Below are positions 1-64,000 of a stretch of 64,000 bases of DNA, piece after piece. The notes beneath the pieces are model-generated. The model made no database searches. It saw only the letters and a program-made list of their open reading frames with translations, and had not been told where the DNA came from. Within the stretch, counting starts at the first letter, position 1. Each line of letters starts with the position of its first letter. Location: assembly GCA_052033935.1 (NCBI GenBank), contig JBPOJE010000011.1, forward strand, positions 139,814 through 203,813. The letters are read 5' to 3'. Source of the DNA: Armatimonadota bacterium (GTDB lineage: Bacteria > Armatimonadota > UBA5829 > DSUL01). The position numbers and the translations under genes are program-made.

Positions 1-1923
1 CGCTCGCGCTGGCGCCGATCGCGTACTGGTACCCAGTGACGCCCGATTGAGGGTCGGTCGAAGACCAACTTGCGTGAAGCGATGTGGTGGACGCCTGATA
101 GCCGCCGTCGTCCACAACCACGGGGGTTGCGGGGGGCGATGTGTCCACCATGATACCGTCGCTCACGCCCACGCTGCTCCAAAGTCCCGCGTTGTTCAGG
201 CTCTTGACGTACACATAGTACGACTGCCCGTCCTTCAGTGAAAGTCCTGTCCGCGTGACCGAGCCGGCCGTGCCTGTCGAAGTCCAGCCGGCAAGATAGC
301 CGGACCCGGGGTCGGAGGCGCTTGTTCCGATCGCGTAGCGGTACTCCGCTATGCCGCTCTCGCCATCTGACGAGGAAAACGTCGCGTGAATCTGCGTTCT
401 GGACGTCTGCCAGGCGCCGTCATCAGTGACAGAAGGAGTGGTGGGCGGCGTGGTGTCTGTTGTGAATGTGCGCGTGGCCGGCGTCGGGTCCACGTTGCCC
501 GCCGCGTCACGCGCGCGCACGCTGAACGTGTGCTGTCCGGATGATAGGCCGGTGTAAAGCGCTGAAGTGGCCGAACCGTATGCTGACCATGCCCCACTGT
601 CGAGTTGGGTGGCGTAAAGCAGCGAGGATGTAGCCGTGACGTCGTCGGAACCCGTGAAAGTGAAGGTGACGGACGACGTGGACAGAAGCGAGCCATTGGC
701 GGGGCCGCTGGTTATCTGCGTGTCGGGCGGGACGGTCTCCGGTGGCAGAGGCACAAACTTGCAGATGCTGCCGCTGTTTGTATTCGCGACATAGACGGCG
801 CCATACTGGTCCACTGCGATGCCCTCGGGCCTGAAGAGCTGGCCCGGCCCCGTTCCGGCCCCGCCAAACTCGGTGACGTATGCACCGTTTGTGGTGAACT
901 TCTGCACGCGGCCGGAATAGCTCTCCACCGTATAGACATAGCCGCCTGAAAATGCCACTCCTTCAACATACGTGAACTGACCCGGGCCGGTGCCGGAGGT
1001 GCCCCAGTGCAGCACGTAGTCACCGTTGAGGTTCAGTTTCTGAACCCGGTAATTGCGGACGTCCGCCACGTAAATGTAGGAGCCGTCGCAGGCAAGGCCT
1101 GCCGGGTTCCTGTAGAGCCCACCCGTGCCGCCGTAGTCACCCCAGGTCGCGAGTGTGGTGCCCGAAGCATCGACCCTGACCAACCTGTGGTTGTGGTGAT
1201 CGCTAACAACGACGCCACCTGAAGGATGAGGCGCAACACCCCAGAAACCAAAATCAGTATCGTGGACCAGGGTCCAGTTGTACCACTGTGTTATGAGTGT
1301 GCCTTGTGCGGAGAACTTCTGGATCGCAAAATCGTCCGTCACATAGACGTAGCCGCTGGCGTCCACTGCCACGCCGTATGGATAAGCGAAGAAGCAACCA
1401 AGGTAGGTGTCCCAAGCAGCCAGGAATCGGCCGGTCCTGTCGAACTTCTGGACGCGCTGACCCTCCGGATCGGTCACAAACACGTTACCCGAGCGATCAA
1501 CGGCGACCGAAAGGGGCACAACCATCTCGCCGTTGACCAGGCTACCCCCGAGGCTGTTGGCGGCGTCCGAGGTCTTCCACGACCGCTCAAGGATGTAGCC
1601 GCCGTTGCTGTCTGCCGGCACGACTTCAATGTTGGCGGTTGCCGTCAGTCCGCTGTAGCGTGCTGTCACGGCCTGTGGAAACGCGCCGACCGTGGTTCCG
1701 GCTGTGAACAGCCCCGATTGAGTGACGGTGCCCGCGCCAGCGGTTGCGGACCACGTTGCCTGTCCAACGGATACGGTCTCACCATCGGCGTTCAGCCCGA
1801 AGAGAGTCAGCCGCATCTGAAGCCCGGCCTGGAGACGCACAATGTCGGGAGTGATGTAGAGCTTCGCTAGCGCGGCGCAGCATCTGCACGAACAGGCGAA
1901 CAACAGCCCCACCAGTGCAAGCA
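1..1923 (-). CDS. Secreted NHL-repeat beta-propeller protein with Ig/Fn3-like repeats (C-terminus runs off window edge)
   Basis: Uninterrupted minus-strand frame from the window start up to an ATG (revcomp of cat ~1921-1923; in-frame GTG alternatives up to ~1977). Hydrophobic N-terminus MLALVGLLFACS. Repeated NHL-like blades (YVTDxx..RVQKF, YVADVRNYRVQKL, YTVESYSGRVQKF). Downstream Ig/Fn3-like repeats contain a GWTSTGT motif that also occurs in the 27832-31404 protein. Absent from the ORF track only because it is edge-truncated. Confidence 0.75.
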
Positions 1924-1991
1924 TCAGCAAGACAGTCCTACGAGAATCCTCGCGTATCACAGCCAACTCCTCGGTCACGGTTCTACAGCCT

Positions 1992-2765
1992 CTAGTAGCC
2001 GCTGTGGCTATAGACCCTGGGGTCAACGTAGTCCGTGACGCCCGGATGGAATGCGGCCTTTGCCGTGTCGTAGTTGAAGTACATCGGAGCGCCAGTACGC
2101 CGCGAAGCTTGACCCGATTGCTCATCCGTCTTCGAGGGGTATGCCTTTGGTCCGTTGCGAACTATCAGACGCTGGACGTGGCCATCAAGGCAGACTGCGT
2201 TGATGAGCGACTGCTCCCTGATGCCTCTGGCGCCTCCATAGTGCCAGGCCGAATGCTCGTAGAACACAATCTGCTCTGAAGGACAGCAAAACTGGGTAGC
2301 GCTACGGACACCAAGGGTTCGCCACGCCTGGTCTATGGCAGCAACCCACCAGTACGAGAGGGTTGTTTGCAGCACATCCGAAGGACAGTAGACACGGCTC
2401 TCCCACAGGGAGATGTAAGGCAGCAGGATCTGCCCCCAGCTCACAGGTTTCGTCCCCGTGGGCGGCGCACCCGTGAAAGTCGCCGTAAGGAATTTCGTGA
2501 TCTCCTGCTCAGTTGGCGCACTCCCGGTGGCACACACCACGGAACTCGGCAACGTGTCGTTGTTGTCGTCCAAGTACATCATTAGTGCTTGTGCCACCCC
2601 TTTCAGGTTGTTAGCGCACGACGACTCTCGTGCCCTCTCTTGGGCGCGATTGAACACCGGGTAAAGATACGCGGTCTCGGCGGCCACAATGAGGAACAGG
2701 CTGACAGCCTGTGCAATTGTGACGACGCCCCACCACCTTCTCAATAGCAATGCAAGTCGTTTCAC
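1992..2765 (-). CDS. DUF1559 (H-X9-DG) prepilin-like N-terminal domain protein
   Basis: N-terminal hydrophobic helix followed by PVFNRAQERARESSCANNLKGVAQALMMYLDDNND, the DUF1559 signature. C-terminal HYGGARGIREQSLINAVCLDGHV (H-X9-DG). Likely GTG start ~2765 with GGAGG 8 nt upstream. The track ORF extends further, to 2888, via an alternative start. Confidence 0.7.
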   Translation of the reverse strand: MKRLALLLRRWWGVVTIAQAVSLFLIVAAETAYLYPVFNRAQERARESSCANNLKGVAQALMMYLDDNNDTLPSSVVCATGSAPTEQEITKFLTATFTGAPPTGTKPVSWGQILLPYISLWESRVYCPSDVLQTTLSYWWVAAIDQAWRTLGVRSATQFCCPSEQIVFYEHSAWHYGGARGIREQSLINAVCLDGHVQRLIVRNGPKAYPSKTDEQSGQASRRTGAPMYFNYDTAKAAFHPGVTDYVDPRVYSHSGY

Positions 2766-3007
2766 AACTGATGCCTCCCAAAGGTCCCGGTCAACGGTGC
2801 AGCGCGGGAACGGTGTCAAGTATAGCACCACCCGCCCGCTGGGACAATGGGCGTGCCAATGGCTGTCGGGCCAAAGTAGAAATGTCACATGCCGTCCAAT
2901 GTAAGAATGTCACATTCGTGAGTCTCTTGAGTCTGGCATCCAGTGGCCTTCCCCTGTTTTTGTGGACACGCAAGCACTCGGCTAGCTTCGACCTCCAAGC
3001 CGCCCGC

Positions 3008-3478
3008 CTACTCCACCCTCTGTATATCCGCCTGGCTGCGCGGCCAGATCACTGGCAGGTAGAGCGTCTCGTAGATCATCTCGCCCGTGTAGCCGCTCTC
3101 GGTCGCTGTAACCATGGCCTTGTACTGCGTCCCGTACGCTCCCCGGATGTCCGCCCCGGCGTCCCATACGATGTGCTTGCCCGTGCCCGGGGCCACGTTC
3201 TGCCCGACGTCGCCGGTGAGGGCAGTGGGGATGATGCTCCAGGTCGCGCCGCCGTCGCTGGAGATCTTGACTTCCACGAGAAGCCGGGCGGAATCCGGGT
3301 CGGTGAGGTTGTAGGTGATGTCCACGAGCCGGGACTGCCCCGGCCGCTGCGCCGCGGTGATGTTGGTGACGGCCGGCGCCACAGCGCCAGCCACAGAGGC
3401 GGTCACGAAAGCCAGAACGATGGATCCGGCCATCGTCAGTCTCGCGGACCGGCACGCTGTCGTGGTTGCGATTGACAC
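3008..3478 (-). CDS. Small secreted hypothetical protein
   Basis: ORF 3008-3571 on the minus strand. Clear signal peptide (RSARLTMAGSIVLAFVTASVAGAVAPAVT). Start is either GTG ~3478 (GGGAGGG 3 nt upstream) or ATG 3433. No recognisable family. Confidence 0.5.
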   Translation of the reverse strand: MSIATTTACRSARLTMAGSIVLAFVTASVAGAVAPAVTNITAAQRPGQSRLVDITYNLTDPDSARLLVEVKISSDGGATWSIIPTALTGDVGQNVAPGTGKHIVWDAGADIRGAYGTQYKAMVTATESGYTGEMIYETLYLPVIWPRSQADIQRVE

Positions 3479-3635
3479 GTTCCCTCCCGTATGCACAGAG
3501 CACGCGACGCGCATTGAACGCACGCCGTCATACTCCATACAACAACACTTCGGCCGCCCGGTCAAGGGCATATGGCGCGAGCCTCTGCATGCGGCTGGGG
3601 TTCTCGCGCCGCATCTCGCTCACCGCGCCGCTCGC

Positions 3636-4425
3636 CTACTCCACCACCACAACATCCCCCGCCGCCCTTGGCCTCAGCGCCCGCACGACCTTGCCGCCGA
3701 TCTTCTGGGCGGAGCTGAGGCCGTGCAGGGTCACGAAGCTGCCCTTCGTGGGCGGCGCGATGCTGTTGCCGGAGGCAAGGCCGTTCAGAAGCACCCGCAC
3801 GCCCGTGGCGCCTGCGAGTCCGCTGCCGTCCGAAAGCCCGCTCCCGTCATCCAGATAGAAGAACTGTCCCCCGCCGTCAACGAAGCTGACTCTTCCCCAC
3901 GCCTGCACCAGAAGCCCGACGTTGTTCAGGCCGAAGGCTCCGTTGATGCCGGGGGTTTCTCCCGCGGGCCCGCCGCCGAGCACCTTCCCGGCCATCTTCC
4001 ACGCCACGGGCAGCGGCTGGGCGCTGAAGCGCCGGGTCAGCTTCTGCAGCCGGATGTAGCGCTCTCCCTGGCTGCTGGTCAGAAGCGTCCCCTGCACGTC
4101 CACCCAGTCGCCCTTGCTTGCCGACGCGCTCGGGAGGTAGGTGCGGTCCACGCGGATGCCGGCAAGCGCGCTGCCATCCTCGACATACAACGCTGTGCTG
4201 AAGTCCTCCGTGCCGCACGAACTCCGGATTGAGCGGCCCCGCGGACATCTGCCAGTTGTCGGACGCCGCCAGCGGCCCCGTCAGGCCGCCGAGGACATCC
4301 TCGACCACGAAGTTGTCGCTTGCGCGAAAGCCGCTGCCTGAGTTGATCTCGGCTGCAGCCGGACAGAATCCCGCAACCGCCAGGATCAGCACAGCGACTC
4401 CGGCTATCATTGACCTGTTTCTCAT
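3636..4425 (-). CDS. Secreted protein: signal peptide plus the conserved C-terminal two-part module (apparent +1/-1 frameshift near 4190)
   Basis: The N-terminal part reads in the frame of ORF 3877-4596 (MRNRSMIAGVAVLILAVAGFCPAAAE..., ATG 4425, AAGGAGG RBS 4 nt upstream). The C-terminal part reads in the frame of ORF 3636-4190 (YVEDGSALAGIRV...GLNNVGLLVQAWGRVSF...FYLDDGSGLSDGSG...VVVVE). The second frame has a stop ~4281 and no signal peptide, so the two halves only make one protein across a frameshift between ~4190 and ~4280. The C-terminal ~190 aa are homologous to the C-termini of the 27832-31404 and 39003-40466 proteins and to an internal segment of 42728-45730. Confidence 0.6.
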
Positions 4426-4598
4426 GTTTCCTCCTTCGTTTCTGCCAGCCTCGCAGAAGCGCCTGCGGACTGAACTCGATATGGCTGCCGCGCCGCCCCG
4501 CGCGTTTCCCGGCTTCGGGAATTCGGGCTGGTGGTTATCGTTACCATGGTGCTCGTTGTCATTCCCGAAGCATAGAGAAACTCTTGATATTCCCATGC

Positions 4599-5411
4599 TT
4601 AGGTCTTAATGATGTAGTTCACAACCAGGAAAGGCGGGTTACTGGTGCCGGTATAGCCAACAACAGGGGAGTAATGACTGAAGCTACCACCAATCTCATT
4701 GCTGGCCCCGACGGCGACATATGTCGGATCCCCAAACCCTGCGCCCGTGTTGGGATCCATGGCGCCAACCACCACCAGGCCGATCGTCTTCGGACGGCCA
4801 TTGCAGGTACCAATCACAGCGCGCAAATCGCCGCCTTCTGCGCCGTAGCCCTTGTGGCTATGGTTGATGGCTCCGCCTGCTTCACCAAGGGTGGAAGCAG
4901 TGCCCGACACCGACTTTCCTATGGGAAACCGCTGCCGCAGATCTGGGAGCGCGAAGGTGTCTTGAGAAGCGCCGGCACCATACTTGGTCCCAATGACACT
5001 AAACAGAGCAGCATAGGCTGTCCGTGAAACGTCGGTTCCATCACAGAGCAGCCAGCCGTCCGGCGCGGCATCTCCAGCGTAGGCCATTATGGAACCAGGT
5101 GGGCTGAGGGCCTGGGCAAGCTCGGGGGGCAACGACGACGCGACAGTCGCGCTCGCCGCCTTCTCCGCTACCATCGCGTACGGCACGCTGCCGAGGAGCA
5201 CGTGAAACGCGCTGCCCTTCACCTGAAGCGCATCGTATGTCTCCGTCCAGATGGCCGTTCCGCCCGTCGGAACCTCGTAGATGCTGAACGCGATCTTGTA
5301 CGCCCCGTCCGGCACGGCTGCGCCGCTCCCTTGTCCTGGTAGTTGATGAGCGGCGGGACGGCGTCCGCAAGCACAGGCATAGCGCCGGCAAGGGGTGCAC
5401 GTCTTGATCAT
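4599..5411 (-). CDS. Phage tail collar domain protein (MdpB-like)
   Basis: C-terminal region GWLLCDGTDVSRTAYAALFSVIGTKYGAGASQDTFALPDLRQRFPIG...NPPFLVVNYIIKT matches the phage tail collar domain family. N-terminal AVPDGAYKIAFSIYEVPTGGTAIWTETYDALQVKGSAFHVLLG is typical of these proteins. ATG at 5411 (MIKT...); the track ORF extends to 5888 through an unconvincing Pro/Arg-rich leader. Confidence 0.8.
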   Translation of the reverse strand: MIKTCTPCRRYACACGRRPAAHQLPGQGSGAAVPDGAYKIAFSIYEVPTGGTAIWTETYDALQVKGSAFHVLLGSVPYAMVAEKAASATVASSLPPELAQALSPPGSIMAYAGDAAPDGWLLCDGTDVSRTAYAALFSVIGTKYGAGASQDTFALPDLRQRFPIGKSVSGTASTLGEAGGAINHSHKGYGAEGGDLRAVIGTCNGRPKTIGLVVVGAMDPNTGAGFGDPTYVAVGASNEIGGSFSHYSPVVGYTGTSNPPFLVVNYIIKT

Positions 5412-5492
5412 GGCGAACGGTTGTACGGCATGATTTCTGGCAGTGTTTGTTGAAGTTTCCTTTTGGCGATAGCCGAAGGGAGATTCAACAGG

Positions 5493-6012
5493 ATGTGCGA
5501 CAGCCGGAAGCGGCAGATCGAGGAGTTGACCGCGGAGAAGGCGGACCACCCGGTGGTGTGCGTGAGCTGGGACGACGCGCAAGCCTACTGCGAGTGGGCG
5601 GGGCTTCGCCTTCCAACGGAGCTGGAATGGGAGAAAGGGGCGCGGGGCGTGGACGGGCGTGAGTATCCCTGGGGCGGCGACTGGGAGGACGGCCGCCGGT
5701 GCCGTTGGAGCGGGAACAAGGGGAATGAGGAGACCTGCGGAGTTTGGGGCTACCCTGAGGGGTGCAGCCCATGGGGCCTGTACCAGATGAGCGGGAACGT
5801 GCGGGAGTGGTGCGCGGACTTGTGGGAGGAAGGCGCGTATGAACGTTACAAGCGGGGCGACCTGTCGGCGCCAGCGAGTGGCAGCCATCGGGTGTTGCGT
5901 GGTGTTGCGTGGTGGCTCGTGGGACCGCGTCTTCAGCTTCCACTTTCGATGCGCCTACCGGGGCTACGGCGGCAGCTACTACGACGGGTTTCGTTGCGCC
6001 AGGACTCTGTAA
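5493..6012 (+). pseudogene. FGE-sulfatase (SUMF1/EgtB-type) domain remnant: N-terminally truncated and frameshifted by a 10-bp tandem duplication
   Basis: [44 protein letters not shown]...GNVREWCAD is the C-terminal half of an FGE-sulfatase domain. A stop lies upstream at ~5451, so the N-terminal half is missing. At 5891-5910 the 10-mer ggtgttgcgt is perfectly duplicated in tandem. Removing one copy restores ...[37 protein letters not shown] (stop ~6010), the canonical FGE C-terminus. Confidence 0.7.
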
Positions 6013-6047
6013 CGGCTTGCGGCTTTACGGCTTTACCCCTTACAACT

Positions 6048-6070
6048 CCCCTCTCCTGGCAGGAGAGGGG
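6048..6070 (+). terminator. GC-rich perfect hairpin downstream of the FGE remnant
   Basis: cccctctcct-ggc-aggagagggg palindrome. No U-tract, so a factor-independent terminator role is uncertain. Confidence 0.3.
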
Positions 6071-6135
6071 GCGACCGGGACCGTCAGATTCCGATCTGCG
6101 CCGAGTCTCACGGGCAACACCGGTTTCTCCTCCGG

Positions 6136-7703
6136 TCACCCAACCTGGAGCCGGGCAACAACCCGCGCGGGATATTGAAGATCAGTTGCCCGCAGTTCAA
6201 CCACATGCCAGGGACGAGAGCCAGTGCGAAGCCTCTCGCGGATGAACAGATCACGACGCAGATTGCTACCGGCATGGAAGCTGGCGCCGTCCACGTACAC
6301 CGCGACACGCCGGCCCGGTATTGCGAAGTCGGCCACGCTGATCGGCAGCCCCGCATCATCTGGCGCCACAGGCACCTGCTTCTCGACCTTGATGCCCTGC
6401 TGCTCGAACAGCCTGAGGAACTTCAACTCCAGCGGCGACCCGACTCCCGCAGCGTAGGCTTCGAGCCAAGGGCGCGGATCGTGCACATCTCCGGTCTCGC
6501 GCGGCCCGGGTTCGGGAGCGGTCTCTGCCAGCGACTCCAGTTCGCCAGTCGTACCAGGCCAGCGAAGGTATTCGTGGTACCGCTCGATTTCAGACAGCGA
6601 TAGCAGGCGGTCTCGCAATCGGGATGCGCCAGGTGCTCCAGCGCCTGCCGCGCAACCAGGTGCAGCGACTGTGCCACCCGGTGCAGGTAACCGCTTCCGC
6701 CAACGCTCGGATCTATGAACGCCAGTGATGCCACGCGGAACTGCCCCCCGCCCCCAGCGGTCATCATCCATGCTCCCTCAAACAGGAAGTCAATGTCGCT
6801 GTCACTCAGAACGAACTGGCGCACAATGCCAAGCCTGAGGGCGTAACCTAGCGAATGCCCCCAGGTCTGCAGTGCGCCGTGGTCAATCTCCGACGGCACG
6901 CAGGCCAGCAGGCGCAGAATCTCGGCTTCGCGTGCGGCTATGAGCGCGATCGGCTGTGGTGACTGCCCCCGGTTGGCGCAGGCGCCATCGTGCCCGAACG
7001 GATCCCGATCCTCGCCGATCCGGCGGGCATTCCGGCGCCGACCTCCATCCGTCGCATTGCCCGCCGCAGACAGTGTCCGCCAGCAGGATGTACAGATGAA
7101 GAAGCCCCGCACAGTGTTGTGCAACACAGGCGGCGCTTCCGGCCCTTCCGGGGTTGTTGGCGGAGGACCTTCATTCACCCAATGCACGTTCTCACGGACG
7201 GACAACCGCAGAGCCCACCCGGGCGGAGTCGTCCATCTTGCGGACACTTCGCCGTTCCACTGCGGGTGCACGGTAACCCAGCTTCGGGCCGCAAACCGTT
7301 CCTCTTCGTCAATAACCGGGCTTTCGTTTCGTGTGGCCACAAACCCGCCGTATTCCATACCCGGGAAGCAGTCGCCCGGCTCATCCGCGCCACACCGGGG
7401 ACACCGTGGCTCCGTAGCTGCGTACCGCAGATCGCACTGCGAACAGATTCGGTAGCGCCAGCTTGGTTCGCCTGAACGTGGATTCCAGGGAGACGACGAA
7501 TCCACGCCGGCAACCTTCCAGCGACGGGTGCGGGCATACACGGCAGCGTCCGGCTGGAACTGGCTGATGCCGTGCGTTTTCCTGCCTCGCGCCGCATTGG
7601 CGGAAAGCCCAGGGGCGGTTCGCCATTCCCCGCCGATCTGTAAAGGTCCCAGAGGTCGCGCGAATGAGGGACACACGTCCCCGGACAGCAACTGGCAGAA
7701 CAT
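6136..7703 (-). CDS. DUF1998 (Zn-ribbon, MrfA/DrmB-like) domain protein fused to a C-terminal DUF559 (Vsr-like endonuclease) domain, with an apparent frameshift near 6585
   Basis: ORF 6423-7739 carries CxxC...CxxC ([10 protein letters not shown]...RCPRCG), [23 protein letters not shown] and CETACYRCL, which are DUF1998 hallmarks. The overlapping ORF 6136-6771, in another frame, continues ...[14 protein letters not shown]... into [83 protein letters not shown], a DUF559 motif pattern. The two frames overlap at 6585-6620, so a single protein requires a 1-nt indel there. Start ATG 7703 is tentative. Confidence 0.55.
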
Positions 7704-7865
7704 CTGCCAGTCGATCGCCGATCTCCGGCGACAATGCACTCACCTTGTAATCGGCAGATACAATGGATTAACCTTGTTGCGCGCGGGGGCCTGCTGACCG
7801 GCCTCGCGGCGCGAAGCCTGCTCCAGTAGCGCCGGGGCGCCCGGCATAACCCAAGGAGACCGACA

Positions 7866-9116
7866 ATGCGACTGATTGAATGCATGCTGATACTTGTGCT
7901 GGCGATATGCGGCACGGCGGGAGCCGCCGCCAACAAGGCCTACCCCACCGCGCTGAATGTGATGGATTTCGGCGCGAAGGGGGACGGCAAGACCGACGAC
8001 ACCGCCGCCATTCAGAAAGCGATTGACGCCGCGAGCGCCGTGGGAGGAACGCAAGTGACCCTGCCGCGCGGAAACTTCCTGATCAAAGGGCATCTGGAAG
8101 TAAAGGATCATGTCGTCCTGAAGGGCGTGTTCGAGGCGCCGACAGCGCGCACGCAGATGCTGGGGACGACGCTGCTGGCCGTGGACAGCAAGGGCGGCCT
8201 GGAAGGCGAGCCGTTCATCACCCTGCACGCGAATGGCACGCTGAAAGGACTCACCGTCTTCTACCCGGAGCAGTCCGCCGAGAAGCCCAAGCCCTATCCC
8301 TGGACCATTCGCGGCACCGGCGACAACTGCTCGGTGCTGGACGTGCTGCTGGTGAACCCGTGGGCGGGCGTGGACTTCGGCACCTTTCCCGCCGGGCGGC
8401 ATCTCATCCGGGGCCTCTACGCGCAACCGCTGCACATCGGAGTGTTCGTGGACAAGTGCTTCGACGTCGGGCGCATCGAGGACGTGCATCTGTGGCCGTT
8501 CTGGGACTCCTCGGACGCGATGCAGGCATACCTGAAAGCGAACGCGACGGCGTTTATCATCGGCCGCACCGACTGGGAGTACATGAACAACTGCTTCTGC
8601 ATCTGGTACAAAGTCGGCTTCCACTTCAAAGCATTCGCGGATGGCCCGGGCAACGCGGTTCTGACGCAGTGCGGATCGGACATCGGCCCGACGGCGGTGC
8701 TGGTGGAGGCGGTGCAGGGACACGCGGGGGTGTCGTTCTCGAACGGGCAGTTTATGGCGGGAATCGAGGTGAAGCCATCGAACAGCGGCCCGGTCAAGTT
8801 CACGGGCTGCGGGTTCTGGGGCGTGGAGGGCGTGACCGGACCGCACGCCGTGCTCGAGGGATCGGGGCAGCACAGCTTCAGTAACTGCCACTTCACCGGA
8901 TGGGACCAGAAAGGCTCCGGCGTGCCCTGCATCCGCGCCACTAACGGCGGGCTGAGCCTGCAGGGATGCGACTTCATGGACGAGGGGAAGTCTCAGATCG
9001 AGCTGGGCAAGGACGTGAAGGCGGCGATGATTGTTGGCAACCGGCTGCGCGGCGGCGAAAAGATCAAGAACAGCTCGGCGGGCGACGTACAGATGGGGTT
9101 GAACGCGAAGCAGTAG
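7866..9116 (+). CDS. Secreted pectate-lyase-superfamily (right-handed beta-helix) glycoside hydrolase
   Basis: Signal peptide MRLIECMLILVLAICGTAGAAA. NVMDFGAKGDGKTDDTAAIQKAIDAA is the Pectate_lyase_3 / GH28-GH55-like N-terminal signature. AAGGAG RBS 7 nt upstream of ATG 7866. Confidence 0.85.
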   Translation: MRLIECMLILVLAICGTAGAAANKAYPTALNVMDFGAKGDGKTDDTAAIQKAIDAASAVGGTQVTLPRGNFLIKGHLEVKDHVVLKGVFEAPTARTQMLGTTLLAVDSKGGLEGEPFITLHANGTLKGLTVFYPEQSAEKPKPYPWTIRGTGDNCSVLDVLLVNPWAGVDFGTFPAGRHLIRGLYAQPLHIGVFVDKCFDVGRIEDVHLWPFWDSSDAMQAYLKANATAFIIGRTDWEYMNNCFCIWYKVGFHFKAFADGPGNAVLTQCGSDIGPTAVLVEAVQGHAGVSFSNGQFMAGIEVKPSNSGPVKFTGCGFWGVEGVTGPHAVLEGSGQHSFSNCHFTGWDQKGSGVPCIRATNGGLSLQGCDFMDEGKSQIELGKDVKAAMIVGNRLRGGEKIKNSSAGDVQMGLNAKQ

Positions 9117-9200
9117 CAGCAGCCGGGGGCGGGACGAATGTCCCGGAAAAGGCCAGGGCCGGGAGCCATCTCCCGGCCCATCGGTAACGACGTTACGGCG

Positions 9201-12200
9201 CTACTCGGAGAAGGCAAGCCTCCGCGCAAGGGTGTCGGCAGCGGTCTGGAGTTCGGCGCGGGGGCCGAGCACAATCAGCGAGAAGCGCAGGCTCGTTTCG
9301 GCCGGGATGATCAGCAGGCCGCCCGCCTGCTGCGGTGATCGCCGGGCAAGCGTCGTCCACCTGTCGCCGTCCACCTCCCCCACCCACGCTTCGGCATCGC
9401 CGCCCGCGAACCCGCGCAGCCTGATCTCGCACGTTCCGAGGGGACAGAGCGCAATCTGCCCGGCATCGGCAAGCGGCTTGCCGTCCAGGCTCACAGCCAT
9501 GCACTCGGCACCGAACTCCGCCCAGTCCTTGCCCGCGAGTTTCACCGCGCCCTGCGCGATGAGGCTTGTGACCTGTCCTGCTTTGGTGATGACCAACGCC
9601 TTGCGCCCGGGTTCAATCCGAAGCTGCGTCGCGCCCGGAAGTGCGGCACCCACCGGCTTTTCGCCCCGGTTGTACAGGAACCAGGCCTGCTCGTCCGCGC
9701 CGCCCGTGCGGTAAACAATCAGCGACGGGTCGTCCGGAGTCACGGGGAAACGCTCGATGCCCGCCAGATCGAGCACCTTCGCGTACTCCAGAACCGGCAT
9801 ACCCGCCAGTTCTGCGGACACCGGGTTGAAGACCGCCTGCCCCCCGCCGCACTTGTTGAGCCACAGACCCGTTTCCGCGGCCTGATCCGCGCCGGACGCC
9901 GCGACCTCGATTGCGGGAAGCAGATTGCCGCCGGCGGCCTTCCCCGCCTGCAGCGGGGCTTGGGCTTCCTTCCGGAACTCCAGCCCGAACAGATCCTTCA
10001 ACCGATCCTGCCGCGTCCGTTTGCGCGCCGCGTCGAAGGTAATGTCGCCGGAAACGTAGAGCGTGCCGCCGCCTCCGACAAAGGACTTCAGGGACGCGAA
10101 GGCGTCGTCGCTGAGCAGATACGGCACGGGCAGAAAAACGGCTTTCGCGGAGGGCGGCAGGTCTTTCAGCGACATCTCGTTGATGACGCCAAACTCCACC
10201 CGCTGCCGGATGAGGGCGTCAATCGCGTTATACACCGCTCTGTTGACGGTCTCGCCCCCGGCGCCCATGCGGTTCAGATCGGGAACAACCAGAAACACGG
10301 CAGGCGAGGCGTACGCAGGCACAAACCCGCGCGTCGCAAGGGCAAACGCGCGAAACGCTAGCAGCGTCTCGCGCGGGACATCGTCGTTCGGCGAACTGAT
10401 GCCCCATGGGAAGACATTGTCGGGCATCTCCTTCCAGCACCAGTTGAGAACGAACGCGCCGCCGAGTCCCAGCGTGGTTCCAGCGACCTCGTAGAACCAG
10501 TCCCAGTCCGCCTCTTCGCGGGAGCGTCCCTGAATGCGCGCCTGCTGGTCGAGGAGACTGCCGAACTCACCGGCGGAGAACCCCTTGCCCGCGAAGCGCC
10601 GGTCAATGAGCTTGATCTCGTGCGGGAACTGCTCCTTTGCGCCGTAGTAGTGCTTGTTCGTGAAGTCCTGCCAGACGTTGCCCATAAGCTGGTCGGCAGC
10701 GCTCACGGTCTGAAGATACCCAACAGTGACGAGCGCCTTCGAGGCATCGCGAACCCCTGCCGCGTTTTCTGCCATCCATCTATTGAACAGCCACGCACGG
10801 AACAGGTCCTGGTCGGCGGCGCGCACGTTCGGCCAGTCGCCGGGCGTGGGCGCGAGTGAAACGCTGCCGAGTTTCTCGTCTCCGAGGTACGCACCCCAAG
10901 CCGCCGCCAGCGCCGCCTGATCGCCATACTTCTCCTGCAGGAAACGGTTCCAGAGCGCAGCGTCCGATTCGGGAGCGCCGAGTTGCACGTTTGGCTCGTT
11001 CTGCACATCGTACATCACGTGCGGGCAATCTGCGTATCGCCCCGCCACGAGCTTCGCGAACTTGCGCTGGGCAGCCAGCTCCTCGTCCGTCAGGTTCACG
11101 CCCATCCAGTCGTGCAGCGTCAGGAACAGCACGATCTGATGCCGGGCCGAAAGCTGCACCAGCGCGTCGAGCTTGCGCTCGAGCCACTTCGGGAGCCTGT
11201 CCACGCCGAGTTCCAGCGGTTTGGCGCTCGTCGTGCCGGTCTCGGAAACGACATACGGGCTGAAATGCAACACGCGCATTATGCTGAGGCCATTCGAGCG
11301 CATCGCTTTCAGGTCGCGCTCCCACACGAGCGGATTCTCGAACTCGGAAGAGAACACGGCGCCCGTCTGATTGGTCCCGATCAGAAACGCCGGAGCCTCG
11401 CCGCGCCGGAAGTAGTTGTCGCGAAAGGCGAGCGGAAACCCTTTGGCCCTGAGGGCGGGATCATCCACGCAGAACGCTGACGTCATCTCGTCTTCGAGCG
11501 ACTCGGCCACCATCTGGCAGCGCACGCGATAGAGGTCCGAAGCCCTGCCCGGCGGCACGCTCCAGATGGATTCGACGCGCTGCTCGAATCCGGCCGCTAT
11601 CTCCTGCTCGACCGGCGCGAGGGAGCCGACGGGAATCCCATCGCGGTCCTGAATCTCGAAACGCACCCACACCTTGACCGACTGTTTCGACAGATTCTCG
11701 CATACGGCGGAGAGCGTGGCGGACTCGCCGGGCTTGTACAGCGCGAGATCGGTCTTGAGCGACCGGAGATAGACCTTCTGAAGCAGCCGGTCCAGGATGT
11801 CCCCGAACTCCATGGATAGCGGCCCGCTACGCGAGAACAGATCGGTGTTCGTGACGCCGAATGCCGCCCAGCTCGAACCCTTGAACGGCCCGGCGAAGTT
11901 GTGCACGATCTGCCCGATAGCGCCCGCTTCGCGCCCGATCTGGTCGTAGCTCATCAGCAGCGGGATGCGCCTCGCGTACGCTTTGGGGAACACCGGGTCG
12001 TTCGACCCGAGCAGCGCGGAGGCGGCCCACCCCTCGAAGGGGCCGTCCAGACGGACACGCGGAATGAAGGGCACCAGCGATTCGGCGTAAGCCGCGCTCT
12101 TGAGCGGATTGGCGGGGTCGAACAGCGGAATCTGGCCGGGCTGCGGGCCGCGGCCGTCGCCGGGTATGCCGAAGCGATGGTTCAGCCCCACCGACTCTAT

Positions 12201-13238
12201 GCCTTTGTCCACCTCCTCGACCGTCAAAGACTGTTCAACCGGCAGCCAACCTCCGCCCGCCCGCACACACGGCCTGTCGAACGCATAGCCTCCCGTGGTG
12301 AACAGGCTGCCCCCGCCCGACAAAAAAGAGCGGATGGCGCCCGCGCACGGCAGGGGGTAGTAGGGGGCGGACGGGATGATGAGGATGTCGAAACTGTTGG
12401 GCGAGAGATACCCCGGGCTTTCCAGCGCCGAGGCCGAGAGCAGCGTCGCTCCGTAGCCCGCGCGCCTTGCCATCTCCGCGAGCCATTGCGGGTCGGCGGC
12501 GGACGGAGAGCCGGTCTCCTCATCTTCTTCCGTGAGCAGATCCTCCCGTTCATCCTCCACAGACGCTGCTAAAACCTCCAGCGGGTTGGCCCTGCGCTCC
12601 ACGAAATTCTCAGAGAGGATGGCGACCCTGCCCTTCTCGCCTTCCTCGGGCGTGGGCGGCGGAAGCACAGCGGGCGATGCGCCGGGCGTTTCCCCGGCGA
12701 GAATGAAGCGTATCTCCTGGAAGCTCACGTCGAGGTCCGCGAAGTTGCACCCGACCATGAGGCTGCTGGCCGCCGCCATGCCGCGCTTCCCGTCTCCGCG
12801 AGGCTCATGGCGGAAGCTGCCCACGGCTGCCTGAACGTCGTGCCAGCCTTTGGTCAGGTCGCCAAAGCCCTTGCCCTCAATGACGACCTCCTGCACCCAG
12901 GCATCACCGTCCGGCTCCTTGAGCCAGAGATGAAGCGCCGCGCCGGGCGAGGCGGAATGCTTGTAAAAGCGGAGTGACACAGCTCGCGTGGTGGGCGGCA
13001 CCTGCACCGGACGCGCGACATTTCCCCAGTGGGGGGACGAGTCGGTGTAGATGAGGCGCAGGGCCGGCGAGCCTGCCGGCTGGATTGAGGTTTCAGGGAA
13101 TGCTCTGGGCGGGTTGCCCCCGTCTTCGTTCGGCTTCCACTCGTCCACCGCGATGGCCAGATTGGGGTCTTCGGCGGCGAAGAGCGCTGCGCCACAGCCT
13201 GCCGTCAGAAGCGCCGCTGCAAAGAGTAACAGAATCAT
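9201..13238 (-). CDS. Large multidomain lipoprotein with a clan GH-A glycoside hydrolase domain (GH5/GH42-like)
   Basis: Lipoprotein signal MILLLFAAALLTAGC. TIM-barrel signatures MRVLHFSPYVV and VMYDVQNEPN (NEP acid/base motif); a possible nucleophile region at GFSAGEFG; amidotransferase-like trimerisation-type segment downstream. Single uninterrupted 1345-codon frame. Confidence 0.85.
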   Translation of the reverse strand: MILLLFAAALLTAGCGAALFAAEDPNLAIAVDEWKPNEDGGNPPRAFPETSIQPAGSPALRLIYTDSSPHWGNVARPVQVPPTTRAVSLRFYKHSASPGAALHLWLKEPDGDAWVQEVVIEGKGFGDLTKGWHDVQAAVGSFRHEPRGDGKRGMAAASSLMVGCNFADLDVSFQEIRFILAGETPGASPAVLPPPTPEEGEKGRVAILSENFVERRANPLEVLAASVEDEREDLLTEEDEETGSPSAADPQWLAEMARRAGYGATLLSASALESPGYLSPNSFDILIIPSAPYYPLPCAGAIRSFLSGGGSLFTTGGYAFDRPCVRAGGGWLPVEQSLTVEEVDKGIESVGLNHRFGIPGDGRGPQPGQIPLFDPANPLKSAAYAESLVPFIPRVRLDGPFEGWAASALLGSNDPVFPKAYARRIPLLMSYDQIGREAGAIGQIVHNFAGPFKGSSWAAFGVTNTDLFSRSGPLSMEFGDILDRLLQKVYLRSLKTDLALYKPGESATLSAVCENLSKQSVKVWVRFEIQDRDGIPVGSLAPVEQEIAAGFEQRVESIWSVPPGRASDLYRVRCQMVAESLEDEMTSAFCVDDPALRAKGFPLAFRDNYFRRGEAPAFLIGTNQTGAVFSSEFENPLVWERDLKAMRSNGLSIMRVLHFSPYVVSETGTTSAKPLELGVDRLPKWLERKLDALVQLSARHQIVLFLTLHDWMGVNLTDEELAAQRKFAKLVAGRYADCPHVMYDVQNEPNVQLGAPESDAALWNRFLQEKYGDQAALAAAWGAYLGDEKLGSVSLAPTPGDWPNVRAADQDLFRAWLFNRWMAENAAGVRDASKALVTVGYLQTVSAADQLMGNVWQDFTNKHYYGAKEQFPHEIKLIDRRFAGKGFSAGEFGSLLDQQARIQGRSREEADWDWFYEVAGTTLGLGGAFVLNWCWKEMPDNVFPWGISSPNDDVPRETLLAFRAFALATRGFVPAYASPAVFLVVPDLNRMGAGGETVNRAVYNAIDALIRQRVEFGVINEMSLKDLPPSAKAVFLPVPYLLSDDAFASLKSFVGGGGTLYVSGDITFDAARKRTRQDRLKDLFGLEFRKEAQAPLQAGKAAGGNLLPAIEVAASGADQAAETGLWLNKCGGGQAVFNPVSAELAGMPVLEYAKVLDLAGIERFPVTPDDPSLIVYRTGGADEQAWFLYNRGEKPVGAALPGATQLRIEPGRKALVITKAGQVTSLIAQGAVKLAGKDWAEFGAECMAVSLDGKPLADAGQIALCPLGTCEIRLRGFAGGDAEAWVGEVDGDRWTTLARRSPQQAGGLLIIPAETSLRFSLIVLGPRAELQTAADTLARRLAFSE

Positions 13239-13298
13239 ACGCCCGTTGCCCCCGCTCTGTTTCAATGGCCGCCCCCCTTTGCTTTGCAGGGCATTGTG

Positions 13299-13649
13299 TC
13301 ACCCTGCTTCGACCGACACATGGAGCCCGATCTGCTCCAGAACGCCCGCGACGCGCCTGCAATCATCCGGGTCCCCCGCATAGACGACAGCCAGCCCGGC
13401 CGTGTGCGCTTCGAACATGATCGCCTCGGCCTTTTCCAGGCTGTATCCGGTCGCCTTCTGAATCTGCAGGACGACCTCCTCCATCGAGTGATAGTCGTCA
13501 TTGAACAGAATGACGCGCGATGAAGGCGCGCGCTCGTCCTCGATGCCGTTGATCTGGCGGATGATCGGCTCCGCCACCGGCACCGCGGCACCCGCCCGTA
13601 ACTCAACACGCGACGGACATACTGGGGTTGATGCCTTCACGCAGCGCAT
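13299..13649 (-). CDS. clpS: ATP-dependent Clp protease adaptor ClpS
   Basis: VILFNDDYHSMEEVVLQIQKATGYSLEKAEAIMFEAHTAGLAVVYAGDPDDCRRVAGVLEQIGLHVSVE matches the ClpS core. ATG at 13649; the track ORF extends through a Lys/Arg/Pro-rich, improbable N-terminus. Confidence 0.8.
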   Translation of the reverse strand: MRCVKASTPVCPSRVELRAGAAVPVAEPIIRQINGIEDERAPSSRVILFNDDYHSMEEVVLQIQKATGYSLEKAEAIMFEAHTAGLAVVYAGDPDDCRRVAGVLEQIGLHVSVEAG

Positions 13650-13767
13650 TATATGTGCTGTGCCACGAAACTGCCGCAGTGGCAGGCAGAAAGCAGAAAT
13701 GCCGGGCGCGGCAAGGATGCTGTTGCCCGGCAAGTCAAAAACGCAAAAGGGGGCGCTTTGCGAAAGC

Positions 13768-14433
13768 CTACTCGGCGGCTTCCGATGCCTCCCCGGAGGC
13801 GGGCGCCGCCTCTTCGGCGGCTTCGGCTGCCTCTTCTGCCTCGGCCTCCGGCTCATCAACCTCGTGAACGTGGCTGACGCGGATCACAACGACCGGGTCA
13901 TCCTCAGGGCCTTCGATGACCACGTCCGGAATGCTCAGGTCGCCGATCTTCACCGAGTCGCCGATGGCGAGCCCGGAGATGTCAACCTCGATTTGAGGCG
14001 GGATATTGCCGGGCAGCGCCTGGATCGTCAACTCACGGTGGACGTGGTCGAGCGTGCCGCCCTCTTTGACGCCCGGCGATTCCCCAAGGAGCACGACGGG
14101 GACGCTGGCGGTGACTTCCTCGTCCATCGAAATGGTGTGGAAGTCAACGTGCAGCACGCCGCGGCTGACCGGATCAATCTGTATGTAATCAACAAGGACC
14201 GGCAGAGTCTGCGTCTGGCCGTTGCCTTCGATCACGAGATCAATGACGGCATTGCTGCCAGCTTCGCCCCCGACGCACGCCTTGAGGTCCGCGAGCATCA
14301 CTTTGATGCTGATTGACTCGTCAATGCGCTTGCCGTACACCGTCCCCGGAACGCCGCCGTCCCGCCGTATTGCTCTCGTATCGCTCTTCTTGAACGTTGA
14401 GCGTAGTTGCGCCGAAAGTTTCTGTCGATCCAT
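13768..14433 (-). CDS. rplY: 50S ribosomal protein L25 / general stress protein Ctc
   Basis: MDRQKLSAQLRSTFKKSDTRAIRRDGGVPGTVYGKRIDESISIKV... and the acidic C-terminal tail are typical of the L25/Ctc family. An alternative ATG lies at 14442. Confidence 0.85.
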   Translation of the reverse strand: MDRQKLSAQLRSTFKKSDTRAIRRDGGVPGTVYGKRIDESISIKVMLADLKACVGGEAGSNAVIDLVIEGNGQTQTLPVLVDYIQIDPVSRGVLHVDFHTISMDEEVTASVPVVLLGESPGVKEGGTLDHVHRELTIQALPGNIPPQIEVDISGLAIGDSVKIGDLSIPDVVIEGPEDDPVVVIRVSHVHEVDEPEAEAEEAAEAAEEAAPASGEASEAAE

Positions 14434-14800
14434 AGCACCCATGTCTGTACAGGTCTGAAGCTCTGGCATTAGAGACCTGGAAGTTTTCCTGCGCGGTCCC
14501 AGAGAACCTTGGGAGTATATCCGCGCGCCCGCCGTACAGTCAAATTCTGTTACCGGAGCGCTCGCATTCCGCGGCGGCAGGAGGGCGGATGAGCCGCGCC
14601 GAACATCTCATCCGACGGGCCACAAGAAAGATGAGAGGCAGGATCTCAGAAACTATGAAACACGATGTGAAACCCGGGAACGCCGGGAAGGCGGCCCGTA
14701 CTCTGGCCGGGTGCCTGGGTCTTGGCGCCATCGGCACGCTGATTCTGATGATCCGGGAGTGGCGGTCAGGGCGCTGACTGCCGCGCGGAGACTTCAAGCT

Positions 14801-16954
14801 ATGAACACAGACATGTGCAGGATTATCTGCTTTGCGGCGGCGGCACTGCTGATCTCAGCCGCGGCAGGACGAGGAGAGAATGCAATGAAGGACACCACAG
14901 CGGCGCTGAAGAGCGGCGACCTGGCTCTGGAGTTCTCTGTAAGAGACGGACAGCTTGCCCTGACCAGCCTGACAACCGGACGGGCGGCGTGGGTGGAGGC
15001 GCCGGCCGAGGGACAGGCGCTCTGGCAGCTTGCGCTCGGCGGACCGGGCACGCAGACCGCCGAAGTGCCCTGCACCGGACTGAAGGTGTCGCGCATCGAG
15101 GAGCGCCCGGAGCGGGTCACGATCGAATGGGCTGAAGACGCGTCTCGCGGGCTGAAGGGCGTCACGATGACTGTCCGCGCCGAGCCGAAGGCGAACATGA
15201 CGCACTGGTCGCTTTCGGCGGAGCTGGCCGAGGGCTGGCAGGTGCGGCGAGCGGACTTCCCCAGAATCCCCGGCATCACGCTGCGGCGCGGGTTGAAGTT
15301 CGCGGCCCCTGCCGGATGGGGCCTCGAGTACGGCGTGAAGCCCGGCATGTCCTACGGCGGGACGTACCCCTCGGTGATGGCCGCCATGCAGTTCGCCGCC
15401 TACTACAACGGCGGGCGCGGGCTGTACATCGGGCTGCACGACCACTCGGGCGGCCACAAGCATCTGAACGCCAGAGCAGATGCGGCAGGCGCTGCTTTCG
15501 TGTGCACGAACTGGCCCGCCATTGACAGGAAGGCGACCAGCTTCCGCCTGCCCTACGAAGCAGCCATCGGCGCATTCCGGGGCGATTACTACGAGGCGGC
15601 GCGGATCTACCGCGAGTTCACCAGCGAGACGAAGTGGGGAAAGAACCTCTCGCTGGCGAAGCGCGGCATCCCGGACTGGATGCGGGAGACCGACATCTGG
15701 CTGATGCCCGACCCCGAGCCGCTGACGAACGTCGAGCCCTGCCGGAAGGCCGCCGCTTACTTCGGCGTGCCGATTTCGCTTCACTGGTATCGCTGGCATG
15801 AGATTCCTTTCGACACGCTCTATCCCGAGTATTTCCCGGCCAAGGCGGGGTTCGTCGAGGGGATCAAGAAGCTTCAGGAAGCGGGATTCCACGTGATGCC
15901 CTACATCAACGGACGCCTCTGCGACCCGAACTCGAAGACGTGGAACGAGGAGGGCGGCAGCAAGTGGGCGGCGCGCAAAGACAGCGGAGAGCCTTACACA
16001 GAGGTGTATGGCTCGAAGGTTCCGCTGAACGTGATGTGCCCCGCGACGGAGTTCTGGCAGAACAAGGTCGCCGGCATTGTGAAGCGGCTGACACAGGAAT
16101 GCGGTGTGGACGCCGTGTACATTGACCAGATCGGCGCGGCCTATCCCGAGCGGTGCCTGGCCGAAGACCATGGCCACCTTCCCGGCGGCGGCACGTTCTG
16201 GGTGGGCGGTTACCGGCGGATGCTCGACCGGATCCGCCGCGAGCTTCCGAAGGGCAAGGCTCTCACGACGGAGGAGGACGGCGAGTGCTGGAACGACCAG
16301 CTCGACGCGCTGCTACTGGTGAACACGCCGACATCGGCGGTTGCGCGTCCGGTGCCGATCTTCCCGGCGGTTTACTCGGGCCGCGCGCTTTCGTTCGGGT
16401 TCCAGTACATCGCGGGCGACGACTTGCAGCGCTCGCTACCCTGGCGGGCGAAGATGGCGCGCGCTTTCGTATGGGGATCGCAGCTCGGATGGATCAATGT
16501 GGACAGGATCATGGACCCGAAGGTGGCCGCGGAGGCGGAATTCCTGCGCAACCTGGCGCGCTGCAGGAATCAGGGGCACGAGTTTCTTGCGTGGGGACAA
16601 TTCCTGGGAGAGGTCGCGGCAGAAGGGGACAACCCGCGCATCAAGGGAGAGGGAACGGGCTCGTTCTCGGGCACGTACCCGATTGACATGCCGTCGGTGC
16701 TGGCGTCCGCGTGGCTCTCTGATGAAGGCGCGGCTGCCGTGGCGCTGGCGAACCTGTCGGATGAGGCCCACAAAGTGACGGTGAATCTGCCGCTGAAGGC
16801 CGCCGGGGTGAACGAGGGTACCCGGTTCGAGGTGACGGTGTTCGGGCCGGAGGGCAAGCTATCATCAGCCCGAAGCTCGGACCCAGCGCAGGCTGTGAGT
16901 GTTCCGGCCCGGAGCGCGGCGCTGGTTGTGGTAAAGAGCCTGCGCTCGAAGTAG
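14801..16954 (+). CDS. Secreted hypothetical protein, possibly a TIM-barrel glycosyl-hydrolase-like enzyme
   Basis: Signal peptide MNTDMCRIICFAAAALLISAAAG. Long frame with strong coding character (FHVMPYINGRLCD, VDAVYIDQIG). Family not recognised. Confidence 0.7.
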   Translation: MNTDMCRIICFAAAALLISAAAGRGENAMKDTTAALKSGDLALEFSVRDGQLALTSLTTGRAAWVEAPAEGQALWQLALGGPGTQTAEVPCTGLKVSRIEERPERVTIEWAEDASRGLKGVTMTVRAEPKANMTHWSLSAELAEGWQVRRADFPRIPGITLRRGLKFAAPAGWGLEYGVKPGMSYGGTYPSVMAAMQFAAYYNGGRGLYIGLHDHSGGHKHLNARADAAGAAFVCTNWPAIDRKATSFRLPYEAAIGAFRGDYYEAARIYREFTSETKWGKNLSLAKRGIPDWMRETDIWLMPDPEPLTNVEPCRKAAAYFGVPISLHWYRWHEIPFDTLYPEYFPAKAGFVEGIKKLQEAGFHVMPYINGRLCDPNSKTWNEEGGSKWAARKDSGEPYTEVYGSKVPLNVMCPATEFWQNKVAGIVKRLTQECGVDAVYIDQIGAAYPERCLAEDHGHLPGGGTFWVGGYRRMLDRIRRELPKGKALTTEEDGECWNDQLDALLLVNTPTSAVARPVPIFPAVYSGRALSFGFQYIAGDDLQRSLPWRAKMARAFVWGSQLGWINVDRIMDPKVAAEAEFLRNLARCRNQGHEFLAWGQFLGEVAAEGDNPRIKGEGTGSFSGTYPIDMPSVLASAWLSDEGAAAVALANLSDEAHKVTVNLPLKAAGVNEGTRFEVTVFGPEGKLSSARSSDPAQAVSVPARSAALVVVKSLRSK

Positions 16955-17060
16955 CGCACGGAGACAGGCAGATGAGAACCATGGAAACTCCGGACCGGCT
17001 CCTTGACAAGCGGCTCCCGGGCGGCGGACAGGGGCACGAACGCCCGAAGGAAACACGGGC

Positions 17061-17897
17061 GTGACGCTGACGCTTCCGATTGTGCAGATCACCGGGCGAA
17101 CCCTGCCCGAGGTCTGGGAAAAGGCCGTCGTCGAGACCCGGCGGCGCGGGGCGCCGATCGCGACGCAGTACGATAAGCCGGGAGACCCGCCCAGCCGCGA
17201 CGCCATCTGCGTTCTCGCGGTAGCCGAGCCGATGGCGGAACCCCGCATTCACCGCGCCTTTCCCGGGGGGATTGTGGAGCTGGAAGCCTACCGGCAGGAG
17301 GTTGTGGACGGCATTCACGACCACTGGGTGAACCCGGCCGAGGGGAAGTGGGAATACACCTATCACGAACGCCTCGCCGCGTACACTGCACCCGGACTGG
17401 ACGAACCCGTGCAGCAGCTTGAGTACATCGTGGACGCGCTGGCCGAGGCCCCGCACACGCGGCGGGCGCAGGCGATCACGTGGAAGCCGTGGGTGGACGC
17501 AGGCATCCACGACCCGGCCTGCCTGCAGCGCATCTGGTGCCGCGTGTTTGACGGCGAGCTTGTGATGAACGTCCACATGCGCTCGAACGACGCCTTCAAG
17601 GCCGCGTTCATGAACATGTACGCATTCACCGACCTCCAGCGCGCCCTCGCCGTGCAGGTGTCGGAGAGGCTCGGGCGGCCGGTTCGCGCGGGGCAGTACA
17701 CGCACATCTCGGATTCGTTCCACATCTACGGGTCGTATTTCGGGGAGTTCGAGGGCTTCCTGAAAACGCTCGAGATGCGCTCGTTCGAGGAGCGGACGTA
17801 TGCGACGAGCGACGTCGCCGAGATCATGGACGGAGCGCGGCAGACGATAGCGAAGTCGCTGCGTGAGGAGGCGGAGACGGGCCGGAAGGGGCTGTAG
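17061..17897 (+). CDS. Thymidylate synthase (ThyA) family protein
   Basis: DPACLQRIWCRVFDGELVMNVHMRSNDAFKAAFMNMYAFTDLQRALAVQVSERLGRPVRAGQYTHISDSFHIYGSY aligns motif-for-motif with the ThyA core (PCH-QFYV...QRS-D-FLG-PFNIASYALL...H-Y). GTG start 17061 with a purine-rich stretch upstream. Confidence 0.7.
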   Translation: MTLTLPIVQITGRTLPEVWEKAVVETRRRGAPIATQYDKPGDPPSRDAICVLAVAEPMAEPRIHRAFPGGIVELEAYRQEVVDGIHDHWVNPAEGKWEYTYHERLAAYTAPGLDEPVQQLEYIVDALAEAPHTRRAQAITWKPWVDAGIHDPACLQRIWCRVFDGELVMNVHMRSNDAFKAAFMNMYAFTDLQRALAVQVSERLGRPVRAGQYTHISDSFHIYGSYFGEFEGFLKTLEMRSFEERTYATSDVAEIMDGARQTIAKSLREEAETGRKGL

Positions 17898-17985
17898 TTG
17901 ACTCCAGGCCGTCAGCCGCTGGAATTCGTTCCAGACGCACGGCGGAACGAGCCAGTCCCTGTTGCAGTCATGCAAGTGTAGCGCC

Positions 17986-19188
17986 ATGGATGTAGCACGG
18001 TTTTCGTTCGGCAGATGGCTCTCTGTCATGGTGGGATGCCTCTGCTTCGTCTCGGCGCCAGCATGCGCCAACATGGTCATACCGAGCATGGTGCACGTTG
18101 TCGCCGCGCCCTTTCCATTCTCCCTTGCGTTGTTCAGGCTGCCTCTCATGTTGCAGACACTCGCGCTCGTGTCGGCCGTCGAAGCAGCCATCGTGTTCCT
18201 GGCGGCTCGAAAACCCCTGTGGCGGGTGTTTGTTGACCTCTTCTGCATCAATGCGATAACGTCGGTGGCCGGCCTGCTGATGGACCCCATCGGCTCCCCC
18301 CTCTGGCCTGGCATCCTCTGGGCCTACGCCCTCACCTCCGTGCTCGAAGCGGTGATGCTGCTGATCTGGCTCTTACGCAAGGGCGGCGTTGTCAGGGCGC
18401 TAGCCCTCTCGCTGGCGATGAACGCGGCCAGCTATGCCATCGTCGGCGTCGCGCTCTACACCATGCTGAAAGGGCCCTACCAGGAGACGCGAGACCAGTA
18501 TATCCTTCAGCGCGTCAGCGGCCGGCTAGTCTCCGACACGCGGGAGGAGATTCTGCTTGGACAAGGCGACGCAAGAGTCGCGAAGGACAGCCCCGGCGCG
18601 CCCCAACTGCTTCGCCGCCAGCAGGGCACGACCAGCTACGCCGCGGTGTCTCCAGACCTCAAGGCGGGACTCGTTATCGGGGCGCCGGCCTCTGAGGTGC
18701 GCGAGCTCTCCACTGAGCGCCTCATTTGGCGCTGGACGGGTGGCGTCTCCAGCCATCCCTCGCCGGGCCTGTCCAATGAAGGGCGCAAGGTCATCTTCAG
18801 GAGCGAAGACGGTCGCGTGTTCCTTGCCGATACACGCTTGCCCCGGGTCGGCCCGATTCCAGGCGTCGAGCACGCGTGTGCGCTCGCGATTACGGCCGAT
18901 GGGGTCAGGGTCGCCCTGTGCGAAGGGGACGCCATTGCCATAGTGGACACGGAGACACTGAAGAAGGTCCACATCGAAATGGCGGTCAAGGGGCCGTATC
19001 TGTGCAGTAGCACGTGGAGCCCTGACGGACGCTACCTCGCTGTTGCGGGCAACTTCAACCGCTTCACGGCGGGCAACGCGATCGGAGTTGACGTGACGAT
19101 TATCGACACACGGACGAGGCGATGGGCGAGGCTGCCGATACGAGTGGACGACATGTGGACGCAGCGCGCCTTGACGTGGGTGGAGTAG
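17986..19188 (+). CDS. Polytopic membrane protein with a C-terminal beta-propeller-like (TolB/WD40-like) domain
   Basis: At least four hydrophobic helices at the N-terminus. C-terminal SPDGRYLAV / WTGGVSSHP repeats. ATG 17986; the track ORF begins at an upstream TTG, 17962. Confidence 0.6.
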   Translation: MDVARFSFGRWLSVMVGCLCFVSAPACANMVIPSMVHVVAAPFPFSLALFRLPLMLQTLALVSAVEAAIVFLAARKPLWRVFVDLFCINAITSVAGLLMDPIGSPLWPGILWAYALTSVLEAVMLLIWLLRKGGVVRALALSLAMNAASYAIVGVALYTMLKGPYQETRDQYILQRVSGRLVSDTREEILLGQGDARVAKDSPGAPQLLRRQQGTTSYAAVSPDLKAGLVIGAPASEVRELSTERLIWRWTGGVSSHPSPGLSNEGRKVIFRSEDGRVFLADTRLPRVGPIPGVEHACALAITADGVRVALCEGDAIAIVDTETLKKVHIEMAVKGPYLCSSTWSPDGRYLAVAGNFNRFTAGNAIGVDVTIIDTRTRRWARLPIRVDDMWTQRALTWVE

Positions 19189-19219
19189 CGCGTGATCGCC
19201 CCCACCGGGTCCGGAGCGC

Positions 19220-20497
19220 CTACCCGGCGGCTATACTCTCCATGCCGCCCATATACGGCCGCAGCGCATCAGGAATCACCACGCTGCCGTCCTCTTGCTG
19301 GTAGTTCTCAAGGATGGCGATGAACGTCCGCGGGAGCGCGATGCCGCTTCCGTTGAGGGTATGCACAAACTCGGGCTTCGCCTGCGGCTCGGGACGGTAG
19401 CGAATGTTTCCCCTGCGCGCCTGATAGTCGGTGCAGTTCGAGACGCTCGACACCTCCAGCCACCGGTCCACGCCCGGCGCCCACACTTCGAGGTCGTACA
19501 TCTTTGTGGCCGCCTGCCCGATATCGCCCGCGCAGCAGTTCAGCACACGGTAGGGCAGCTCGAGCGTCTCGAGCACCGCGCGCGCATGCCCGAGCATCTC
19601 CTCCAGCGCATCGTAGCTGTCGTCGGGTTTGGTGAACTGGAACAGCTCCACCTTGTCGAACTGGTGCAGCCGCGTGAGGCCGCGAGTGTCCTTTCCCGCG
19701 GCCCCGGCCTCGCGCCGGAAGCTGGCGCAGTACGCGACATACTTCACGGGCAGCGACTCGGTGGGCAGAATCTCGTCCACATGGATTCCCGTGACCGGCG
19801 CCTCGGCTGTCGGGTTCAGCCACAGGTCGTCCAGTTCCACATGGTACATTTCCTCGGAAAACTTGGGCAGCTTCCCGCTGTCGTACATCACGACTGCGCG
19901 GGTTAAGAACGGCGGAAGCATCTCGATGTAGCCGTGGCGCGTGGTGTGCAGGTCGAGCATAAAGCCGATGAGCGCCCGCTCGAGGCGCGCGCCGGCCTTC
20001 TTGAACAGCGGGAACCCCGAGCCAGCGATCTTCGCCCCGCGCTCGAAGTCCACGATGTCGAGCGCTGTCGCGATCTCCCAGTGCGCCTTCGGTAAGAAGC
20101 CGAAGGAGCGCTGCGTGCCCCAGTGGTCAATCTCGACGTTGTCCGCGTCCGTGCGCCCTTCAGGAACGCTGGCGTGCGGCAGGTTCGGCAGTTCGGCCGC
20201 CTTCGCGTCCAGCGCCTTCTCCACGTCCGCAAGCTCCGCGTCGAGCTTCTTGATCTGTTCCGAGACGTCTTTCATCCGCGCAATGAGCGCCGCCGCGTCG
20301 CCCTTTTCCTTCTTTATGCGGGCGATGGCGTCGGACGCCTGGTTGCGCTGCGCCTTGAGGTCCTCTACGAACGAGATGAGCTTGCGCCGCCTCTCGTCCG
20401 TGGCGATCAGATCATCAACAGCGCCGCCATAGCCACGGCGGGCCAGGGCCTTGCGTACGGTATCGGGTTCTGAACGTATGAGTTTGATGTCGAGCAT
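19220..20497 (-). CDS. serS: Seryl-tRNA synthetase
   Basis: N-terminal coiled coil MLDIKLIRSEPDTVRKAL... and the class II core (GSGFPLFKKAGARLERALIGFMLD, TRLHQFDKVELF, GNIRYRP). ATG at 20497. Confidence 0.95.
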   Translation of the reverse strand: MLDIKLIRSEPDTVRKALARRGYGGAVDDLIATDERRRKLISFVEDLKAQRNQASDAIARIKKEKGDAAALIARMKDVSEQIKKLDAELADVEKALDAKAAELPNLPHASVPEGRTDADNVEIDHWGTQRSFGFLPKAHWEIATALDIVDFERGAKIAGSGFPLFKKAGARLERALIGFMLDLHTTRHGYIEMLPPFLTRAVVMYDSGKLPKFSEEMYHVELDDLWLNPTAEAPVTGIHVDEILPTESLPVKYVAYCASFRREAGAAGKDTRGLTRLHQFDKVELFQFTKPDDSYDALEEMLGHARAVLETLELPYRVLNCCAGDIGQAATKMYDLEVWAPGVDRWLEVSSVSNCTDYQARRGNIRYRPEPQAKPEFVHTLNGSGIALPRTFIAILENYQQEDGSVVIPDALRPYMGGMESIAAG

Positions 20498-20631
20498 GAT
20501 TATCAGGTTATGACCGAATTCCCTAGTTCGCTGCAGGCCGGCGAGACTCCTGCCCGCTGCTTCCGCGCATTTCGCCGCCGCCGGTGCTACAATGGCTGAG
20601 GCATTCACGCCATACGAAAGGAGACAGTGCC

Positions 20632-20753
20632 TTGCAGATTCGCCAGAGAGAGTTGAGACAGCGGCGCAAGCGCGTCCAGGAACGCAGAAAGCTGGAGCAG
20701 AAGGCGCAGGCCGCCGAGCAGCCGGCCCAGCCCCCGAAGTCCAAGAGCAAGTA
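20632..20753 (+). CDS. Possible 40-aa highly basic peptide (TTG start)
   Basis: AGGAGA 7 nt upstream of TTG. Frame reads MQIRQRELRQRRKRVQERRKLEQKAQAAEQPAQPPKSKSK*. Speculative. Confidence 0.25.
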
Positions 20754-20784
20754 GCCCCGGCCGGCCGCCGGTGAGGAGGACGGA

Positions 20785-21093
20785 ATGATCGTTACGACCA
20801 CGCCCACCATCGAGGGGCAGCCTATCCGCAAGTACCTCGGCATTGTGACGGGAGAAGCGATTGTCGGGGCAAACATCTTCAAGGATCTCTTCGCGGGAAT
20901 CACGGACATCGTGGGGGGCCGCGCCGCGGCATACGAACAGGAGCTTCAGCACGCCCGGACCATCGCCACACGCGAACTCGAGGAGCGCGCCGCCCAGATG
21001 GGCACAAACGCGGTGGTGGGGGTAGACCTCGATTACGAAGTGATCGGCTCTATGCTGATGGTTTCCGTTAGCGGCACGGCGGTGCAGGTGTAG
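20785..21093 (+). CDS. YbjQ/UPF0145 family protein
   Basis: [52 protein letters not shown]... is the canonical YbjQ fold sequence. GAGGAGGA RBS upstream. Confidence 0.9.
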
Positions 21094-21120
21094 GCGAGCC
21101 CTTCCGGGACCCAAAGTTGA

Positions 21121-21166
21121 AACAGGCCCCGGCTTCTCAAGCTGAGAAGGGGGCCTGTTCTTTTCG
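21121..21166 (+). terminator. Rho-independent terminator after the YbjQ-family gene
   Basis: aacaggcccc / ggggcctgtt 10-bp stem around a palindromic loop, followed by cttttc. Confidence 0.6.
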
Positions 21167-21191
21167 TAAAGCCGCGGCACGCCGCCGCTGC

Positions 21192-22220
21192 TCAGCCCGG
21201 GTTAGAGCCTGCCGGAGCGTACCGCTTGAAGAAAAGCTGGCGGATTAGTTCCCGCGCCTCGGTTCTGCCCATCTGAAGCGCCGCCCCGCGGGGTGTCACG
21301 GGCAACGTCTCGAACCGCATGCCCCCCGCCGCGAGCTGCCGCCCGAAGTTCGCCAGGCATATCGCCTGCGCGGGCGTCAGCGAAGTCTGGCTGCCCTTGT
21401 GCACCATCGCCAGAACCCCCGGCAGCTTCAGCAGATTCTCCGGCTTCGTGAACTCAGCCCTCATGCTCGTAAGAAGCTGCTGTTGCCGCGCAATCCTCTG
21501 AATATCGCTGTCCGCATGCCCGTCGTTGGAATGACGGTAGCGCACCAGCCCGAGGGCCTGATTGCCGTTCAGCACCTGCGGTCCGGGCTTGAGGTGGATG
21601 TGCAGGTTGCCCCAGTTGTCGTCGTAGTCCAGCCTCTTGTCCACGTTGATCGGCACTCCGCCAAGCTCATCAATAATCATTTCGAACATGCCGTAGTTGA
21701 TCATCATGTACTGCCCGGCACGCACGCCCGTCAGCTTCTGGACGGCCGCCGCGGCGAGCGGCGGGCCTCCGTAGGCGTTTGCGGCATTGATCTTGCGCTT
21801 GCCGCGATAGCCCGGAATCTCGGCGAGCGTGTCCCGAGGAATGGAGAGCAGGCTGACCCGCTTGCCGGAGAAGTCCACCTGGGCGAGCAAGATCGTGTCG
21901 GTGCGGCCGCGAGTCCGCATAATCTGGCCGCGGTTGTCCCGATCCTCGTCCTTGCCGAGAAGCAGGATGTTTACGCTGTCCTTTCCGGGGAATGATTTGG
22001 CCGGGTCGAGACCTCCGCTCAGGGCGACCTGCACCACCTGCCGGAGGGGAGGGTTCTTCATCACGTACCAGGCACCCGTTCCACCCGCGGCCAGGACGGC
22101 CAGCAGCAGAAGAAGAAGCGCCCAGCGAAAAATGCGGGAGAGGAGCGAACGCTTCCGCCTTCGCTTCTTCCCGGAGGGAGCAGCAACGGCGGCGGCGCGG
22201 CGAGAGTTGTGTTCAGACAT
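21192..22220 (-). CDS. LytR-CpsA-Psr (LCP) family cell-envelope phosphotransferase
   Basis: N-terminal basic tail plus TM helix. LCP core (ILLLGKDEDR...RTDTILLAQVD...SIPRDT...GYRGKRKINAANAYGG). AAGGAGG RBS upstream of ATG 22220. Confidence 0.9.
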   Translation of the reverse strand: MSEHNSRRAAAVAAPSGKKRRRKRSLLSRIFRWALLLLLLAVLAAGGTGAWYVMKNPPLRQVVQVALSGGLDPAKSFPGKDSVNILLLGKDEDRDNRGQIMRTRGRTDTILLAQVDFSGKRVSLLSIPRDTLAEIPGYRGKRKINAANAYGGPPLAAAAVQKLTGVRAGQYMMINYGMFEMIIDELGGVPINVDKRLDYDDNWGNLHIHLKPGPQVLNGNQALGLVRYRHSNDGHADSDIQRIARQQQLLTSMRAEFTKPENLLKLPGVLAMVHKGSQTSLTPAQAICLANFGRQLAAGGMRFETLPVTPRGAALQMGRTEARELIRQLFFKRYAPAGSNPG

Positions 22221-22278
22221 CAGGGATCAGCCTCCTTGGCTTTTTGCCAGAATTCAGACGCGCGCTTATGGATTGTCA

Positions 22279-22392
22279 ACCGACTGCGCCTCTTGGGTGG
22301 GCGCTGCAGTGCGGCCTGGAAATGGATCCCGGATGCAAGGACATCTTAGCCACAGCACAACGGCCAGGTCAACAGAACCCGGCCGTTTTTTC
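22279..22392 (+). ncRNA. Candidate small RNA (promoter plus intrinsic terminator with no ORF)
   Basis: TTGCCA-N17-TATGGA at 22244-22272. Hairpin acggcc...ggccgt followed by TTTTTT at 22360-22392 on the plus strand. Both flanking genes are on the minus strand. Confidence 0.3.
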
Positions 22393-22424
22393 ACTAGTTT
22401 TGCAGGGGCGCCTGCCGCGGCGGA

Positions 22425-23618
22425 CTAAAGGAGGTCGCTGCGCTTCAGCACGAGGTCTGTCTGGAGAAGTCTGGCATCGCCCTGCTTCACGAGATAGGGC
22501 TGTTCCGCGAGCGCACTGCCCTTCCAGCCAAGAACATCCCTGACTTCGCGCGGCGTCTTCCTGGGGTCGAGCGTGAACGTAGCAACGTACTCCTCGGCCT
22601 TCAGCGGATAAATCGCGGAATCGCGCTCGATGTCTATCGTCCGGTTGAACTTGCCGTCGCGCACGTAGAGGTCGTCAATCAGGATGGTCCGCGACTGGTC
22701 AATGTCCCACCGGAATCTGCCGAAGAATGCTTCCTTGAATCCCCTGTCCGCGATTTGTAGCCGCACTCTGCAGCCGTTGGGCACGTTGATGACGCCCCAC
22801 ACCCGGAACTTCCTCGGCGCGATGCGCTCCCAGTGAGCCTCAAACTTCGCGTTGTACGTGGGCGTCAGCTTCGCCCGGGTCTCTTTCTCACGAAGGACCA
22901 GCGCCAGGTTGTTGCGCGCGACATCCACCATAATCTGGTTGCCGTCTTCTCTGGCGTATCGCCGCGCATACTCTTCGTTTGCCCGGATGTTCTCCTGCCA
23001 CTGGCGGATCGCCGCATCAACGTCGCCGGAGTTCTCGTAGGCATGCGCCAGGGTGTGCCCCACGAACTGCGGCCGCGTCTTCCTGCGCCCGGTCGCGGGG
23101 TCCACGGCGTCCCTGATGTTGGCCTCTCTGAACCACTTCGCGGATTCAGCGTAGTCGAGGACTTTGTTGAAGTTCAGCCACCCGAGCTGGAAGTACATAT
23201 CGTACGTGCGCGGGTTGTTCTGTATTCCCTCACGCAGCAACGCCTTGGACGCCGGGATATAGCGCCGGTCCGAGCGTTCCTGAGAGTCCGTGAAGTTGTA
23301 CGACAGGTGCCACGCCCCCGTTTCGTACACGTTCATCTGGTGCGGGTCCAGCCAGGTGACTATGCGCACCATCGGGATGATGGCGTCGTAGTTGCCCTCG
23401 TGAAAAAACTCGTCGGTGCGAACCCACAGCAGACCGCCCACAACCTCTTTGAGCCCAATAAGCGTGGCAGCGATAAACTGCGTGCCAAGCTGGATGTTCG
23501 TCACCTTGCCAGGCTGGTATTTGGCGCGCAGGGGATCGAGATGGACCTGCATGGCCGCCACGAAAGCGAACAGGACGACAACCAGACCGATCAGAAAGGC
23601 TCTTTTGCCCTGACTCAT
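22425..23618 (-). CDS. Membrane-anchored hypothetical protein
   Basis: MSQGKRAFLIGLVVVLFAFVAAMQ signal-anchor. ATG 23618 sits 8 nt after the upstream permease stop. Confidence 0.65.
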   Translation of the reverse strand: MSQGKRAFLIGLVVVLFAFVAAMQVHLDPLRAKYQPGKVTNIQLGTQFIAATLIGLKEVVGGLLWVRTDEFFHEGNYDAIIPMVRIVTWLDPHQMNVYETGAWHLSYNFTDSQERSDRRYIPASKALLREGIQNNPRTYDMYFQLGWLNFNKVLDYAESAKWFREANIRDAVDPATGRRKTRPQFVGHTLAHAYENSGDVDAAIRQWQENIRANEEYARRYAREDGNQIMVDVARNNLALVLREKETRAKLTPTYNAKFEAHWERIAPRKFRVWGVINVPNGCRVRLQIADRGFKEAFFGRFRWDIDQSRTILIDDLYVRDGKFNRTIDIERDSAIYPLKAEEYVATFTLDPRKTPREVRDVLGWKGSALAEQPYLVKQGDARLLQTDLVLKRSDLL

Positions 23619-23625
23619 GATCGTC

Positions 23626-24465
23626 CTAGACCTCCTTGCGCTGGAACACCAGAACACCAAGCACCACGAGGATTATCGTATAGGCGAGTCCGTAGAGGGC
23701 AGCCTTAAGCATATACATCCCGATGTCCGCCTGCGGGACGTCCGGATGGATGAGCGGATTCTGGATATCGTAGTTCCCGAAGTTCGGGACGAGCACATGA
23801 ATCGCCTTGTAGAGAGGCCTCAGCACAGCGGCGGTTTTCGGGCTGCTCGCCATGGACTCGGTGACGCTTGACAGGTTGCCGACGATGAACACGGCGGAAG
23901 ACAGGAAGAAGTTCACCGTCATGCTCATGAACACCGAGAAGAAGATGACGACAGCGGCGAGAAGCAACAGCTTCATATACACCATCGCGATGCCGCCCAT
24001 CAGACCGGGGATCTCCGACGACCACTGCCAGAGGCCGAGGAACCCCTTGAAGTCGTAGTTCCCGAGCGCCGTAAACGCCTGAGCGTTCGTCTTGGCGGCA
24101 AAAACGAGAAGAAACGCCGCACCCATGAGAAAAATGTTGAGCGCCAGCGTGAGTGCCGCGCCCAGGAAGCGCCCCACGATGTACTCGTGCCGTTTGACCG
24201 GCTTGGAGAGGATGGTGTAGATCGTCCGCTGGTCCACATCGGCAGGTATCAGGGTAATACCCATGATGATCGCGATGAAGATGCCCCAGAACTGCACCAT
24301 CCCGAGGCCGAAGCTCTTGAGGATGGTGACCTGCTGCCGAAAGTCGAGAAACGGAAAGGTCAGAGAAATGATGACCGAACCGAGCGCCAGAATCAGAAAG
24401 ACGTTCAGAATCTTGCGGCGCATCGCCTCGCCCAGAGTGTTCTTGGCAATCACCCAGGTTATCAC
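23626..24465 (-). CDS. ABC-2 type transporter permease
   Basis: Six predicted TM helices and ABC-2 family pattern. ATGA overlap (24462-24465) with the ATPase gene. Confidence 0.85.
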   Translation of the reverse strand: MITWVIAKNTLGEAMRRKILNVFLILALGSVIISLTFPFLDFRQQVTILKSFGLGMVQFWGIFIAIIMGITLIPADVDQRTIYTILSKPVKRHEYIVGRFLGAALTLALNIFLMGAAFLLVFAAKTNAQAFTALGNYDFKGFLGLWQWSSEIPGLMGGIAMVYMKLLLLAAVVIFFSVFMSMTVNFFLSSAVFIVGNLSSVTESMASSPKTAAVLRPLYKAIHVLVPNFGNYDIQNPLIHPDVPQADIGMYMLKAALYGLAYTIILVVLGVLVFQRKEV

Positions 24466-25424
24466 TGTGGCAGGCTCCCTTCCAGCGACAGGTCAGCGGC
24501 CGGCATGCCAGCCTGCTGAATGGTTTCGATGAAAATATCCTCTAGAGTCCTCTGCGACGGCGTCACCGCCACGATGTGCCCTCCGTTTTGCACAACCACA
24601 TCAACGAGACGGTTGACCTGGTCCGGCTCGACCCGCGCACTGAGCACGTCCTCCACAAAGAAGGCATCCGGGGCGACCTCCTTGACCTTTGCAAGAGCGG
24701 CGTCGGACACTTTCCCGGCCCGCACCTCTGTGGTCTGCCCGGCAAGCAGTTCCTTGAGGGCGCCGACCTTGAGGACTTTGCCCCGGTTCATAATGGAGAC
24801 CCGGTCGCAGACCATCTCAACGTCTGATAGCTGGTGGGAACTCAGAAACACGGTGCGGCCTTCCTCACGAAGCCGCAGGATCAGGTCGCGGATTTCGAGG
24901 TGCGCGATGGGGTCGAGGCCGGATGTCGGCTCGTCCAGAAACAGCACCCGGGGGTCGTTGACGAGCGCCTGCGCGAGTCCGATGCGCTGCAGCATGCCCT
25001 TGGAGTAGAACCTCAGACGCTTGTGCATGTTGCTCGCGAGGCCGACCTGTTCGAGCAGTTCGCTAACGCGGGCTTTTCGCTTCTGAGCCGGAATCCTGAA
25101 AAGAGTTCCGTAGAAGTCCAAAACTTCGAAGCCCGTCATGTGCTCATAAAAATAGGGCGTCTCGGGAAGATACGATATCTTGCGTTTGGCGTCTATATCG
25201 CCCGCCGGCTGCCCAAGGATATAGGCGGTGCCCGAATCCGGGAAGATCAGCCCGAGGAGCATTTTGATGGTTGTGGTCTTGCCAGCGCCGTTAGGGCCAA
25301 GAAAGCCGAATATCTGGCCTTCCGGGACGTCCAGCGTGATGTGATCCACGGCAACCACGTCTTCCTTTGTGAGCACATTGTGGAAAGACTTGGTCAGGTC
25401 ACGGATTTCAATCGCGTTTTCCAT
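24462..25424 (-). CDS. ABC transporter ATP-binding protein
   Basis: Walker A GPNGAGKTT, signature LSKGMLQRIGLAQAL, Walker B VLFLDEPTSGLD, H-loop. ATG at 25424 (MENAIEIRDLTKSF). Confidence 0.9.
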   Translation of the reverse strand: MENAIEIRDLTKSFHNVLTKEDVVAVDHITLDVPEGQIFGFLGPNGAGKTTTIKMLLGLIFPDSGTAYILGQPAGDIDAKRKISYLPETPYFYEHMTGFEVLDFYGTLFRIPAQKRKARVSELLEQVGLASNMHKRLRFYSKGMLQRIGLAQALVNDPRVLFLDEPTSGLDPIAHLEIRDLILRLREEGRTVFLSSHQLSDVEMVCDRVSIMNRGKVLKVGALKELLAGQTTEVRAGKVSDAALAKVKEVAPDAFFVEDVLSARVEPDQVNRLVDVVVQNGGHIVAVTPSQRTLEDIFIETIQQAGMPAADLSLEGSLPQ

Positions 25425-25788
25425 ATTAAGAGCAGTCTGCCTTCCCTTTGGCGGCCGCCGCGCAGGTGGACGAGCAGCGCCTAGTAGTAATACGTCGAAT
25501 TGCGCAGAAAAGTTCTGACGCGGGCGCGGCAGGGCGGCTGTTTTAGCAGTACGAGCGGGAGTATACGCCGCCGGGGGGTGGGTGTCAATGCGCAAGACAT
25601 GGCGTGCTGCTGCGGGCGGCGTCATAATAGTAAATTGGGCGGAGGGAATGCGGCCGAGGCCGGAAGGCATCCCGCGGATTCCCACGCCTGCCATTTCTTA
25701 CCGATACCGGAAACAACACCCGACTGTGGGGACGGCGCAGCAGTCCCTGCTTGGAAGGGCGCATCCCGACGTGGAGGATATTGCAGCA

Positions 25789-26502
25789 ATGAAGTTGTCC
25801 AGGCATTTCCCCAGGACCCTCGCGGTTCTCGCCATCGTAGGCATTCTGGCGATCGTGTGCACCCCGGCCGCCACAGCCGATCCGAAGATTCAAATCAACC
25901 CCAAGTACGATTTCGGCACTGTGGCTCAGGGCACGAAGGTGGACATGAAGTACGACCTGAAGAACGTGGGGGACGCTCCGCTGAAGATCGGCCCCATCCA
26001 CCCGTCGTGCGGCTGCACTGACGTAACCAGCACACTGAACGTGGTGCCTCCGGGAAAGACTGCGTCCATCAAGGCCGTCTTCAATTCGGGCGGATACCGC
26101 GGCAAGGTCACCAAGACCATCGCCGTGCAGACAAACGACCCGCAGAACCAGAACGTGCAACTGGTGCTGTCCGGCTACGTTCAGCCGCAGGTCGAGGTGA
26201 TGCCGTCCAACGTCAACTTTGGCAAACTGGTGAAAGGCAAGACGTTCTCACAGACCGTGATCGTGAAGGCGTTCAAGCCCGCCGGGTTCCAGGTCACAGG
26301 CGTTGAGACACACTCGAACATCATCTCCGCTGGCCCCGCCCGCAAGTCGGCGCGCGTGGCCGGCGCCTGGGAGATCCCGATAACCATCAACTCGGCCAAT
26401 GCGAACATCGGCCGCATTTTCGACACGATCACTGTCAAGACGAACCGTGAAAGCCAAGGGGTGACGATCATCCGGGTGCTTGGCAGCATCGTCGCAAAGT
26501 AG
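25789..26502 (+). CDS. DUF1573 domain protein (secreted or membrane-anchored)
   Basis: Signal-anchor MKLSRHFPRTLAVLAIVGILAIV. FGTVAQGTKVDMKYDLKNVGDAPLKIGPIHPSCGCT matches the DUF1573 signature. Confidence 0.8.
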   Translation: MKLSRHFPRTLAVLAIVGILAIVCTPAATADPKIQINPKYDFGTVAQGTKVDMKYDLKNVGDAPLKIGPIHPSCGCTDVTSTLNVVPPGKTASIKAVFNSGGYRGKVTKTIAVQTNDPQNQNVQLVLSGYVQPQVEVMPSNVNFGKLVKGKTFSQTVIVKAFKPAGFQVTGVETHSNIISAGPARKSARVAGAWEIPITINSANANIGRIFDTITVKTNRESQGVTIIRVLGSIVAK

Positions 26503-26517
26503 CGCACGAGCCGCGGC

Positions 26518-26991
26518 TTGAGACCAACTTTCGCTTCATCCATCGCCGCCGCGCTGCTGATCGTGTTCGGCGGCACGGCGCTCGGCCTGATTGCCAACGC
26601 CGCGGCGCCGAAGGGCATCCCGGTCGTTACCCCTCCCCTGCCTGCGGCCGCCCCGGAGATACCGTTCGAGGACGCGTGGGCGGCGTTTGACGACGGGAAC
26701 GCGGTGTTTATTGACTCGCGTCCGATGGAGGAGTACCGGGACGGCCATATCGCGGGTGCACTGTGCGTGCCTTACGGCGACCGGAAAGACCACGTCGAGA
26801 GCCTGCGGCGGGAGGTACCCCTCGATAGGCAGGTGATCGCCTACTGCGATGCCGCCGACGAATGCGAGTCCTCCAAGCGGCTGAGCGGCTGGCTGCTGCA
26901 ACAGGGCTGGAGAAACGTGCGGTTTTTCGGCGAGGGTTACCCCGCCTGGCGTGATGCCGGCCTGCCCGTCATCGAAGGAGAAGAGCCTTGA
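26518..26991 (+). CDS. Rhodanese-like domain protein (membrane-anchored)
   Basis: TM helix followed by a rhodanese fold (AVFIDSRPMEEYRDGHIAGALCVP...IAYCDAADEC). The only in-frame start before the helix is TTG at 26518. Confidence 0.7.
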   Translation: MRPTFASSIAAALLIVFGGTALGLIANAAAPKGIPVVTPPLPAAAPEIPFEDAWAAFDDGNAVFIDSRPMEEYRDGHIAGALCVPYGDRKDHVESLRREVPLDRQVIAYCDAADECESSKRLSGWLLQQGWRNVRFFGEGYPAWRDAGLPVIEGEEP

Positions 26992-27449
26992 CCGCGCGGC
27001 GGATTGCCTTCGTACTCAGGCTGTTTCTCGGGGGCTTGCTCGTGTATGCGAGCCATGACAAGCTGTTCGACCCGCAGCCGTTCGCGAACGCTGTGGACAA
27101 CTACCAGATCCTTCCGTACTCCCTTGTGAACCTGGCGGCGATTGTGCTGCCGTGGATCGAAATGGTGACGGGGCTGTGCCTGATTGCCGGTGTTTTCGCT
27201 CCGGGCGCGGGGCTGGTGGCGACGGGCATGTTCGCGGTGTTTACGGTTGCGCTGGTGAGCGCAGTACTTCGCGGGCTGAACATCAACTGCGGATGCTTCA
27301 GTCTGGAGGAGGGAGCTGAGAAGGTCTCGTGGCTTGCGGCGGGTGGACGCGCGGTTCTGACGGCGGCGGGTGTCTTCGTGACGCTCAACAGCCTGCAGAC
27401 CGACTGGCCGGCGGCGTGGTTCAAGAAGCCGCGCAGAGAGAAGGAGTGA
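26988..27449 (+). CDS. MauE/DoxX family membrane protein
   Basis: Four TM helices and DoxX/MauE-like sequence. TTG start overlapping the rhodanese stop. Confidence 0.65.
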   Translation: MTARRIAFVLRLFLGGLLVYASHDKLFDPQPFANAVDNYQILPYSLVNLAAIVLPWIEMVTGLCLIAGVFAPGAGLVATGMFAVFTVALVSAVLRGLNINCGCFSLEEGAEKVSWLAAGGRAVLTAAGVFVTLNSLQTDWPAAWFKKPRREKE

Positions 27450-27454
27450 GGCGC

Positions 27455-27634
27455 ATGCGCGTAGCCTGTCCTGTCTGCTGGCATTCCGTTGTGACCACCG
27501 TTGTTTGCCAGTCGTGCGGCCTGATTCAGTGCATCGAGCATGAGGGGCCCGCATGCATTGCCTGCGGCGGACCGTGCAAGCCGTCGCCCGCGCCCGGGGA
27601 AACGAAAGCTGAGGAGGACGCCGCGCCGGACTGA
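27455..27634 (+). CDS. Small cysteine-rich (zinc-ribbon-like) protein
   Basis: MRVACPVCWHSVVTTVVCQSCGLIQCIEHEGPACIACGGPC... AAGGAG 9 nt upstream of the ATG. Confidence 0.45.
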   Translation: MRVACPVCWHSVVTTVVCQSCGLIQCIEHEGPACIACGGPCKPSPAPGETKAEEDAAPD

Positions 27635-27831
27635 GCCGGACTCCGGGTCAGGCCTGGAATGACGCAGTCACCACACCACGTCATGCCGAACTTGATTCAG
27701 CGCCCATCCCGACTGGGTCCCGGATCAAGTCCGGGATGACGTGGGGGCATGGGGACGCGGGGCGCGGGGTCGCGAAATGGCGTGTGGCGCGCTCGGTGGA
27801 TGTGGTATTATGCATGCCGAGTGCGCCGGAG

Positions 27832-30800
27832 ATGAGAGCGCACAGATCCACGCAGGAGTCCGCACTTGTGACACTCGCCTTTGCTATTCTGAGCCTTGTT
27901 GCGGGATCGCAGCCGGTGATGGCAGCCGCCCCCCCGCCACCGCTGTACGCCGCCGATGACGCATACGTGATGGAGCAGGACACGTCCCTAGTCGTCACGC
28001 AGACCTACCCGACGTACCTGGCAATCGGAAACAGCCTCACCCACAACAGCCCCGGATCGTGGAACAACAACACACCACCGGGCTGGGGCATGAACGCCTC
28101 GGCCGAGGATAAGGACTTTGTGGCGTTGATCACATCGTTCCTGCGCGGCAGAAACAGCCAAAGCGCGGCGCAGGTGTACGACAACGGCACGGCCCGCCAG
28201 CCATTCGGCAGCGTAGCCGCCGCCCTCAGCATTATCGCAACCTACAAGGCCTATCACGCCGATGTGATCACGGTTCAATTGGGCGAGAACGACAGGTATA
28301 TGCCGCTGGATGAGTTTCGCGACAAGTACGCCGATCTGCTCGATGCTCTCCTCGACAACACCCCACGCCCGAAGATCCTCTGCTTCGGAATCTGGAACTC
28401 CAGTTCGCTCTACCGTCCCTGCCTTCCAGGCGTGCCCCTGACGCAATGCGACCACGAAACGGAACTGGACGCCATAATCAGCAGTCTTTGCGCCGAGAGG
28501 AAGCTCATCTTCCGGTCTGTAAAGTATGTGGCCATGGACCCGGCCAACCACAATCCGGGCGGAGGCGCATACAACTGGCACCCGAACGACTCTGGCATGG
28601 AGGCGTACGCCGCCCTTTTCGCAACGGCTTACGAGTCGCTTTCACCACCACTTCTGATGGCTAACGACACCTTCCCCGCCGGTGCAGTGGTGCATGCGGA
28701 GATGGTCACGGAGCCCGCACACGGCACGCTGTCCCTGGGGGCTGACGGATCTTTCGTTTATACGCCCGACGAGCACTTCGCGGGCGTGGACTCGTTTATG
28801 TATCTGGTAGTGGGTAAGACCGAAGCCTCGCCGGCGGCGACAGTGACCATCGAGGTACGCCAGAGGAATCACTCCCCGGAGGGCGTGGCCGACGTCTACC
28901 TGGCCGAGGACGACGGCAGCCTCAGCGTGCCTGCGCCAGGCGTCCTGACGAACGACACGGATTACGACAACGACCCGTTGACAGCGCAAATCTGGGTGCA
29001 GCCAAAGTACGGACAGGTGACCCTCAACCCGGACGGGTCGTTCACATACACTCCCGGGCCATCCTTCAAAGGCTCCGATGAGTTCGCCTATCGCCCGTAC
29101 GATGGCTTACGGAAAGGTGCTGTCACCGCCGTCTCGATCGGGACCCGGGCGCTCGGTGAGCCCGAAGCAATATGCCGGGACTCGGACACCATCGTACTGA
29201 AATGGAGGAAGCCCGCCGATCCGGCATTTCAGGCAGTCAGCATTCAGCGCGCCGAAGGGAACGGCCTGTTCGTCCAAGTGGGCCGGACTTCTGCAGAAGA
29301 GTTCGTGGACAGCGGGCTCACCGAAGACCGCGTATATCACTACTGCCTGACTGTCGAGAGTCCTCATCCAGTGAGACAGACCCTCCTCACCGCTCAGACT
29401 TTCAGGAAGATCCCCGACAAACGACGGGGCGCTATCGGCCCGGACGGTGGCACAATCTGGTGCGCGGGCGCGAGCGACAGCAACATTCTTTATCACTCCG
29501 ATGACGCCGGGGAGACATTCACCGCCGTGAAGGACTTCGGCGCACTGGCGGGCGGACCGGTGACCGCGATCTTTGTTGATCCGTTCGGGTCGGTCTATGT
29601 CAGTGCATCCGACGCCGCGGCGATGGGTGACGGAAAGGTGTACCGCTCAACGGACAACGGCGCGACGTGGGAGACGTGCAAGACCCCCACGGGAGACGAC
29701 CTTGTGCTGATGGACGGCCTGCGCGCTCCCGCAAGCGCGAGCACCTGGTTTCATTCGAATGGTTTCGACTGCGGCCTGGACATGCTCGGGCAGCCGATGT
29801 GGATGCTGGGGGTGTTCAAGCACGACAATGGGCCGAACAACGCCTATCTGTACCGTTCGAGCGACGGGATCACTTTTGAGGAAGACAGCCAGCTTGCGGA
29901 CACGTACCCGCTGCTGCGGCACATCCACTCAGTGGCGTACGATCCGTACAGCGAGCGATGGTATGTCGCCTACGGAGACTCCCCACGCCAGTTCAGCGTG
30001 AGCGAAGACGGTATGAGCTTCACGCCCCTTCCGCCGGAGGCACGCGGCGCGTCTTCGGTGGCGGCCTTCACGCCGGAAGCCATTCTCATGTCGGGTGAGG
30101 CATATTTCAACAACGGAGTCTGGCGCAGCACGGACGGCGGCCTTACGGCCGTGAAGACCCCCATGCCAGCGCACTCGGATCTGCTCTGCTACGGTCTCAA
30201 GAGCTTCCCGGACGGCGAGGTGTGGCTGGCGAGCTTCCGCGATACGTTCCCGCAGCCGGACGAAGCATCCTGCATGTGGGTTTCGAGCGATCACGGGGCG
30301 ACGTGGCGCAGAATCGCCCAGGAGTCCACCGACACCGCCAACCTGTCCGATCCCGATTTTTATACCATCGCCAGCACGGCCAGCAGCGCGCTTGCCGGAG
30401 ACTATGTTTTCGTGGACTGCTGGCAGTCGAGGTACATCGCGCGCTTCCGGCGTCTGTCCGGCATTGGCGCGGCCTCACCCCCGTCCATCACGAGCATAGA
30501 CGCATCCGGCAGCTTTGTGACCGTGCCACACACGCTTCAGGCAACGTGGATGGCCGAGCAAGGGACGGCGCCGATTGCCGAGTTTGAATACGCGGTGGGG
30601 ATGCAGCCCGAGGATCCGAGCACGAACTATGTCGTGGGCTGGACATCCACGGGAACCACAGCCGGCGCCATTGTTCCGGGCCTCAGCCTGGAAGCGGGCC
30701 GGCAGTATTACTTCTATGTGCGGGCGCGGGACAGCCGCGGTCTCACCTGCCTGCCGGTGGCAAGCGCCGCGGTTGACGTTCCGGCGGACGTGGAGCGCAT

Positions 30801-31404
30801 AGGGGAGCTGTGGGACCTGGCGAATGGAGTGCTGATCCGGTTGCGGGACAAGGTTGTGACGTGTACTGTTCCAGGCGGGTTCTGGGTGGAGGAGGACGAC
30901 CGGGCTGCTGCCCTGCGTGTGATCTCGCCGGTCGAGGCGGCGCCGGGCGACCGGGTCACCTTCACCGGCGCTCTGGAGGCATCGCAGGACTCCCGCCAGT
31001 TCGCCACATCCGGGGCGGTTGTCACCTGTTCAGGGGCACCCATCCCCGCCCCGCTTTCCACGCCGGGGGCCGCGCTGCTCTTCCAACCCGCAAACAGCCT
31101 GACACCCGGAGTGAAAGATGGTGGCTCGACGTACGGCGTGGGGCTGCTCGTGAGATGCTGGGGCTTCGTGAGGTCGTCCGGGCTTTCGGACAGTGTGGGG
31201 CCCTACTTCCACCTGGACGACGGCAGCGGACTGGATGAGGGGAGCGGCATCGCCGGCGTTCGGGTCCGCATCGCAGGCGAGTGGCCGGCAGTGGGCACGA
31301 TGGTTTCGGCAACGGGGGTGGCGGCCATGGAGAGTGTCGCGGGCTGCCTGGTTCCGGTTCTTATCACCCGTTCCGCCGAAGATGTGCGGCTGCTGATCGA
31401 ATGA
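27832..31404 (+). CDS. Large secreted multidomain protein: SGNH/GDSL hydrolase, cadherin-like repeats, Fn3, BNR/sialidase-like propeller, and the conserved C-terminal module
   Basis: Signal peptide MRAHRSTQESALVTLAFAILSLVAG. GDSL-like block VITVQLGENDRYMPLDEF. Cadherin-like VYTPDEHFAGVDSFMY and GSFTYTPGPSFKGSDEF. BNR motifs SDDAGETF, STDNGATW, SSDHGATW. GWTSTGT repeat. C-terminus GLLVRCWGFV...FHLDDGSGLDEGSG...RLLIE is shared with three other proteins. Confidence 0.85.
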   Translation: MRAHRSTQESALVTLAFAILSLVAGSQPVMAAAPPPPLYAADDAYVMEQDTSLVVTQTYPTYLAIGNSLTHNSPGSWNNNTPPGWGMNASAEDKDFVALITSFLRGRNSQSAAQVYDNGTARQPFGSVAAALSIIATYKAYHADVITVQLGENDRYMPLDEFRDKYADLLDALLDNTPRPKILCFGIWNSSSLYRPCLPGVPLTQCDHETELDAIISSLCAERKLIFRSVKYVAMDPANHNPGGGAYNWHPNDSGMEAYAALFATAYESLSPPLLMANDTFPAGAVVHAEMVTEPAHGTLSLGADGSFVYTPDEHFAGVDSFMYLVVGKTEASPAATVTIEVRQRNHSPEGVADVYLAEDDGSLSVPAPGVLTNDTDYDNDPLTAQIWVQPKYGQVTLNPDGSFTYTPGPSFKGSDEFAYRPYDGLRKGAVTAVSIGTRALGEPEAICRDSDTIVLKWRKPADPAFQAVSIQRAEGNGLFVQVGRTSAEEFVDSGLTEDRVYHYCLTVESPHPVRQTLLTAQTFRKIPDKRRGAIGPDGGTIWCAGASDSNILYHSDDAGETFTAVKDFGALAGGPVTAIFVDPFGSVYVSASDAAAMGDGKVYRSTDNGATWETCKTPTGDDLVLMDGLRAPASASTWFHSNGFDCGLDMLGQPMWMLGVFKHDNGPNNAYLYRSSDGITFEEDSQLADTYPLLRHIHSVAYDPYSERWYVAYGDSPRQFSVSEDGMSFTPLPPEARGASSVAAFTPEAILMSGEAYFNNGVWRSTDGGLTAVKTPMPAHSDLLCYGLKSFPDGEVWLASFRDTFPQPDEASCMWVSSDHGATWRRIAQESTDTANLSDPDFYTIASTASSALAGDYVFVDCWQSRYIARFRRLSGIGAASPPSITSIDASGSFVTVPHTLQATWMAEQGTAPIAEFEYAVGMQPEDPSTNYVVGWTSTGTTAGAIVPGLSLEAGRQYYFYVRARDSRGLTCLPVASAAVDVPADVERIGELWDLANGVLIRLRDKVVTCTVPGGFWVEEDDRAAALRVISPVEAAPGDRVTFTGALEASQDSRQFATSGAVVTCSGAPIPAPLSTPGAALLFQPANSLTPGVKDGGSTYGVGLLVRCWGFVRSSGLSDSVGPYFHLDDGSGLDEGSGIAGVRVRIAGEWPAVGTMVSATGVAAMESVAGCLVPVLITRSAEDVRLLIE

Positions 31405-31445
31405 GCCGGACGCACCAACCAGCCAAAAGTAAGAGGTATTGAATC

Positions 31446-31832
31446 GTGCGTCTTCTAACCCTTCTGAAGGGCAAAATTCACCGGGCGACCGTCACATCCA
31501 GCGATGTTGACTACATCGGGAGCATTACCATTGACAGCGACCTGATGGAGCGCTCCGGCATCGTCGAGGGCGAACTGGTGCATGTCTGGAACGTGACAAA
31601 CGGGCAGCGCTTTATCACGTATGCGATTCCCGGAGAGCGGCTGTCGGGCATCATTCAGATAAACGGATCGGCCGCGCATCGCGCCACGGCGGGTGACAAA
31701 GTCATTATTGTTGCGTTCATATGTACGGATGAACCAGTGGAACCGAGCGTGGTTCTGGTGGACGACGCGAACCGATTTGTGAAATACCTGCACCGTGGTG
31801 ACCAGGGTGACGGCGCTGATACCGGAGGTTAG
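31446..31832 (+). CDS. panD: Aspartate 1-decarboxylase
   Basis: [78 protein letters not shown] is near-consensus PanD. GTG start with AAGAGG upstream. Confidence 0.9.
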
Positions 31833-31836
31833 AAAC

Positions 31837-32940
31837 ATGCGGAATACTCGGGCGATGAGCTTTGCGGCGATGGCCGCGGCTGTTTGTGTGCTTACAGCGT
31901 ACGCTCCCGCGCCAGCCCTGGCGCTGAACGAGAAGGAACTGGGCAACCGGTACCACCAGCAGTTGTCTCGCGAGTACACGGTTACGAAGGATGCCCGGGT
32001 TACAGAGCTTGGCAAGAAGGTGGGCGAGTTCTCGGGTGTGTATGACGTGGAGTACTACGCGATTGACCTGGGCAAGGACGACCAGCCGAACGCATTCCAG
32101 ACGCCCTACCACATCTACGTGACAAAGTCGCTGCTCAAGGACTTCGACGACATCTCGCTGACGTATATTCTGGCGCACGAAATGGGGCACCAGGTCGGAC
32201 ACCACATCGCAAAGCAGAACAAGAAGAACCAGACGATCGGCATTGGAGCGGCTCTTCTGGGGACCGTGCTCGGGGTGGAATCGAACTCCCTGGGCGGCTA
32301 CGCGATCAACATCGCGGGCGGGGCGCTGGTCAACAAGTATTCGCGCGAGCAGGAGCAGGAGGCCGACCTGTTCGGTCTCGAGGTCATCCACGATATGGGC
32401 ATACCGTTTACGAAGGCGGCCGACTCGTTCCGGAAGCTCGGAGGCTCGGCGGGCGGAAGCCGCACGCTGAACTCGCTGTTCGGCTCGCATCCGCTCATGA
32501 GGGATCGCATTGACCGCGCGGAGTCGGCGGACAAGTGGCTGACCATGAGGGCCACAGACCTCTACAAATCGGATAAACAGACTATTGCCGTCGTGTGGCC
32601 CTATATGATCGAGAAGCCTCTCCCCGCCAACACGCAGAGCCTGCGCAATGGCCTGAAGGCGCAGATGTCCGCCGCGGGATACCGCCACACGGCGCCGGAC
32701 GGCAAAGCGCTGATATGGGCGAAGATGCACCGCCTGGAAGAGCTCAACCCCGACGATGTCGCGAAGGTCGCCTCCACGCTCGGCGCCAATCGCCTCGTTG
32801 TGCTCAAGTCGGTGGACAAGAAGAACAAGGCCAAGGTGGCGGTTCTGAACCCCGGCACGGCGAAGCGGGCCGACGTCGAATGGAAGGACCTCAAACCCCA
32901 GAGCCTGGCTTCGAGCATCCTTTCAGCGGCCGGGCAGTAG
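31837..32940 (+). CDS. M48 family zinc metalloprotease
   Basis: Signal peptide. HEMGH (ILAHEMGHQVGHH) and the downstream EQEADLFG glutamate. GGAGG RBS. Confidence 0.9.
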   Translation: MRNTRAMSFAAMAAAVCVLTAYAPAPALALNEKELGNRYHQQLSREYTVTKDARVTELGKKVGEFSGVYDVEYYAIDLGKDDQPNAFQTPYHIYVTKSLLKDFDDISLTYILAHEMGHQVGHHIAKQNKKNQTIGIGAALLGTVLGVESNSLGGYAINIAGGALVNKYSREQEQEADLFGLEVIHDMGIPFTKAADSFRKLGGSAGGSRTLNSLFGSHPLMRDRIDRAESADKWLTMRATDLYKSDKQTIAVVWPYMIEKPLPANTQSLRNGLKAQMSAAGYRHTAPDGKALIWAKMHRLEELNPDDVAKVASTLGANRLVVLKSVDKKNKAKVAVLNPGTAKRADVEWKDLKPQSLASSILSAAGQ

Positions 32941-32956
32941 CGCTCGCCCGGCAGAT

Positions 32957-35791
32957 TCAGCCGCGCAGGAGAGTCAGACGGGCTTCGATCTCTTCGATGC
33001 GCGCGGTTGATTCCGCCACGACCTGGCGCTGCTTCTCGACAACATCGGCAGGCGCCTTGCTCAAGAACCCCTGGTTGGCGAGCTTTGCCGATGCGCGCGC
33101 CATCTCCTGCCCGGCGGCCTTCTTCTCCGATTCGAGCCGCTCGATCTCGCGCGTCACTCCTGCGGCATCGCCGAGCTCCAGATACAGCGTTCCCGCGGCG
33201 GTCTGCGCGGTGAGGGCTCTGCGCCCATCCCCGGGGGCGGCACTCAGGATTTCGAGCGTCTCGATGCGCCCGAGATTCTTGACTGCCTCCTCGTTTCGCC
33301 TCACCACATCCGCCATCTGAGCGGACTCGACGGCGAGCATGAAGGGCAGACGTTTCGAAGGCGGCATCCCCGCGTCAGCGCGCAGGTTTCTGGCTCGGGT
33401 CACGATGTCCTGCACGATGGCCATTTCCGCCTCGGCGGCGTCATTGACCATCGTCTCGTCGAAGACTGCGTAAGGAGTGACCATGATGGACGGCGCCTTC
33501 GAGGAGCGGGCCGCTTCGGGAAGGGCCTGCCAGATCTCCTCGGTCACGAACGGCATCATCGGATGCAGCAGGCGCAGGGTGCACTCGAGCACTCCCACAA
33601 GGACGCTGCGCACGGCGGGTGCCTCATCCGTCTTCAGGCGCGGCTTGGCCATCTCGACATACCAGTCGCAGTACTCGCTCCAGATGAAGTCGTGGAGCGC
33701 GTGCGCCGCGACGTCCATGTCATACGACCCGAGCGCCTCGTTGACCACCTGGATGGTCTTCACCAGCCGCGAGAGAATCCAGCGGTCCTCGACGCGCAGA
33801 CGCTCGTGCGAGGGCAGCCCGCCGAAGACGCCGGACGGGTCAATGTTCATCAGCACGAAACGGCTGGCGTTCCAGATCTTGTTCGCGAAGTTGCGCGCCT
33901 GCTCCACGCGGGCCGACTCGGCCCGGACATCGGTTGACCCGCACTCGCGGCACTGCGCGGTGTAGGGAGTGAGGGTGCTGTTCACCTTGCCGCAGTTGCG
34001 GCACTCGAAGGCGACGCTGAAGCGCATGTCCTGGCTCTTGCCGGCCTGCTCGACCAGCGCGAACCGCAGCGCGTCCGTGCCATAGCGGTCAATCAGCTCA
34101 AGCGGGTCCACGCCCGTCCCGAGCGATTTGGACATCCGCTGGCCTTCCTGGTTCATCACCGTCGCGTAGATGTACACATCGCGGAACGGGATCTCGTTCA
34201 GGAAGTGCATGCTAGCGACGATCATGCGGGCAACCCAGAGATAGATGATGTCGCGCGCCGTTGTGAGAACAGTCGTGGGATGGAAGCACTCCAGGTCCGG
34301 CGTCTTGTCGGGCCAGCCCATAGTCCCGAACGTCCAGAGAGCACTGGAGAACCAGGTGTCGAGCACATCCGGGTCCTGGACGATGCGCGTGCCGCGGCAG
34401 TCCGGGCAGGCGGCCGGCTTCTCCCGCGCGACGATGACTTTCAGGCTCGAAACCCGTGTCTTGCCCCAGTCAACGCTGAACTCTTCGCCAGGGACCGGAG
34501 TCTCCGCCCCGACGATGCGTTCGCCGTTACAGTCCAAACAGTAGTAGGCGGGGATGCGGTGCCCCCACCAGAGCTGCCTGCTGATGCACCAGTCGCGGAT
34601 GTTCTCCATCCAGTTGAGATACAGCTTCGAGAAGCGGCCGGGGAAGAAGCGCACTTCGCCGCTCTTGACGACATCCATCGCCGGGCGCGCAAGCTCTTCC
34701 ATCCGCACGAACCACTGCTCGAGCAACAGCGGCTCGATGACGGTGTGGCAGCGGGCGCAGGTATTCACAGAAAGCTGATACGGCTCCATCTTGCGCAGCA
34801 CGCCGAGGGCTTCCAGATCGCGGACAAGCTCCTCCCGCGCCTCGTAGCGCTCCTTGCCCGCGTACTTTCCGGCATCTTCGGTCATGACCGCGTCGGTGCC
34901 GATGACGCTGACTGAGGGAAGGTTGTGCCGCCGCCCGATCTCGAAGTCGTTCGGGTCGTGTGCGGGAGTCACCTTCACCGCTCCGGTGCCGAACTCGGGG
35001 TCGGCATAGTCGTCAGCGACAATCGGCAGCGGACGGTTCATGACAGGCAGGATGACGTTCTTGCCGACAATGTCCGTGTAGCGGGCGTCTTTCGGGTTGA
35101 CCGCCACGGCCGTGTCCCCGAGCATCGTTTCCGGCCGGGTGGTGGCAACAGTCACATGCCCCCCGCCGTTCTCCAGCGGGTAGTCTATATGGTAGAGTTG
35201 AGCTTCCCTGTCCTCGTACTCAATCTCGATGTCGGAGATTGCCGTGGAGCAGCGCGGGCACCAGTTGATGACCCGCTCGCCACGGTAGATATGCCCTTCC
35301 TCGTGCAGCCGCACGAAGTGCTCGGTAACAGCCCTGTGGTATCCCTCGTCGAGCGTGAAGCGGCTGCGCTCCCAGTCGAAGCTGTAGCCCATCTTGCGGA
35401 ACTGCTGGAAGATGGTACCGCCGTACTGCTCCTTCCACTGCCAGACGCGCCCCAGGAACTTCTCGCGTCCCAGGTCGTGCCTGGTGAGGCCCTCGCGGGC
35501 GAGGTTGCGCTCCACGGCGTTCTGAGTGGCGATGCCGGCGTGATCCATGCCGGGCAGGCAGAGGGTCTCATATCCGTGCATGCGCTTCCAGCGCGCCAGC
35601 ACGTCCTGCAGGGTGTAGCACAGAGCGTGGCCGATGTGCAGGGACCCCGTCACGTTCGGAGGCGGGATGGTGATCGAGAACTTCTCGCGCTCCGAATCAG
35701 CGGCGGCGTGGAAGTAACCCTCACGATCCCAAGTCTCGTACCAGCGCTCTTCGGAGGATTTCGGGTCGTAGGTCTTGCTGAGTTCAGGCAT
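32957..35791 (-). CDS. valS: Valyl-tRNA synthetase
   Basis: HIGH (SLHIGHAL) and KMSKS motifs, editing domain, C-terminal coiled coil. 944 aa uninterrupted. Confidence 0.97.
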   Translation of the reverse strand: MPELSKTYDPKSSEERWYETWDREGYFHAAADSEREKFSITIPPPNVTGSLHIGHALCYTLQDVLARWKRMHGYETLCLPGMDHAGIATQNAVERNLAREGLTRHDLGREKFLGRVWQWKEQYGGTIFQQFRKMGYSFDWERSRFTLDEGYHRAVTEHFVRLHEEGHIYRGERVINWCPRCSTAISDIEIEYEDREAQLYHIDYPLENGGGHVTVATTRPETMLGDTAVAVNPKDARYTDIVGKNVILPVMNRPLPIVADDYADPEFGTGAVKVTPAHDPNDFEIGRRHNLPSVSVIGTDAVMTEDAGKYAGKERYEAREELVRDLEALGVLRKMEPYQLSVNTCARCHTVIEPLLLEQWFVRMEELARPAMDVVKSGEVRFFPGRFSKLYLNWMENIRDWCISRQLWWGHRIPAYYCLDCNGERIVGAETPVPGEEFSVDWGKTRVSSLKVIVAREKPAACPDCRGTRIVQDPDVLDTWFSSALWTFGTMGWPDKTPDLECFHPTTVLTTARDIIYLWVARMIVASMHFLNEIPFRDVYIYATVMNQEGQRMSKSLGTGVDPLELIDRYGTDALRFALVEQAGKSQDMRFSVAFECRNCGKVNSTLTPYTAQCRECGSTDVRAESARVEQARNFANKIWNASRFVLMNIDPSGVFGGLPSHERLRVEDRWILSRLVKTIQVVNEALGSYDMDVAAHALHDFIWSEYCDWYVEMAKPRLKTDEAPAVRSVLVGVLECTLRLLHPMMPFVTEEIWQALPEAARSSKAPSIMVTPYAVFDETMVNDAAEAEMAIVQDIVTRARNLRADAGMPPSKRLPFMLAVESAQMADVVRRNEEAVKNLGRIETLEILSAAPGDGRRALTAQTAAGTLYLELGDAAGVTREIERLESEKKAAGQEMARASAKLANQGFLSKAPADVVEKQRQVVAESTARIEEIEARLTLLRG

Positions 35792-35793
35792 CG

Positions 35794-36609
35794 TTAACGC
35801 CTGGCTTCAGACGCGAAGACGTGGGGAACCGACTTTCCCTTTTCCAGCCCGAACGCCCACTTCAGGCCGCCAAGGATGTGCTGCTGGAACTCCTTGCTCT
35901 CCCAGACTTCGTCGCGATGGCCAAGAGCCGTGTAGAACACCTTCCCCTTGCCGTAGTCCTTGCACCAGGCGAGCAGGTAGTCTCCCGGCTGACCGGCCTC
36001 AGGGTGCCCGTCGTCCGGATGCCTGTCCAGCGAGAGCAGCACATGCACCTTCGAGCGTTCGTTCTCTTTGTGCTCGTAGATCTCGTCGTACACCCTGTAC
36101 GGGGTCTTGAGATGCTTCGTGGCGGGGTGCGAGGGATCGTCAACAATCGCGGCGACCTCGCACTGTTGTCCGTGCGTCTTGAACTGGCCCCCGATCATTT
36201 CGATGTAGCTCTTGTCGCCGCGGTTCTGTTCGGGGTGATAAGTGTCCGTCGCGGCATGCACACCCAGGAATGCATGCCCGGACTTGATCCAGTAGAGGAA
36301 CGAGTACAGGTTCGGGATGCCCAGGTTTCCAGTGGTGTTCGCGAAGAAGACGCCGTCGTAGCTCCGCAGCCCGGAGAGCGTCATCATCTTCTTGACGTCG
36401 TCCTTCGTGCGGCAGAAATCCACCGTGAAGAAGCCGCTATCGTCCGCAAGCTGCTGCAGCACCTTTTCAGAAGCCGGAATGACGCTGTGGTAGAACCCGG
36501 CGGTGTAGGTGACGACAAGAAGCCGTTTCTTGTCCCCGTCCCTGGCCCAGGCCGCCGTCGCGGAAACGAGAAGAGTGATCCCAACGAGAAGAGCAAGAAT
36601 CCGATGCAT
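35794..36609 (-). CDS. ThuA-like (trehalose utilisation) family protein
   Basis: Signal peptide MHRILALLVGITLLVSATAAWA. ThuA-like core (LLVVTYTAGFYHSVIP...HRDEVWES). Confidence 0.8.
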   Translation of the reverse strand: MHRILALLVGITLLVSATAAWARDGDKKRLLVVTYTAGFYHSVIPASEKVLQQLADDSGFFTVDFCRTKDDVKKMMTLSGLRSYDGVFFANTTGNLGIPNLYSFLYWIKSGHAFLGVHAATDTYHPEQNRGDKSYIEMIGGQFKTHGQQCEVAAIVDDPSHPATKHLKTPYRVYDEIYEHKENERSKVHVLLSLDRHPDDGHPEAGQPGDYLLAWCKDYGKGKVFYTALGHRDEVWESKEFQQHILGGLKWAFGLEKGKSVPHVFASEARR

Positions 36610-36725
36610 GTAACAGGTCCCTCGAATCGAAAAGTGCGCCGCAAGAGATTCGGCGCACGCCCCCATCCTCCGCAGATAATCATATCCTGCCTGCGCCGAA
36701 AATCGCAAAAGGACGCCCGGCGCCG

Positions 36726-37274
36726 TCAGTCCGGTTTTGCGGTCTCGCCGAAGTGGCCGAAATTGGGAAGGTAGTCGCGCCAGACCTTGTTCTGGCTGCC
36801 GTCCACGAACTTCGTGAGGCTGACGAAGGGAATCCACTTGGGCCGCCGCGGCTGGCGGGCCAGGGCGAAGCCAACCTGCTGCAGCGACTTATCGCCCTTC
36901 TTCGTGTTGCACTTGCGGCAACAGCAGACGAGGTTCTCCCAGTCAGTGCGCCCGCCCAGCCTGCGCGGGATGACGTGGTCAATGGTGAGGTCCTTGCCCG
37001 TGTGCCCGCAGTACTGGCATGTGTACCCGTCGCGCGCGAAGATGGAGCGCCGCGACAGGCGCAGGCGCGGCATGGGCCTTCGGATATGGTACTTCAGCCG
37101 CACCACCGACGGACTGACGAGCGCCGTCGTTGCAGAGTGCACCGTGATCGAGTCCGAGTGAAGCACATCCACCTTGCCCAGGTAGATGAGCCCGATCGCA
37201 CGGCGCATATTGCAGATGTTGATCGGTTCGTAATCGCTGTTAAGGACGAGAACGTCCTGATTCAGGCTTTGCAT
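36726..37274 (-). CDS. HNH endonuclease
   Basis: CQYCGHTGKDLTIDHVIPRRLGGRTDWENLVCCCRKCNTKK is the HNH motif with Cys4 zinc site. Confidence 0.85.
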   Translation of the reverse strand: MQSLNQDVLVLNSDYEPINICNMRRAIGLIYLGKVDVLHSDSITVHSATTALVSPSVVRLKYHIRRPMPRLRLSRRSIFARDGYTCQYCGHTGKDLTIDHVIPRRLGGRTDWENLVCCCRKCNTKKGDKSLQQVGFALARQPRRPKWIPFVSLTKFVDGSQNKVWRDYLPNFGHFGETAKPD

Positions 37275-37309
37275 CCAGTCTTAACACATCCTGAGGCCGG
37301 GCGAACCCA

Positions 37310-37352
37310 CAAAAAAATCCGCTCCTCAGCCGTTCGAGAGGAAGCGGATTTC
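37310..37352 (-). terminator. Rho-independent terminator (minus strand) within the leader upstream of HNH-thuA-valS
   Basis: 13/14-bp stem aaatccgctcctc...gaggaagcggattt with one bulge. On the minus strand it is followed by TTTTTTT (plus-strand A-run 37311-37317). Confidence 0.6.
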
Positions 37353-37501
37353 ACGCGCGCACGTATGACTTGACAGATCTGTAATGCCGGAAGACCGACT
37401 GCTCGTAAACCTGAGATCTGCCCTGAGTGAGAGGCGCGCCCTGATTATGCTGCCTGCCAGCTCTATTCATACCAGCAAATGATTCCAGCGGAGGCGTAAT
37501 C

Positions 37502-37526
37502 AAAAACCCCGGCCGCAAGGCCGGGG
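37502..37526 (-). terminator. Early hairpin plus U-tract at the 5' end of the minus-strand leader transcript
   Basis: ccccggcc-gcaa-ggccgggg (GNRA-type tetraloop). On the minus strand it is followed by TTTTT. Sits about 8-30 nt after the predicted TSS. Confidence 0.5.
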
Positions 37527-37541
37527 CGCCCCCACGTATGC

Positions 37542-37571
37542 ATTATAGAAACCAGCAGGCCGCACTGTCAA
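37542..37571 (-). promoter_or_regulatory. Consensus sigma70-type promoter (TTGACA-N18-TATAAT) on the minus strand
   Basis: Minus-strand read: gctgtcTTGACAgtgcggcctgctggtttcTATAATgcatacg. Both hexamers are perfect. Confidence 0.55.
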
Positions 37572-37643
37572 CAAGACAGCCTCGGGGGTCTCCTTCGGAA
37601 ATGTGAAGCAAAGAACTCAGGTGCTTCAAGGGCGTACCGAGGA

Positions 37644-37816
37644 CCGATGTCCGGCATCTCCGCTGCCGGACGGGCGTCCGCGGGGTCTCTGACCCCTGAC
37701 CGTTGTGCACGCCGCGCACTGCCGTCTGCGAACGCCATCCCGGATGGCGAGGCTGTTTGCCTGAATGGACGCCCCGCAAGATCCTGCAGACGTAGTCTGC
37801 GCGAGCAGAGATCGCG
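37644..37816. repeat. Copy A of a ~170-nt structured intergenic repeat family
   Basis: Its first 48 nt (ccgatgtccggcatctccgctgccggacgggcgtccgcggggtctctg) are identical to 41222-41269. Its end (gcgcgagcagagatcgcg) is identical to the end of copy B. The interior is about 70 percent similar. Confidence 0.7.
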
Positions 37817-37854
37817 TAGGGTTCCCTCTTTTCGGGGGAAGTCCATAAAACCTA

Positions 37855-37884
37855 TTGACTCGCCGCATGCCCGTCTGGTAAGAT
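37855..37884 (+). promoter_or_regulatory. Sigma70-like promoter (TTGACT-N18-TAAGAT) driving the riboswitch leader
   Basis: cctaTTGACTcgccgcatgcccgtctggTAAGATgcc, about 25 nt upstream of the riboswitch-like element. Confidence 0.45.
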
Positions 37885-37909
37885 GCCCATAGACAACAAC
37901 TGAATACCG

Positions 37910-38098
37910 AACGCGGTCAGGTTTCCCGGAATATTCCGGGACTAAGAGCGAAGACGGTACAAATCCGTCGCGGGCCCGCCGCTGTAATCGGGGACGAAAC
38001 CGACGTTCTCCACTGCAATGCCGAAAGACTCAGAGGGCATTGTGGGAAGGGTTCGGAAGTAGGATGATCCGAGAGCCAGAAGACCTGCCTGACTGCGA
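37910..38098 (+). ncRNA. Cobalamin (AdoCbl) riboswitch-like leader
   Basis: Ordered conserved blocks: GGTacAAAtCC, CGCGGGcCCGCCgCTGTAAtcGGGG (versus consensus GGTGxAAxTCC...CCCGCxACTGT), the B12 box tCCACTG, GGGAAGG, and a 3' GCCAGAAGACCTGCC (compare btuB CCCGAAGACCTGCC). 5' GGTCAGG can pair with the 3' CCTGAC to form P1. Confidence 0.6.
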
Positions 38099-38125
38099 TT
38101 ATATTCTACATCTTCGGAGGCTGAG

Positions 38126-38977
38126 ATGTTGGAAGCAAGTGAAGCAATAGGCGTATTACGGGCTTCCGTCCAATCAATCCGAAATGGGCGAGGAGCCCGT
38201 TTCGGCATATATGGTTTCACGCTCATCGAACTGCTTGTGGTTATCGCAATCATCGCCATTCTCGCGGCGATATTGTCTCCTGTGTTTATATCTGCCAAGG
38301 AGCAGGCTCGTCAGGCAAAGTGCATCTCTAACCTCAAGCAGATTACTTCCGCATGGCTGATGTACGTCGACGACAACTCAGGCCGTGCCTGTCCTTCCTA
38401 TTACATATCATCAGACGGATGGCGCAGGGCTTGGGATTTCGATCTCAAGGACGTCAAGTCCGGCGGCAAGATCACCACTATTTGGAAATATGGGCTGCTC
38501 GGACCCTACGCCAAGAGCGGAGAGATCAAGAGCTGTCCTTCGTTTCATGGCGGCAAGTGGGACAGACCCTATACAGGCTATGCCTACAACGCAAGCTACA
38601 TAGGCGGGGACATCACAGTCGATGGCCAGGTTTACGTAGAACAGTGGACCGGCCGTCCTCACACAATAGCAACTTTAGGTCAGATACGGAACCCATCCAG
38701 AACTGCCGTTTTTGCAGATGGCGGCTTCGGCAATCCAGTGAGCGCCCACAACTACCTGCGAGCACCAAGTGACGAGTACTTCCAGGCAGGTACCGTCCAT
38801 TACAGGCACAACGGTGCGGCGGTAGTAGCCTATGCCGATGGGCACGTGTCCTTGGTGTGCGCCAAGTTCACTCACTATACGGACGTCCCGTGGTTGCAGA
38901 CCGGCAAGTCGGCTTTCGACTGCGCGCTTGATACCGGAGGTCTTTCCCAGGATGATTCTGCTTATGATTTGGACTGA
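38126..38977 (+). CDS. DUF1559 (H-X9-DG) prepilin-type N-terminal cleavage/methylation domain protein
   Basis: [55 protein letters not shown], and C-terminal [22 protein letters not shown] 5 nt upstream of the ATG. Confidence 0.85.
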
Positions 38978-39002
38978 TACAACACAAAGTAGGAGAACGC
39001 AA

Positions 39003-40466
39003 GTGAAGCAGAAAATGACGCGAGTATTGCTGCTCGCTATGGTTGCGCTAATTTGCGCGGTCGGGGCTCACGCCATGGACTGGTGGGCTTCGGAAGTGAT
39101 AGGCTCAAGCCGCCTCGGCAATAGCCCCTATGACGATCCGACGGCTACTCTCGGCAAGCCCACGGTCTGGATGAACAACTCCGGTGCTCCCGGCGATCCG
39201 GATCCCTGCGCGGTATCGATGGTCATCCCGGCTTGGAACGTAGGCTGGCCGAGTGGCGAAAAGCTGATTACCACCATTATGGCTAGGACATCCACACTTC
39301 CCGCTGGCTATGTCACGGTCAAGTACACTACCAGAATCTATGATGACCCTAGTAACTGGTACGGCAAGGACTTTATCGTATTCGGCAACAGCTTCTTTGC
39401 AGCGGCTGGGCATTACGTGTATTCGGACTCGAATATGGAGGATGTTGTTATAGACTCCATTGATGGCGGAGGCGGGTGGTGGGAACCGATGCCGGTCAGT
39501 GTCAGCCAGGACAACATTACCTGGTATTCCTACACCAATGGACCCTATGCCGATGACTACGCCCCTACACAAGCCCTCGCCTGGGACTGGGTTGAAAACC
39601 ACTGGCTTAAGAACAGTGCGGGTGTTGACGTGGAACTTGATTTCACACGGCCGGTGACCCCGGGATACGGCAAAGCTAGCTTCAACGGGAAGACTGCGGC
39701 GGCAGGCATTGATATGTACGGCGGATCTGGCGGCGGGACTGCCTTTGATCTTGCCGAGTTACCCCTTCCCATAGATCCAGTTACGGGCCGCAAGTGGATC
39801 CAGTACATCAGGATCGATGGCGCGATGGGTGAGGTCGATGCTTTCGCCCGAGTGAGCCACCAGATTGATGAGATGTCCATCGGCGCCGTGAAGAAGCTGC
39901 CGGACGGGACTAGGGTGGTTCTCAAGGAATCTGTTGTGTCGGCTGCCACCTACGAGGTCGGGAGGTATTGTTATGTCGAGCACCCGGACAGGTCGGGCGG
40001 CATCAGGGTCATTGGTCGGGTTCTTGACCGCGATAAACACTACATTATCTACGGCGACATGGACACCATGGGAGATGAGCGTGTGATCCTCGCCACGGCA
40101 ATTACAGCCATTGAGGATAACACAGATCCGGTTGAGCCGGTTGGCATGCCAAACAGAAACATCTACGGCCACGGCCTGAACACGGCTGGACTTCTTGTGC
40201 AGACTTGGGGAAGGGCGCTCTCTGTTGACCAGGCTGACAAGTCTTTTGTGATTGACGATGGCTCCGGCAAGCCGATCAGGTGCATCGCCCCCAGAAGTAC
40301 AGAGGCAGCCGAGCCGAACAACGGCGTGGCGGTTCATCCGGATTTCAGTCCGCCAGCACAGGGCCATTTTGTAAGAATTACGGGCATCAGCTCGCTTGAG
40401 CGCAATGCTGAGGATGAGGTGGTGCCCGTGATCAGACTTAGGGACATCTCAAGCGTTGTCGAATAG
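39003..40466 (+). CDS. Secreted hypothetical protein ending in the conserved C-terminal module
   Basis: AGGAGA 6 nt upstream of GTG 39003 (ATG alternative at 39015). Signal peptide MTRVLLLAMVALICAVGAHA. C-terminus CYVEHPDRSGGIRV...GLNTAGLLVQTWGRA...FVIDDGSG...ISSVVE. Confidence 0.8.
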   Translation: MKQKMTRVLLLAMVALICAVGAHAMDWWASEVIGSSRLGNSPYDDPTATLGKPTVWMNNSGAPGDPDPCAVSMVIPAWNVGWPSGEKLITTIMARTSTLPAGYVTVKYTTRIYDDPSNWYGKDFIVFGNSFFAAAGHYVYSDSNMEDVVIDSIDGGGGWWEPMPVSVSQDNITWYSYTNGPYADDYAPTQALAWDWVENHWLKNSAGVDVELDFTRPVTPGYGKASFNGKTAAAGIDMYGGSGGGTAFDLAELPLPIDPVTGRKWIQYIRIDGAMGEVDAFARVSHQIDEMSIGAVKKLPDGTRVVLKESVVSAATYEVGRYCYVEHPDRSGGIRVIGRVLDRDKHYIIYGDMDTMGDERVILATAITAIEDNTDPVEPVGMPNRNIYGHGLNTAGLLVQTWGRALSVDQADKSFVIDDGSGKPIRCIAPRSTEAAEPNNGVAVHPDFSPPAQGHFVRITGISSLERNAEDEVVPVIRLRDISSVVE

Positions 40467-40508
40467 CACAGTCCCTATGAACCAACACTCTAAAAGAGGA
40501 AAGGACAA

Positions 40509-41162
40509 ATGAAGAGAACCATTATTCTCGCACTGCTGATGTTCGCCCTGGGCACCTCGATGGCATCGGCAGCCCCGTACGCTTTCAACTCGGCATCGGG
40601 CAAGACAGCCTGGATCGAGGTGGATGCCTGGTCAGGCAGCGGAGCAAACGAATCGATTCTGGTCGTGGACTGGAACGTTATGGGCGGCCCGTATGCGACC
40701 GAATCACACGCGTTTGGCTTCCGCTGGGACGGCACGGCGTACGTGTCGGATATGCTCAACGCATTTCACAACGCCGGTGTATTCACCCTAAGCTCGGGCT
40801 ATGGCGGGGCGTTTCTTATGGACATCGTCTACGATGACGGTATTGACCACCACACGCACGCTGATGAAGAGGGAAGCTGGAATCTCGCCAGCACTGACGA
40901 TCCCTACGCCCAATGGGGCGCAATGAGCTCTGACGGGACCAAGCTAGGTGAATGGGATGCCAATCCGGCCGGCTATAACCAAGAGTTGCTTGCGAATGGT
41001 CAGCTCGAAGGCATCAACGCGATTTCGTGGTTCGGCGGGGATCCCAACGCGTATACGTTGGATGTTCCTTTTGCCGCTGCCGTGCCTGAGCCGGGTTCGC
41101 TGGCGGGGCTTCTGGGAGGACTTGTTTCGATTAGTGGCCTTGTGTTGCGCAGTCGAAAGTAG
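40509..41162 (+). CDS. PEP-CTERM sorting-domain protein
   Basis: Signal peptide MKRTIILALLMFALGTSMASA. C-terminal VPEPGSLAGLLGGLVSISGLVLRSRK is a textbook PEP-CTERM (VPEP, TM, RSRK). Strong RBS AGAGGAAAGGA. Confidence 0.85.
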   Translation: MKRTIILALLMFALGTSMASAAPYAFNSASGKTAWIEVDAWSGSGANESILVVDWNVMGGPYATESHAFGFRWDGTAYVSDMLNAFHNAGVFTLSSGYGGAFLMDIVYDDGIDHHTHADEEGSWNLASTDDPYAQWGAMSSDGTKLGEWDANPAGYNQELLANGQLEGINAISWFGGDPNAYTLDVPFAAAVPEPGSLAGLLGGLVSISGLVLRSRK

Positions 41163-41181
41163 AGAGTCCTATTCGCACGCT

Positions 41182-41212
41182 GGACGGTCTCATCACGAGG
41201 CCGTCCAGCCAC
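41182..41212 (+). terminator. Hairpin after the PEP-CTERM gene (no U-tract)
   Basis: ctggacgg-N13-ccgtccag, an 8-bp stem. Confidence 0.3.
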
Positions 41213-41221
41213 AAGGCCCCA

Positions 41222-41390
41222 CCGATGTCCGGCATCTCCGCTGCCGGACGGGCGTCCGCGGGGTCTCTGGCCCCTGGCCGTTGCGCAGGCCGGCGCCGTT
41301 CCGGATCGGCGGGGCTGCTTGCCTGTATGGACGCCTCGCAATAAGGAGCAAAGCCCCTACAGACATGGCCGCGCGAGCAGAGATCGCGCG
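41222..41390. repeat. Copy B of the structured intergenic repeat
   Basis: See copy A. Lies in the convergent gap between the PEP-CTERM gene and the 41409-41795 gene. Confidence 0.7.
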
Positions 41391-41408
41391 ACATCGTGCA
41401 GAGACTGG

Positions 41409-41795
41409 TCAAGGTTGAGCGACCTTCCGAGAGATGCGCGCCACGTTCACGCCTTCGGCGACAAAAGCCCAGAGAGGAAAGAAGACGAAGAACCACACTC
41501 CTTGCGATGACGCGAACCAGTATAGGACGATCATGGCCACGAGTGTCATTTGGAAAAACACCAGCAAACGCGCTGCAGGCAAGCAACTGAACACTAATAC
41601 CCATTGCGCCACAGCAGGGAGTACCGCCAGGTAAAGCCAATACAGCTTCGCAGACGGCCCGAGTTCGCTTGGAGAAGCGTACACGTAGTAGAAGAAGCAA
41701 ACGAATACGGTCCGAAGGAGCAGATAGCAAACCCGGCTCCGACGTGCGCTTCCGTTCTGCAATGCCCGCATCTCGCTGAATATGGCAAAAGTCAT
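41409..41795 (-). CDS. Small four-TM membrane protein in a locally low-GC segment
   Basis: 128-aa ORF, strongly hydrophobic (FVCFFYYVY, LYWLYLAVLPAVAQWVLVF, VFFQMTLVAMIVLYWF, WFFVFFPLWAFV). Visibly A+T-richer than its surroundings. Confidence 0.5.
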   Translation of the reverse strand: MTFAIFSEMRALQNGSARRSRVCYLLLRTVFVCFFYYVYASPSELGPSAKLYWLYLAVLPAVAQWVLVFSCLPAARLLVFFQMTLVAMIVLYWFASSQGVWFFVFFPLWAFVAEGVNVARISRKVAQP

Positions 41796-41893
41796 TGACC
41801 TGCCCCCATTCTTTGGTCCACATGCTGTGTTTCTGTCCTTCGGGTCACTTCATACCTCCTATCAGGTGCTACGAGGGCGGCAGTGGAACGAAC

Positions 41894-42512
41894 GCCCCGA
41901 AGCGCCGCTGCGCCGGGCCTTCGCTAACGGCCGGACTCATCGCGTGCCAACGGCAACCACAAGACGCCCAGAAGGGGCTATGCTTCTCTGTGTGCGAAGG
42001 CGGGTGACGTGCCTCACACGCCCACGCTTTCAGGCCCGCTTTGGCGAGACGATGACGCCATCGAACACGGCCGCGTTCGACTGAACCCGGCACCCGCGGC
42101 CCACCACGCAGCGCTCGATGCAGGTGTCGCGCAGAACCGCCGCGTCCGGCCACAGAATGCTCTGGCGGACAGTGGCGCCCGATTCGACCACGCAGCCATC
42201 GGCGAGCACGGAATACTCCTGCACCTGCGCTCCGGCCTCGATGCGGCAGTTGTTGCCGATGACGACCGGATACTCGATCTTCGCGGTCGGGTCTATTTCG
42301 GCATTCTCCCCCATCCAGACGTACTTGCGGGATTCTTTGTAAGGGAGATTGAGTGTAATGCGCCCCTCCAGCACGTCGTAGTGTGTCTGGCGGTACGCCG
42401 TCAGGTTGCCGATGTCGCGCCAGTAGCTGGACGTGAGGTGTCCGTACAGCCGCATCTTGCGCTCGATCAACAGGGGCAGAAGGTCTTTGCCGAATCCGTA
42501 CATCACGCCCTT
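41894..42512. repeat. Segmental duplicate (copy 1) of 47195-47912
   Basis: Near-identical DNA over ~620 bp, with a ~95-bp indel relative to copy 2. Includes the 3' third of an NDP-sugar pyrophosphorylase gene plus its downstream region. Confidence 0.8.
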
Positions 42513-42520
42513 GAGGGTGC
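42030..42520 (-). pseudogene. Truncated duplicate (C-terminal LbH fragment) of the 47425-48459 NDP-sugar pyrophosphorylase
   Basis: ...KGVMYGFGKDLLPLLIERKMRLYGHLTSSYWRDIGNLTAYRQ...VIVSPKRA* is about 97 percent identical to the last ~165 aa of the full-length paralog. The nucleotidyltransferase N-domain is absent; the upstream ORF extension is unrelated sequence. Confidence 0.7.
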
Positions 42521-42727
42521 TGCCGGAGGTGTTCGGCGCGGCGGACGGGGTTCCCTGCGCGGTGCATTGGTCATGGCGCGATAGGAAAGGCGGCCGCGCC
42601 CACGAGCGTTGGCTACAGGAATCGGCTATAGTAGTGGTCAGGCGCAGGCTGGGCCATCCGGACCTTGCTGAGGCACAGACCGGATTGGGACAGCCCGCAG
42701 GTCGTTGGCGTGATCGGGAGGTCAACT

Positions 42728-45700
42728 ATGCGCGTCCGGTCTTACTTTGTCGCTGCTCTTCCGCTCTTCCTGTTCGCTGGTGCACGCGTCGGCGTCGCTG
42801 CGCCCATCGCGACCGCGACCGACGTCTCCGCGGCGCTGGCTGCGCCGGACGGGGCCGCTGTGTCACTGCAGACGGTCCTCGTGGATAAGGCCGCACGCGG
42901 ATACATCGTCGTCAGGGCACCGTGGTCGGCAGACGAGCGCGTGGTGGTGGTCGCGGCCGTCAACGTGAAGCGGTGGCAGCCCGTGGCTGTGAAGGGCACC
43001 CTCACCACCCTCGTCAATGGCATCAGGGCTGTCCGGGCGGACGAGGTCTTGGTCTACACCGACGCAGAGGGAGCGCCCGTCATTTGTCCGATTCCTCCAC
43101 CCATGACCAAAGGCGCCATTGCCGCATCCTTTTCTACTGCAGCGGCAGCCATCAAGCTTGATGAGCTCGCGATGCTCGCGGAGGATGAGACGCCGCCAGT
43201 GCCCGACCCCACACCGCCGGCTGTGGAACCCCAGTATATCGTTGGCACCATCAGTGAAGCTCTCGCGCTTGGTGAGGGCAGTACGGTCAGGGTCAACGGC
43301 AAGCCCATAGCGTCAACAGGCGACGACCCGACGTACGGCGCTTACTTCGTCGCTGGCGAAGACGGCAGTTCTGACACTCTCAAAACCTTCAGCTCCGCTG
43401 CAGCCTCGGCCGAAATGCGAGCCGCGGGCCTTACCGGAACCATAGCGATTCAACCGGGAGTCGGTAAAGTCCTCAGTACGGACAGCGGCCCTGGCAACCC
43501 GCCAGAGGGCTTCCACGGCCTTGCGGAACTGGCTGTAGCCGTAGATGTGTTCGGAGCAAAGACGAAACCGGACGACATGGAGGTGCAACTGCTCGGAAAG
43601 GTGGTGAGCCGTGCCTTCCCGAGCGAGGACGTGTTCTACATCCAGGAGCCAGACCGCGCATGCGGCATCAAGGTGGTCGATGCCATCAATGCAGCCTCAG
43701 TTGCCCCGGGCGATCTGGTCAGTGTCACGGGCTTCATATCAACGAACGCGTCAGGCGAGCGTTACATCGAGGCGTCGACCACAGAAATCACCGGCTCGAT
43801 AGAGCCACCGGTCCCCACAGCGATGATCAACCGCACTCTTGGAGGCGGCGATTTCCACTATAACGCCACCACCGGGGCCGGGCAGAAAGGCATCTCTGGA
43901 GTCGCCTACGGGCTGAACAATGTCGGCCTGCTCGTCCGCACGACCGGCAAGGTGACAGCCATCGGGAGTGATTACTTCTACGTTGACGATGGGAGTAACC
44001 TCAGCGACGGGGCGGGCCACACCGGCGTCCGTGTGGCCAACGTTCCTGCAACCACAGTGTCGGTGGGCGATTACGTTGGCATCGTCGGCATATCTGGTTT
44101 GGAGGGTACCAACCTCGCCTGCCGCCGCGTGCTCCGACCCGCAGACACGGCAGATGTTGAGACCCTCGATCCGCTCGCTCCGGCGAACCTCACCGCCAGT
44201 GCGGGCAACACCAGCGCGAGTCTGGTCTGGGACGCGGCGCCGGTGAGTTCGTATGCAGTTTTCCGGGGGGCCAGCCAGAGTGGCTCATTCACGCGAATCG
44301 CCACCGCAACGACTACTGCTTACGTAGATTCAGGCTTGACGAACGGCACAACCTATTGGTACAAGGTGGCGAGTATCAGCCTCGGCGAAGGTACGCCGAC
44401 GGCCGCTGTATCGGCAACGCCGACGGGGGCGGCGCCAATGGCAACAATGAGCAACTTAGCCGTAAATGACGGCACGCTTTCAGTGGATTACACCGCCACC
44501 GCAGGCTCTAGCGGCGACGAGCCGTCCATGGTTGCCTTTGGGTTGGATGGAGCACTAATATGGGCGGACACACCAGGCTTGCACAGCCACTTTGTGCTCG
44601 ACACGACGCAGTTCGCTAACGGCCCGCATCGGCTCTCTATAACCGCCATTTCGGCGTCCGCAGCCGGTGTGCTCACCTCAACCACGGCCGTGCAGGACGT
44701 CGCTTTCGACAACTTCGCATCGTCGTTTACCATACCGGAGGTAGCCTACGAGACAGCGGCTATTTCAACCGTTTTCGCAGCCCCAACGAGTTGGACCTTG
44801 CGTTTCCTGTCCGGTTCGCAGGAACTTGCGAGCACATCCGGCACGGGCACAGTTGTTTGCTACACTTGGGACAGCTCGCAGGCGTACGGAAACGTGACGG
44901 TCGAGTTGAGCTACGATGAGCCGGGTCCACTTGCTGCCCAGAAAGTGCGGAATGGCAGGACGTACGTCACCCACGGGGTGTACCCGCCAACCCCGCTTGC
45001 CTGGGCAGCTTATTATCCCGCGGATGCTGTCTCGGGGCAGGAGCTTTGGTACCGGCAGGATTACAACGCGGCCGCATCGAGTCTTCTGGATCATTTTGGC
45101 GTGCCGCCAGGCAATGAATGGCGCGGCCGCATTGCCGGCTGCGGCGGTTGGGATACAGTGATCGACCCGGTGCTCGTTGAGCCGGATTTCTGGCCGGGGA
45201 TACTGTTCTTCTCCGGACATGGGGAGTACGTCGACCGGGATAAGTCCATGCTCTACCAAGGGGCCGTTGCCGGCAGCTTCACTGGGGGGCGGACCTGCGG
45301 GCTCACAGCCTTGACGCCGTTCGGCACTCCGAGCGGCCCCATTTATATGCAGGCGGCTGGGCCAGCCCTCGGCAACGGAGGCATCTTCGACCCGCTTACC
45401 GGGCGCGTGGCGATGACGATGGTACACAAGCGGCTTGAGTTCGTCTTTTTCAATACGTGCTTCTCAGGCGGGCGTTCAAGCAGTAGCCGTCTTCCCCTCC
45501 TTCCGTTGGCTTTCGGCCTGCCGCGGCAGCGAGTAAGCGGCCTGGGCGCGGCCTACCTGGGCATTGTGGACACGGCGGAAAACGACGACGCGACCCTGTT
45601 CAACCAGACGTTTTGGAACTACCTCGAGCAGGGCTACACCATTGCCAGGGCCGCGTTCCATGCATCCCTGGCAACAGGAAAAAGGGTGAAGTATCGCATA

Positions 45701-45730
45701 GGTGGAGATCCGGGGCTGAGGCTATGGTGA
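42728..45730 (+). CDS. Large secreted protein: internal copy of the conserved module, Fn3 domain, C-terminal clan-CD (C25/caspase-like) peptidase-like domain
   Basis: GGGAGG RBS, signal peptide MRVRSYFVAALPLFLFAGARVGVAAP. Module FYIQEPDRACGIKV...GLNNVGLLVRTTGKV...FYVDDGSNLSDGAG. Fn3 segment LVWDAAPVSSYAVFRG...TTYWYKVASIS. His and Cys motifs ILFFSGHGEY and FVFFNTCFSGG. Confidence 0.8.
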   Translation: MRVRSYFVAALPLFLFAGARVGVAAPIATATDVSAALAAPDGAAVSLQTVLVDKAARGYIVVRAPWSADERVVVVAAVNVKRWQPVAVKGTLTTLVNGIRAVRADEVLVYTDAEGAPVICPIPPPMTKGAIAASFSTAAAAIKLDELAMLAEDETPPVPDPTPPAVEPQYIVGTISEALALGEGSTVRVNGKPIASTGDDPTYGAYFVAGEDGSSDTLKTFSSAAASAEMRAAGLTGTIAIQPGVGKVLSTDSGPGNPPEGFHGLAELAVAVDVFGAKTKPDDMEVQLLGKVVSRAFPSEDVFYIQEPDRACGIKVVDAINAASVAPGDLVSVTGFISTNASGERYIEASTTEITGSIEPPVPTAMINRTLGGGDFHYNATTGAGQKGISGVAYGLNNVGLLVRTTGKVTAIGSDYFYVDDGSNLSDGAGHTGVRVANVPATTVSVGDYVGIVGISGLEGTNLACRRVLRPADTADVETLDPLAPANLTASAGNTSASLVWDAAPVSSYAVFRGASQSGSFTRIATATTTAYVDSGLTNGTTYWYKVASISLGEGTPTAAVSATPTGAAPMATMSNLAVNDGTLSVDYTATAGSSGDEPSMVAFGLDGALIWADTPGLHSHFVLDTTQFANGPHRLSITAISASAAGVLTSTTAVQDVAFDNFASSFTIPEVAYETAAISTVFAAPTSWTLRFLSGSQELASTSGTGTVVCYTWDSSQAYGNVTVELSYDEPGPLAAQKVRNGRTYVTHGVYPPTPLAWAAYYPADAVSGQELWYRQDYNAAASSLLDHFGVPPGNEWRGRIAGCGGWDTVIDPVLVEPDFWPGILFFSGHGEYVDRDKSMLYQGAVAGSFTGGRTCGLTALTPFGTPSGPIYMQAAGPALGNGGIFDPLTGRVAMTMVHKRLEFVFFNTCFSGGRSSSSRLPLLPLAFGLPRQRVSGLGAAYLGIVDTAENDDATLFNQTFWNYLEQGYTIARAAFHASLATGKRVKYRIGGDPGLRLW

Positions 45731-46275
45731 GGCCCTCGGTTGCCTTTGTGGCTGGGATTCTGGCCGGCGCCCTTCTGGCTGGAGGTGCAGCATTGCTGCT
45801 CAATCGAGAGTCCACCGTGGGTGCCAGGAGCGCACCGTGGCGTCCCGGCCTGGCAGAGCTGCGCGACATGTTCACGGCCGATGTTCGCGCAGGGCGGACC
45901 CCGGACGAGGTTGTCATTATCGTCAAGCAGCAGTTCGCAACGGACGCGTATTGGACTCAAAAGCCGGCGGTCGGCTATATCGTCAGCCAAGGGCAGAAGT
46001 GGTCACTGCGGGCAGCGGTGACACAACTCTCTGAGCCTGTCGAAAGGCTGGACTTCGAAGGCCGGACTTACCCGCTGCAGCGCCCCAGCCAAGAGGCACG
46101 GGTCCGGTTCAGAGCTCCAAGGGCCCCGGCTGGGCCCGCAATCCTGAGGATTAAGGTGGAGGTTATGGTGGGGCCCACGCCGGCTCTGGCTAAGGCGCCT
46201 CTACTTGTCCCGCTGCGCCTGTCGGGCCTTCAGGCGACCGTGGCCCCAGATGGCGCCATTCGGCTTGCGCTGTGA
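45724..46275 (+). CDS. Membrane-anchored hypothetical protein
   Basis: The ATG overlaps the upstream stop (ATGGTGA). TM anchor MVRPSVAFVAGILAGALLAGGAALLL. Confidence 0.6.
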   Translation: MVRPSVAFVAGILAGALLAGGAALLLNRESTVGARSAPWRPGLAELRDMFTADVRAGRTPDEVVIIVKQQFATDAYWTQKPAVGYIVSQGQKWSLRAAVTQLSEPVERLDFEGRTYPLQRPSQEARVRFRAPRAPAGPAILRIKVEVMVGPTPALAKAPLLVPLRLSGLQATVAPDGAIRLAL

Positions 46276-46310
46276 TCATGGGCTGTGGCTGACAAGCTGT
46301 TACCATCCAC

Positions 46311-46452
46311 CATGTGCCGGCATCTCTGCTGCCAGCACGACGCCCGCGGGAGCTGTGCTTCCCATGCTGCTGGCGGGCCATATGCAGCGCGAGGATGCGG
46401 AGCAGAGCACCGGCAGACATCGCTCGCGGGAGCAGAGATCCCGCGAGATCGG
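46311..46452. repeat. Copy C (diverged) of the structured intergenic repeat
   Basis: catgtgccggcatctctgctgccagcacgacgcccgcggg... and ...cgcgggagcagagatcccgcg match the two ends of copies A and B. Confidence 0.5.
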
Positions 46453-46516
46453 GGGGCTTGGGCAAACCTGGTGTGCTGCCTTGGCGTTGCTGTCCTGGTG
46501 CGGAGCTGTTTGCGTG

Positions 46517-47203
46517 CTTCGGGGCTTCTTTTCGCCCCGAAGCTCATCCTGATCCCGCGTCATAGCATCTCCTCCGTGGAGTCGATCCGCAATGGGCCGC
46601 TGCCGCAATCATACCAGGAGGCGCTGGAGAAGAGCCAATCCTCTGGAGTCTGGCACAGCCCCCGCCGCACCGGGTTGCTGTGCATATAGGCCAGCTTCGC
46701 CAGAAGGGCCTCGTCCGTAGTCACAGGCAGGCCGTGCCCGCGCTCCTTCCACACCCGCACCCGGCTCTTGCCCCGCGCAAGGCTGCGAGAAAGCTCCAGC
46801 CACTCTGCTGCCTGGGCGTTGCCACGCTCTGCCGCACGGGCCGTCATTGCCGTGATATCGCCCGAGAAGGTGCGCAGGCTCTGCACCAGGAACTTCCGAA
46901 CGCTGTCTGCCGACGGCCCCCACAGCAGGATGTGGAAGTGCTCAGGCATCACCACGTAGCCCAGAATTCGGACGCCAAAGCGCTCGCGACGGCTGTCCCA
47001 GATGGAGAGCAGCAGCGCGGCTGCGCGAGGGCTCCTCAGCACAGGAGTCCACTCGACGATGGTGCTGGTCCAGAACCAGCGCGCGCCGTCCTGCCACAGA
47101 TTGTGATGGCGCGACATGACGCAATCTTACCAGCCGGCCATATCCAGCGCAAGCACTCGGCTCGGTCTGGCTTCTGGCTTCGGGGCGAAAAGAAGCCCCG
47201 AAG
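46517..47203 (-). mobile_element. REP-RAYT unit: Y1/HUH transposase gene bracketed by inverted palindromic hairpins
   Basis: cttcggggc-TTCTTTTC-gccccgaag at 46517-46542 and cttcggggc-GAAAAGAA-gccccgaag at 47178-47203. The stems are identical and the loops are reverse-complementary. Confidence 0.65.
46560..47117 (-). CDS. REP-associated tyrosine transposase (RAYT) / IS200-like Y1 HUH transposase
   Basis: HUH motif VMPEHFHILLW and catalytic Tyr context KLAYMHSNPVRRGL. 185 aa. Confidence 0.8.
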   Translation of the reverse strand: MSRHHNLWQDGARWFWTSTIVEWTPVLRSPRAAALLLSIWDSRRERFGVRILGYVVMPEHFHILLWGPSADSVRKFLVQSLRTFSGDITAMTARAAERGNAQAAEWLELSRSLARGKSRVRVWKERGHGLPVTTDEALLAKLAYMHSNPVRRGLCQTPEDWLFSSASWYDCGSGPLRIDSTEEML

Positions 47204-47912
47204 CACCGAAAGCACCGAAAACCGAGCCTTCGCTGACGGCCGGACTCACCGCCCGACTCCGGTGGCCACGAGACGCCCACGAGGGGCTATGCTACAGGTT
47301 CTTCTCTGTGCTCCGGACTGCCACCACGCATGTTTCCGGGCTTCGGCCCGTCGTTCCAGAGAACTCCGAGCCGAAGCACAGTCCCGTTGTGATGGCGCGT
47401 GAGATGCCTCACGCGCCCGCGCTTTCACGCCCGCTTCGGGGAGACGATGACACCGTCGAACACGGCCGCGTTCGACTGAACCCGGCACCCGCGGCCCACC
47501 ACGCAGCGCTCGATGCAGGTGTCGCGCAGAACCGCCGCCTCCGGCCACAGGATGCTCTGGCGAACAGTGGCGCCCGATTCGACCACGCAGCCATCGGCGA
47601 GCACGGAATACTCCTGCACGTGCGCCCCGGCCTCGATGCGGCAGTTGTTGCCGATGACGACCGGATACTCAATCTTCGCGGTCGGGTCTATTTCGACATT
47701 CTCCCCCATCCAGACGTACTTGCGCGCCTCTTTGTAAGGGAGATTGAGCGTAATGCGCCCGTCCAGCACGTCGTAGTGCGTCTGGCGGTATTCCGTCAGA
47801 TTGCCGATATCGCGCCAGTAGCTGGACGTGAGGTGTCCGTACAGCCGCATCTTGCGCTCGATCAACAGGGGCAGAAGGTCTTTGCCGAATCCGTACATCA
47901 CGCCCTTCGGGA
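47195..47912. repeat. Segmental duplicate (copy 2) of 41894-42512
   Basis: See copy 1. Covers the 3' part of the intact pyrophosphorylase gene and its downstream sequence up to the RAYT-proximal REP. Confidence 0.8.
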
Positions 47913-48459
47913 TCAGCTCGAGCACAGCGGGTTCGAGGAAGTACACCCCCGTGTTGGCGGCGTTCGAGAACATGCTGCTGCCCCTGGGCTTCTCGACGAA
48001 ACGGGTGATGCGTCCCCGCTCGTTGACGAGCGCGATGCCGTACTCGGACGGGTCCTCGACGAGAGACAGCGCGATAGTGCACAGCGCCCTCTTCTCTTTG
48101 TGATTGCTCAGAATGCGGGTGAGGTCGAAGTCCGAGATGTCGTCGCCGCCGATGACAACAAACGTGTCGTCGAAGAAGTCCTCGGCCCGCTTCACGCTAC
48201 CCGCGTCGCCCCACAGCCTGTCCTCCTCGGCATAGGTGAGGCGCACACCCAGGCGTGATCCGTCTCCCAGGGCCTTCTTGATCTGCCCTCCAAGATAGTG
48301 CAGGTTCACCATAATCTCGTTGAACCCGTGGCGGGCGAGCAGATGCAAGATATGCTCGATGTTCGGCTGGTTCACAATCGGGACCAGCGGCTTCGGGGTA
48401 TTGCGGGTGAGGGGATCGAGCCGGCTGCCAACTCCAGCCGCCAGAATCATGGCCTTCAC
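47425..48459 (-). CDS. NDP-sugar pyrophosphorylase (mannose-1-phosphate guanylyltransferase-like) with C-terminal left-handed beta-helix
   Basis: MKAMILAAGVGSRLDPLTRNTPKPLVPIV is a nucleotidyltransferase G-rich loop. Hexapeptide repeats at the C-terminus. Confidence 0.9.
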   Translation of the reverse strand: MKAMILAAGVGSRLDPLTRNTPKPLVPIVNQPNIEHILHLLARHGFNEIMVNLHYLGGQIKKALGDGSRLGVRLTYAEEDRLWGDAGSVKRAEDFFDDTFVVIGGDDISDFDLTRILSNHKEKRALCTIALSLVEDPSEYGIALVNERGRITRFVEKPRGSSMFSNAANTGVYFLEPAVLELIPKGVMYGFGKDLLPLLIERKMRLYGHLTSSYWRDIGNLTEYRQTHYDVLDGRITLNLPYKEARKYVWMGENVEIDPTAKIEYPVVIGNNCRIEAGAHVQEYSVLADGCVVESGATVRQSILWPEAAVLRDTCIERCVVGRGCRVQSNAAVFDGVIVSPKRA

Positions 48460-48561
48460 AGTGACGGACCTCCTATCGAAAAGAAACCTTGCGGCGCGCG
48501 GCCGCTTTACACATTATCGGCTTTTGCTGACGGGCCTCCGCAGGGAACCAGAAGCTTCGCG

Positions 48562-49671
48562 TCAGGCGTGGGCTTTCTGGAACCGCAACACGCTTTCGGC
48601 GACACGCCGGACACTGTCGTCGGGAAGCTCGGGATAGACAGGCAGCGAAAGCACTTCACGGCAGGTCTTCTCGGCCTCGGGCATGTCACCCGGCTTGTAG
48701 CCGAACTTCGCGTAGGCGGGCTGAATGTGCAGCGGGCCCGGATAGTACACCGCGGAGTCTATCCCATCGGCGGCAAGGTGCTGCTTGAGGTCGTCGCGGC
48801 GTTCCCCGCGGAGCGTGTACTGGTGCCACACATGCTCGTCGCCGGGGAGTTCGCAGGGGAGCGCGAGACCGCATCCTTCCAGCATTTCGTTGTAGATGGC
48901 GGCGTGCCTGCGGCGGGCGCCGTTCCATTCGGCGAGCCGCTTCAGCTTGACGCGCAGTATGGCGGCCTGAACCTCGTCGAGGCGGCTGCACCAGCCCGCG
49001 CACTGATAGTCGTATGTGCCGCCCGAGCCATGGAAGCGCAGCAACTTCACCTTCTCCGCCACATCGGTGTCGTTTGTGAGCACCATCCCGCCGTCGCCGA
49101 ACGCGCCCAGATTCTTGGTGGGGAAGAACGAGAGCGTTGCGGCATCGCCGAACGCGCCGAGCGCCTTGCCGCGATGCTTCGCGCCGATGGCCTGCGCGCC
49201 GTCGGCGATGAGCTTGAGGCCGTGCGTTTTCGCTATCGCCTCCAGCGCGGTCATGTCCGCCATCTGGCCGTACAGATGCACGGGCAGGATGGCGCGGGTT
49301 TTGGGTGTGATGCTGGCCTCCACCTGAGTAGCGTCCAGGTTGAAAGTGCGCGGATCTATGTCAACGTACACCGGGGCCCCGCCGATCTGAACGATGGTTT
49401 CGGTCGTGGCGACAAACGTGAACGGCGTCGTGATGACCTCGTCCCCGGGACCGACGCCGCAGGCGGCAAGGGCGAGCATAATCGCGTCGGTTCCGCTGGC
49501 GACAGCCACCGCATGCGCGGCCCCGTTCCTGGCGGCCAGTTCTTCTTCGAGAGTGGTGACATTGGGCCCCAGTATGAAGCGGCAGGACTGGAGCACTTCT
49601 TCGAGCACGGCGGACAGCTCACCGTGCAGGGACTGTACCTGAGCCTGGAGATCAGCCATATGAATGCGCAT
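48562..49671 (-). CDS. DegT/DnrJ/EryC1/StrS family sugar aminotransferase
   Basis: PLP fold with conserved lysine context (SFFPTKNLGAFGDGGMV) and family-typical sequence throughout. Confidence 0.9.
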   Translation of the reverse strand: MRIHMADLQAQVQSLHGELSAVLEEVLQSCRFILGPNVTTLEEELAARNGAAHAVAVASGTDAIMLALAACGVGPGDEVITTPFTFVATTETIVQIGGAPVYVDIDPRTFNLDATQVEASITPKTRAILPVHLYGQMADMTALEAIAKTHGLKLIADGAQAIGAKHRGKALGAFGDAATLSFFPTKNLGAFGDGGMVLTNDTDVAEKVKLLRFHGSGGTYDYQCAGWCSRLDEVQAAILRVKLKRLAEWNGARRRHAAIYNEMLEGCGLALPCELPGDEHVWHQYTLRGERRDDLKQHLAADGIDSAVYYPGPLHIQPAYAKFGYKPGDMPEAEKTCREVLSLPVYPELPDDSVRRVAESVLRFQKAHA

Positions 49672-49677
49672 GACGGC

Positions 49678-50790
49678 TTATGCGGACCTTTCTGAATTGC
49701 CGACGATCCGCGTTCCGAAGCCGATGCGGCTTCCGGAAGCCAGCACCGCCCGCGCGGATATGGCGACGTTGTCTTCAATGAACACGTCGCTGTCAATGAT
49801 GCAGCCGCTGAGGTGAACGCTCTTGCCGATCGAGACATTGTCCAGAACAACGCTGTCCTCGAGCACCGAGCCTTCCTGAATGCTGCAGCCCGCGCCCACA
49901 CTAGTGTAGCCCTTGAGTTCGACATTGGCCTGAATCTGGACGCGATGCCCCACGTGAACTGTGGGCTCGATCATCACGTCGCTGCCGATCATCGCGTCGC
50001 CCGACTGATACCAGCCGCCCGGGGCGCGTTCGCCGGCGATATCCGCCGCCACGTCGCCGCTCAGCAGGGCGCGGTGCGCCTCAAGGTACTGCGGCGGACG
50101 CCCAATGTCCAGCCAGTAGCCGGTTGCCTCGGTCGCATAGATGCCCTTGTCTCCGGCGGCGAAGGACGGGAAGAGCTGGCGCTCAAACGAGTAGGGTGTT
50201 TCGGCCGGGACATCCTGGAAGATGGTCGAATCGAGCACGTACATGCCCGCGTTGATCAACTCGGTTCCTTCCTGCTCCACAATGCCATGGGCAAGCTTGC
50301 GCTTCTGCTCTTCGCTCGGCTCGCGGAACTCCCTTACCTTGCCCGCCTCGTCGGTGATAATGACTCCGTACGGGCTCGGCGAGGGCACGCGATAGAGGGT
50401 CAGCGTAATCCGTGAACCGCTCTTTCGATGGAAGTCGCTCACTGCGGTCAGGTCGAAATCGGTGAGCACATCACCGTTGAAGATCAGGAGCGTGTCATCC
50501 TCGAAGAACTCCTCGGCGTTCTTGACCGCTCCCGCAGTCCCGAGGGGCACCTCTTCGATGGCGTAGCGCATCTTGACCCCGAACGCGGAGCCGTCTCCGA
50601 AATGCGCCTGGATCATCTCGGCCATATAGTTCGTGCAGAAGATGATCTCGGTGATGCCGTGCCTGCGCAGCAGCTCGACCTGGTACTCAAGAAACGGCTT
50701 GTTGACAACCGGGACGATCGGCTTGGGGCGGAGATAAGTCAGCGGACGAAGACGGGTACCCGGCCCGCCAGCGATAATGACACCCTTCAT
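49678..50790 (-). CDS. Sugar-phosphate nucleotidyltransferase with LbH domain
   Basis: MKGVIIAGGPGTRLRPLTYLRPKPIVPV. C-terminal hexapeptide repeats. ATG 50790; an upstream GTG alternative lies at 50826. Confidence 0.85.
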   Translation of the reverse strand: MKGVIIAGGPGTRLRPLTYLRPKPIVPVVNKPFLEYQVELLRRHGITEIIFCTNYMAEMIQAHFGDGSAFGVKMRYAIEEVPLGTAGAVKNAEEFFEDDTLLIFNGDVLTDFDLTAVSDFHRKSGSRITLTLYRVPSPSPYGVIITDEAGKVREFREPSEEQKRKLAHGIVEQEGTELINAGMYVLDSTIFQDVPAETPYSFERQLFPSFAAGDKGIYATEATGYWLDIGRPPQYLEAHRALLSGDVAADIAGERAPGGWYQSGDAMIGSDVMIEPTVHVGHRVQIQANVELKGYTSVGAGCSIQEGSVLEDSVVLDNVSIGKSVHLSGCIIDSDVFIEDNVAISARAVLASGSRIGFGTRIVGNSERSA

Positions 50791-51059
50791 ATTGCGCGCA
50801 TGCACCTCTGGAGCAAAATGTTTCACGGCTGCGCCCGTACAGGCTGCCGGTCAGGGGTGTTATACCCCGAAACCGCCCAAGTCTGCACCTGCGGCGCCCG
50901 CCGGAAAGCCCCGGCAAGTGACGCGCTGCCTTCAGATTCCCTTGTCCGGACCAGCGTCCGCGCCATCGAGCCCAGACGATTCCGTGATATCCATCATTGT
51001 CAATCCTTCCTGGAACTCTGTCTTGTACGCTATGATACGCTCGCGAGGAGAAGCAGGCG

Positions 51060-52037
51060 ATGGGCAGGGTCAGAATCGGTTTTGTTGGAGCAGGAGGCAT
51101 GGGGCAGTGCGCGCATCTGCGCAACTACGTGACCGTGCCGGACTGCGAAGTGGTTGCCCTTGCCGAGATCCGGCCGAAGCTAAGACAGGCGATTGCCGGG
51201 CGCTACGGCATTGCGAAGGTGTACGCAAACGCGCGGGAGATGATCGAGGCGGAGAAGCTGGACGGAATCGTCGCGTCGCAGCCGTTCAACCGTCACGGCG
51301 TGATCGTGCCGGAGATTCTTGGGGCCGGGGTTCCGGTGTTCACCGAGAAGCCGCTTGCTGCGTCGGTGGAGGTGGGCGAACGCATTGTGGACGCGGTGGC
51401 GAAGAGCGGCACGTGGCACATGGTCGGCTATCACAAGCGCAGTGACCCCGCCAGCATGTTCGCGAGGGTGGAAATCGAGCGGCTGAAGGCATCGGGCGAG
51501 CTTGGCGGGCTGAAGTACGTGCGGATTCTGATGCCCGCCGGCATCGGACATGGACGAGGCAACCTTCCGCGCTTACACGGACTTCGTGAACTACTACATT
51601 CACCAGGTGAACCTGCTGCGCTTCTTCCTGGGCGAAAACTACAGGGTCACGTATGCCGAGCCGACCCGTCGGGCGTGATGCTGGCGGCGGTCAGCGAATC
51701 GGGCGTCGCGGGTGTTATCGAGATGTCACCGTATCAGACGACGGTGGACTGGCAGGAGTCGGCGCTGATCGCGTTCGAGCGCGGATGGATCCGGGTGGAC
51801 CTTCCCGCGCCGCTCGCGAGCAACCTGCCGGGCACGGTAACGATGTACCGCGACCCCGGAGACACTCCGCCTGTGGCGATCACCCCTCAGCTTCCGTGGA
51901 TTCACGCTATGCGCCAGCAGGCGATCAACTTCGTCGCGGCGATACGGGGCCAGGCAAGGCTGCCGTGCGAGGCAGCGGAGGCTCTTGAAGACCTGCGCGC
52001 CGCCCGCGAGTACATCCGGCTGCTGAAAGGTAGCTAG
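51060..52037 (+). CDS. Gfo/Idh/MocA family oxidoreductase (apparent compensating double frameshift at ~51545-51680)
   Basis: Rossmann N-terminus MGRVRIGFVGAGGMGQ. The middle ~45 codons of the annotated frame (GIGHGRGNLPRLHGLRELLHSPGEPAALLPGRKLQGHVCRA) are not protein-like. The +1 frame over the same DNA gives DEATFRAYTDFVNYYIHQVNLLRFFLGENYRVTYAEP, which fits the Gfo/Idh/MocA C-domain. Confidence 0.75.
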   Translation: MGRVRIGFVGAGGMGQCAHLRNYVTVPDCEVVALAEIRPKLRQAIAGRYGIAKVYANAREMIEAEKLDGIVASQPFNRHGVIVPEILGAGVPVFTEKPLAASVEVGERIVDAVAKSGTWHMVGYHKRSDPASMFARVEIERLKASGELGGLKYVRILMPAGIGHGRGNLPRLHGLRELLHSPGEPAALLPGRKLQGHVCRADPSGVMLAAVSESGVAGVIEMSPYQTTVDWQESALIAFERGWIRVDLPAPLASNLPGTVTMYRDPGDTPPVAITPQLPWIHAMRQQAINFVAAIRGQARLPCEAAEALEDLRAAREYIRLLKGS

Positions 52038-53188
52038 CCGCCCTCGAACGCCGCGTCAATCTCGCCCGTGACGTCCAGGTCGGTCTCGTTGCGCTTCGCC
52101 AGCCGCAGGGCGTCGCGGGCGTCCGCACCGCCGATCTCCCCGAGCGCCCAGGCGGCGTGCGCGCGCACCATGGCGCTGCGGTCGCGCAGGAGCGCCCGCG
52201 CGAGTGCCGGAACGGAGGAGAGGTCTTTGAGATTGCCGAGGGCGATGCAGGCGTTGCGGCGCAGGCGGTTGCGCCCGATCCAGCCCGCAGCCCCGTGCCG
52301 CAGGGTTGCGGTGTAATCCGCCTTTGACATATGCAGCAGGGCAATCAGGTCAGGCGCGGCGGGCATGGGGCCGGGCTCGAAGTCCGCGGGGCTGCCCTGC
52401 AGCGCGCCGGCGTTCTGCGGGCAGACCTCCTGGCAGATGTCGCAGCCGTAGATCATCCGTCCCATCGAACGGCGCAGGGGCCGCGGGATGATTCCGCTCA
52501 TCTGCGTGAGGTGCGAGATGCAGCGGTGGATGTCGACCTGGAACGGCGCGGCGATGGCCTCGTTTGGGCAGGCGGCCATGCAGAGACCGCACGAACCGCA
52601 CCTGTCAGTATCGAGCGGAGGATCAAAAGGCAGCGCGGCGTCGGTGATGATCTCGCCCAGCACGACCCAGCTTCCGTAGTCCGGAACGATGATGCAGGCG
52701 TTGCGTCCGAACCACCCCAGCCCACTCGCAAGCGCGGCCGCGCGGTCGAGAAGCGGGTCGGTATCGTGCAGAATGAGCGCGCCGGAGCCGGGGGCGAGTT
52801 CCTGCAGGTACCCGGTGATGAGCGTCAGCTTCTCGTGCAGCGCCTCGTGATAGTCCCTGCCCCGCGCAAAGCGCGCGACCTCCCCGGTCAGCCCGCCCGC
52901 GCTATGCGGGGACGCCTCAGCCGGGCGCAGATACGGCAGCGCGCAGCAGATGAGTGTCCTTGCGCCTTCCAGCAGGCGCTCAGGATGCGTGAAGCGATCC
53001 TCGCACCCTTCTGTCAGCCCGTACTCGCCGAGGAAGCCGACAGCGATCCGCTTTCGCAGATGCTCTTCGGCTTCCGCCAGATGCGCCGCCGGGCCGATGG
53101 CGAGGCCCGCGAGTCCGATCTCGCGGGCGTACGCTTTCAGCGAGGCTGCGGCCTCAGGCGCTCCCGTAATGCTTCCGGTTGAACTCAT
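52034..53188 (-). CDS. queG: Epoxyqueuosine reductase
   Basis: Two 4Fe-4S motifs CGSCGLCMAACP and CDICQEVCP. HEAT-like C-terminus. Start MSSTGSITGAPEAAASLKAYAREIGL (ATG 53188) overlaps the upstream gene by 35 nt. Confidence 0.8.
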   Translation of the reverse strand: MSSTGSITGAPEAAASLKAYAREIGLAGLAIGPAAHLAEAEEHLRKRIAVGFLGEYGLTEGCEDRFTHPERLLEGARTLICCALPYLRPAEASPHSAGGLTGEVARFARGRDYHEALHEKLTLITGYLQELAPGSGALILHDTDPLLDRAAALASGLGWFGRNACIIVPDYGSWVVLGEIITDAALPFDPPLDTDRCGSCGLCMAACPNEAIAAPFQVDIHRCISHLTQMSGIIPRPLRRSMGRMIYGCDICQEVCPQNAGALQGSPADFEPGPMPAAPDLIALLHMSKADYTATLRHGAAGWIGRNRLRRNACIALGNLKDLSSVPALARALLRDRSAMVRAHAAWALGEIGGADARDALRLAKRNETDLDVTGEIDAAFEGG

Positions 53189-54232
53189 CGAGAAGCTCCA
53201 GGGCGAACCTGTAGTTCTCAAGCGACACCGTCGGCGGCACCGAGTGATCTGAGTGGAAGATGTACCCGCCGTCGGTCGCCACAGCCTCGAGTTTGCCCGT
53301 AACCTCCTCGCGAATGTCCTCCTTCGTGCCGGAGAGCTTGCGGATGTCCATGTTCCCGAAGAAGACGATATCGCGCCCGTGAATCTGCCGAAGCTCGCGG
53401 ACATCCTGCTGGCACTTGGCTTCCAGCGGCTGGATGGCCGCGAACCCGGCTTCGATGAACTTCGGAATCAGCGACTTGATCTGCCCGCACGAGTGCAGGA
53501 TTACGGGCTTGCCCAGACCGTTGAAGAAGTCGCACATCTTCTTGTGCGCAGGGAAAAGAAGCTCTTCGTAGCACTGCGGCGAAAAGAGCGTGCCGTTGCG
53601 GTAGCCGACATCTCCGCAGAACCACGCGCCGTCGAAGTCTATGCCTGCGTCGAGCGCCTGCTGCGCCAGCGATATCAGCAGGCCGGTGTAGGTCATAAAG
53701 ACGTCCTTCACAACCTCCGGCTCGTCCATCATCATAGTGAAGATGTTCACCTGTCCGAATACCGGCCAAGCGGACTCGTACGCCTCCACGCCGCCCCAGT
53801 AAACAAAACGCCCCTTTGCGCGCTGGGCTTCGTAGATGTCCTTCATCGCGCCGTTAATGCGGTCGGGCGCGGCGGTGAGGCGCTCCTTGTAGCGGTACCA
53901 GTCGGCACCGTTGTTGAGCGTGTACGAGAGCCATTGCGGGGTGTGCCCGGACTCTCCGCGCCAGTCCTTGCGCTCCACGCCGTTGGCGTCCCGCCGGTGA
54001 TAGTAGGTCTCTGCCTCCTCGATCATCTCCTCCGGAAGCCGCAGCGAGATGTCGCACCAGGGCAGCCCAGCCAGATCGTACCCGAACATGTCGGCCAGAT
54101 CCATGTTCTCGGGAAGACCCTGCTGCGCCACTCTACCACTGTCTCGGACCAGGGACTCTCGGCACGCCCGATCTTGTCGGGGCGCTCGCCCCTGAGTGTC
54201 GCCAGAATCCGCTCTCTGCCCATCATTTGCAC
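53154..54232 (-). CDS. Uroporphyrinogen decarboxylase (URO-D) family protein, apparent 1-nt frameshift near 54135
   Basis: ORF 54023-54232 gives MQMMGRERILATLRGERPDKIGRAESPWSETVVEWRS, a URO-D-type N-terminus, with GGGGAGG RBS. The long ORF 53154-54449, in another frame, continues GLPENMDLADMFGYDLAG...FHSDHSVPPTVSLENYRFALELLDEFN. The two frames meet at cgcagcagggtcttcc (a G-run). Confidence 0.7.
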
Positions 54233-54345
54233 AAATCCTCCCCGGGACCATTGTAGCAGGCGAGGCAGGCTTTGCGGAACAGGCAGGAGTCGGGGCAGCG
54301 TCAGATGTAGTAATCAGCAACCTGGAGGAGTCCAGCCGGAAGGGA

Positions 54346-54741
54346 ATGCCACACACACCGAGAAAACATCTGCTGCCCGTGGAGGACACGCTGGCGGCGC
54401 TCGACGAGACGGTGACGGCGCTCAGCAAGTGCGCGGTTGATTTCAGCACGCGCGTGGACGACGATGACGCTCCCTGCCTGTATCAGTGGCACAAGCTGGA
54501 GAAGGCGGCTCGCGCGCTGATGCAGGCGCGCGCGATCGAGAACGAATCGCTCGCGGCGGTGTCAGTGCTGAGCGCGGAGAAGGAGCTGATATCCCGCGCT
54601 GTGGCTCTGATGGACTGCATGCGCGTCACGGCCGGTGGAAAGGACCCTCCCGCGCCGAATCTTCGCCAGCCGGGGCGCAAGACGAGCAAGCATCCGTGGG
54701 GACAGGCACGGACAGACGAGGGAGACTCAGATGGCTTCTAG
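54346..54741 (+). CDS. Hypothetical protein
   Basis: ORF with moderately protein-like composition. Start uncertain. Confidence 0.35.
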   Translation: MPHTPRKHLLPVEDTLAALDETVTALSKCAVDFSTRVDDDDAPCLYQWHKLEKAARALMQARAIENESLAAVSVLSAEKELISRAVALMDCMRVTAGGKDPPAPNLRQPGRKTSKHPWGQARTDEGDSDGF

Positions 54742-55021
54742 CGACAGGCGGCTCGAGGCGACTGTCAGCGGGCGCGTGCAGAACGTGGGCTACCGCTACT
54801 TTGTGCAGATGGCGGCCATCGGGCTGCACATCAACGGGCGCGTGGCGAATGCGCCGGGCGGCCGAGTGAGCATTATCGCCGAAGGCCCGACGGACGCGCT
54901 GGAGCAGTTTATATCGGCGATGTGGCAGGGCCCTCGCTCCGCGCACGTTGACAGGGTGGAGGAGATCTGGTCGGACGCTACGGGAGAGTTCTCGGAGTTC
55001 GCGCTCGGCCCGGATCTGTAG
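54731..55021 (+). CDS. acyP: Acylphosphatase
   Basis: VSGRVQNVGYRYFVQMAAIGLHINGRVANAPGGRVSIIAEG matches the acylphosphatase signatures. GAGGGAG RBS. Confidence 0.85.
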   Translation: MASSDRRLEATVSGRVQNVGYRYFVQMAAIGLHINGRVANAPGGRVSIIAEGPTDALEQFISAMWQGPRSAHVDRVEEIWSDATGEFSEFALGPDL

Positions 55022-55044
55022 GTCGCGCCGGCGAGCGGAGATAG

Positions 55045-55257
55045 ATGCCGGGCCAACACACGGTTCTACTGCTGATAGCGGGCGGCGCAGTCATACTGGC
55101 GCTGCTCGGCGCGGCCGTGTGGGCGATGGCGGTTCTTTCGCGCGCTGTCGCCCGGTTCGGCCGCGCTGTGGACGAAAGCGAACGCAAGCTGGACGAGATC
55201 AGGACGCGGATGGACGCGCTTTCCGGCAAAGAGCCTCCGGACAAGGACGACGCCTGA
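55045..55257 (+). CDS. Small membrane protein
   Basis: GGAG RBS. Single TM segment VLLLIAGGAVILALLGAAVWAMAVL plus a charged tail. Confidence 0.45.
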   Translation: MPGQHTVLLLIAGGAVILALLGAAVWAMAVLSRAVARFGRAVDESERKLDEIRTRMDALSGKEPPDKDDA

Positions 55258-55293
55258 CGCCTCCCGTCATTCCGCGGAATGACCGGGGCTGTT

Positions 55294-56439
55294 CTAGCGT
55301 TCCCGCGCTTCGCGGAGAGGCAAGCTCACGGTCACGCGCTTGCCGTCGCGCCAGAGCACGACCTTCATCGTCCCCCCCACTCGCACCTGCACGAACGCGG
55401 CGACGACATCGTCGGCATCCTCGACATCCCGGCCATCAATCTGCAAAATCACATCCTCCGGCTCGATGCCCGCCTGCGCGGCGGGGCTTCCCGTCTCCAC
55501 GCGCACGATTCGGGCGCCCGACGCCGACTGAAGCCTCAGACGCGCGGCATCGCGGCGGGTGACATCCTGAACGTAGAAGCCCGGCCACGGACGCCGCACC
55601 TTGCCGTAGGTCTCGATCTCTTTCACCACCCAGCGGATTGTGGAGGCGGGCGTCGCGAAGCCGATTCCCTGCGCCTCCGAGATGATGGCGGTGTTCAGCC
55701 CGATCACCTCACCGGCCAAGCTGCACAGCGGGCCGCCGGAGTTGCCGGGGTTGATAGCCGCGTCGGTCTGGATCATGTTCTGCAAAGCGGCACCGGAGGG
55801 AGAGCGCAGCATGCGGCCCGTGGCGCTGACCACGCCCACCGTCACCGAGTTCTTGAACCCGAACGGGTTGCCGATGGCGACCACCCACGAGCCGATGGGC
55901 GGGGTTTCGTCGTCGGCGATCTTCACCTCGGGCAGATTCTGCCCTTCAATCTTCAGCACAGCGAGATCACTAGAAGGGTCGCTGCCGAGAACCTTCGCCT
56001 CGAACGTCTGCCTGTTCGGCAGCGAGACGTTGATCTTTGCCGCCCGGTCAATGACGTGATGATTTGTAAGCACCAGGCCCCGCTTACCGTCTATGATAAC
56101 GCCCGACCCCTGTCCTGCCGGCACCTCCTGGGCCTGACGCTCGCCGAAGAATCCGAAGGGATCGCCGAATGAATAGACATAGCGTGTTGCTGTAGTGTCA
56201 ATATTCACGACCGCCGGCCCGGCGCTGCGGATGGCGGCAATCACCGGCCCTGCCGCGCCGGTGGTCTCGGCGTTCTGCGCAGCAGCCAGCGACAGGCTCC
56301 CGGGAGAACTGCCGGAGACCGTCCACCGTGCCCTGGCTTCGGACGCCGCGCGTCCGGCTGCACGGGCGCCGATGTAGCCGCCCGCCGCCGCCACGGCAAA
56401 AACGAGTATGAGCAGACCGATGATATGAGGTTTCTTCAT
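55294..56439 (-). CDS. HtrA/DegP-family serine protease with PDZ domain
   Basis: Catalytic triad context (TNHHVI, DLAVLKI, GNSGGPL) and PDZ segment. Signal-anchor MKKPHIIGLLILVFAVAAAGG. Confidence 0.95.
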   Translation of the reverse strand: MKKPHIIGLLILVFAVAAAGGYIGARAAGRAASEARARWTVSGSSPGSLSLAAAQNAETTGAAGPVIAAIRSAGPAVVNIDTTATRYVYSFGDPFGFFGERQAQEVPAGQGSGVIIDGKRGLVLTNHHVIDRAAKINVSLPNRQTFEAKVLGSDPSSDLAVLKIEGQNLPEVKIADDETPPIGSWVVAIGNPFGFKNSVTVGVVSATGRMLRSPSGAALQNMIQTDAAINPGNSGGPLCSLAGEVIGLNTAIISEAQGIGFATPASTIRWVVKEIETYGKVRRPWPGFYVQDVTRRDAARLRLQSASGARIVRVETGSPAAQAGIEPEDVILQIDGRDVEDADDVVAAFVQVRVGGTMKVVLWRDGKRVTVSLPLREARER

Positions 56440-56524
56440 TGGTTTCCCGCTGTGGTTTTCGAATTAGACCCCGCGCGGCCCCGATTTGTTATAATACGCG
56501 ACGAGGCACCCGAAGGAGGCTGAC

Positions 56525-57301
56525 ATGAAGTTTCGCGCGGGGCGCGGTGGGTTCACGCTCATCGAGCTTCTTGTTACCATTGCCATTATTGCCATTCTCG
56601 CCGCAATCCTCTTCCCGGTGTTCGCACAGGCTCGGGAACGCGCGCGAACTGCTTCCTGCGTCAACAACCTGCACCAGATCGGACTGGCGCTCATTCAGTA
56701 TGCGGACGACTGGAACAACACGGTTCCTTTCGCCTGTGACGCGGAGGACAGGCACGATTGCCCCAAAGCAACGCTGGCGCGCTTCCCATATCTGTGGGAC
56801 TCGTACACGAAGGGCAACGAAGTGTGGCGGGACCCGTCGGACAAGGGCCTGCGGTGGCGCAGGTCTGACCAGGGCGGCACGGGATGGCCGGTCGTGACGA
56901 AGAACCTCTACAGGGTGACAAAGGCCAGCTCGCCCTACGACCACGGGTCGAGCTACACCTACCGCACCGCGCTGGTCATCAAGAACTGGGACTCCCTGTA
57001 CGGCGGCGGGAGCATTCCGCCGCAGAACATCCGCCCCACGAAGCTGTCCCAGATTCCGAACCCCTCGCGGGCCATAGTAGTGATGGACCCGCTGCAGTAT
57101 TCCGAGAGCAACCCGCCCGGCCCGGAAGCGTGGAACGCGCAGTGGCACGTGTTGAAATACCCGATGATGGGCTGGAATGTCGTGTGGGCGGACGGACACT
57201 CCAAAATGATCAACAAGGAGGAGATGTTCCACCCGAAGGATGACCCCAACGGACGCTGGCTGATGGGAGACTACTTCATCCGTCCGGAGTATCCGAACTG
57301 A
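56525..57301 (+). CDS. DUF1559 (H-X9-DG) prepilin-type N-terminal cleavage/methylation domain protein
   Basis: [59 protein letters not shown]...[27 protein letters not shown]. Confidence 0.9.
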
Positions 57302-57306
57302 GCAGT

Positions 57307-58281
57307 ATGAGAACTCTGATTGCAGCAACGGCGGCGCTGGCTGTCGCCGCCATTCTTTCGACCGCCGCCACAAACGAAGACAAGACACCAAAGCCCAGGA
57401 TGAAGACCCAGGACATTCACATCCGCGACCCGTTCATCCTTCCCGTTCGCAAGGAGAAGCAATACTATATGTATGGGACGACCGCCATGGTGCGCCCGCA
57501 CGGCGGCTTCGCCACCTACGTCAGCTCGGACCTGAAGGAATGGGAGGGGCCGATTGACGTCTTCGTGCCCTACGAGGGGTTCTGGGGCGACAGGACGTTC
57601 TGGGCGGCGGAGGCGCACTACCACCGGGGACGCTACTATCTCTTCGCGACCTTCGGCGCGGAGAAGGTGCTGCGCGCCACGCAGATTCTGGTGTCGGACA
57701 GCCCGCGCGGGCCGTTCAAGCCTCTCACCGACCGGCCGATCACCCCGTTCGGCTGGCAGTGCCTGGACGGGACGCTATTTGTTGACGACGAAAAGACGCA
57801 GTGGATCGTGTTCTGCCGCGAATGGGAGCAGGTCGGCGACGGCCAGATCTGCGCCATGCCGCTCACGAAAGACCTGAAGTACGCGGCAGGCGACCCGGTG
57901 GTGCTCTTCCGTGCCTCCGAGGCACCCTGGATCGCTAAGGTTCCGTGGAAGAAGGAAGAAGAAGGCAGGAACTACATCACCGACGGCCCCTGCCTGCACA
58001 GGACCAAGACGGGCAAACTGCTGATGCTCTGGTCGAGTTTCGACAAGAAGAACTACGTTCAGGCGCTCGCCATCTCGGAGTCCGGCAAGATCACCGGCCC
58101 CTGGAAGCAAGACCCGAAGCTGGTGTACAGCAAAGACGGCGGGCACGGGATGCTGTTCGAGACCTTCGACGGCAGGCTGATGCTGGCGCTTCACACCCCG
58201 AATGGCGGCGGCAAGGAGCGGGCGGTATTCTTCCCCGTTTTGGAGAAGTCCGACCGGATCGAGATAGCGCCCGAACCCTGA
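57307..58281 (+). CDS. Glycoside hydrolase family 43
   Basis: Signal peptide. DPFILPVRKEKQYYMYGT and the five-bladed propeller pattern. Confidence 0.9.
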   Translation: MRTLIAATAALAVAAILSTAATNEDKTPKPRMKTQDIHIRDPFILPVRKEKQYYMYGTTAMVRPHGGFATYVSSDLKEWEGPIDVFVPYEGFWGDRTFWAAEAHYHRGRYYLFATFGAEKVLRATQILVSDSPRGPFKPLTDRPITPFGWQCLDGTLFVDDEKTQWIVFCREWEQVGDGQICAMPLTKDLKYAAGDPVVLFRASEAPWIAKVPWKKEEEGRNYITDGPCLHRTKTGKLLMLWSSFDKKNYVQALAISESGKITGPWKQDPKLVYSKDGGHGMLFETFDGRLMLALHTPNGGGKERAVFFPVLEKSDRIEIAPEP

Positions 58282-58294
58282 AGCGGGCGAACGC

Positions 58295-60220
58295 CTAGAA
58301 CTTGATCTCCGGCTTGCTCATCGGCTTGTGACACCCGTTGCACATGTCGGCGGTGTGACAGAGCGCGCATGAATGCTGGTTGTCCTTGGCCTCTTTCGCA
58401 TGCCCCATCAAATAGGCATCGTTATGGTTCGAGGGCTTAATGCCGCCGGTCGAGTGGCACTTCGTGCAGTCGGGACGAGCATGGCAGTAGGCGCAGTTCG
58501 ACTTGCCCGACGCCGCCGACTTGCCGTGCACCGCCAGCCATGTTGCGCCGTGCGACGGCGGCTTCTTCGTCTTGTGGCAATCGTCGCAGAACTTGCTGGA
58601 GGTGTGGCAGGTCGCGCAACTCTGCCTAGCGGCGCTGCCGTGCGTTGTCAGGAAGTCCTTCGCCTTGTGCGACGCGGGCCTTGCGCTCGTATGGCAGGCC
58701 TGGCAGTAGCGCTCCTGGTGACACCTGAGGCATGAGGCCTTGTTCTTCCGCGCATCTTTTCCATGCCCCTGGGCGGCCCATCCGGACGCGTTGTGAGTGG
58801 CCGGACGCGAGCCCTTGTGGCAGTCATCGCAGTACTTCTGCGAATGGCACTTCGTGCAGAGCCGCGGCGTTCGTCCCGGCGTAATGTGGGCCTTGCGATA
58901 GTTGGACGGATGTGGCATCTGCATGCCGTGGCAGTCTGAACACTGCCTGGCCGTGTGGCAGGTGAGACAGCGCTCCTGCGCGGCCAGCGATACCGGCCCG
59001 TGCCGCCGGGTCCAGTCGGTCTTGTGCGACCGCGGGGCGGCTTTCTGATGGCAGGTGTTGCAGAACTGCTGCTTGTGGCAGGTCTGGCACTGCGAAGACA
59101 CGGCCTTCCCGTGCGCCCGCTCCCAGTCTAATGCTTTGTGATTCTCCGGCTCCTGATTGTTGTGGCAGGACTCGCAGAACTTGAGCGTGTGGCAGGTCTG
59201 GCATCGGGCGATGTCTTTGCCAGCGGTCCTGGCATGCGTTTTGCCCCAACCCGGCGGGTGCGGCTGATTGGTCTTGTGGCAGCCGGTGCAGAACTGCTGC
59301 TTGTGGCAGGCGCGGCAGGATGCTTCTCCCTTGCTCGCAACGTCCGTACCGTGCTTCTCCCTGTAGCCCGGCGGATGCACCTTCTCTTTGCTGTGGCATC
59401 TGGCGCAGGTATTGTTCTTCAGACCGCCGGGATGGCAGAGTTCACAGCCCTTGGGGTTGCGCTTCTGCTCGGCGGCGTGCACGTCTATGAAGGACGGCTC
59501 GTGCGGGTTGACGGTCTTGTGGCAGTTCTCGCAGTAGCTGGCCTGATGGCAGCGCAGGCACTCTTCGGGCTTCTTGCCAACCTCCGCCTTGTGCCCTTCC
59601 TTCCACTCTTTGCTGAAGGCCGCCGGCTTTCGCCCTTTCAGCACCTCGTGGCAAAGCGAGCAGTCGTTCGGCGCCTGCTTGCCGTCGTGACAGGTGGTGC
59701 ACATTGCCATCGTGGGGACGTTGATGGCCGCCGCGTCCGGGCCATGCACAACCCCCTTGTGGCAATACGCGCAGGGGATGTTGCGGTCCCAGTGCTTTTG
59801 ATGGCTAATTTTGATGCCGTGATAAACAACCCATTCGCGTGTTGTCTTGTGGCACGCGCGGCAGTTCGCGTCGGGAACGCTGGCCTGAATGGCGTCGTTC
59901 TTCGCGCGAGCGGCGTGCCGGGCAATAATCCGCGCCGAGCCAAGTCTCGTCCGGAAGAAGCGCTGGCTAGCGGGAGCCACGTGGCAACCACCGCACGAGA
60001 CGTCCTTATGCCCGGAGACCTTCCACATGGCGTAGGCGGCGTCCTTGTCGTGGCAGGCCGCGCAGGTGCGCATCTGAACCGCCGGGGCAACCGCAAGCGC
60101 GGCAACCGCGGCGAGGACGGCAAAGAGCAGGACGCAACCGAGCGGCAGGCTCCGGCCCTTCCACGGAAGCAGAATGCGCGCGCCTCTCCATTTCAGCGGG
60201 TTCAGGCAGCCGGGCTTCAC
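58295..60220 (-). CDS. Periplasmic multiheme cytochrome c with 28 CxxCH motifs (doubled-CxxCH repeats)
   Basis: 28 CxxCH sites counted by eye, mostly as CxxCHxxx(F/Y)CxxCH pairs. GTG start overlapping the upstream stop (GTGA). Signal peptide. Confidence 0.9.
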   Translation of the reverse strand: MKPGCLNPLKWRGARILLPWKGRSLPLGCVLLFAVLAAVAALAVAPAVQMRTCAACHDKDAAYAMWKVSGHKDVSCGGCHVAPASQRFFRTRLGSARIIARHAARAKNDAIQASVPDANCRACHKTTREWVVYHGIKISHQKHWDRNIPCAYCHKGVVHGPDAAAINVPTMAMCTTCHDGKQAPNDCSLCHEVLKGRKPAAFSKEWKEGHKAEVGKKPEECLRCHQASYCENCHKTVNPHEPSFIDVHAAEQKRNPKGCELCHPGGLKNNTCARCHSKEKVHPPGYREKHGTDVASKGEASCRACHKQQFCTGCHKTNQPHPPGWGKTHARTAGKDIARCQTCHTLKFCESCHNNQEPENHKALDWERAHGKAVSSQCQTCHKQQFCNTCHQKAAPRSHKTDWTRRHGPVSLAAQERCLTCHTARQCSDCHGMQMPHPSNYRKAHITPGRTPRLCTKCHSQKYCDDCHKGSRPATHNASGWAAQGHGKDARKNKASCLRCHQERYCQACHTSARPASHKAKDFLTTHGSAARQSCATCHTSSKFCDDCHKTKKPPSHGATWLAVHGKSAASGKSNCAYCHARPDCTKCHSTGGIKPSNHNDAYLMGHAKEAKDNQHSCALCHTADMCNGCHKPMSKPEIKF

Positions 60221-62277
60221 TTCGACTTACCGCCTTTGCCCGGTTTCTTCCGCGGCCCGGGCGGCGCGGGGGGTTCCTTGACCGATTCGGGGTTTTCAGC
60301 CTCCGCGGCGGATTCCTCCGGCGGAGCGGCGGCCTTGTCGCGCGCCGCAGCCCTCGACGAGAGTTCGCCCGCCAGCCGCTCGTACTCCAGACGGTGCTCG
60401 TGGCGCATCTCGCCGAGCGTGACCGATCCGTTCAGGAACACGCGGCTCATGGGGAAGCTCCCCGGCTTCAGGTGCACATGGTAGAAGTGCCAGACCACGA
60501 TCGCCAGAAACGCGAGCAGGGCTTCGTACCCGTGCACGATCTCGCAGATATCCAGACCCCATTTGGGGATGAAACGCAGCGCCACCTCCGGCAACCAGAG
60601 CGCGAACCCCGTGATGATCATCACCACCGACCCCCAGCCCATCGCGAGGTACTCGAACTTCTCGATAAGGTTGAAGCGGCCGAACCCTGGCATCTCCATC
60701 GCAAAACCGAAGTAGTACTTCAGCATCCCGAACGCACGCGGGATGTCGCGCGGCTTCGGAAGCATGTGCAGGAAGTCCTCGCGCCCACGCCGTGTGAACA
60801 CCGTCCACGCAACGTGCCATACGCAGACCAGTATCAGCAGAATAGCCATCACGCGGTGGATGTTCCCGCGCAGCGTAACGCCCCCGAACGCGCGCACCAG
60901 CCAGTCGGCTCCCGGCGCATCGGGGTAGCGGACTGGAAATCCGGTGAGAACCAGCATCGTGAACGAGAAGATCAGCACGCCGTGCTGCCGGAGCTGACTC
61001 GTGGAGAAGCGCCTGATCTTCACCGAGTCGAACGGACTCGCATCACCGTATCCATGAACATTCCAGCCCCGCCGCCCGTGTTGAACGAGGTCGCAGATGA
61101 TCAGCACGACGAAGCCCAGCATGAGCGCCCCGATGAACAGGGAGTACAGCTTCGCGACCCAGAACTGAACGGCGTCGCGCGTAGGCGAGGGCATCAGGTG
61201 AATGGAGCCGCGCGCGACGTTCGCCCCTGCGCCCGGATGGCAATCCGTGCTGCCGCAGGTCGCCGGCAGGTTGGCGGGATGCACGGACGAAGCGGGGTCG
61301 GACGACGGCAGCACAAGATGCGCGTTGTGGCAGCTTGCGCAACTGGCGGCTTTCACCTCGCCGAACCGGTTCGCAACCCCGTGATAGCTGTCTTTGTAGG
61401 AGGAGATGCGTCCCGCGGCAAGGTTGTAGCGATCTATGAGGGTCTTGTCAGCGTGACATCCGGCGCAGGTCTCGGTGACGCGGGCGCCCGAGGTTTTGGA
61501 GCCAGCTGCCGATGCTCGCTGGATGTTGTGCTCGCCGTGGCAGTCCGTGCACGACGGGGCATCGGTGATGCCCTCCGCCAGAGCCTTGCCGTGCGTGCTC
61601 TTCTGGTAGTCCTGATATTCCTTGGCATGACAGGCGCCGCAGACAGCCGGGACATTCGTCTTGCTGATCCGGGATGCCGGGTCGCTAGACGGCAGTATGG
61701 AATGATCGCCATGGCAGTCCGTGCAGACCGCCGCCACCAGCCCGGGGCGCTTCGGATCTACCTGCCCGTGCACGCTATGGCGGTATTCCACCACCTGCCT
61801 GTCGCCGAGCGCCTTCGCCGCCGCGCCTTTCGCGCCGTGGCAGGCCACGCACGTCTGCACGACGTTGGCGCGGTTCACGAGCGATCCGGGGGCGTCAGGC
61901 CTGCGGACATCGTGGCTGCCGTGGCACCCGGCGCAGCCGGGCAGCAGATCCGCCAGAGCGTCCGGGCCGCCATGCCCCACAGGTTTTGCCGGGCGCGCGC
62001 CTCTAAGCGGCTGCGGGCCATGGCACCGCGCGCAGTTCACCTTCGGGGCGGGATGATCGTGCGGCACAGCCTGCTCGGGCAGGGTGGCATGGCAGTCGCG
62101 GCACATAAGCGCGGGGTGCACGGACGCGGAGAGGCTCTGCGTGGTGATCCGCGCCTTGCCCATGGAGGGAGCCGAATGGCACGCCTGGCAGGCGGGGGTG
62201 GCGTGCGCGGGCGCCGCCAGCGCGGTAAGCGCCAGGCCGAGCAGAGTATATGTGAAAACCCGAATGCCGTGGATCAT
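60217..62277 (-). CDS. CbcL-like fusion: periplasmic multiheme cytochrome c (about 11 heme sites) fused to a membrane di-heme cytochrome b (FdnI/HydC-type) domain
   Basis: Ten CxxCH motifs plus one CxxxxCH in the N-terminal half. The C-terminal half has about five TM helices with conserved His (HGVLIFS, HRVMAILL, HGYEALLAFLAIVVWHFYHVH), typical of the Ni/Fe-hydrogenase b-type cytochrome subunit family. Confidence 0.85.
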   Translation of the reverse strand: MIHGIRVFTYTLLGLALTALAAPAHATPACQACHSAPSMGKARITTQSLSASVHPALMCRDCHATLPEQAVPHDHPAPKVNCARCHGPQPLRGARPAKPVGHGGPDALADLLPGCAGCHGSHDVRRPDAPGSLVNRANVVQTCVACHGAKGAAAKALGDRQVVEYRHSVHGQVDPKRPGLVAAVCTDCHGDHSILPSSDPASRISKTNVPAVCGACHAKEYQDYQKSTHGKALAEGITDAPSCTDCHGEHNIQRASAAGSKTSGARVTETCAGCHADKTLIDRYNLAAGRISSYKDSYHGVANRFGEVKAASCASCHNAHLVLPSSDPASSVHPANLPATCGSTDCHPGAGANVARGSIHLMPSPTRDAVQFWVAKLYSLFIGALMLGFVVLIICDLVQHGRRGWNVHGYGDASPFDSVKIRRFSTSQLRQHGVLIFSFTMLVLTGFPVRYPDAPGADWLVRAFGGVTLRGNIHRVMAILLILVCVWHVAWTVFTRRGREDFLHMLPKPRDIPRAFGMLKYYFGFAMEMPGFGRFNLIEKFEYLAMGWGSVVMIITGFALWLPEVALRFIPKWGLDICEIVHGYEALLAFLAIVVWHFYHVHLKPGSFPMSRVFLNGSVTLGEMRHEHRLEYERLAGELSSRAAARDKAAAPPEESAAEAENPESVKEPPAPPGPRKKPGKGGKSK

Positions 62278-62570
62278 GCGTCAGAAAACGTCCGGGGCCT
62301 CGTGTGGGACGATCGTACAAGCAGTCCTGAGACACACTACCCCACAGGGTCTTCGGCACCGGACGCGCGAATCCTCTCCCCCTGCCGCTGATATTGAAAA
62401 GATAATGCTAAAACAGAGGCCGCCGCGCAACACGGCAAAACCTGTGAGACAGCCCGGCCGCCTTCACGGGATGGCGGAGCGACGGCATTGCGGCGCTTTC
62501 TGCCGCTTCCGTCCGCCGCACCCCGGCGATGCGATAGTCCCTCAGGTAGTGCCTCCCGTTGTCAGCCGCT

Positions 62571-63272
62571 TCAACGGTTCTTTCGCTGCCCGGAGGCGCC
62601 CTTGCCGGGCACCCTGGCGGGCTGCACGTCCGGCAGCCCAGTGTTGATTTTGTAGTTCGTAAACGAAAGCTCCGCCCGGCCGCTGCTGGCGGATGCCTTA
62701 CCCCCCTGCCGGGACAGCGTTTCGGGCGCGCCCTTGAATGTTACCGTGGTTCTGGCGGGAAGCCAGTACTTGTTCTGCAGCCTGCGGAAGGCGAACACCG
62801 TGGTCACGGCCCATCCCTCCTCGCTCGTACCCGTGAACCCGAGCGGCAGGGCGAGCGCAGTGTCCACAAACAGGCGCAAGCCAACATCCGCCGCAGGGAC
62901 GTCCTTTTTGGCTCGAAGGGCGTATTTCGCGCAACTCTTCCCCTGAAAAGACGCCGCACCGAGCGGCTCGAAATCGTAGCTGGCCATCATCTCCTCAACG
63001 GGATTCCCGAGGTAGAGGCCTTCTTCTGGAAGCAGCGCGAATCCCTCCTTGGCCGCCACATGCACCCGGTTTGTATGCTTGTAGTAGAGGGTCATGCGCA
63101 TATTGCTGACGGCGATCTGCTGCAGGGTGGCGTTCAGCGTGACGTCGCAGGTGTAATCTTGCACCTCGGCGAGCCGGGCTTTCATGCGGTTCAGAAGCTG
63201 ACCGGCGCCGCAGGGCGCGGCGGCAACAAGCGCCAGGGCAAGGATCAGGGGCAGCCGCATCCGGGCCTTCAT
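62571..63272 (-). CDS. LolA-like / outer-membrane lipoprotein-sorting-like periplasmic protein
   Basis: Signal peptide MKARMRLPLILALALVAAAPCGA. The ATG overlaps the upstream stop (ATGA). The listed 423-aa ORF is an artefact extending through the disrupted permease region. Confidence 0.65.
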   Translation of the reverse strand: MKARMRLPLILALALVAAAPCGAGQLLNRMKARLAEVQDYTCDVTLNATLQQIAVSNMRMTLYYKHTNRVHVAAKEGFALLPEEGLYLGNPVEEMMASYDFEPLGAASFQGKSCAKYALRAKKDVPAADVGLRLFVDTALALPLGFTGTSEEGWAVTTVFAFRRLQNKYWLPARTTVTFKGAPETLSRQGGKASASSGRAELSFTNYKINTGLPDVQPARVPGKGASGQRKNR

Positions 63273-64000
63273 GTGAGAATGTCCTTTCTGACGAACACGA
63301 ACGACGCGATGGCAAAACAGGCGGCGCAGTAGATGAGCAGCGTGCCAGCGCCCCGGACGAAGACCTGCGGGGCGAGCGGGATGTCGAACGCCCGCTGACA
63401 GAGGCCGGCATACGATGTGAAGAGATAAGGCTTCGCAGCGTGGAAATACGGTATCTCGCCCATGGAACCGAACAGCAGCAGGCAGATCATCGTCGCGCCG
63501 ACGGGGAAGAGCGAGCTGGTAACGAAGACAGAGAACAGGAACGCAAGCGACGCGACGGACAGCAGGTACACAGCCGCCAATGCGTAGGCGATGAGCAGGC
63601 GCTGGATGCCTTCCGCCATGCCGAAGTACTTGATGCCGTCCCCGTAGCTGACCAGCCCACCCTACCCGAAGACAGCCCACCCTAGCAGATAGGCCGAAAC
63701 CGCGAGGAATACGGGCAGACACACCGCGTAAGTCAGCGCCGCCAGATACTTGGCGGAAGCGGTCAACCGGGCGCGCAAGCAACGTTCTCAGCGTTCCTCC
63801 GGCGGCTTCGCCCGATATCTGGTCGCCTGCGACGAGGCTCACAAACAGAGGCAGAAAAGAAACACCGTAGGGGGCAGCACGGCCTGCGCTATGAACGAGG
63901 CATTGACGGGAGAGCCGATGACGCTGATGTTCCCGGCGCCGATGAAGCCGGTAAAATCCCCTTCGATGCCGCCATACTTCAGCCCGATAACAGTGGGGAC
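63269..64000 (-). pseudogene. ABC-2 family permease, disrupted (at least two frame changes and an in-frame TAG); extends past the window end
   Basis: Three different frames each carry permease sequence. One gives SLVAGDQISGEAAGGTLRTLLARPVDR, the ABC-2 GE.E.GTLE.LL..P..R motif, at 63690-63840. A second gives RLTASAKYLAALTYAVCLPVFLAVSAYLLGWAVFG then TAG (~63662) then GGLVSYGDGIKYFGMAEGIQ...VRKDILT*. A 12-nt direct repeat tagggtgggctg brackets the TAG. Confidence 0.6.

Follow-up and report, generated by a model that had tools for sequence, protein, structure and literature searches.

The 64,000-nucleotide stretch of DNA analysed here (the window) contains four open reading frames, denominated A to D, which have a two-part module of about 200 amino acids in common. 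A full-length MAFFT alignment, pairwise BLASTP comparisons and an HMM scan agree on this point. In the BLASTP comparisons the module pairs gave E values between 6e-9 (B vs. C) and 2e-27 (A vs. D) at 27–39% identity, the module of B being matched by those of A, C and D at 6e-9 to 2e-20. An HMM created from the four copies and run against the six-frame translation of the window recovered exactly these four as full copies; the only additional hits were weak single matches resembling the first part of the module (OB1) in the N-terminal part of gene D, with independent E values of 0.08 and worse. The first-pass annotation of this DNA had proposed four proteins with a shared two-part module, which is hereby confirmed; the motifs it quoted for the two parts are present approximately, and three of the proteins do end in VVVVE, RLLIE and SSVVE as it had reported. 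All coordinates are given in Table 1.

Table 1. Positions in the window of the four genes, their modules and the parts of the module in gene D.
Feature	Position	Strand	Basis
Gene A remnant, module frame: OB1 without first strand, linker and OB2, ending in VVVVE and a stop codon	3636..4220	-	translation; 90% identity to P0151 residues 94-287
Module of A	3639-4220	-	alignment/HMM scan
Gene A remnant: signal peptide and 44-aa N-terminal segment, in another reading frame than the module	4216..4425	-	translation; 77% identity to P0151 residues 1-70
Gene B, 1190 aa: signal peptide, GDSL lipase, cadherin-like/Big_9 domains, BNR/sortilin-like propeller, fn3, terminal module	27832..31404	+	Pfam, NCBIfam
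Module of B (predicted tandem OB), extreme C-terminus, ending in RLLIE	30787..31401	+	alignment, HMM scan, BLASTP
Gene C, 487 aa: signal peptide, unnamed passenger domain, module	39003..40466	+	AF2 model of full protein, pLDDT 90.6
Passenger domain of gene C, ~260 aa	39075-39866	+	no Pfam match
Module of C (predicted tandem OB, without hairpin insert), extreme C-terminus, ending in SSVVE	39867..40463	+	
Gene D, 1000 aa: signal peptide, weak OB1-like single domains, internal module, fn3, ~436-aa C-terminal region	42728..45730	+	ORF, Pfam
Module of D, internal	43520-44167	+	
OB1 barrel of D module, module residues 1-95, strands 21-33, 38-42, 49-53, 65-75, 81-93	43520..43804	+	
Inter-barrel linker of D module: conserved P..M.NR.LGGG motif, variable beta-hairpin insert, GLNN	43805..43930	+	AF2 secondary structure, family conservation map
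OB2 barrel of D module, module residues 138-216, including terminal strand D-V-E-T-L	43931..44167	+	

The hairpin insert in the linker is missing not only from protein C but also from the family protein P0014. For the C-terminal region of gene D, which might conceivably be a clan CD peptidase, neither a Pfam match nor a PDB sequence match was obtained. The window also encodes a separate PEP-CTERM protein at 40509-41162.

Gene A is disrupted in the window. The stretch concerned measures 790 nt, which is not a multiple of 3, and its signal peptide (MRNRSMIAGVAVLILAVAGFCPAAAE, with the ATG at 4425) is read in the frame of ORF 3877..4596 while the module is read in the frame of ORF 3636..4190. The intact counterpart is P0151, a metagenomic protein of 287 amino acids, to whose residues 1-70 and 94-287 the first and the second frame correspond, respectively. 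Compared to P0151 the window gene is short by 74 nt, the missing part being residues 71-93 (LPQIASMRLGGDYQLVTLYSKTV), which the alignment places on strand 1 of the OB1 barrel in the D model. This loss shifts the frame at about 4216-4220, where the deletion/frameshift junction is located, and judged from its reading frames gene A as encoded here is a pseudogene or an assembly error. The protein had been described as nothing but a signal peptide plus the module, which has to be given up: the gene is broken by the 74-nt deletion and the frameshift, and even in the intact P0151 a segment of about 45 amino acids lies between signal peptide and module.

The module is not covered at threshold by any model of Pfam-A or NCBIfam, be it in the four window proteins, in 19 module sequences or in 59 full-length family members. 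Described domain families were therefore rejected as its identity, the scans having placed on the module only sub-threshold OB families (BOF, RMI2, Rep_fac-A_3 and DUF5689). In detail, neither the window proteins nor the 59 members gave a Pfam or NCBIfam match on the module to a T9SS C-terminal sorting domain (Por secretion tail) or to dockerin (PF00404), and the module had no match to a described family of carbohydrate-binding modules. Literature searches on OB-fold, sorting domain or PEP-CTERM proteins of Armatimonadota and on secreted tandem OB-fold proteins returned no description of the module, and no experimental data on any family member were found. All source names of family members read "hypothetical protein", and the earlier view that the domain is an undescribed one is in line with these scans, in which no confident match was obtained.

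The fold was assigned by structure prediction. The AF2 model of the D module (pLDDT 93, pTM 0.89) shows, by structure comparison, five-stranded closed beta-barrels of OB topology, and its Foldseek matches include two-OB proteins, namely the SSB of Deinococcus (E 1.5e-4) and HIN-200; the tandem-OB result was repeated with the AF2 model of the full protein C. According to these models, the module consists of two OB-fold barrels joined by a conserved linker. A lectin-like beta-sandwich pair, which had been considered possible beforehand, was rejected, as both lobes were OB barrels, and the fold is hence not a new one. The hydrophobic run at the C-terminus, which had been noted beforehand, is modelled at high pLDDT as a short beta-strand with which the module itself ends (residues 213-215 of the D module) and not as a separate tail.

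The two barrels also resemble each other in sequence. When the OB1 and OB2 profiles of 183 family modules were compared with hhalign, they matched with a probability of 91.8% (E 7.4e-7, 57 columns), the common pattern being G..V.L.G.VT ... FY.E/DD ... G.RV ... G..V.V.G. This match identifies the two parts as two copies of one ancestral OB unit, and on the evidence of the profiles the module arose by an ancient internal duplication of that unit. A family conservation map revealed strongly conserved polar residues, which are Y40, R46, E80, R81, N133, N134, D157 and S159 in the numbering of the D module, and their conservation would suggest a specific interaction, an interdomain site or a metal site.

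The nearest relatives that can be detected by sequence are the BOF proteins (PF04076; TIGR00156, NF033674), namely YgiW, YdeI and SipA, which are periplasmic bacterial OB-fold proteins; the link is weak. A profile of 19 members matched E. coli YgiW (1nnx) with its first half at E 0.001. The Pfam BOF model gave 27.4 bits with full-length D, compared to a gathering score of 25.8, and only 16.1 bits with the D module alone, while A, B and C had no BOF match in Pfam. NCBIfam stress_OB_fold reached 23.7 against a cutoff of 35, and BOF was found at E<1e-3 in only 3 of the 59 family members. BOF proteins, which occur mainly in Proteobacteria, are stress proteins of about 110-130 amino acids that consist of one OB standing alone, whereas the module comprises two tandem OBs with a conserved linker and is attached to secreted proteins of 290 to over 2,500 amino acids. 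Other weak matches of the window proteins were to RMI2 and to the anticodon-binding region of lysyl-tRNA synthetase. The same 19-member profile matched the N-terminal region of 9sf8, a protein with an endonuclease/exonuclease/phosphatase domain, at E 0.19 and, with its second half, RPA14 at about 1.6, both of which are insignificant. Finally, one single member matched DUF5689 (PF18942) at E 1.3e-4, which for the whole family is not significant. DUF5689 and the 9sf8 region share with the module the sequence pattern of OB1 (a strand, FY.Q/E, an acidic turn, GI.V and GD.V.V.G), but neither of them has an OB2 half or the conserved linker, and the proteins that carry them are described as, or suggested to be, DNA-handling. 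The tandem-OB binders of nucleic acids (Deinococcus/Thermus SSB, HIN-200, RPA32/RPA14) differ from the module in several respects: they are cytoplasmic or nuclear, basic and DNA-binding, whereas the module is secreted and acidic, the orientation of the barrels is different (TM-score 0.25-0.4 over both lobes) and the sequence identity amounts to 8-23% only.

The module is by no means confined to the window. An exhaustive profile search of 1.84 billion cluster representatives returned 5,758 proteins at E<=1e-3, of which 4,557 reached 1e-10 and 2,274 reached 1e-30, the figure of 5,758 referring to clusters at 50% identity. In addition, a genome scan with one genome per GTDB species and the single seed pattern [AG]xGLNNVGLL yielded 78 loci with several copies per genome, so that the expectation of further occurrences elsewhere was correct. 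Lineage specificity had been suggested as well and is supported in part: 49 of the 78 loci are labelled Armatimonadota or Armatimonadetes, which is an enrichment, but 27 are labelled only "bacterium" and two carry other labels, one being a Nitrospira bin and the other a Coriobacteriia bin, both of which could be binning errors. Five of the six family members with a named source organism are from Armatimonadota. Taken from these profile and pattern searches, the module represents a domain family of very large size which has no name as yet and whose members come mainly from Armatimonadota.

With regard to the position in the protein, 97 genomic copies with true stop codons were counted, of which 73 lie no more than 5 residues from the stop and 16 are followed by over 30 residues; this agrees with the C-terminal preference noted at first. 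In the set of the 157 best cluster representatives, the module lies no more than 5 residues from the C-terminus in 105 and is followed by over 30 residues in 38, and 22 of the proteins (14%) contain two or three modules. Altogether about 75% of the copies are C-terminal and 16-24% are internal, N-terminal or in tandem. The last residue varies: in the 118 members with a module that reaches to within 15 residues of the C-terminus it is P in 28, R in 19, Q in 15, Y in 11 and E in 9. The terminal Glu of the window proteins, which also occurs in P0151, in P0002 and in P0162 (a close homolog of C), was therefore rejected as the conserved sorting feature it had been thought to be. An N-terminal hydrophobic signal-like region was present in about 73% of the full-length members according to a rough heuristic. 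In the 161 module-bearing proteins P0001-P0161, regular expressions detected neither a PEP-CTERM-like tail (the PEP motif, hydrophobic helix and basic tail of an exosortase signal) nor a prepilin motif nor a lipobox-like motif.

These counts bear on the idea that a lineage-specific outer-membrane translocon or sortase-like enzyme reads the module as a C-terminal signal for secretion or sorting and then removes or modifies it, in analogy to the T9SS C-terminal domain. Such a signal would account for the high proportion of copies at the very C-terminus, the many paralogs per genome on diverse secreted cargo and the replacement of PEP-CTERM-like tails on homologous passengers (see below), and single members do show weak matches to M36 peptidase models whose names include T9SS-dependent (E 1.3e-6) and myxosortase-dependent (E 4e-6). 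However, internal and N-terminal copies, among them that of gene D, and the proteins with two or three modules argue against an obligatory processed signal, and this flexible position together with the tandem copies is more easily reconciled with a folded binding module. In structure, the module is a pair of OB barrels of 200 aa and not an Ig-like sandwich, it is not strictly C-terminal as the T9SS sorting domain is, it has no conserved terminal residue or motif in the 118 members, it matches no sorting-domain model of Pfam or NCBIfam, and there is no conserved processing or partner gene near the 78 loci. We therefore regard a processed signal as improbable.

The passengers of the module are diverse. 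In the 59 full-length members, 108 different Pfam families were found ahead of or around the module, none of which covers it, the types including beta-helix, NosD, PMP repeats, several propellers, RHS, fn3 and CarboxypepD_reg. "Choice-of-anchor" is the name given to passenger domains which are found combined with C-terminal anchors of several kinds. NCBIfam assigned choice-of-anchor Q to 10 and choice-of-anchor B to 2 of the 59 members.

The passenger domain of protein C behaves in the same manner, one and the same domain being found with alternative C-terminal tails. It has 296 homologs, and among the best 120 of these, 15 carry the tandem-OB module (median length 445 aa), 30 a PEP-CTERM-like tail (289 aa) and 63 a dockerin-like calcium-loop tail (326 aa), 12 being other or truncated. 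Several of the PEP-CTERM-like tails match PF07589 and bear the NCBI name "PEP-CTERM sorting domain-containing protein", and many of the dockerin-like tails match PF00404. In this one passenger family the module thus fills the slot of anchoring and docking tails.

Since the module takes the place that known cell-surface anchors have in related proteins, the reading we prefer is that it is a lineage-specific domain for non-covalent anchoring or docking at the cell surface, to which we assign a probability of roughly one half. The earlier proposal of a role in surface anchoring thereby receives circumstantial backing from the alternative tails of the C passenger (15/30/63) and from the choice-of-anchor Q or B domains (12/59), whereas its variant as a processed sorting signal is disfavoured by the internal and tandem copies. 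Passenger and module would be exported together by the Sec pathway and then cross the outer membrane, after which the folded tandem OB might attach itself non-covalently to some constituent of the cell envelope or the extracellular matrix and hold the passenger there, possible targets being outer-membrane proteins, surface glycans and other surface polymers. The module would then act as a non-catalytic localisation module on otherwise unrelated secreted enzymes, beta-helices, propellers and adhesin-like repeats. It is the binding itself, its target and the retention at the surface by this binding that we infer. Physical binding to the outer-membrane proteins OmpF, OmpD and OmpA is known for YgiW, YdeI and SipA (PMC6370654), and by analogy this binding by BOF relatives might serve as a precedent for a localisation role.

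There are however several points that count against anchoring. The argument from choice-of-anchor domains is an indirect one, for which the passengers of protein C are the single family examined directly. An all-against-all BLASTP of 469 flanking ORFs from the 78 loci revealed no conserved neighbor gene, the most widespread family being present at no more than 5 loci. The separate PEP-CTERM protein in the window indicates that the lineage has other anchoring routes, and the stand-alone versions P0151, P0003 and P0004 have no passenger to anchor. Furthermore, OB folds of the structural class to which both barrels belong mostly bind nucleic acids.

In an alternative reading, the module targets the substrate by binding extracellular DNA or RNA or a polysaccharide and brings the attached enzyme or adhesin there, similar to a carbohydrate-binding module or to the way in which the OB domain of secreted nucleases may act. 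The nucleic-acid-binding class of both barrels would be in favor of this, as would the many beta-helix or NosD-like passengers and the flexible position and tandem copies, which are typical of binding modules. DUF5689 proteins have been implicated in the handling of exogenous DNA (DdbD; bioRxiv 10.1101/2025.03.18.642099) and in the natural transformation of Riemerella (PMC8459023), so that the weak similarities to DUF5689 and 9sf8, combined with this link to DNA uptake and utilisation, make an extracellular-DNA ligand possible. Both similarities are below significance, however, and the modules have an acidic character (median pI 5.0, median net charge -6, 84% below pI 7), which disfavors non-specific binding of nucleic acids. 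In addition, the passengers, which comprise a lipase, propellers, RHS repeats and adhesin repeats, are too varied for one substrate, and the alternative tails of the C-passenger family are anchors or docking modules rather than substrate binders. Substrate targeting thus appears rather doubtful to us.

A further alternative would be that the module has no external ligand at all and serves a structural or oligomerising purpose, e.g. as a stalk or self-association domain by which large secreted proteins are stabilised or multimerised. This would hardly explain why the polar residues listed above are strongly conserved across very different proteins, and the replacement of tails in the anchor slot suggests a common external partner instead of a passive spacer, so that we consider a purely structural role unlikely.

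Anchoring or docking at the cell surface can be compared to known systems of similar usage. Like PEP-CTERM, type I dockerin, the T9SS domain and SLH, the module is usually a terminal appendage on many unrelated secreted passengers with many paralogs per genome, although its position is not strictly terminal. There is no relation in sequence or fold to a short motif followed by a transmembrane helix (PEP-CTERM), a calcium-binding helical pair (dockerin) or an Ig-like sandwich (T9SS), and no partner of the exosortase, cohesin or translocon type was identified among the genes flanking the 78 loci. Within the OB fold, the module forms a new tandem family which is nearest to BOF, is probably used like the PEP-CTERM, dockerin and T9SS tails of other phyla and belongs to none of those families. 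A more specific and tentative version of docking is that the module may be the cargo tag of an unrecognised surface-display system specific to Armatimonadota, in which a dedicated envelope receptor, either a protein or a glycan, would capture dozens of secreted enzymes and adhesins per cell. This system would be the functional counterpart of dockerin-cohesin or of T9SS attachment, built on an OB fold.

Armatimonadota are a widespread phylum with few cultured members, and we know of no described account of how their cells display surface proteins. The module marks thousands of secreted proteins (the 5,758 clusters) that are now annotated only as "hypothetical", because a model for it is lacking in both Pfam and NCBIfam. 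A named family would improve the annotation of these proteins and would provide a simple marker for the surface and secreted proteome of the phylum. It would also point to a candidate for a new anchoring or docking mechanism on a fold that is usually tied to the binding of nucleic acids, and if the partner were found, the pair of module and partner could be used as a tool for protein display.

Module genes frequently lie close to each other, two or three of them being located within 12 kb at 21 of 74 loci. The MAG Armatimonadota bacterium AnMBR.bin211 contains at least 13 modules detected by the single pattern. It also harbors an ortholog of gene D with 94% protein and 97% DNA identity at the best genomic locus, which marks it as a close relative of the source of the window.

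The C-terminal part of protein D (about 436 aa), which lies beyond the internal tandem OB-fold module, returned nothing from Pfam or from a sequence search against the PDB. Two motifs within it, ...FFSGHGEY... and ...FFNTCFSGG..., bear a tentative resemblance to the His/Cys dyad found in peptidases of the caspase-like type (clan CD). Comparable architectures occur in at least eight proteins from metagenomes (P0040, P0043, P0076, P0089, P0099, P0101, P0129 and P0153), in which the module lies within about residues 100–540 and is succeeded by a tail of about 380–410 aa. At the other end of protein D, the HMM scan of the window gave a weak match to the OB1 half at residues 60–149 (independent E 0.08) and a second one, below significance, at residues 205–257 (both in stop-to-stop ORF numbering), suggesting that the tandem module may be preceded by single OB units.

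Gene D and the ORF that follows it belong to a block which is shared, at 97% DNA identity over 3.9 kb, with the Armatimonadota MAG AnMBR.bin211 (contig JAXGLP010000002.1, locus L001), and the 5-kb flanks on either side of this block had no BLASTN match to the window. Such a block with unmatched flanks could have arisen by rearrangement or by recent transfer or recombination, or could reflect a chimeric assembly.

A secreted protein is encoded directly 3' of gene C; its C-terminus is formed by a PEP-CTERM tail, VPEPGSLAGLLGGLVSISGLVLRSRK, for which PF07589 scored 19 bits, under its gathering score of 20.7. Exosortase-type anchoring is therefore used by this genome as well. In L001, too, a PEP-CTERM protein (248–1123, minus strand) adjoins a module-bearing gene (1297–4143). 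Directly 5' of gene C lies a gene for a protein with a prepilin-type motif (GFTLIELLV...), which is also present in a second protein of the window.

In the stand-alone module proteins (the frameshifted gene A, its intact homolog P0151, and P0003 and P0004), the signal peptide is succeeded by a short N-terminal segment whose motif is twofold; it reads SGFRASDNF...AASDNWQM in gene A and P0151, and GG..S..(Y)K/R... (twice), then GFW.GE, in P0003 and P0004. A gene whose protein has a phage tail collar domain is located directly upstream of the disrupted gene A.

The module is absent from four further ORFs with matches to extracellular or carbohydrate-related families: one for an NHL/SBBP propeller together with Ig-like domains, one for a large protein whose GH5/GH42-like match is weak, and the others matching DUF6259 and ThuA.

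Features of the window beside and within the module genes
Feature	Position	Strand	Remarks
Module-less ORF	2-2161	-	
Gene A, twofold-motif segment	4216-4350	-	after signal peptide
Protein with phage tail collar domain	4599-5888	-	429 aa; PF07484, E 4.5e-24
Module-less ORF	9201-13238	-	
Module-less ORF	14459-16954	+	
Module-less ORF	35794-36837	-	
Prepilin-type N-terminal methylation motif protein	38126-38977	+	DUF1559 (SBP_bac_10) match
PEP-CTERM protein	40509-41162	+	217 aa
Block shared with AnMBR.bin211	42576-46510		L001 5057-8993; next ORF 45613-46275
Protein D, N-terminal part	42728-43500	+	extra OB1-only matches
Protein D, C-terminal part	44420-45727	+	
Prepilin-type N-terminal methylation motif protein	56495-57301	+

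Follow-up and report, generated by a model that had tools for sequence, protein, structure and literature searches.

A small intergenic repeat with inverted terminal hairpins in Armatimonadota, possibly a DNA element built like a REP doublet

Introduction

A stretch of 64,000 nucleotides from an Armatimonadota bacterium (contig JBPOJE010000011.1, positions 139,814 to 203,813 of the forward strand; hereafter the window) contains a short, hairpin-rich intergenic sequence in three similar copies. The initial annotation took it for either a structured RNA or a DNA element recognised by a protein. The question raised by this locus is what such a repeat is: a transcribed RNA, a hairpin that is read as DNA, a recombination site that delimits a gene block, or a leftover of local rearrangement.

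Results

Extent and identity of the copies

37644-37822, plus strand: copy A (element to 37816/22; nhmmer match 37642-37822, E 8e-43)
41222-41396, plus strand: copy B, full length (nhmmer match 41220-41398, E 5e-49)
46311-46452, plus strand: copy C, shorter, with a diverged spacer

The proposal of a three-copy intergenic repeat was borne out, since these are true copies, with exact blocks shared by A and B and with both ends kept in C. On the 5' side, copies A and B share a run of 49 identical nucleotides (37643-37691 and 41221-41269; the block had been given as 48 nt), and across 72 nt of that side they show 94% identity. At the 3' side they share exactly the 18-nt block GCGCGAGCAGAGATCGCG (37799-37816 in A and 41371-41388 in B), which carries two changes in copy C (46426-46443). 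Copy C was correctly described as retaining both ends; these are kept at ~82%, the interior is shorter, and blastn aligned B with C at 83% identity at each end (E 1e-7 and 8e-5). The interiors of A and B are related yet diverged, again as first reported, with indels of 11 and 17 nt (19 nt for the latter in the MAFFT alignment), and the spacer of C is 40-60 nt shorter than that of A and B. The element is non-coding and measures roughly 145-205 bases. The numbers of matches to the block patterns expected by chance, estimated from dinucleotide shuffles, were 0.00-0.20. A fourth copy was not detected within the 64-kb window by exact and mismatch patterns, repeat finding, a hairpin-and-loop regular expression allowing two loop mismatches, or nhmmer --max with the family profile.

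Copies elsewhere

A strict 5' pattern run against 185,579 representative genomes matched only the locus of copy C, in the metagenome-assembled genome AnMBR.bin211 (JAXGLP010000002.1, Armatimonadota), where the ortholog of copy C is 98.6% identical, and in one 3.5-kb contig. A metagenome scan (241 million records) returned the copy C locus again and one new full-length copy, termed copy D, which is identical in three contigs (L004, L018 and L020), with genes for an FGE-sulfatase and for MTHFR on its two sides. The remaining 14 metagenome matches were chance matches inside genes, and no match was found in the viral contigs, phage genomes and plasmids searched. In several sequencing runs, Logan unitigs break off 28-29 nt inside the repeat, on the HNH side as well as on the PEP-CTERM side, and one unitig spans exactly A to B, which indicates the same arrangement in those samples; the 49-nt identical block interrupts short-read assemblies at A and B. 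As far as these searches see, the family is rare and confined to a narrow group of Armatimonadota. The flanks of copies A, B, C and D are four unrelated sequences. A degenerate copy upstream of the junction in JAXGLP010000002.1 (CCGATGTC plus a CCGGCAGA-GCA-TCTGCCGG hairpin) was considered and dropped, the alignment being unconvincing.

The surroundings of copy C gave several further observations. Window positions 42576-46455 (3.9 kb, comprising a 1021-aa gene, a 220-aa gene and copy C) are 97.6% identical to AnMBR.bin211, and both flanks are wholly different; this may reflect close relatives with rearrangements or an exchanged segment. For the HNH protein encoded near this segment the best non-self homolog is only 78% identical. 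The suggestion that copy C forms the exact limit of the shared segment was rejected, as homology with indels reaches ~46510, before the left REP of the neighbouring RAYT unit. The 3.5-kb contig (CALKWL010000035.1) is binned as 'uncultured Gammaproteobacteria' and carries the copy C locus at 99% identity to the window; its label is probably a binning error.

The true end of copy B is at 41396, beyond the earlier limit of 41390, and in both B and D the terminal GACATCG is the reverse complement of the 5' CGATGTC (in B it occupies 41390-41396, its first G being the last stem base). The 3' end of copy A is truncated after 37816, without the terminal CGACATCG and without an internal GGRGC hairpin. 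In every pair of copies the homology ends sharply at the element limits. The 5' part of A equals that of B, and the 3' part of B is nearer to D than to A. This mosaic signal argues for gene conversion and against a recent simple duplication, and conversion between two neighbouring direct copies best accounts for the 49 + 18 nt in which A and B are identical next to interiors that have diverged.

Terminal hairpins and their covariation

37649-37671, plus strand: 5' terminal hairpin of A, GTCCGGCA-TCTCCGC-TGCCGGAC, preceded by CGAT
37682-37696, plus strand: internal hairpin of A, GGGGTC-TCT-GACCCC, kept in all copies, with two compensated pairs
37800-37816, plus strand: 3' terminal hairpin of A, CGCGA-GCAGAGA-TCGCG, its loop complementary to the loop of the 5' hairpin
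41227-41249, plus strand: 5' terminal hairpin of B, identical to that of A
41370-41396, plus strand: 3' terminal hairpin of B, CGCGCGA-GCAGAGA-TCGCGCG, plus ACATCG
46314-46338, plus strand: 5' terminal hairpin of C, GTGCCGGCA-TCTCTGC-TGCCAGCAC, with an extra compensated G:C pair and one C.A mismatch
46423-46447, plus strand: 3' terminal hairpin of C, CTCGCGGGA-GCAGAGA-TCCCGCGAG, with a compensated stem change relative to A, B and D

The two ends of the element are mirror-image (inverted) hairpins whose 7-nt loops are complementary (TCTCYGC and GCAGAGA). On the top strand the 5' end reads cgat-GTCCGGCA-TCTC(T/C)GC-TGCCGGAC. The bottom-strand sequence of the 3' end is cgat-GTCGCGCGA-TCTCTGC-TCGCGCGAC in D; B and C have equivalents of it, and that of A is shortened. 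Common to both ends are the outer CGATGTC, the core A-TCTCTGC-T (ATCTCTGCT) and GAC. Each end has a stem of its own, CCGGCA on the 5' side and CGCGCGA or CGCGGGA on the 3' side, and each stem is kept across the copies. The units are 23-25 nt long, and the stems that enclose the 7-nt loop have 8-9 bp, or 5 bp where A is truncated. The tetranucleotide CGAT stands directly 5' of the palindrome in five of the eight units, namely the 5' units of A, B and D and the 3' units of C and D; the exceptions are the 3' unit of B, where it is offset by 2 nt (CGATGT), the 5' unit of C (CCAT) and the 3' unit of A (CCTA). Between the conserved terminal units lies a spacer of ~95-150 nt that varies in sequence and length and in which small hairpins are mostly kept.

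An alignment of A, B, C, the ortholog of C and D (five sequences, four of them independent) supported the structure of local hairpins: 95.9% of its cells are paired, compared with 32-50% when the partners are slid. Nine pairs have changed on both sides, and most of the compensated changes come from the lineage of C. The internal hairpin GGRGC-ARA-GCYCC is intact in D and in the ortholog of C; it has mismatches in B and C, and A has lost it by deletion. Two hairpins had been drawn in the 5' block; CCGGCA-TCTCCGC-TGCCGG is conserved, and GACG-GGC-GTC is not kept in C or D. A long-range closing helix between CGCGgggTCTCTG and CAGAGAtCGCG, which had been thought to enclose the element, did not hold up: it is 88% paired, shows no covariation and is broken at three of its ten pairs in C. 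The same columns pair locally, in GGGGTC-TCT-GACCCC and CGCGA-GCAGAGA-TCGCG, with compensatory changes, and the helix was abandoned for these hairpins. Only B and D keep the outer 7-bp pairing CGATGTC/GACATCG, in which 70% of the cells are paired. The copies folded better than shuffled sequences on either strand, with z values of -0.95 to -3.0 on the plus strand and -2.6 to -3.8 on the minus strand, and the family profile matches copy C on the opposite strand too (E 8e-4). The compensated stems indicate that hairpin formation matters, and they do not distinguish between RNA and single-stranded DNA.

Gene surroundings and signals of coding or transcription

Left of copy A, minus strand: ValRS, ThuA and HNH endonuclease genes
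Between A and B, plus strand: cobalamin riboswitch, DUF1559/prepilin-like gene, 544-aa gene, PEP-CTERM gene
Right of copy B, minus strand: 128-aa membrane-like ORF, then a truncated 3' fragment of an NTP-transferase gene
Left of copy C, plus strand: 1021-aa gene, 220-aa gene
46516-47204, right of copy C: REP-RAYT-REP unit (RAYT gene 46560-47117, minus strand, 185 aa)
Right of the REP-RAYT-REP unit, minus strand: intact NTP-transferase gene

Copy A lies between divergent promoters, one a minus-strand sigma-70 consensus (37571 to 37542, belonging to a leader of the HNH gene) and the other the plus-strand promoter of the riboswitch (37855-37884). Copy B is situated between the stop codons of the PEP-CTERM gene (41162, plus) and of the 128-aa ORF (41409, minus). 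Copy C begins 36 nt past the stop codon of the 220-aa ORF and adjoins the RAYT unit, as had been noted, with a gap of 64 nt before the left REP. Copies B, C and D are each placed between convergent genes.

The leader next to copy A is a feature of its own. It occupies 37311-37571 on the minus strand, directly upstream of the McrA-like HNH endonuclease gene, and is conserved; it comprises a perfect TTGACA-18-TATAAT promoter, a predicted transcript of ~225 nt with the conserved block GAGTTCGTCTTCCGGCATT, and a terminator (hairpin plus T7) ~40 nt before the ATG. The same layout was found at L045:7685-7931 and L048:7685-7955, before HNH homologs of 76-78% identity in unrelated neighbourhoods, and it has no Rfam match. 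We regard it as a candidate leader/attenuator or small RNA associated with this HNH family. A link between the HNH gene and the repeat was considered and rejected: the HNH family is very widespread (2685 homologs at E <= 1e-30), the neighbourhoods are unrelated, and no copy was found near the homologs.

Signals of coding were not detected. The minus-strand ORFs had been dismissed as artefacts of the repeat, rightly so, because the indels between A and B do not keep the reading frames, and six-frame pseudo-protein profiles of the conserved block, searched against 5.8 billion proteins, returned only ORFs over the known copies. Signals of transcription were equally absent, in that no promoter or intrinsic terminator consensus is present in or beside any copy, and with Rfam 15 only the cobalamin riboswitch reaches the gathering score in the window, with nothing meaningful for A and B at E <= 10. 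The alignment contains seven plus-strand G.U cells and seven C.A cells, the latter being G.U on the minus strand. This balance, together with the folding of both strands and the lack of promoter, terminator and Rfam match, singles out no one transcribed strand. The initial reading is supported in so far as this is a sharply bounded, hairpin-rich repeat without coding function, with conserved ends and an interior that has diverged; nothing indicates that it is transcribed.

These observations bear on the main rival explanation, in which the repeat is a structured RNA (a 3'-UTR stabiliser or a small RNA) made by read-through, with the 5' and 3' hairpins docking by 7-bp kissing loops and with CGATGTC/GACATCG as a closing stem. 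Four hairpins with compensated changes would suit such an RNA, as would the loops TCTCTGC and GCAGAGA, which are fully complementary in C and D and complementary at six of seven positions in A and B; B, C and D are sense-oriented just downstream of plus-strand genes, and copy A folds with a z of -3. However, besides the missing promoters, terminators and Rfam matches and the wobble cells that show no strand preference, copy A precedes the riboswitch promoter, in a gap between divergent promoters that is not expected to receive read-through. Within the kissing loops the sole substitution, T to C in A and B, has no compensating partner, the closing stem is incompletely paired across the copies, and the interior GGRGC hairpin is disrupted in B and C and missing from A. 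We consider a structured RNA unlikely on this evidence.

The block between copies A and B

Copies A and B are direct repeats that flank the riboswitch operon, as the initial annotation stated, with starts 3578 nt apart. The flanked block consists of the cobalamin riboswitch (37902-38106; Rfam, 116.9 bits) and three genes. For a B12 riboswitch the cargo of the operon (37902-41162) is unusual: a protein with a DUF1559/prepilin-type N-terminus, a 544-aa protein without family match and a PEP-CTERM protein. The interval 37817-41221 is the lowest-GC stretch of ~3.3-3.4 kb in the window (0.555 versus 0.628), and the region left of 42576 is absent at the copy C locus of the related AnMBR.bin211. On account of its GC content and of this absence, the operon looks acquired. 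The low-GC tract runs past B to ~41900, which places B inside the tract and not at its edge, and no transposase or recombinase gene other than the RAYT gene is present in the 64 kb. The probability that the A-B operon is a mobilised cassette appears low.

A related explanation takes the terminal hairpins as core sites of a site-specific recombinase, with A and B delimiting an excisable, horizontally acquired riboswitch operon. Each end does present 8-9-bp inverted arms around an asymmetric 7-bp spacer, as in lox/dif-type sites, the directly repeated A and B have identical ends and enclose the window's lowest-GC ~3.4 kb, and everything left of 42576 is missing from this locus in the related genome. 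Set against this are the position of B within the low-GC block, the lack, in the 64 kb, of any gene other than RAYT for an integrase, invertase or transposase, the lack of hybrid-arm sites or flipped spacers among the four copies, ends without the integron attC core (GTTRRRY/RYYYAAC), and copy D, which stands alone between housekeeping genes. We give this explanation a slim chance. Slimmer odds attach to the idea that the repeat would be the recognition module of an undescribed Armatimonadota system for cassette exchange or structured RNA, in which hairpins with complementary loops would mobilise or regulate gene blocks such as the A-B operon and the enzyme would be encoded elsewhere in the genome.

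The neighbouring RAYT unit and local duplication

The RAYT protein scores 78.7 bits against NCBIfam REP_Tyr_transpos (cut-off 80) and has no Pfam match at E <= 0.01. Its gene is flanked by inverted REPs, GCTTCGGGGC-TTCTTTTC-GCCCCGAAGC and GCTTCGGGGC-GAAAAGAA-GCCCCGAAGC (type GCTTCGGGGC-N8-GCCCCGAAGC). The examined RAYT homologs with identities of 71%, 55% and 43% have this same REP type (CTTCGGGGC) around them; another homolog at 55% has a related GCTTCGG-type REP. The layout of this unit resembles that of the repeat, in that a hairpin with an asymmetric loop (TTCTTTTC and GAAAAGAA in the RAYT unit) is followed by an interior and then by an inverted hairpin. Unlike the repeat, the RAYT unit has a 185-aa gene inside and identical stems, and the sequence of the repeat is unrelated to it. 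The neighbouring RAYT was considered as the mobilising enzyme and rejected, as its clade keeps a different REP; because that REP is conserved around the RAYT gene and its homologs, it is unlikely that this clade acts on the repeat.

Two other features were noticed around these units. The RAYT unit lies at a breakpoint of synteny with AnMBR.bin211, homology ending ~5 nt before the left REP and being absent past the right REP. Just after the truncated end of copy A, at 37822-37840, there is a hairpin TTCCC-TCTTTTCGG-GGGAA whose loop CTTTTCG resembles the REP loop TTCTTTTC; it may be a decayed RAYT-associated REP or a product of chance.

A segmental duplication was detected between 41913-42512 and 47222-47907, in which 72 nt of non-coding sequence are 81% identical and 520 coding nt are 94% identical. 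It covers the 3' part of the NTP-transferase/hexapeptide gene and the sequence downstream, of which 42030-42512 (minus strand) is the truncated fragment, and 18 nt separate the right REP of the RAYT unit from the beginning of the source copy. Could the copies of the repeat be inert leftovers of such local duplication or rearrangement, with palindromes that were merely inherited? The three copies in the window do share one strand and a span of 9 kb, the duplication just described (81-94%) falls in that region, and B and C are found a few hundred bases past the 3' ends of the two NTP-transferase copies. However, leftovers of this kind would not account for homology that stops sharply at the element ends in all copy pairs, nor for copy D at an unrelated locus in a different metagenomic population, and ends far better conserved than the interior, with compensated stems, are not expected of neutral decay. 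We therefore consider leftovers of duplication distinctly unlikely. The repeats, together with the segmental duplication, the RAYT unit and the low-GC operon, mark a rearrangement-prone stretch. A further set of repeats in the window, 37-46-nt direct repeats at 58559-59560 (TGTGGCAG...TCGCAGAAC), falls within the gene of a 641-aa multihaem cytochrome on the minus strand; these are repeated CXXCH haem-binding modules and not a non-coding repeat.

Comparison with other classes of elements

Miniature inverted-repeat elements (MITEs) such as the Correia elements of Neisseria and the ERIC sequences of enterobacteria are 100-200 nt long, have inverted termini, are intergenic and can fold when transcribed. 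By description, the repeat is like them in size, in its intergenic sites and in the short inverted termini CGATGTC/GACATCG of B and D. It is unlike them in that its termini are interrupted palindromes and not simple inverted repeats, and in its very low copy number. No target-site duplication was present in the flanks of A, B, C and D, and neither the window nor 277 kb of related loci yielded a transposase gene with such ends.

Integron attC sites and the Vibrio VCRs have conserved ends and a variable interior, keep one orientation along an array and stand at the 3' ends of gene blocks; attC sites carry R''/R' cores, RYYYAAC and GTTRRRY, with intI/attI nearby. The repeat, again compared by description, shares the conserved ends, the variable interior, the common orientation and the position 3' of gene blocks. 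In contrast to attC sites, its ends are CCGATGTC and GACATCG(G), without these cores; the 'cassettes' would be 3.4-4.9 kb long with a promoter of their own, and each copy forms several local hairpins and not one long bulged hairpin. The window contains no tyrosine recombinase gene (integrase) and no attI. An invertible promoter element was not indicated either, since no promoter consensus lies inside the copies, all spacers have the same orientation and no invertase gene is present in the window. A template/variable repeat pair of a diversity-generating retroelement was also rejected, as the differences between A and B show no adenine specificity and no gene for a reverse transcriptase was detected.

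Discussion

The reading that we prefer, and to which we assign a probability of roughly 0.4, is that the repeat is a small, lineage-restricted family of non-coding DNA elements built like a REP doublet (REPIN/BIME) and recognised as hairpin DNA. REPs are palindromes of 20-50 nt that follow a conserved tetranucleotide and are often grouped in BIMEs (Corneloup et al. 2021, PMC8266576), and REPs and BIMEs are associated with RAYT proteins, also called TnpA-REP (Ton-Hoang et al. 2012, PMC3333891). In REPINs two inverted REPs enclose a variable, hairpin-forming spacer of ~71-110 bp, no two being alike, and the orientation of a REP can be read from the centre of its palindrome (Bertels and Rainey 2011, PMC3337134). 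The Armatimonadota repeat has the same plan, with two inverted palindromic units of 23-25 nt, an orientation given by an asymmetric centre and a variable spacer that forms hairpins. Like REPINs and BIMEs it is intergenic, often between convergent genes, and has no coding capacity. REP/RAYT biology is present in the lineage, as a RAYT gene with its own inverted REPs stands beside copy C, and we count this in favour of a REP-doublet-like element.

There are also differences. The tetranucleotide is CGAT and not GTAG, the usual one of REPs. REPINs pair two REPs of one group (PMC3337134), whereas the two units of the repeat have different stems and so do not form one REP group. No RAYT gene flanked by the units of the repeat was found in the sequences examined. 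The copy number is low as well, with one to three copies visible per genome (three in the 64 kb). A genome normally contains tens to hundreds of REPs and REPINs. The element is accordingly not classed as a REPIN; what we propose is that it works like a REP doublet.

By analogy with REP/RAYT and IS200/IS605 systems, the terminal palindromes would fold once the DNA becomes single-stranded, and single-stranded DNA would be the active form. A strand-transferase of the HUH/Y1 type would then read the shape of the hairpin stem, the loop and the 5' tetranucleotide, and by cutting and rejoining beside the hairpins it would bring the doublet, copied or moved, to gene-poor sites, for example the gaps between convergent genes. 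An HUH enzyme would thus be expected to act on the element, and the element would be, or would have been, mobile. No sign of movement was seen in the form of a target duplication, an empty site or a presence/absence polymorphism, and copy C has been in place since the divergence of its two lineages. Since the copies are so few, the element may now be an inactive relic.

The finding is modest, given the likeness to the paired REP repeats of other bacteria, and it opens no long-standing question. We found no description of REP-type repeats in Armatimonadota in the searchable literature. If the repeat is indeed a REP-doublet-like element, it would extend the REPIN/BIME type of architecture to Armatimonadota, and its unusual form, which combines a low copy number, unlike stems and CGAT, would make it a useful test of the features that are read by a hairpin-recognising enzyme.

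Follow-up and report, generated by a model that had tools for sequence, protein, structure and literature searches.

A 9.8-kb island in the window (the whole 64-kb stretch of DNA that was analyzed, from a metagenome-derived contig of 222 kb) contains two modules of parallel order, each ending on the 3' end of an NDP-sugar pyrophosphorylase gene. In our preferred explanation, to which we give roughly an even chance, these are two divergent alleles of one hypervariable locus, brought together end to end by one illegitimate join, at 42512|42513. On this view the second version would have come from another genome, by one-sided illegitimate recombination.

Two loci of parallel order in a strain-variable island

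The closest genome (L022, about 91-93% nucleotide identity) is syntenic with the window through position 37571 and again from 47340. It lacks the island, and between the same conserved flanks has 1.64 kb with an IS3-family element, for which inverted repeats were identified and whose ORFs have HTH_Tnp_1, HTH_21, rve and rve_3 domains (Pfam). The features of the island and the gene beside it are as follows.

37572-47339, no strand: strain-variable island, 9.8 kb, from blastn synteny of L022 with the window
37643-37830, plus: structured repeat copy A, on the island's left edge and preceding the cobalamin riboswitch
37902-41162, plus: operon of locus 1 (candidate allele 1), G+C 53-58%
37902-38106: cobalamin riboswitch of this operon
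38126-38977: prepilin-type/DUF1559 gene of this operon
38832-40466: ORF of the OB-domain secreted protein of this operon (p483), called as 483 aa from about 39015
40509-41162: PEP-CTERM protein of this operon
41221-41395, plus: structured repeat copy B, stopping 4 nt short of the Rhs-array-gene homology block
41400-41795, minus: orphan copy of a Rhs/YD-array immunity-position gene (ORF 41409-41795, 128 aa)
41796-41830, plus: IS3-family terminal inverted repeat remnant, abutting the ATG of the membrane ORF
41831-42029, plus: element E copy 1, an intergenic element that is dispersed and bears REPs, its REP hairpin at 41865-41906 being complete but imperfect
42030-42512, minus: truncated pyrophosphorylase 3' fragment, 160 codons plus stop, LbH domain only
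42512-42513, no strand: novel joint, where the middle of the pyrophosphorylase gene meets unique sequence upstream of the gene for the 1000-aa protein
42728-46275, plus: operon of locus 2 (candidate allele 2)
42728-45730: 1000-aa secreted protein of this operon (p1000), with OB-like and fn3 domains
45724-46275: 183-aa protein of this operon
46311-46452, plus: structured repeat copy C, outside the RAYT unit
46509-47211, minus: REP-RAYT-REP unit, 703 bp, with 35-nt terminal inverted repeats, each with a 10-bp-stem REP hairpin
47212-47424, plus: element E copy 2, forming the intact gene's tail, with a second hairpin GCTTCGGCCCG...CGAGCCGAAGC at about 47340-47377
47425-48459, minus: intact NDP-sugar pyrophosphorylase with NTP_transferase and LbH domains, its last 483 nt forming copy 2 of the duplicate

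The two loci have the same order of parts: a secreted OB-domain protein gene, a small protein gene, the structured repeat, an element X, a tail with a REP, and the 3' end of the pyrophosphorylase. The equivalent X positions are taken by a 128-aa four-TM ORF in locus 1 and a REP-flanked RAYT gene in locus 2. The parallel order put forward in the original prediction is therefore real, and reaches further left than was seen there, taking in the OB-domain and small protein genes. The similarity between the loci is graded. It is 95% for the enzyme fragment, 84% for the tail and ~65% for the structured repeat, while p483 and p1000 have an OB domain in common (27% amino acid identity, E = 1e-9) and the small proteins are unrelated. 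Such a gradient would be expected for alleles of a hypervariable locus beside a conserved gene, and not for one recent copy.

The layout is also found in relatives. In L024 the gene of an 887-aa secreted protein converges directly on the orthologous pyrophosphorylase. In L108 it is a 277-aa OB-domain gene that does so, with a 926-aa secreted protein before it, and L023 has a gene of the same OB-domain secreted protein family nearby. Since these genes converge on the pyrophosphorylase, both loci of the window reproduce the ancestral layout. The structured repeats had been counted as part of the duplicated module. Copies B and C are indeed related, but they are only ~65% alike while A and B are 94% identical over 72 nt, so the repeat does not belong to the same duplication.

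The enzyme fragment has diverged to the level of an ortholog

By repeat search and pairwise alignment, 41894-42512 is collinear with 47195-47907. The search returned it as family D1 (41993-42292 against 47388-47687, 94%), and family D7 stems from the duplicate too. The gene-5'-side end is sharp, at 42512|42513 in one copy and 47907|47908 in the other. The coding part (42030-42512 against 47425-47907, 483 nt) has 22 differences, giving identities of 95.4% in nucleotides and 96.3% in amino acids, and the non-coding tail is 84% identical across 136 aligned nt. A further 94 nt of tail occurs only in locus 2, mainly as a block of ~86 nt around 47295-47380. The duplication of the 3' segment is thus confirmed, with similarity in both its coding and non-coding parts. 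The fragment had been described as 97% identical to the intact protein; the high identity holds, and the measured values replace the figure.

We compared both copies with the ortholog in L022. There are 22 nucleotide differences between fragment and intact copy, 30 between fragment and L022, and 20 between intact copy and L022; the fragment is as distant from the intact copy as is the ortholog in L022. With L022 to polarize the changes, the fragment branch has nine synonymous and six non-synonymous substitutions, and all five on the intact branch are synonymous. For the fragment branch Fisher's test gives P = 0.0028 for equal per-site rates and the binomial test P = 0.003-0.018 against neutrality, statistics that are based on 22 differences and the single outgroup L022. 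This pattern fits a short pseudogene phase following a long functional phase. Over its first 98 nt, next to the joint, the fragment does not differ from the intact copy (for this end P≈0.007), which hints at gene conversion between the copies, and that would complicate dating.

Because its divergence matches that of the ortholog of a species-level relative, and its changes are mostly synonymous, the fragment appears not to be a recent in-genome copy. For the origin of the added segment the evidence is this divergence, equal to that to another species-level relative, together with the synonymous bias. No donor genome was found in which an intact gene has the allele of the fragment, and the closest proteins (97%, 92% and 92%) lack the fragment's residues.

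The same topology and synonymous excess would be given by a full-length paralogue that was truncated late. The duplication would then be an old tandem one within this genome, including a complete second pyrophosphorylase; both copies would have been functional for long, the surface genes would have diverged or been replaced, and the 5' half of one enzyme gene would later have been deleted. The parallel order of parts would follow directly, and repeated local duplication would be in keeping with the repeats A, B and C and with p483 and p1000 as distant paralogs. However, L022, L023, L024 and L108 each have one pyrophosphorylase copy at the locus. As the synonymous divergence of the copies equals that to L022, an old duplication must pre-date the split and then have been lost in L022. 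Moreover, 27% identity between p483 and p1000 in one domain, with unrelated small proteins, is far more change than the 13-16% neutral divergence of the enzyme copies allows. The region 42513-42760 has no second copy in the window, and thus there is no trace of a simple tandem repeat unit. We consider an old tandem duplication unlikely.

The RAYT unit is a discrete module

The RAYT gene (46560-47117, minus strand) matches the NCBIfam model NF047646 REP_Tyr_transpos (E = 4e-22) with 78.7 bits against a cut-off of 80. It aligns with the TnpA-REP of PDB 4er8 (E = 5.8e-5) through the HUH and Y motifs, PEHFHIL with PEHMHCI and YMHSNPVRRG with YIYINPVKHG. Taking as sequence criteria a profile match, an HUH motif and a catalytic-Tyr motif (YxxxNP), we assign it as a predicted RAYT, one that misses the curated cut-off by 1.3 bits. 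Its ORF is intact. The inverted REP hairpins at 46509-46543 and 47177-47211 are 35 nt long and 94% complementary, with DNA-fold z-scores of −6.0 and −4.5, and so a RAYT gene with inverted REP hairpins is borne out.

The whole unit recurs with 95% identity in L102/L103, in an unrelated context beside a HepT gene, and the homology ends exactly at its own REPs. It is missing from L022 at this locus. A 95% copy in an unrelated context that stops at its own REPs argues for independent insertion into one locus, and we take the unit to be a discrete module and not the counterpart of the membrane gene. The exact REP 10-mer occurs in the 64-kb window only at 41894, 46516, 46534, 47177 and 47195. With one mismatch allowed there are 14 occurrences against 10.9 expected, which is not above chance. 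As the 10-mer is found nowhere else, no REP population is visible in the window.

Classical RAYTs are single-copy and vertically inherited, with many dispersed REPs/REPINs (Nunvar 2010; Bertels & Rainey 2011, PMC3337134; Bertels et al. 2017, PMC5581495), and IS-like behavior has been discussed for other RAYT groups (PMC5581495). The present gene does not behave as a single-copy, vertically inherited RAYT of Groups 2 and 3 (Bertels et al. 2017), having a 95% copy elsewhere and being absent from L022. It shares with REP/RAYT (REPIN-RAYT) systems a Y1 HUH transposase-like gene with RAYT motifs between inverted REP hairpins, and the recurrence of the hairpin family in a nearby intergenic element. 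It departs from them in the restriction of the REP 10-mer to this locus within 64 kb, in the IS-like recurrence of the whole unit, and in an NCBIfam score just under the cut-off. IS200/IS605 elements likewise have a Y1 HUH transposase gene bounded by subterminal hairpins, no evident target-site duplication and occurrence in different contexts. Yet Pfam Y1_Tnp gives a weak match (E = 0.023), with the RAYT model and E. coli TnpA-REP nearer to the protein, and the ends are perfect inverted hairpins, whereas in IS608-type elements the left and right ends are asymmetric.

Locus 1 had been said to retain half a REP, gccccgaagc. This is the 3' arm of the complete but degenerate hairpin at 41865-41906, part of the dispersed element E. 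In copy 1 of the element the second hairpin is deleted, and from 41894 onward the sequence is the non-coding tail of the duplicate; in copy 2 only 47340-47424 is common to L022. Element E is also found in L106, behind an unrelated gene. Since the hairpin is intact, native to the element and present in L106, there is no cleaved half site in locus 1.

The membrane gene is related to genes of Rhs/YD arrays

The ORF at 41409-41795 (minus strand) is intact and has four hydrophobic segments. Its G+C content is 54%, against ~63% for the window. Length, topology and A+T-richness are thus as originally described, but a foreign-looking composition is not specific to the ORF, as low G+C extends over the whole tract 38000-41800. 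Whether its homologs travel with REP/RAYT elements had been posed as a check; they were found in Rhs/YD toxin arrays, where they begin 8 nt after RHS-repeat proteins whose C-termini vary, and precede orphan YD fragments. The homolog P0002 starts 8 nt past a 717-aa RHS_repeat protein (E = 9.8e-28), with an overlap into the next YD fragment; P0016 and P0001 have the same placement. It is these homologs, and not the window copy, that occupy the immunity position. A tblastn search of the 64-kb window detected no YD/RHS protein as cognate toxin, and the family has no Pfam, NCBIfam or other annotation. An immunity function is putative.

Nucleotide homology to the array copies covers exactly 41400-41795, and the gene has been cut with nucleotide precision, by an IS3 end remnant at one boundary and by repeat B at the opposite one. 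The 36 nt at 41795-41830 match the terminal 36 nt of the L022 IS at 92% identity (blastn, E = 2e-8). No transposase for it remains in the window. We assign 41796-41830 as an IS3-family remnant by the match of its terminal inverted repeat to an element with HTH_Tnp_1 in orfA and rve in orfB. As a small multi-TM ORF with homologs in Rhs arrays and no toxin beside it, the gene is like the orphan immunity genes of polymorphic toxin systems; it differs in that an IS3 end and a local repeat have cut it out with codon precision, and in that its immunity role is putative.

These results bear on the mechanism proposed originally, in which the 620-bp segment was copied, or cassettes were exchanged, within the genome, either by a RAYT that acts on REP hairpins or by recombination between REPs. 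In enterobacteria, tandem duplications can have REP sequences as their join points. In both loci a REP-family hairpin lies at one end of the duplicate, the RAYT ORF is intact with its HUH and Y motifs, and the presence of the unit in two contexts indicates that it or its relatives have moved. However, the other end (42512) is mid-gene, with neither REP nor repeat. The hairpin of locus 1 is native to element E, and the membrane gene is bounded by the IS3 end and repeat B, not by REPs, with a G+C content like that of its left-hand neighbors. The ortholog-level divergence and synonymous bias oppose an in-genome copy left to decay, and a REP population is not seen in the window. With the RAYT unit discrete as well, we regard a REP-mediated origin as decidedly unlikely.

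The fragment and the joint

The low non-synonymous rate of the fragment could also be explained by function, as a stand-alone left-handed beta-helix protein of ~157 aa under selection. Nothing interrupts the frame between an in-frame ATG and the native stop, a 157-aa product is recorded in an NCBI annotation (P0003), and dN/dS is ~0.2 on the fragment branch. Yet all six replacements are unique to the fragment, three of them at columns otherwise invariant in relatives, which suggests relaxed constraint. The nucleotidyltransferase domain is missing, and stand-alone homologs of such length were not found except at cut contig ends. We give a functional fragment little credence.

The joint 42512|42513 is likely the point of illegitimate recombination. 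Logan contig L001, seen in three samples, equals 42483-47485 of the window at 100%, and the joint is therefore spanned by an independent assembly. L008 corresponds to 37662-41249, and 41249-42483 was not found in an independent assembly of the strain. No crossover breakpoint was visible in the identity profiles of the flanks against L022. The stitching of two strain variants of the locus into one contig is highly improbable: the source is metagenome-derived, and the short-read contigs L004 and L006 pass from the alleles of one locus to those of the other where 57-84 nt are identical, showing that the repeat confuses de Bruijn assemblers, but joining bubble branches would not create a unique joint, the joint is reproduced in a separate assembly, and unitig ends coincide with the exact points where k-mers of the two copies merge, as expected if one population holds both.

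A model for the concatenation of two alleles

We suggest that the two versions came together in the following way. DNA from a related strain or species, bearing its own version of the locus, would have recombined by homology on one side and by an illegitimate join (42512|42513) on the other. With one homologous and one illegitimate join, the second version would be added and not swapped. The incoming pyrophosphorylase would have been severed mid-gene, leaving the 483-bp 3' scar and the downstream REP-bearing element E. The occupants of X would have arrived independently. In one version the mobile 703-bp REP-RAYT-REP unit would have inserted next to element E, and in the other a Rhs/YD-array immunity-type gene would have been stranded, with the IS3 end remnant on one side of it and a structured repeat copy on the other.

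Such events have a precedent in the C-terminal/3'-end displacement arrays of Rhs and T6SS effector-immunity loci (Jackson et al. 2009, as cited in PMC5361080; Kirchberger et al. 2017, PMC5361080). There too a conserved gene anchors recombination, DNA is added by one homologous and one illegitimate join, and the displaced 3' gene end and downstream genes are left as a scar, with accumulation of orphan immunity genes. The present case differs in that the anchor is a housekeeping-type NDP-sugar pyrophosphorylase and not a toxin gene, and the variable cargo is an operon of secreted OB-domain/PEP-CTERM proteins. Moreover the displaced gene does not have the orphan immunity-type gene as its partner, and the latter has entirely lost its Rhs context.

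The locus would thus be a hypervariable secreted/surface-protein operon that converges on a conserved NDP-sugar pyrophosphorylase gene, with two versions now head to tail. Since each version carries its own mobile-DNA debris, the arrangement would reflect ordinary genome plasticity rather than a transposase-driven cassette system.

The duplicated 3′ segment of the pyrophosphorylase gene

The 3′ end of an NDP-sugar pyrophosphorylase gene is present twice in the window, together with its downstream region. By repeat search (families D1 and D7) and pairwise alignment, 47195-47907 and 41894-42512 are collinear copies, bearing out the duplication of the original prediction. The observation as a whole is confirmed, but needs corrections. 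The features of the two loci are as follows.

Features of locus 1 and locus 2
37643-37830, 41221-41395 and 46311-46452: structured repeats A, B and C
41409-41795, minus strand: membrane ORF, intact, with four hydrophobic segments
41796-41830: 36-nt remnant of an IS3-family terminal repeat
41865-41906: hairpin 1 of element E, imperfect and of the REP family, GGTGCT(T/A)CGAGGGCG-N13-CGCCCCGAAGCGCC, complete in locus 1
42030-42512, minus strand: truncated pyrophosphorylase fragment, retaining the LbH part alone
46509-47211: REP-RAYT-REP unit, 703 bp, with 35-nt inverted ends carrying hairpins
46509-46543 and 47177-47211: the inverted hairpins that bracket the RAYT gene (repeat search, I2)
46560-47117, minus strand: RAYT-like gene (NCBIfam REP_Tyr_transpos and PDB 4er8)
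~47340-47377: hairpin 2 of element E, GCTTCGGCCCG...CGAGCCGAAGC, conserved in the closest genome (L022) and deleted in locus 1
47425-48459, minus strand: intact NDP-sugar pyrophosphorylase, with NTP_transferase and LbH domains

The coding part of the duplicate (483 nt) has 22 differing positions, corresponding to 95.4% nucleotide and 96.3% amino acid identity. In the non-coding tail 136 aligned nt are 84% identical, and an additional 94 nt are exclusive to locus 2. The boundary on the 5′ side of the gene is abrupt (42512|42513 versus 47907|47908). No second copy of 42513-42760 was found in the window, and a simple tandem-duplication unit is therefore rejected. The pyrophosphorylase locus has its closest relatives exclusively among MAGs of Armatimonadota. 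The annotation of 42030-42512 should be corrected, this being most likely a recombination scar rather than a gene.

A shared layout within a strain-variable island

Both loci have the order secreted OB protein, small protein, structured repeat, X, element E and pyrophosphorylase 3′ end, where X is the membrane ORF in locus 1 and the RAYT unit in locus 2. The secreted proteins p483 (ORF 38832-40466) and p1000 (42728-45730) have an OB-like domain in common (27% identity, E = 1e-9). In one related contig (L024) the gene of an 887-aa protein of the p483/p1000 family converges on the orthologous pyrophosphorylase, 57 nt from its stop; in a second (L108) the gene of a 277-aa OB-domain protein does so, preceded by a 926-aa secreted protein, and in a third (L023) a gene of the p483/p1000 family lies near the orthologous enzyme. 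Given this arrangement in the relatives and the shared OB domain, both loci of the window repeat the same layout. The parallel order that was originally predicted thus holds, and extends to relatives. The parallel architecture is real and ancestral.

The similarity between the two loci falls along a gradient, from 95% in the enzyme through 84% in E and ~65% between repeats B and C to 27% at the amino acid level in the OB proteins; the small proteins of the two loci have no similarity to each other. Such a gradient would be that of two alleles of a hypervariable locus, unlike the outcome of one duplication event.

L022 (JAXGLP010000002.1, ~91-93% nucleotide identity) is syntenic to the window through 37571, and resumes at 47340. 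It does not have the intervening 9.8 kb, so that the whole finding lies within a strain-variable island that adjoins the pyrophosphorylase gene at its 3′ end. In its place there is 1.64 kb with a complete IS3-family element (11449-12680; orfA HTH_Tnp_1, orfB rve/rve_3) that has inverted repeats of ~27 nt starting TGACCTGCCCCC. The presence of this element at the position of the island indicates that the 3′ end of the gene is a recurrent insertion site.

The most likely history, carrying about half of our confidence, is that related genomes contributed two versions of the locus, which became joined in tandem. Homology on one side and the single illegitimate joint 42512|42513 on the other would have joined the versions, and the 3′ end of the enzyme gene of one version would have stayed behind as a scar. 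The RAYT unit, the IS3 remnant and a stranded immunity-type gene would be separate events in the two versions. No recombination breakpoint is visible in identity profiles of the flanks against L022, where variation tracks gene conservation, and these profiles do not identify the resident version. With regard to a donor allele, none of the closest proteins has the residues of the fragment. A mechanism has been proposed for the displaced 3′ ends and orphan immunity genes of Rhs and T6SS arrays (PMC5361080), and the history proposed here shares it.

Divergence of the fragment

We dated the duplicate by reference to the L022 ortholog over the 483 nt. The fragment differs from L022 at 30 positions and the intact copy at 20. 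With its 22 differences from the intact copy, the fragment stands as far from its neighbor as does an ortholog in another species-level genome. When the 22 differences between the copies are polarized by L022, 15 are derived in the fragment (nine synonymous and six non-synonymous), five in the intact copy (all synonymous), and two are ambiguous. Neutral decay after copying within the genome predicts a non-synonymous to synonymous ratio of ~2.5-3 to 1. The fragment is deficient in non-synonymous changes (binomial P = 0.003-0.018; Fisher P = 0.0028 on per-site rates), having accumulated ~1.6% per non-synonymous site, far below the neutral divergence between the copies of ~13% at synonymous sites and 16% in the tail. 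Its six replacements are found in no relative, and three of them are at columns that are otherwise invariant. The pattern looks like a long functional phase followed by a short pseudogene phase.

These substitutions would also fit a full-length old paralogue that was truncated late. For this, the paralogue must have been lost from every relative and the cargo genes replaced afterwards; we consider it unlikely, if worth serious consideration.

Adjacent to the joint, the fragment and the intact copy do not differ over 98 nt (42417-42512 versus 47812-47907), a stretch in which L022 differs at five sites. Given the overall density of differences this has P≈0.007, and the stretch may be a gene-conversion tract.

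Element E and the REP-RAYT-REP unit

Scanning metagenomes with the sequence across 41886-41906 led to contig L106 (MTKZ01010185.1), in which an E block lies behind an unrelated secreted protein (915 aa, cadherin/Ig-domain). L106 2811-3015 matches 41830-41966 of the window with E = 1.7e-22, and 47187-47378 more weakly (E = 1.9e-7). Element E is intergenic and comprises two hairpins. Hairpin 1 is complete in both locus 1 and L106, so the REP-side end of the duplicate is an intact native hairpin and not a cleavage product. What had been taken for half a REP is an entire hairpin belonging to a dispersed element. A Y1/RAYT-like gene (4138-4905, minus strand; Pfam Y1_Tnp E = 3.8e-5) lies on L106 as well, 1.2 kb from E. 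This is 34% identical to the RAYT of the window, alignable over the N-terminal 130 residues alone, and may be truncated or frameshifted.

The product of 46560-47117 matches NCBIfam REP_Tyr_transpos with E = 4e-22 (78.7 bits, where the cut-off is 80) and Escherichia coli TnpA-REP (PDB 4er8) with E = 5.8e-5, the HUH and Tyr motifs being aligned. The REP consensus is GGTGCTTCGGGGC-N8-GCCCCGAAGCACC. A RAYT of at least 90% identity (P0015) is encoded on a further two metagenome contigs, L102 and L103, adjoining a HepT toxin gene. Nucleotide identity between 46513-47211 and these contigs is 95% over 701 bp and ends at both REP hairpins, with repeat C outside the shared homology. Since the homology stops at the REPs, REP-RAYT-REP is a discrete module present at two unrelated sites. 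It is an insertion into locus 2, rather than the positional counterpart of the membrane gene that the original prediction envisaged, and 46509-47211 should be annotated as a single mobile unit. The possibility that the unit had split element E was rejected, as the resemblance of the sequence to its left (46453-46508) to E's left part is no greater than expected by chance (shuffle P = 0.35-0.42). The right end of the unit falls between the two copies of a 9-bp direct repeat (GCACCGAAA|GCACCGAAA, 47203-47220), which insertion or slippage may have left behind; one copy belongs to the unit and the other does not.

Copying of the 3′ segment by RAYT and REP was the mechanism originally suggested. 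The coincidence of one end of the duplicate with a REP-family hairpin is the sole point in its favor; the other end falls inside a gene, the hairpin is whole, and the age pattern speaks against it. The original interpretation thus receives partial support: the parallel layout stands, but a RAYT-driven origin is quite improbable.

RAYTs are generally seen as immobile, domesticated genes. It is rare to see, as here, a RAYT gene and both its REPs forming a single transferable unit that is present in two contexts, and this travelling unit is the most unusual element of the locus. It is conceivable, but a long shot, that the unit is autonomously mobile and still active in Armatimonadota, targeting the REP hairpin of E, with E and the structured repeats serving as sites of operon shuffling. 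If so, whole surface-protein operons would be shuffled between strains via E and the 150-190-nt repeats, which flank the operons for secreted proteins, and the 3′ terminus of a conserved sugar-nucleotide gene would be the seat of hairpin-guided cassette exchange.

The membrane ORF and the IS3 remnant

The membrane ORF has just two cluster-level homologues, P0001 (93%) and P0002 (84%). It had been asked whether these travel with REP/RAYT elements; in every case they lie in Rhs/YD arrays (L013-L021, L104, L105). A homologue begins 8 nt past a 717-aa RHS-repeat protein whose C-terminus is variable, and runs into the beginning of an orphan YD fragment, with another small ORF next. This placement is that of an immunity gene. 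Nucleotide homology of the window to the array copies extends precisely over 41400-41795, taking in the ORF from its ATG and 9 nt beyond the stop. The IS3-family remnant, which is 92% identical to the end of the L022 element and unique in the window, adjoins the ATG side, and repeat B ends 4 nt off the other side. There is no Rhs gene in the 64-kb window. The ORF has dN/dS = 0.35-0.41 against its homologues, and therefore behaves as a real coding sequence. Neither it nor the 183-aa protein has a family in Pfam or NCBIfam.

The gene was originally described as foreign-looking. Its G+C content is 54% (GC3 64%), compared with 54% (60%) for the DUF1559 gene, 56% (65%) for p483 and 58% (67%) for the PEP-CTERM gene, and the tract 38.0-41.8 kb has 53-58% overall. 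Low G+C is common to all the left neighbors, and thus the ORF is not an isolated foreign gene. We would re-annotate 41409-41795 as an orphan of an unannotated family in the Rhs-array immunity position.

Products and assembly

We consider it very unlikely that the fragment is a functional stand-alone LbH protein, but an NCBI annotation includes a 157-aa product of it. Exact-product look-ups gave no match for this product, the intact enzyme or the membrane ORF (128-aa and 120-aa starts), and so 41249-42483 is without confirmation from an independent assembly. Although that part was not recovered independently, misassembly is extremely unlikely, as contig L001, which occurs in three samples, matches 42483-47485 across the novel joint.

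Two short-read contigs from other samples, L006 (1-452) and L004 (1-283), correspond to 47388-47839 and have the RAYT and the locus-2 tail. They change to locus-1 alleles within the 3′ part of the pyrophosphorylase. L006 is of locus-1 type at 17/17 sites from 47539 onward, while in L004 three sites switch and the sequence then reverts. This reflects either a de Bruijn path that switches across 57-84 nt of identity, or genuine gene conversion between the copies.

Structured repeats and neighboring sequences

Repeats A and B, which match at 94% in their first 72 nt, are direct repeats on either side of the riboswitch operon, and C is located after the second operon for secreted proteins. The 5′ and 3′ hairpins have complementary loops (TCTCYGC and GCAGAGA, respectively). 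Single-sequence RNA folds have only a slight advantage over shuffled sequences (z = -0.7 to -2.6), and we therefore make no claim of structured RNA. In 1.29 Mb of other Armatimonadota loci nhmmer found no match outside this strain's own contigs, and neither the repeats nor the REPs match Rfam at gathering or E-value thresholds. The only Rfam match is a cobalamin riboswitch (RF00174, 116.9 bits, 37902-38106, plus strand), immediately 5′ of the operon 38126-41162. This encodes prepilin-type/DUF1559, OB-domain secreted and PEP-CTERM proteins, an unusual gene set under B12 control.

On the minus strand, 37571-37300 contains a consensus TTGACA-17-TATAAT promoter with a G+C hairpin and T run directly after it, and a second terminator-like hairpin ~200 nt beyond. 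The arrangement, which is conserved in L022 (12760-12990), is located 5′ of a gene for an HNH endonuclease (36726-37274). It has no Rfam match, and may be a small RNA or leader. At ~58300-62000 (minus strand) repeated TGC-N6-TGCCAC motifs (repeat families D2, D3 and D15) correspond to CXXCH haem-binding sites, so that one or more multihaem cytochrome genes are probably present.

Implications

The locus is an instructive yet ordinary mosaic of known kinds of event, and does not overturn current ideas. In a poorly studied phylum, the Armatimonadota, it provides a compact and datable case of a hypervariable surface-protein locus growing by the addition of alleles, and not by swapping them.
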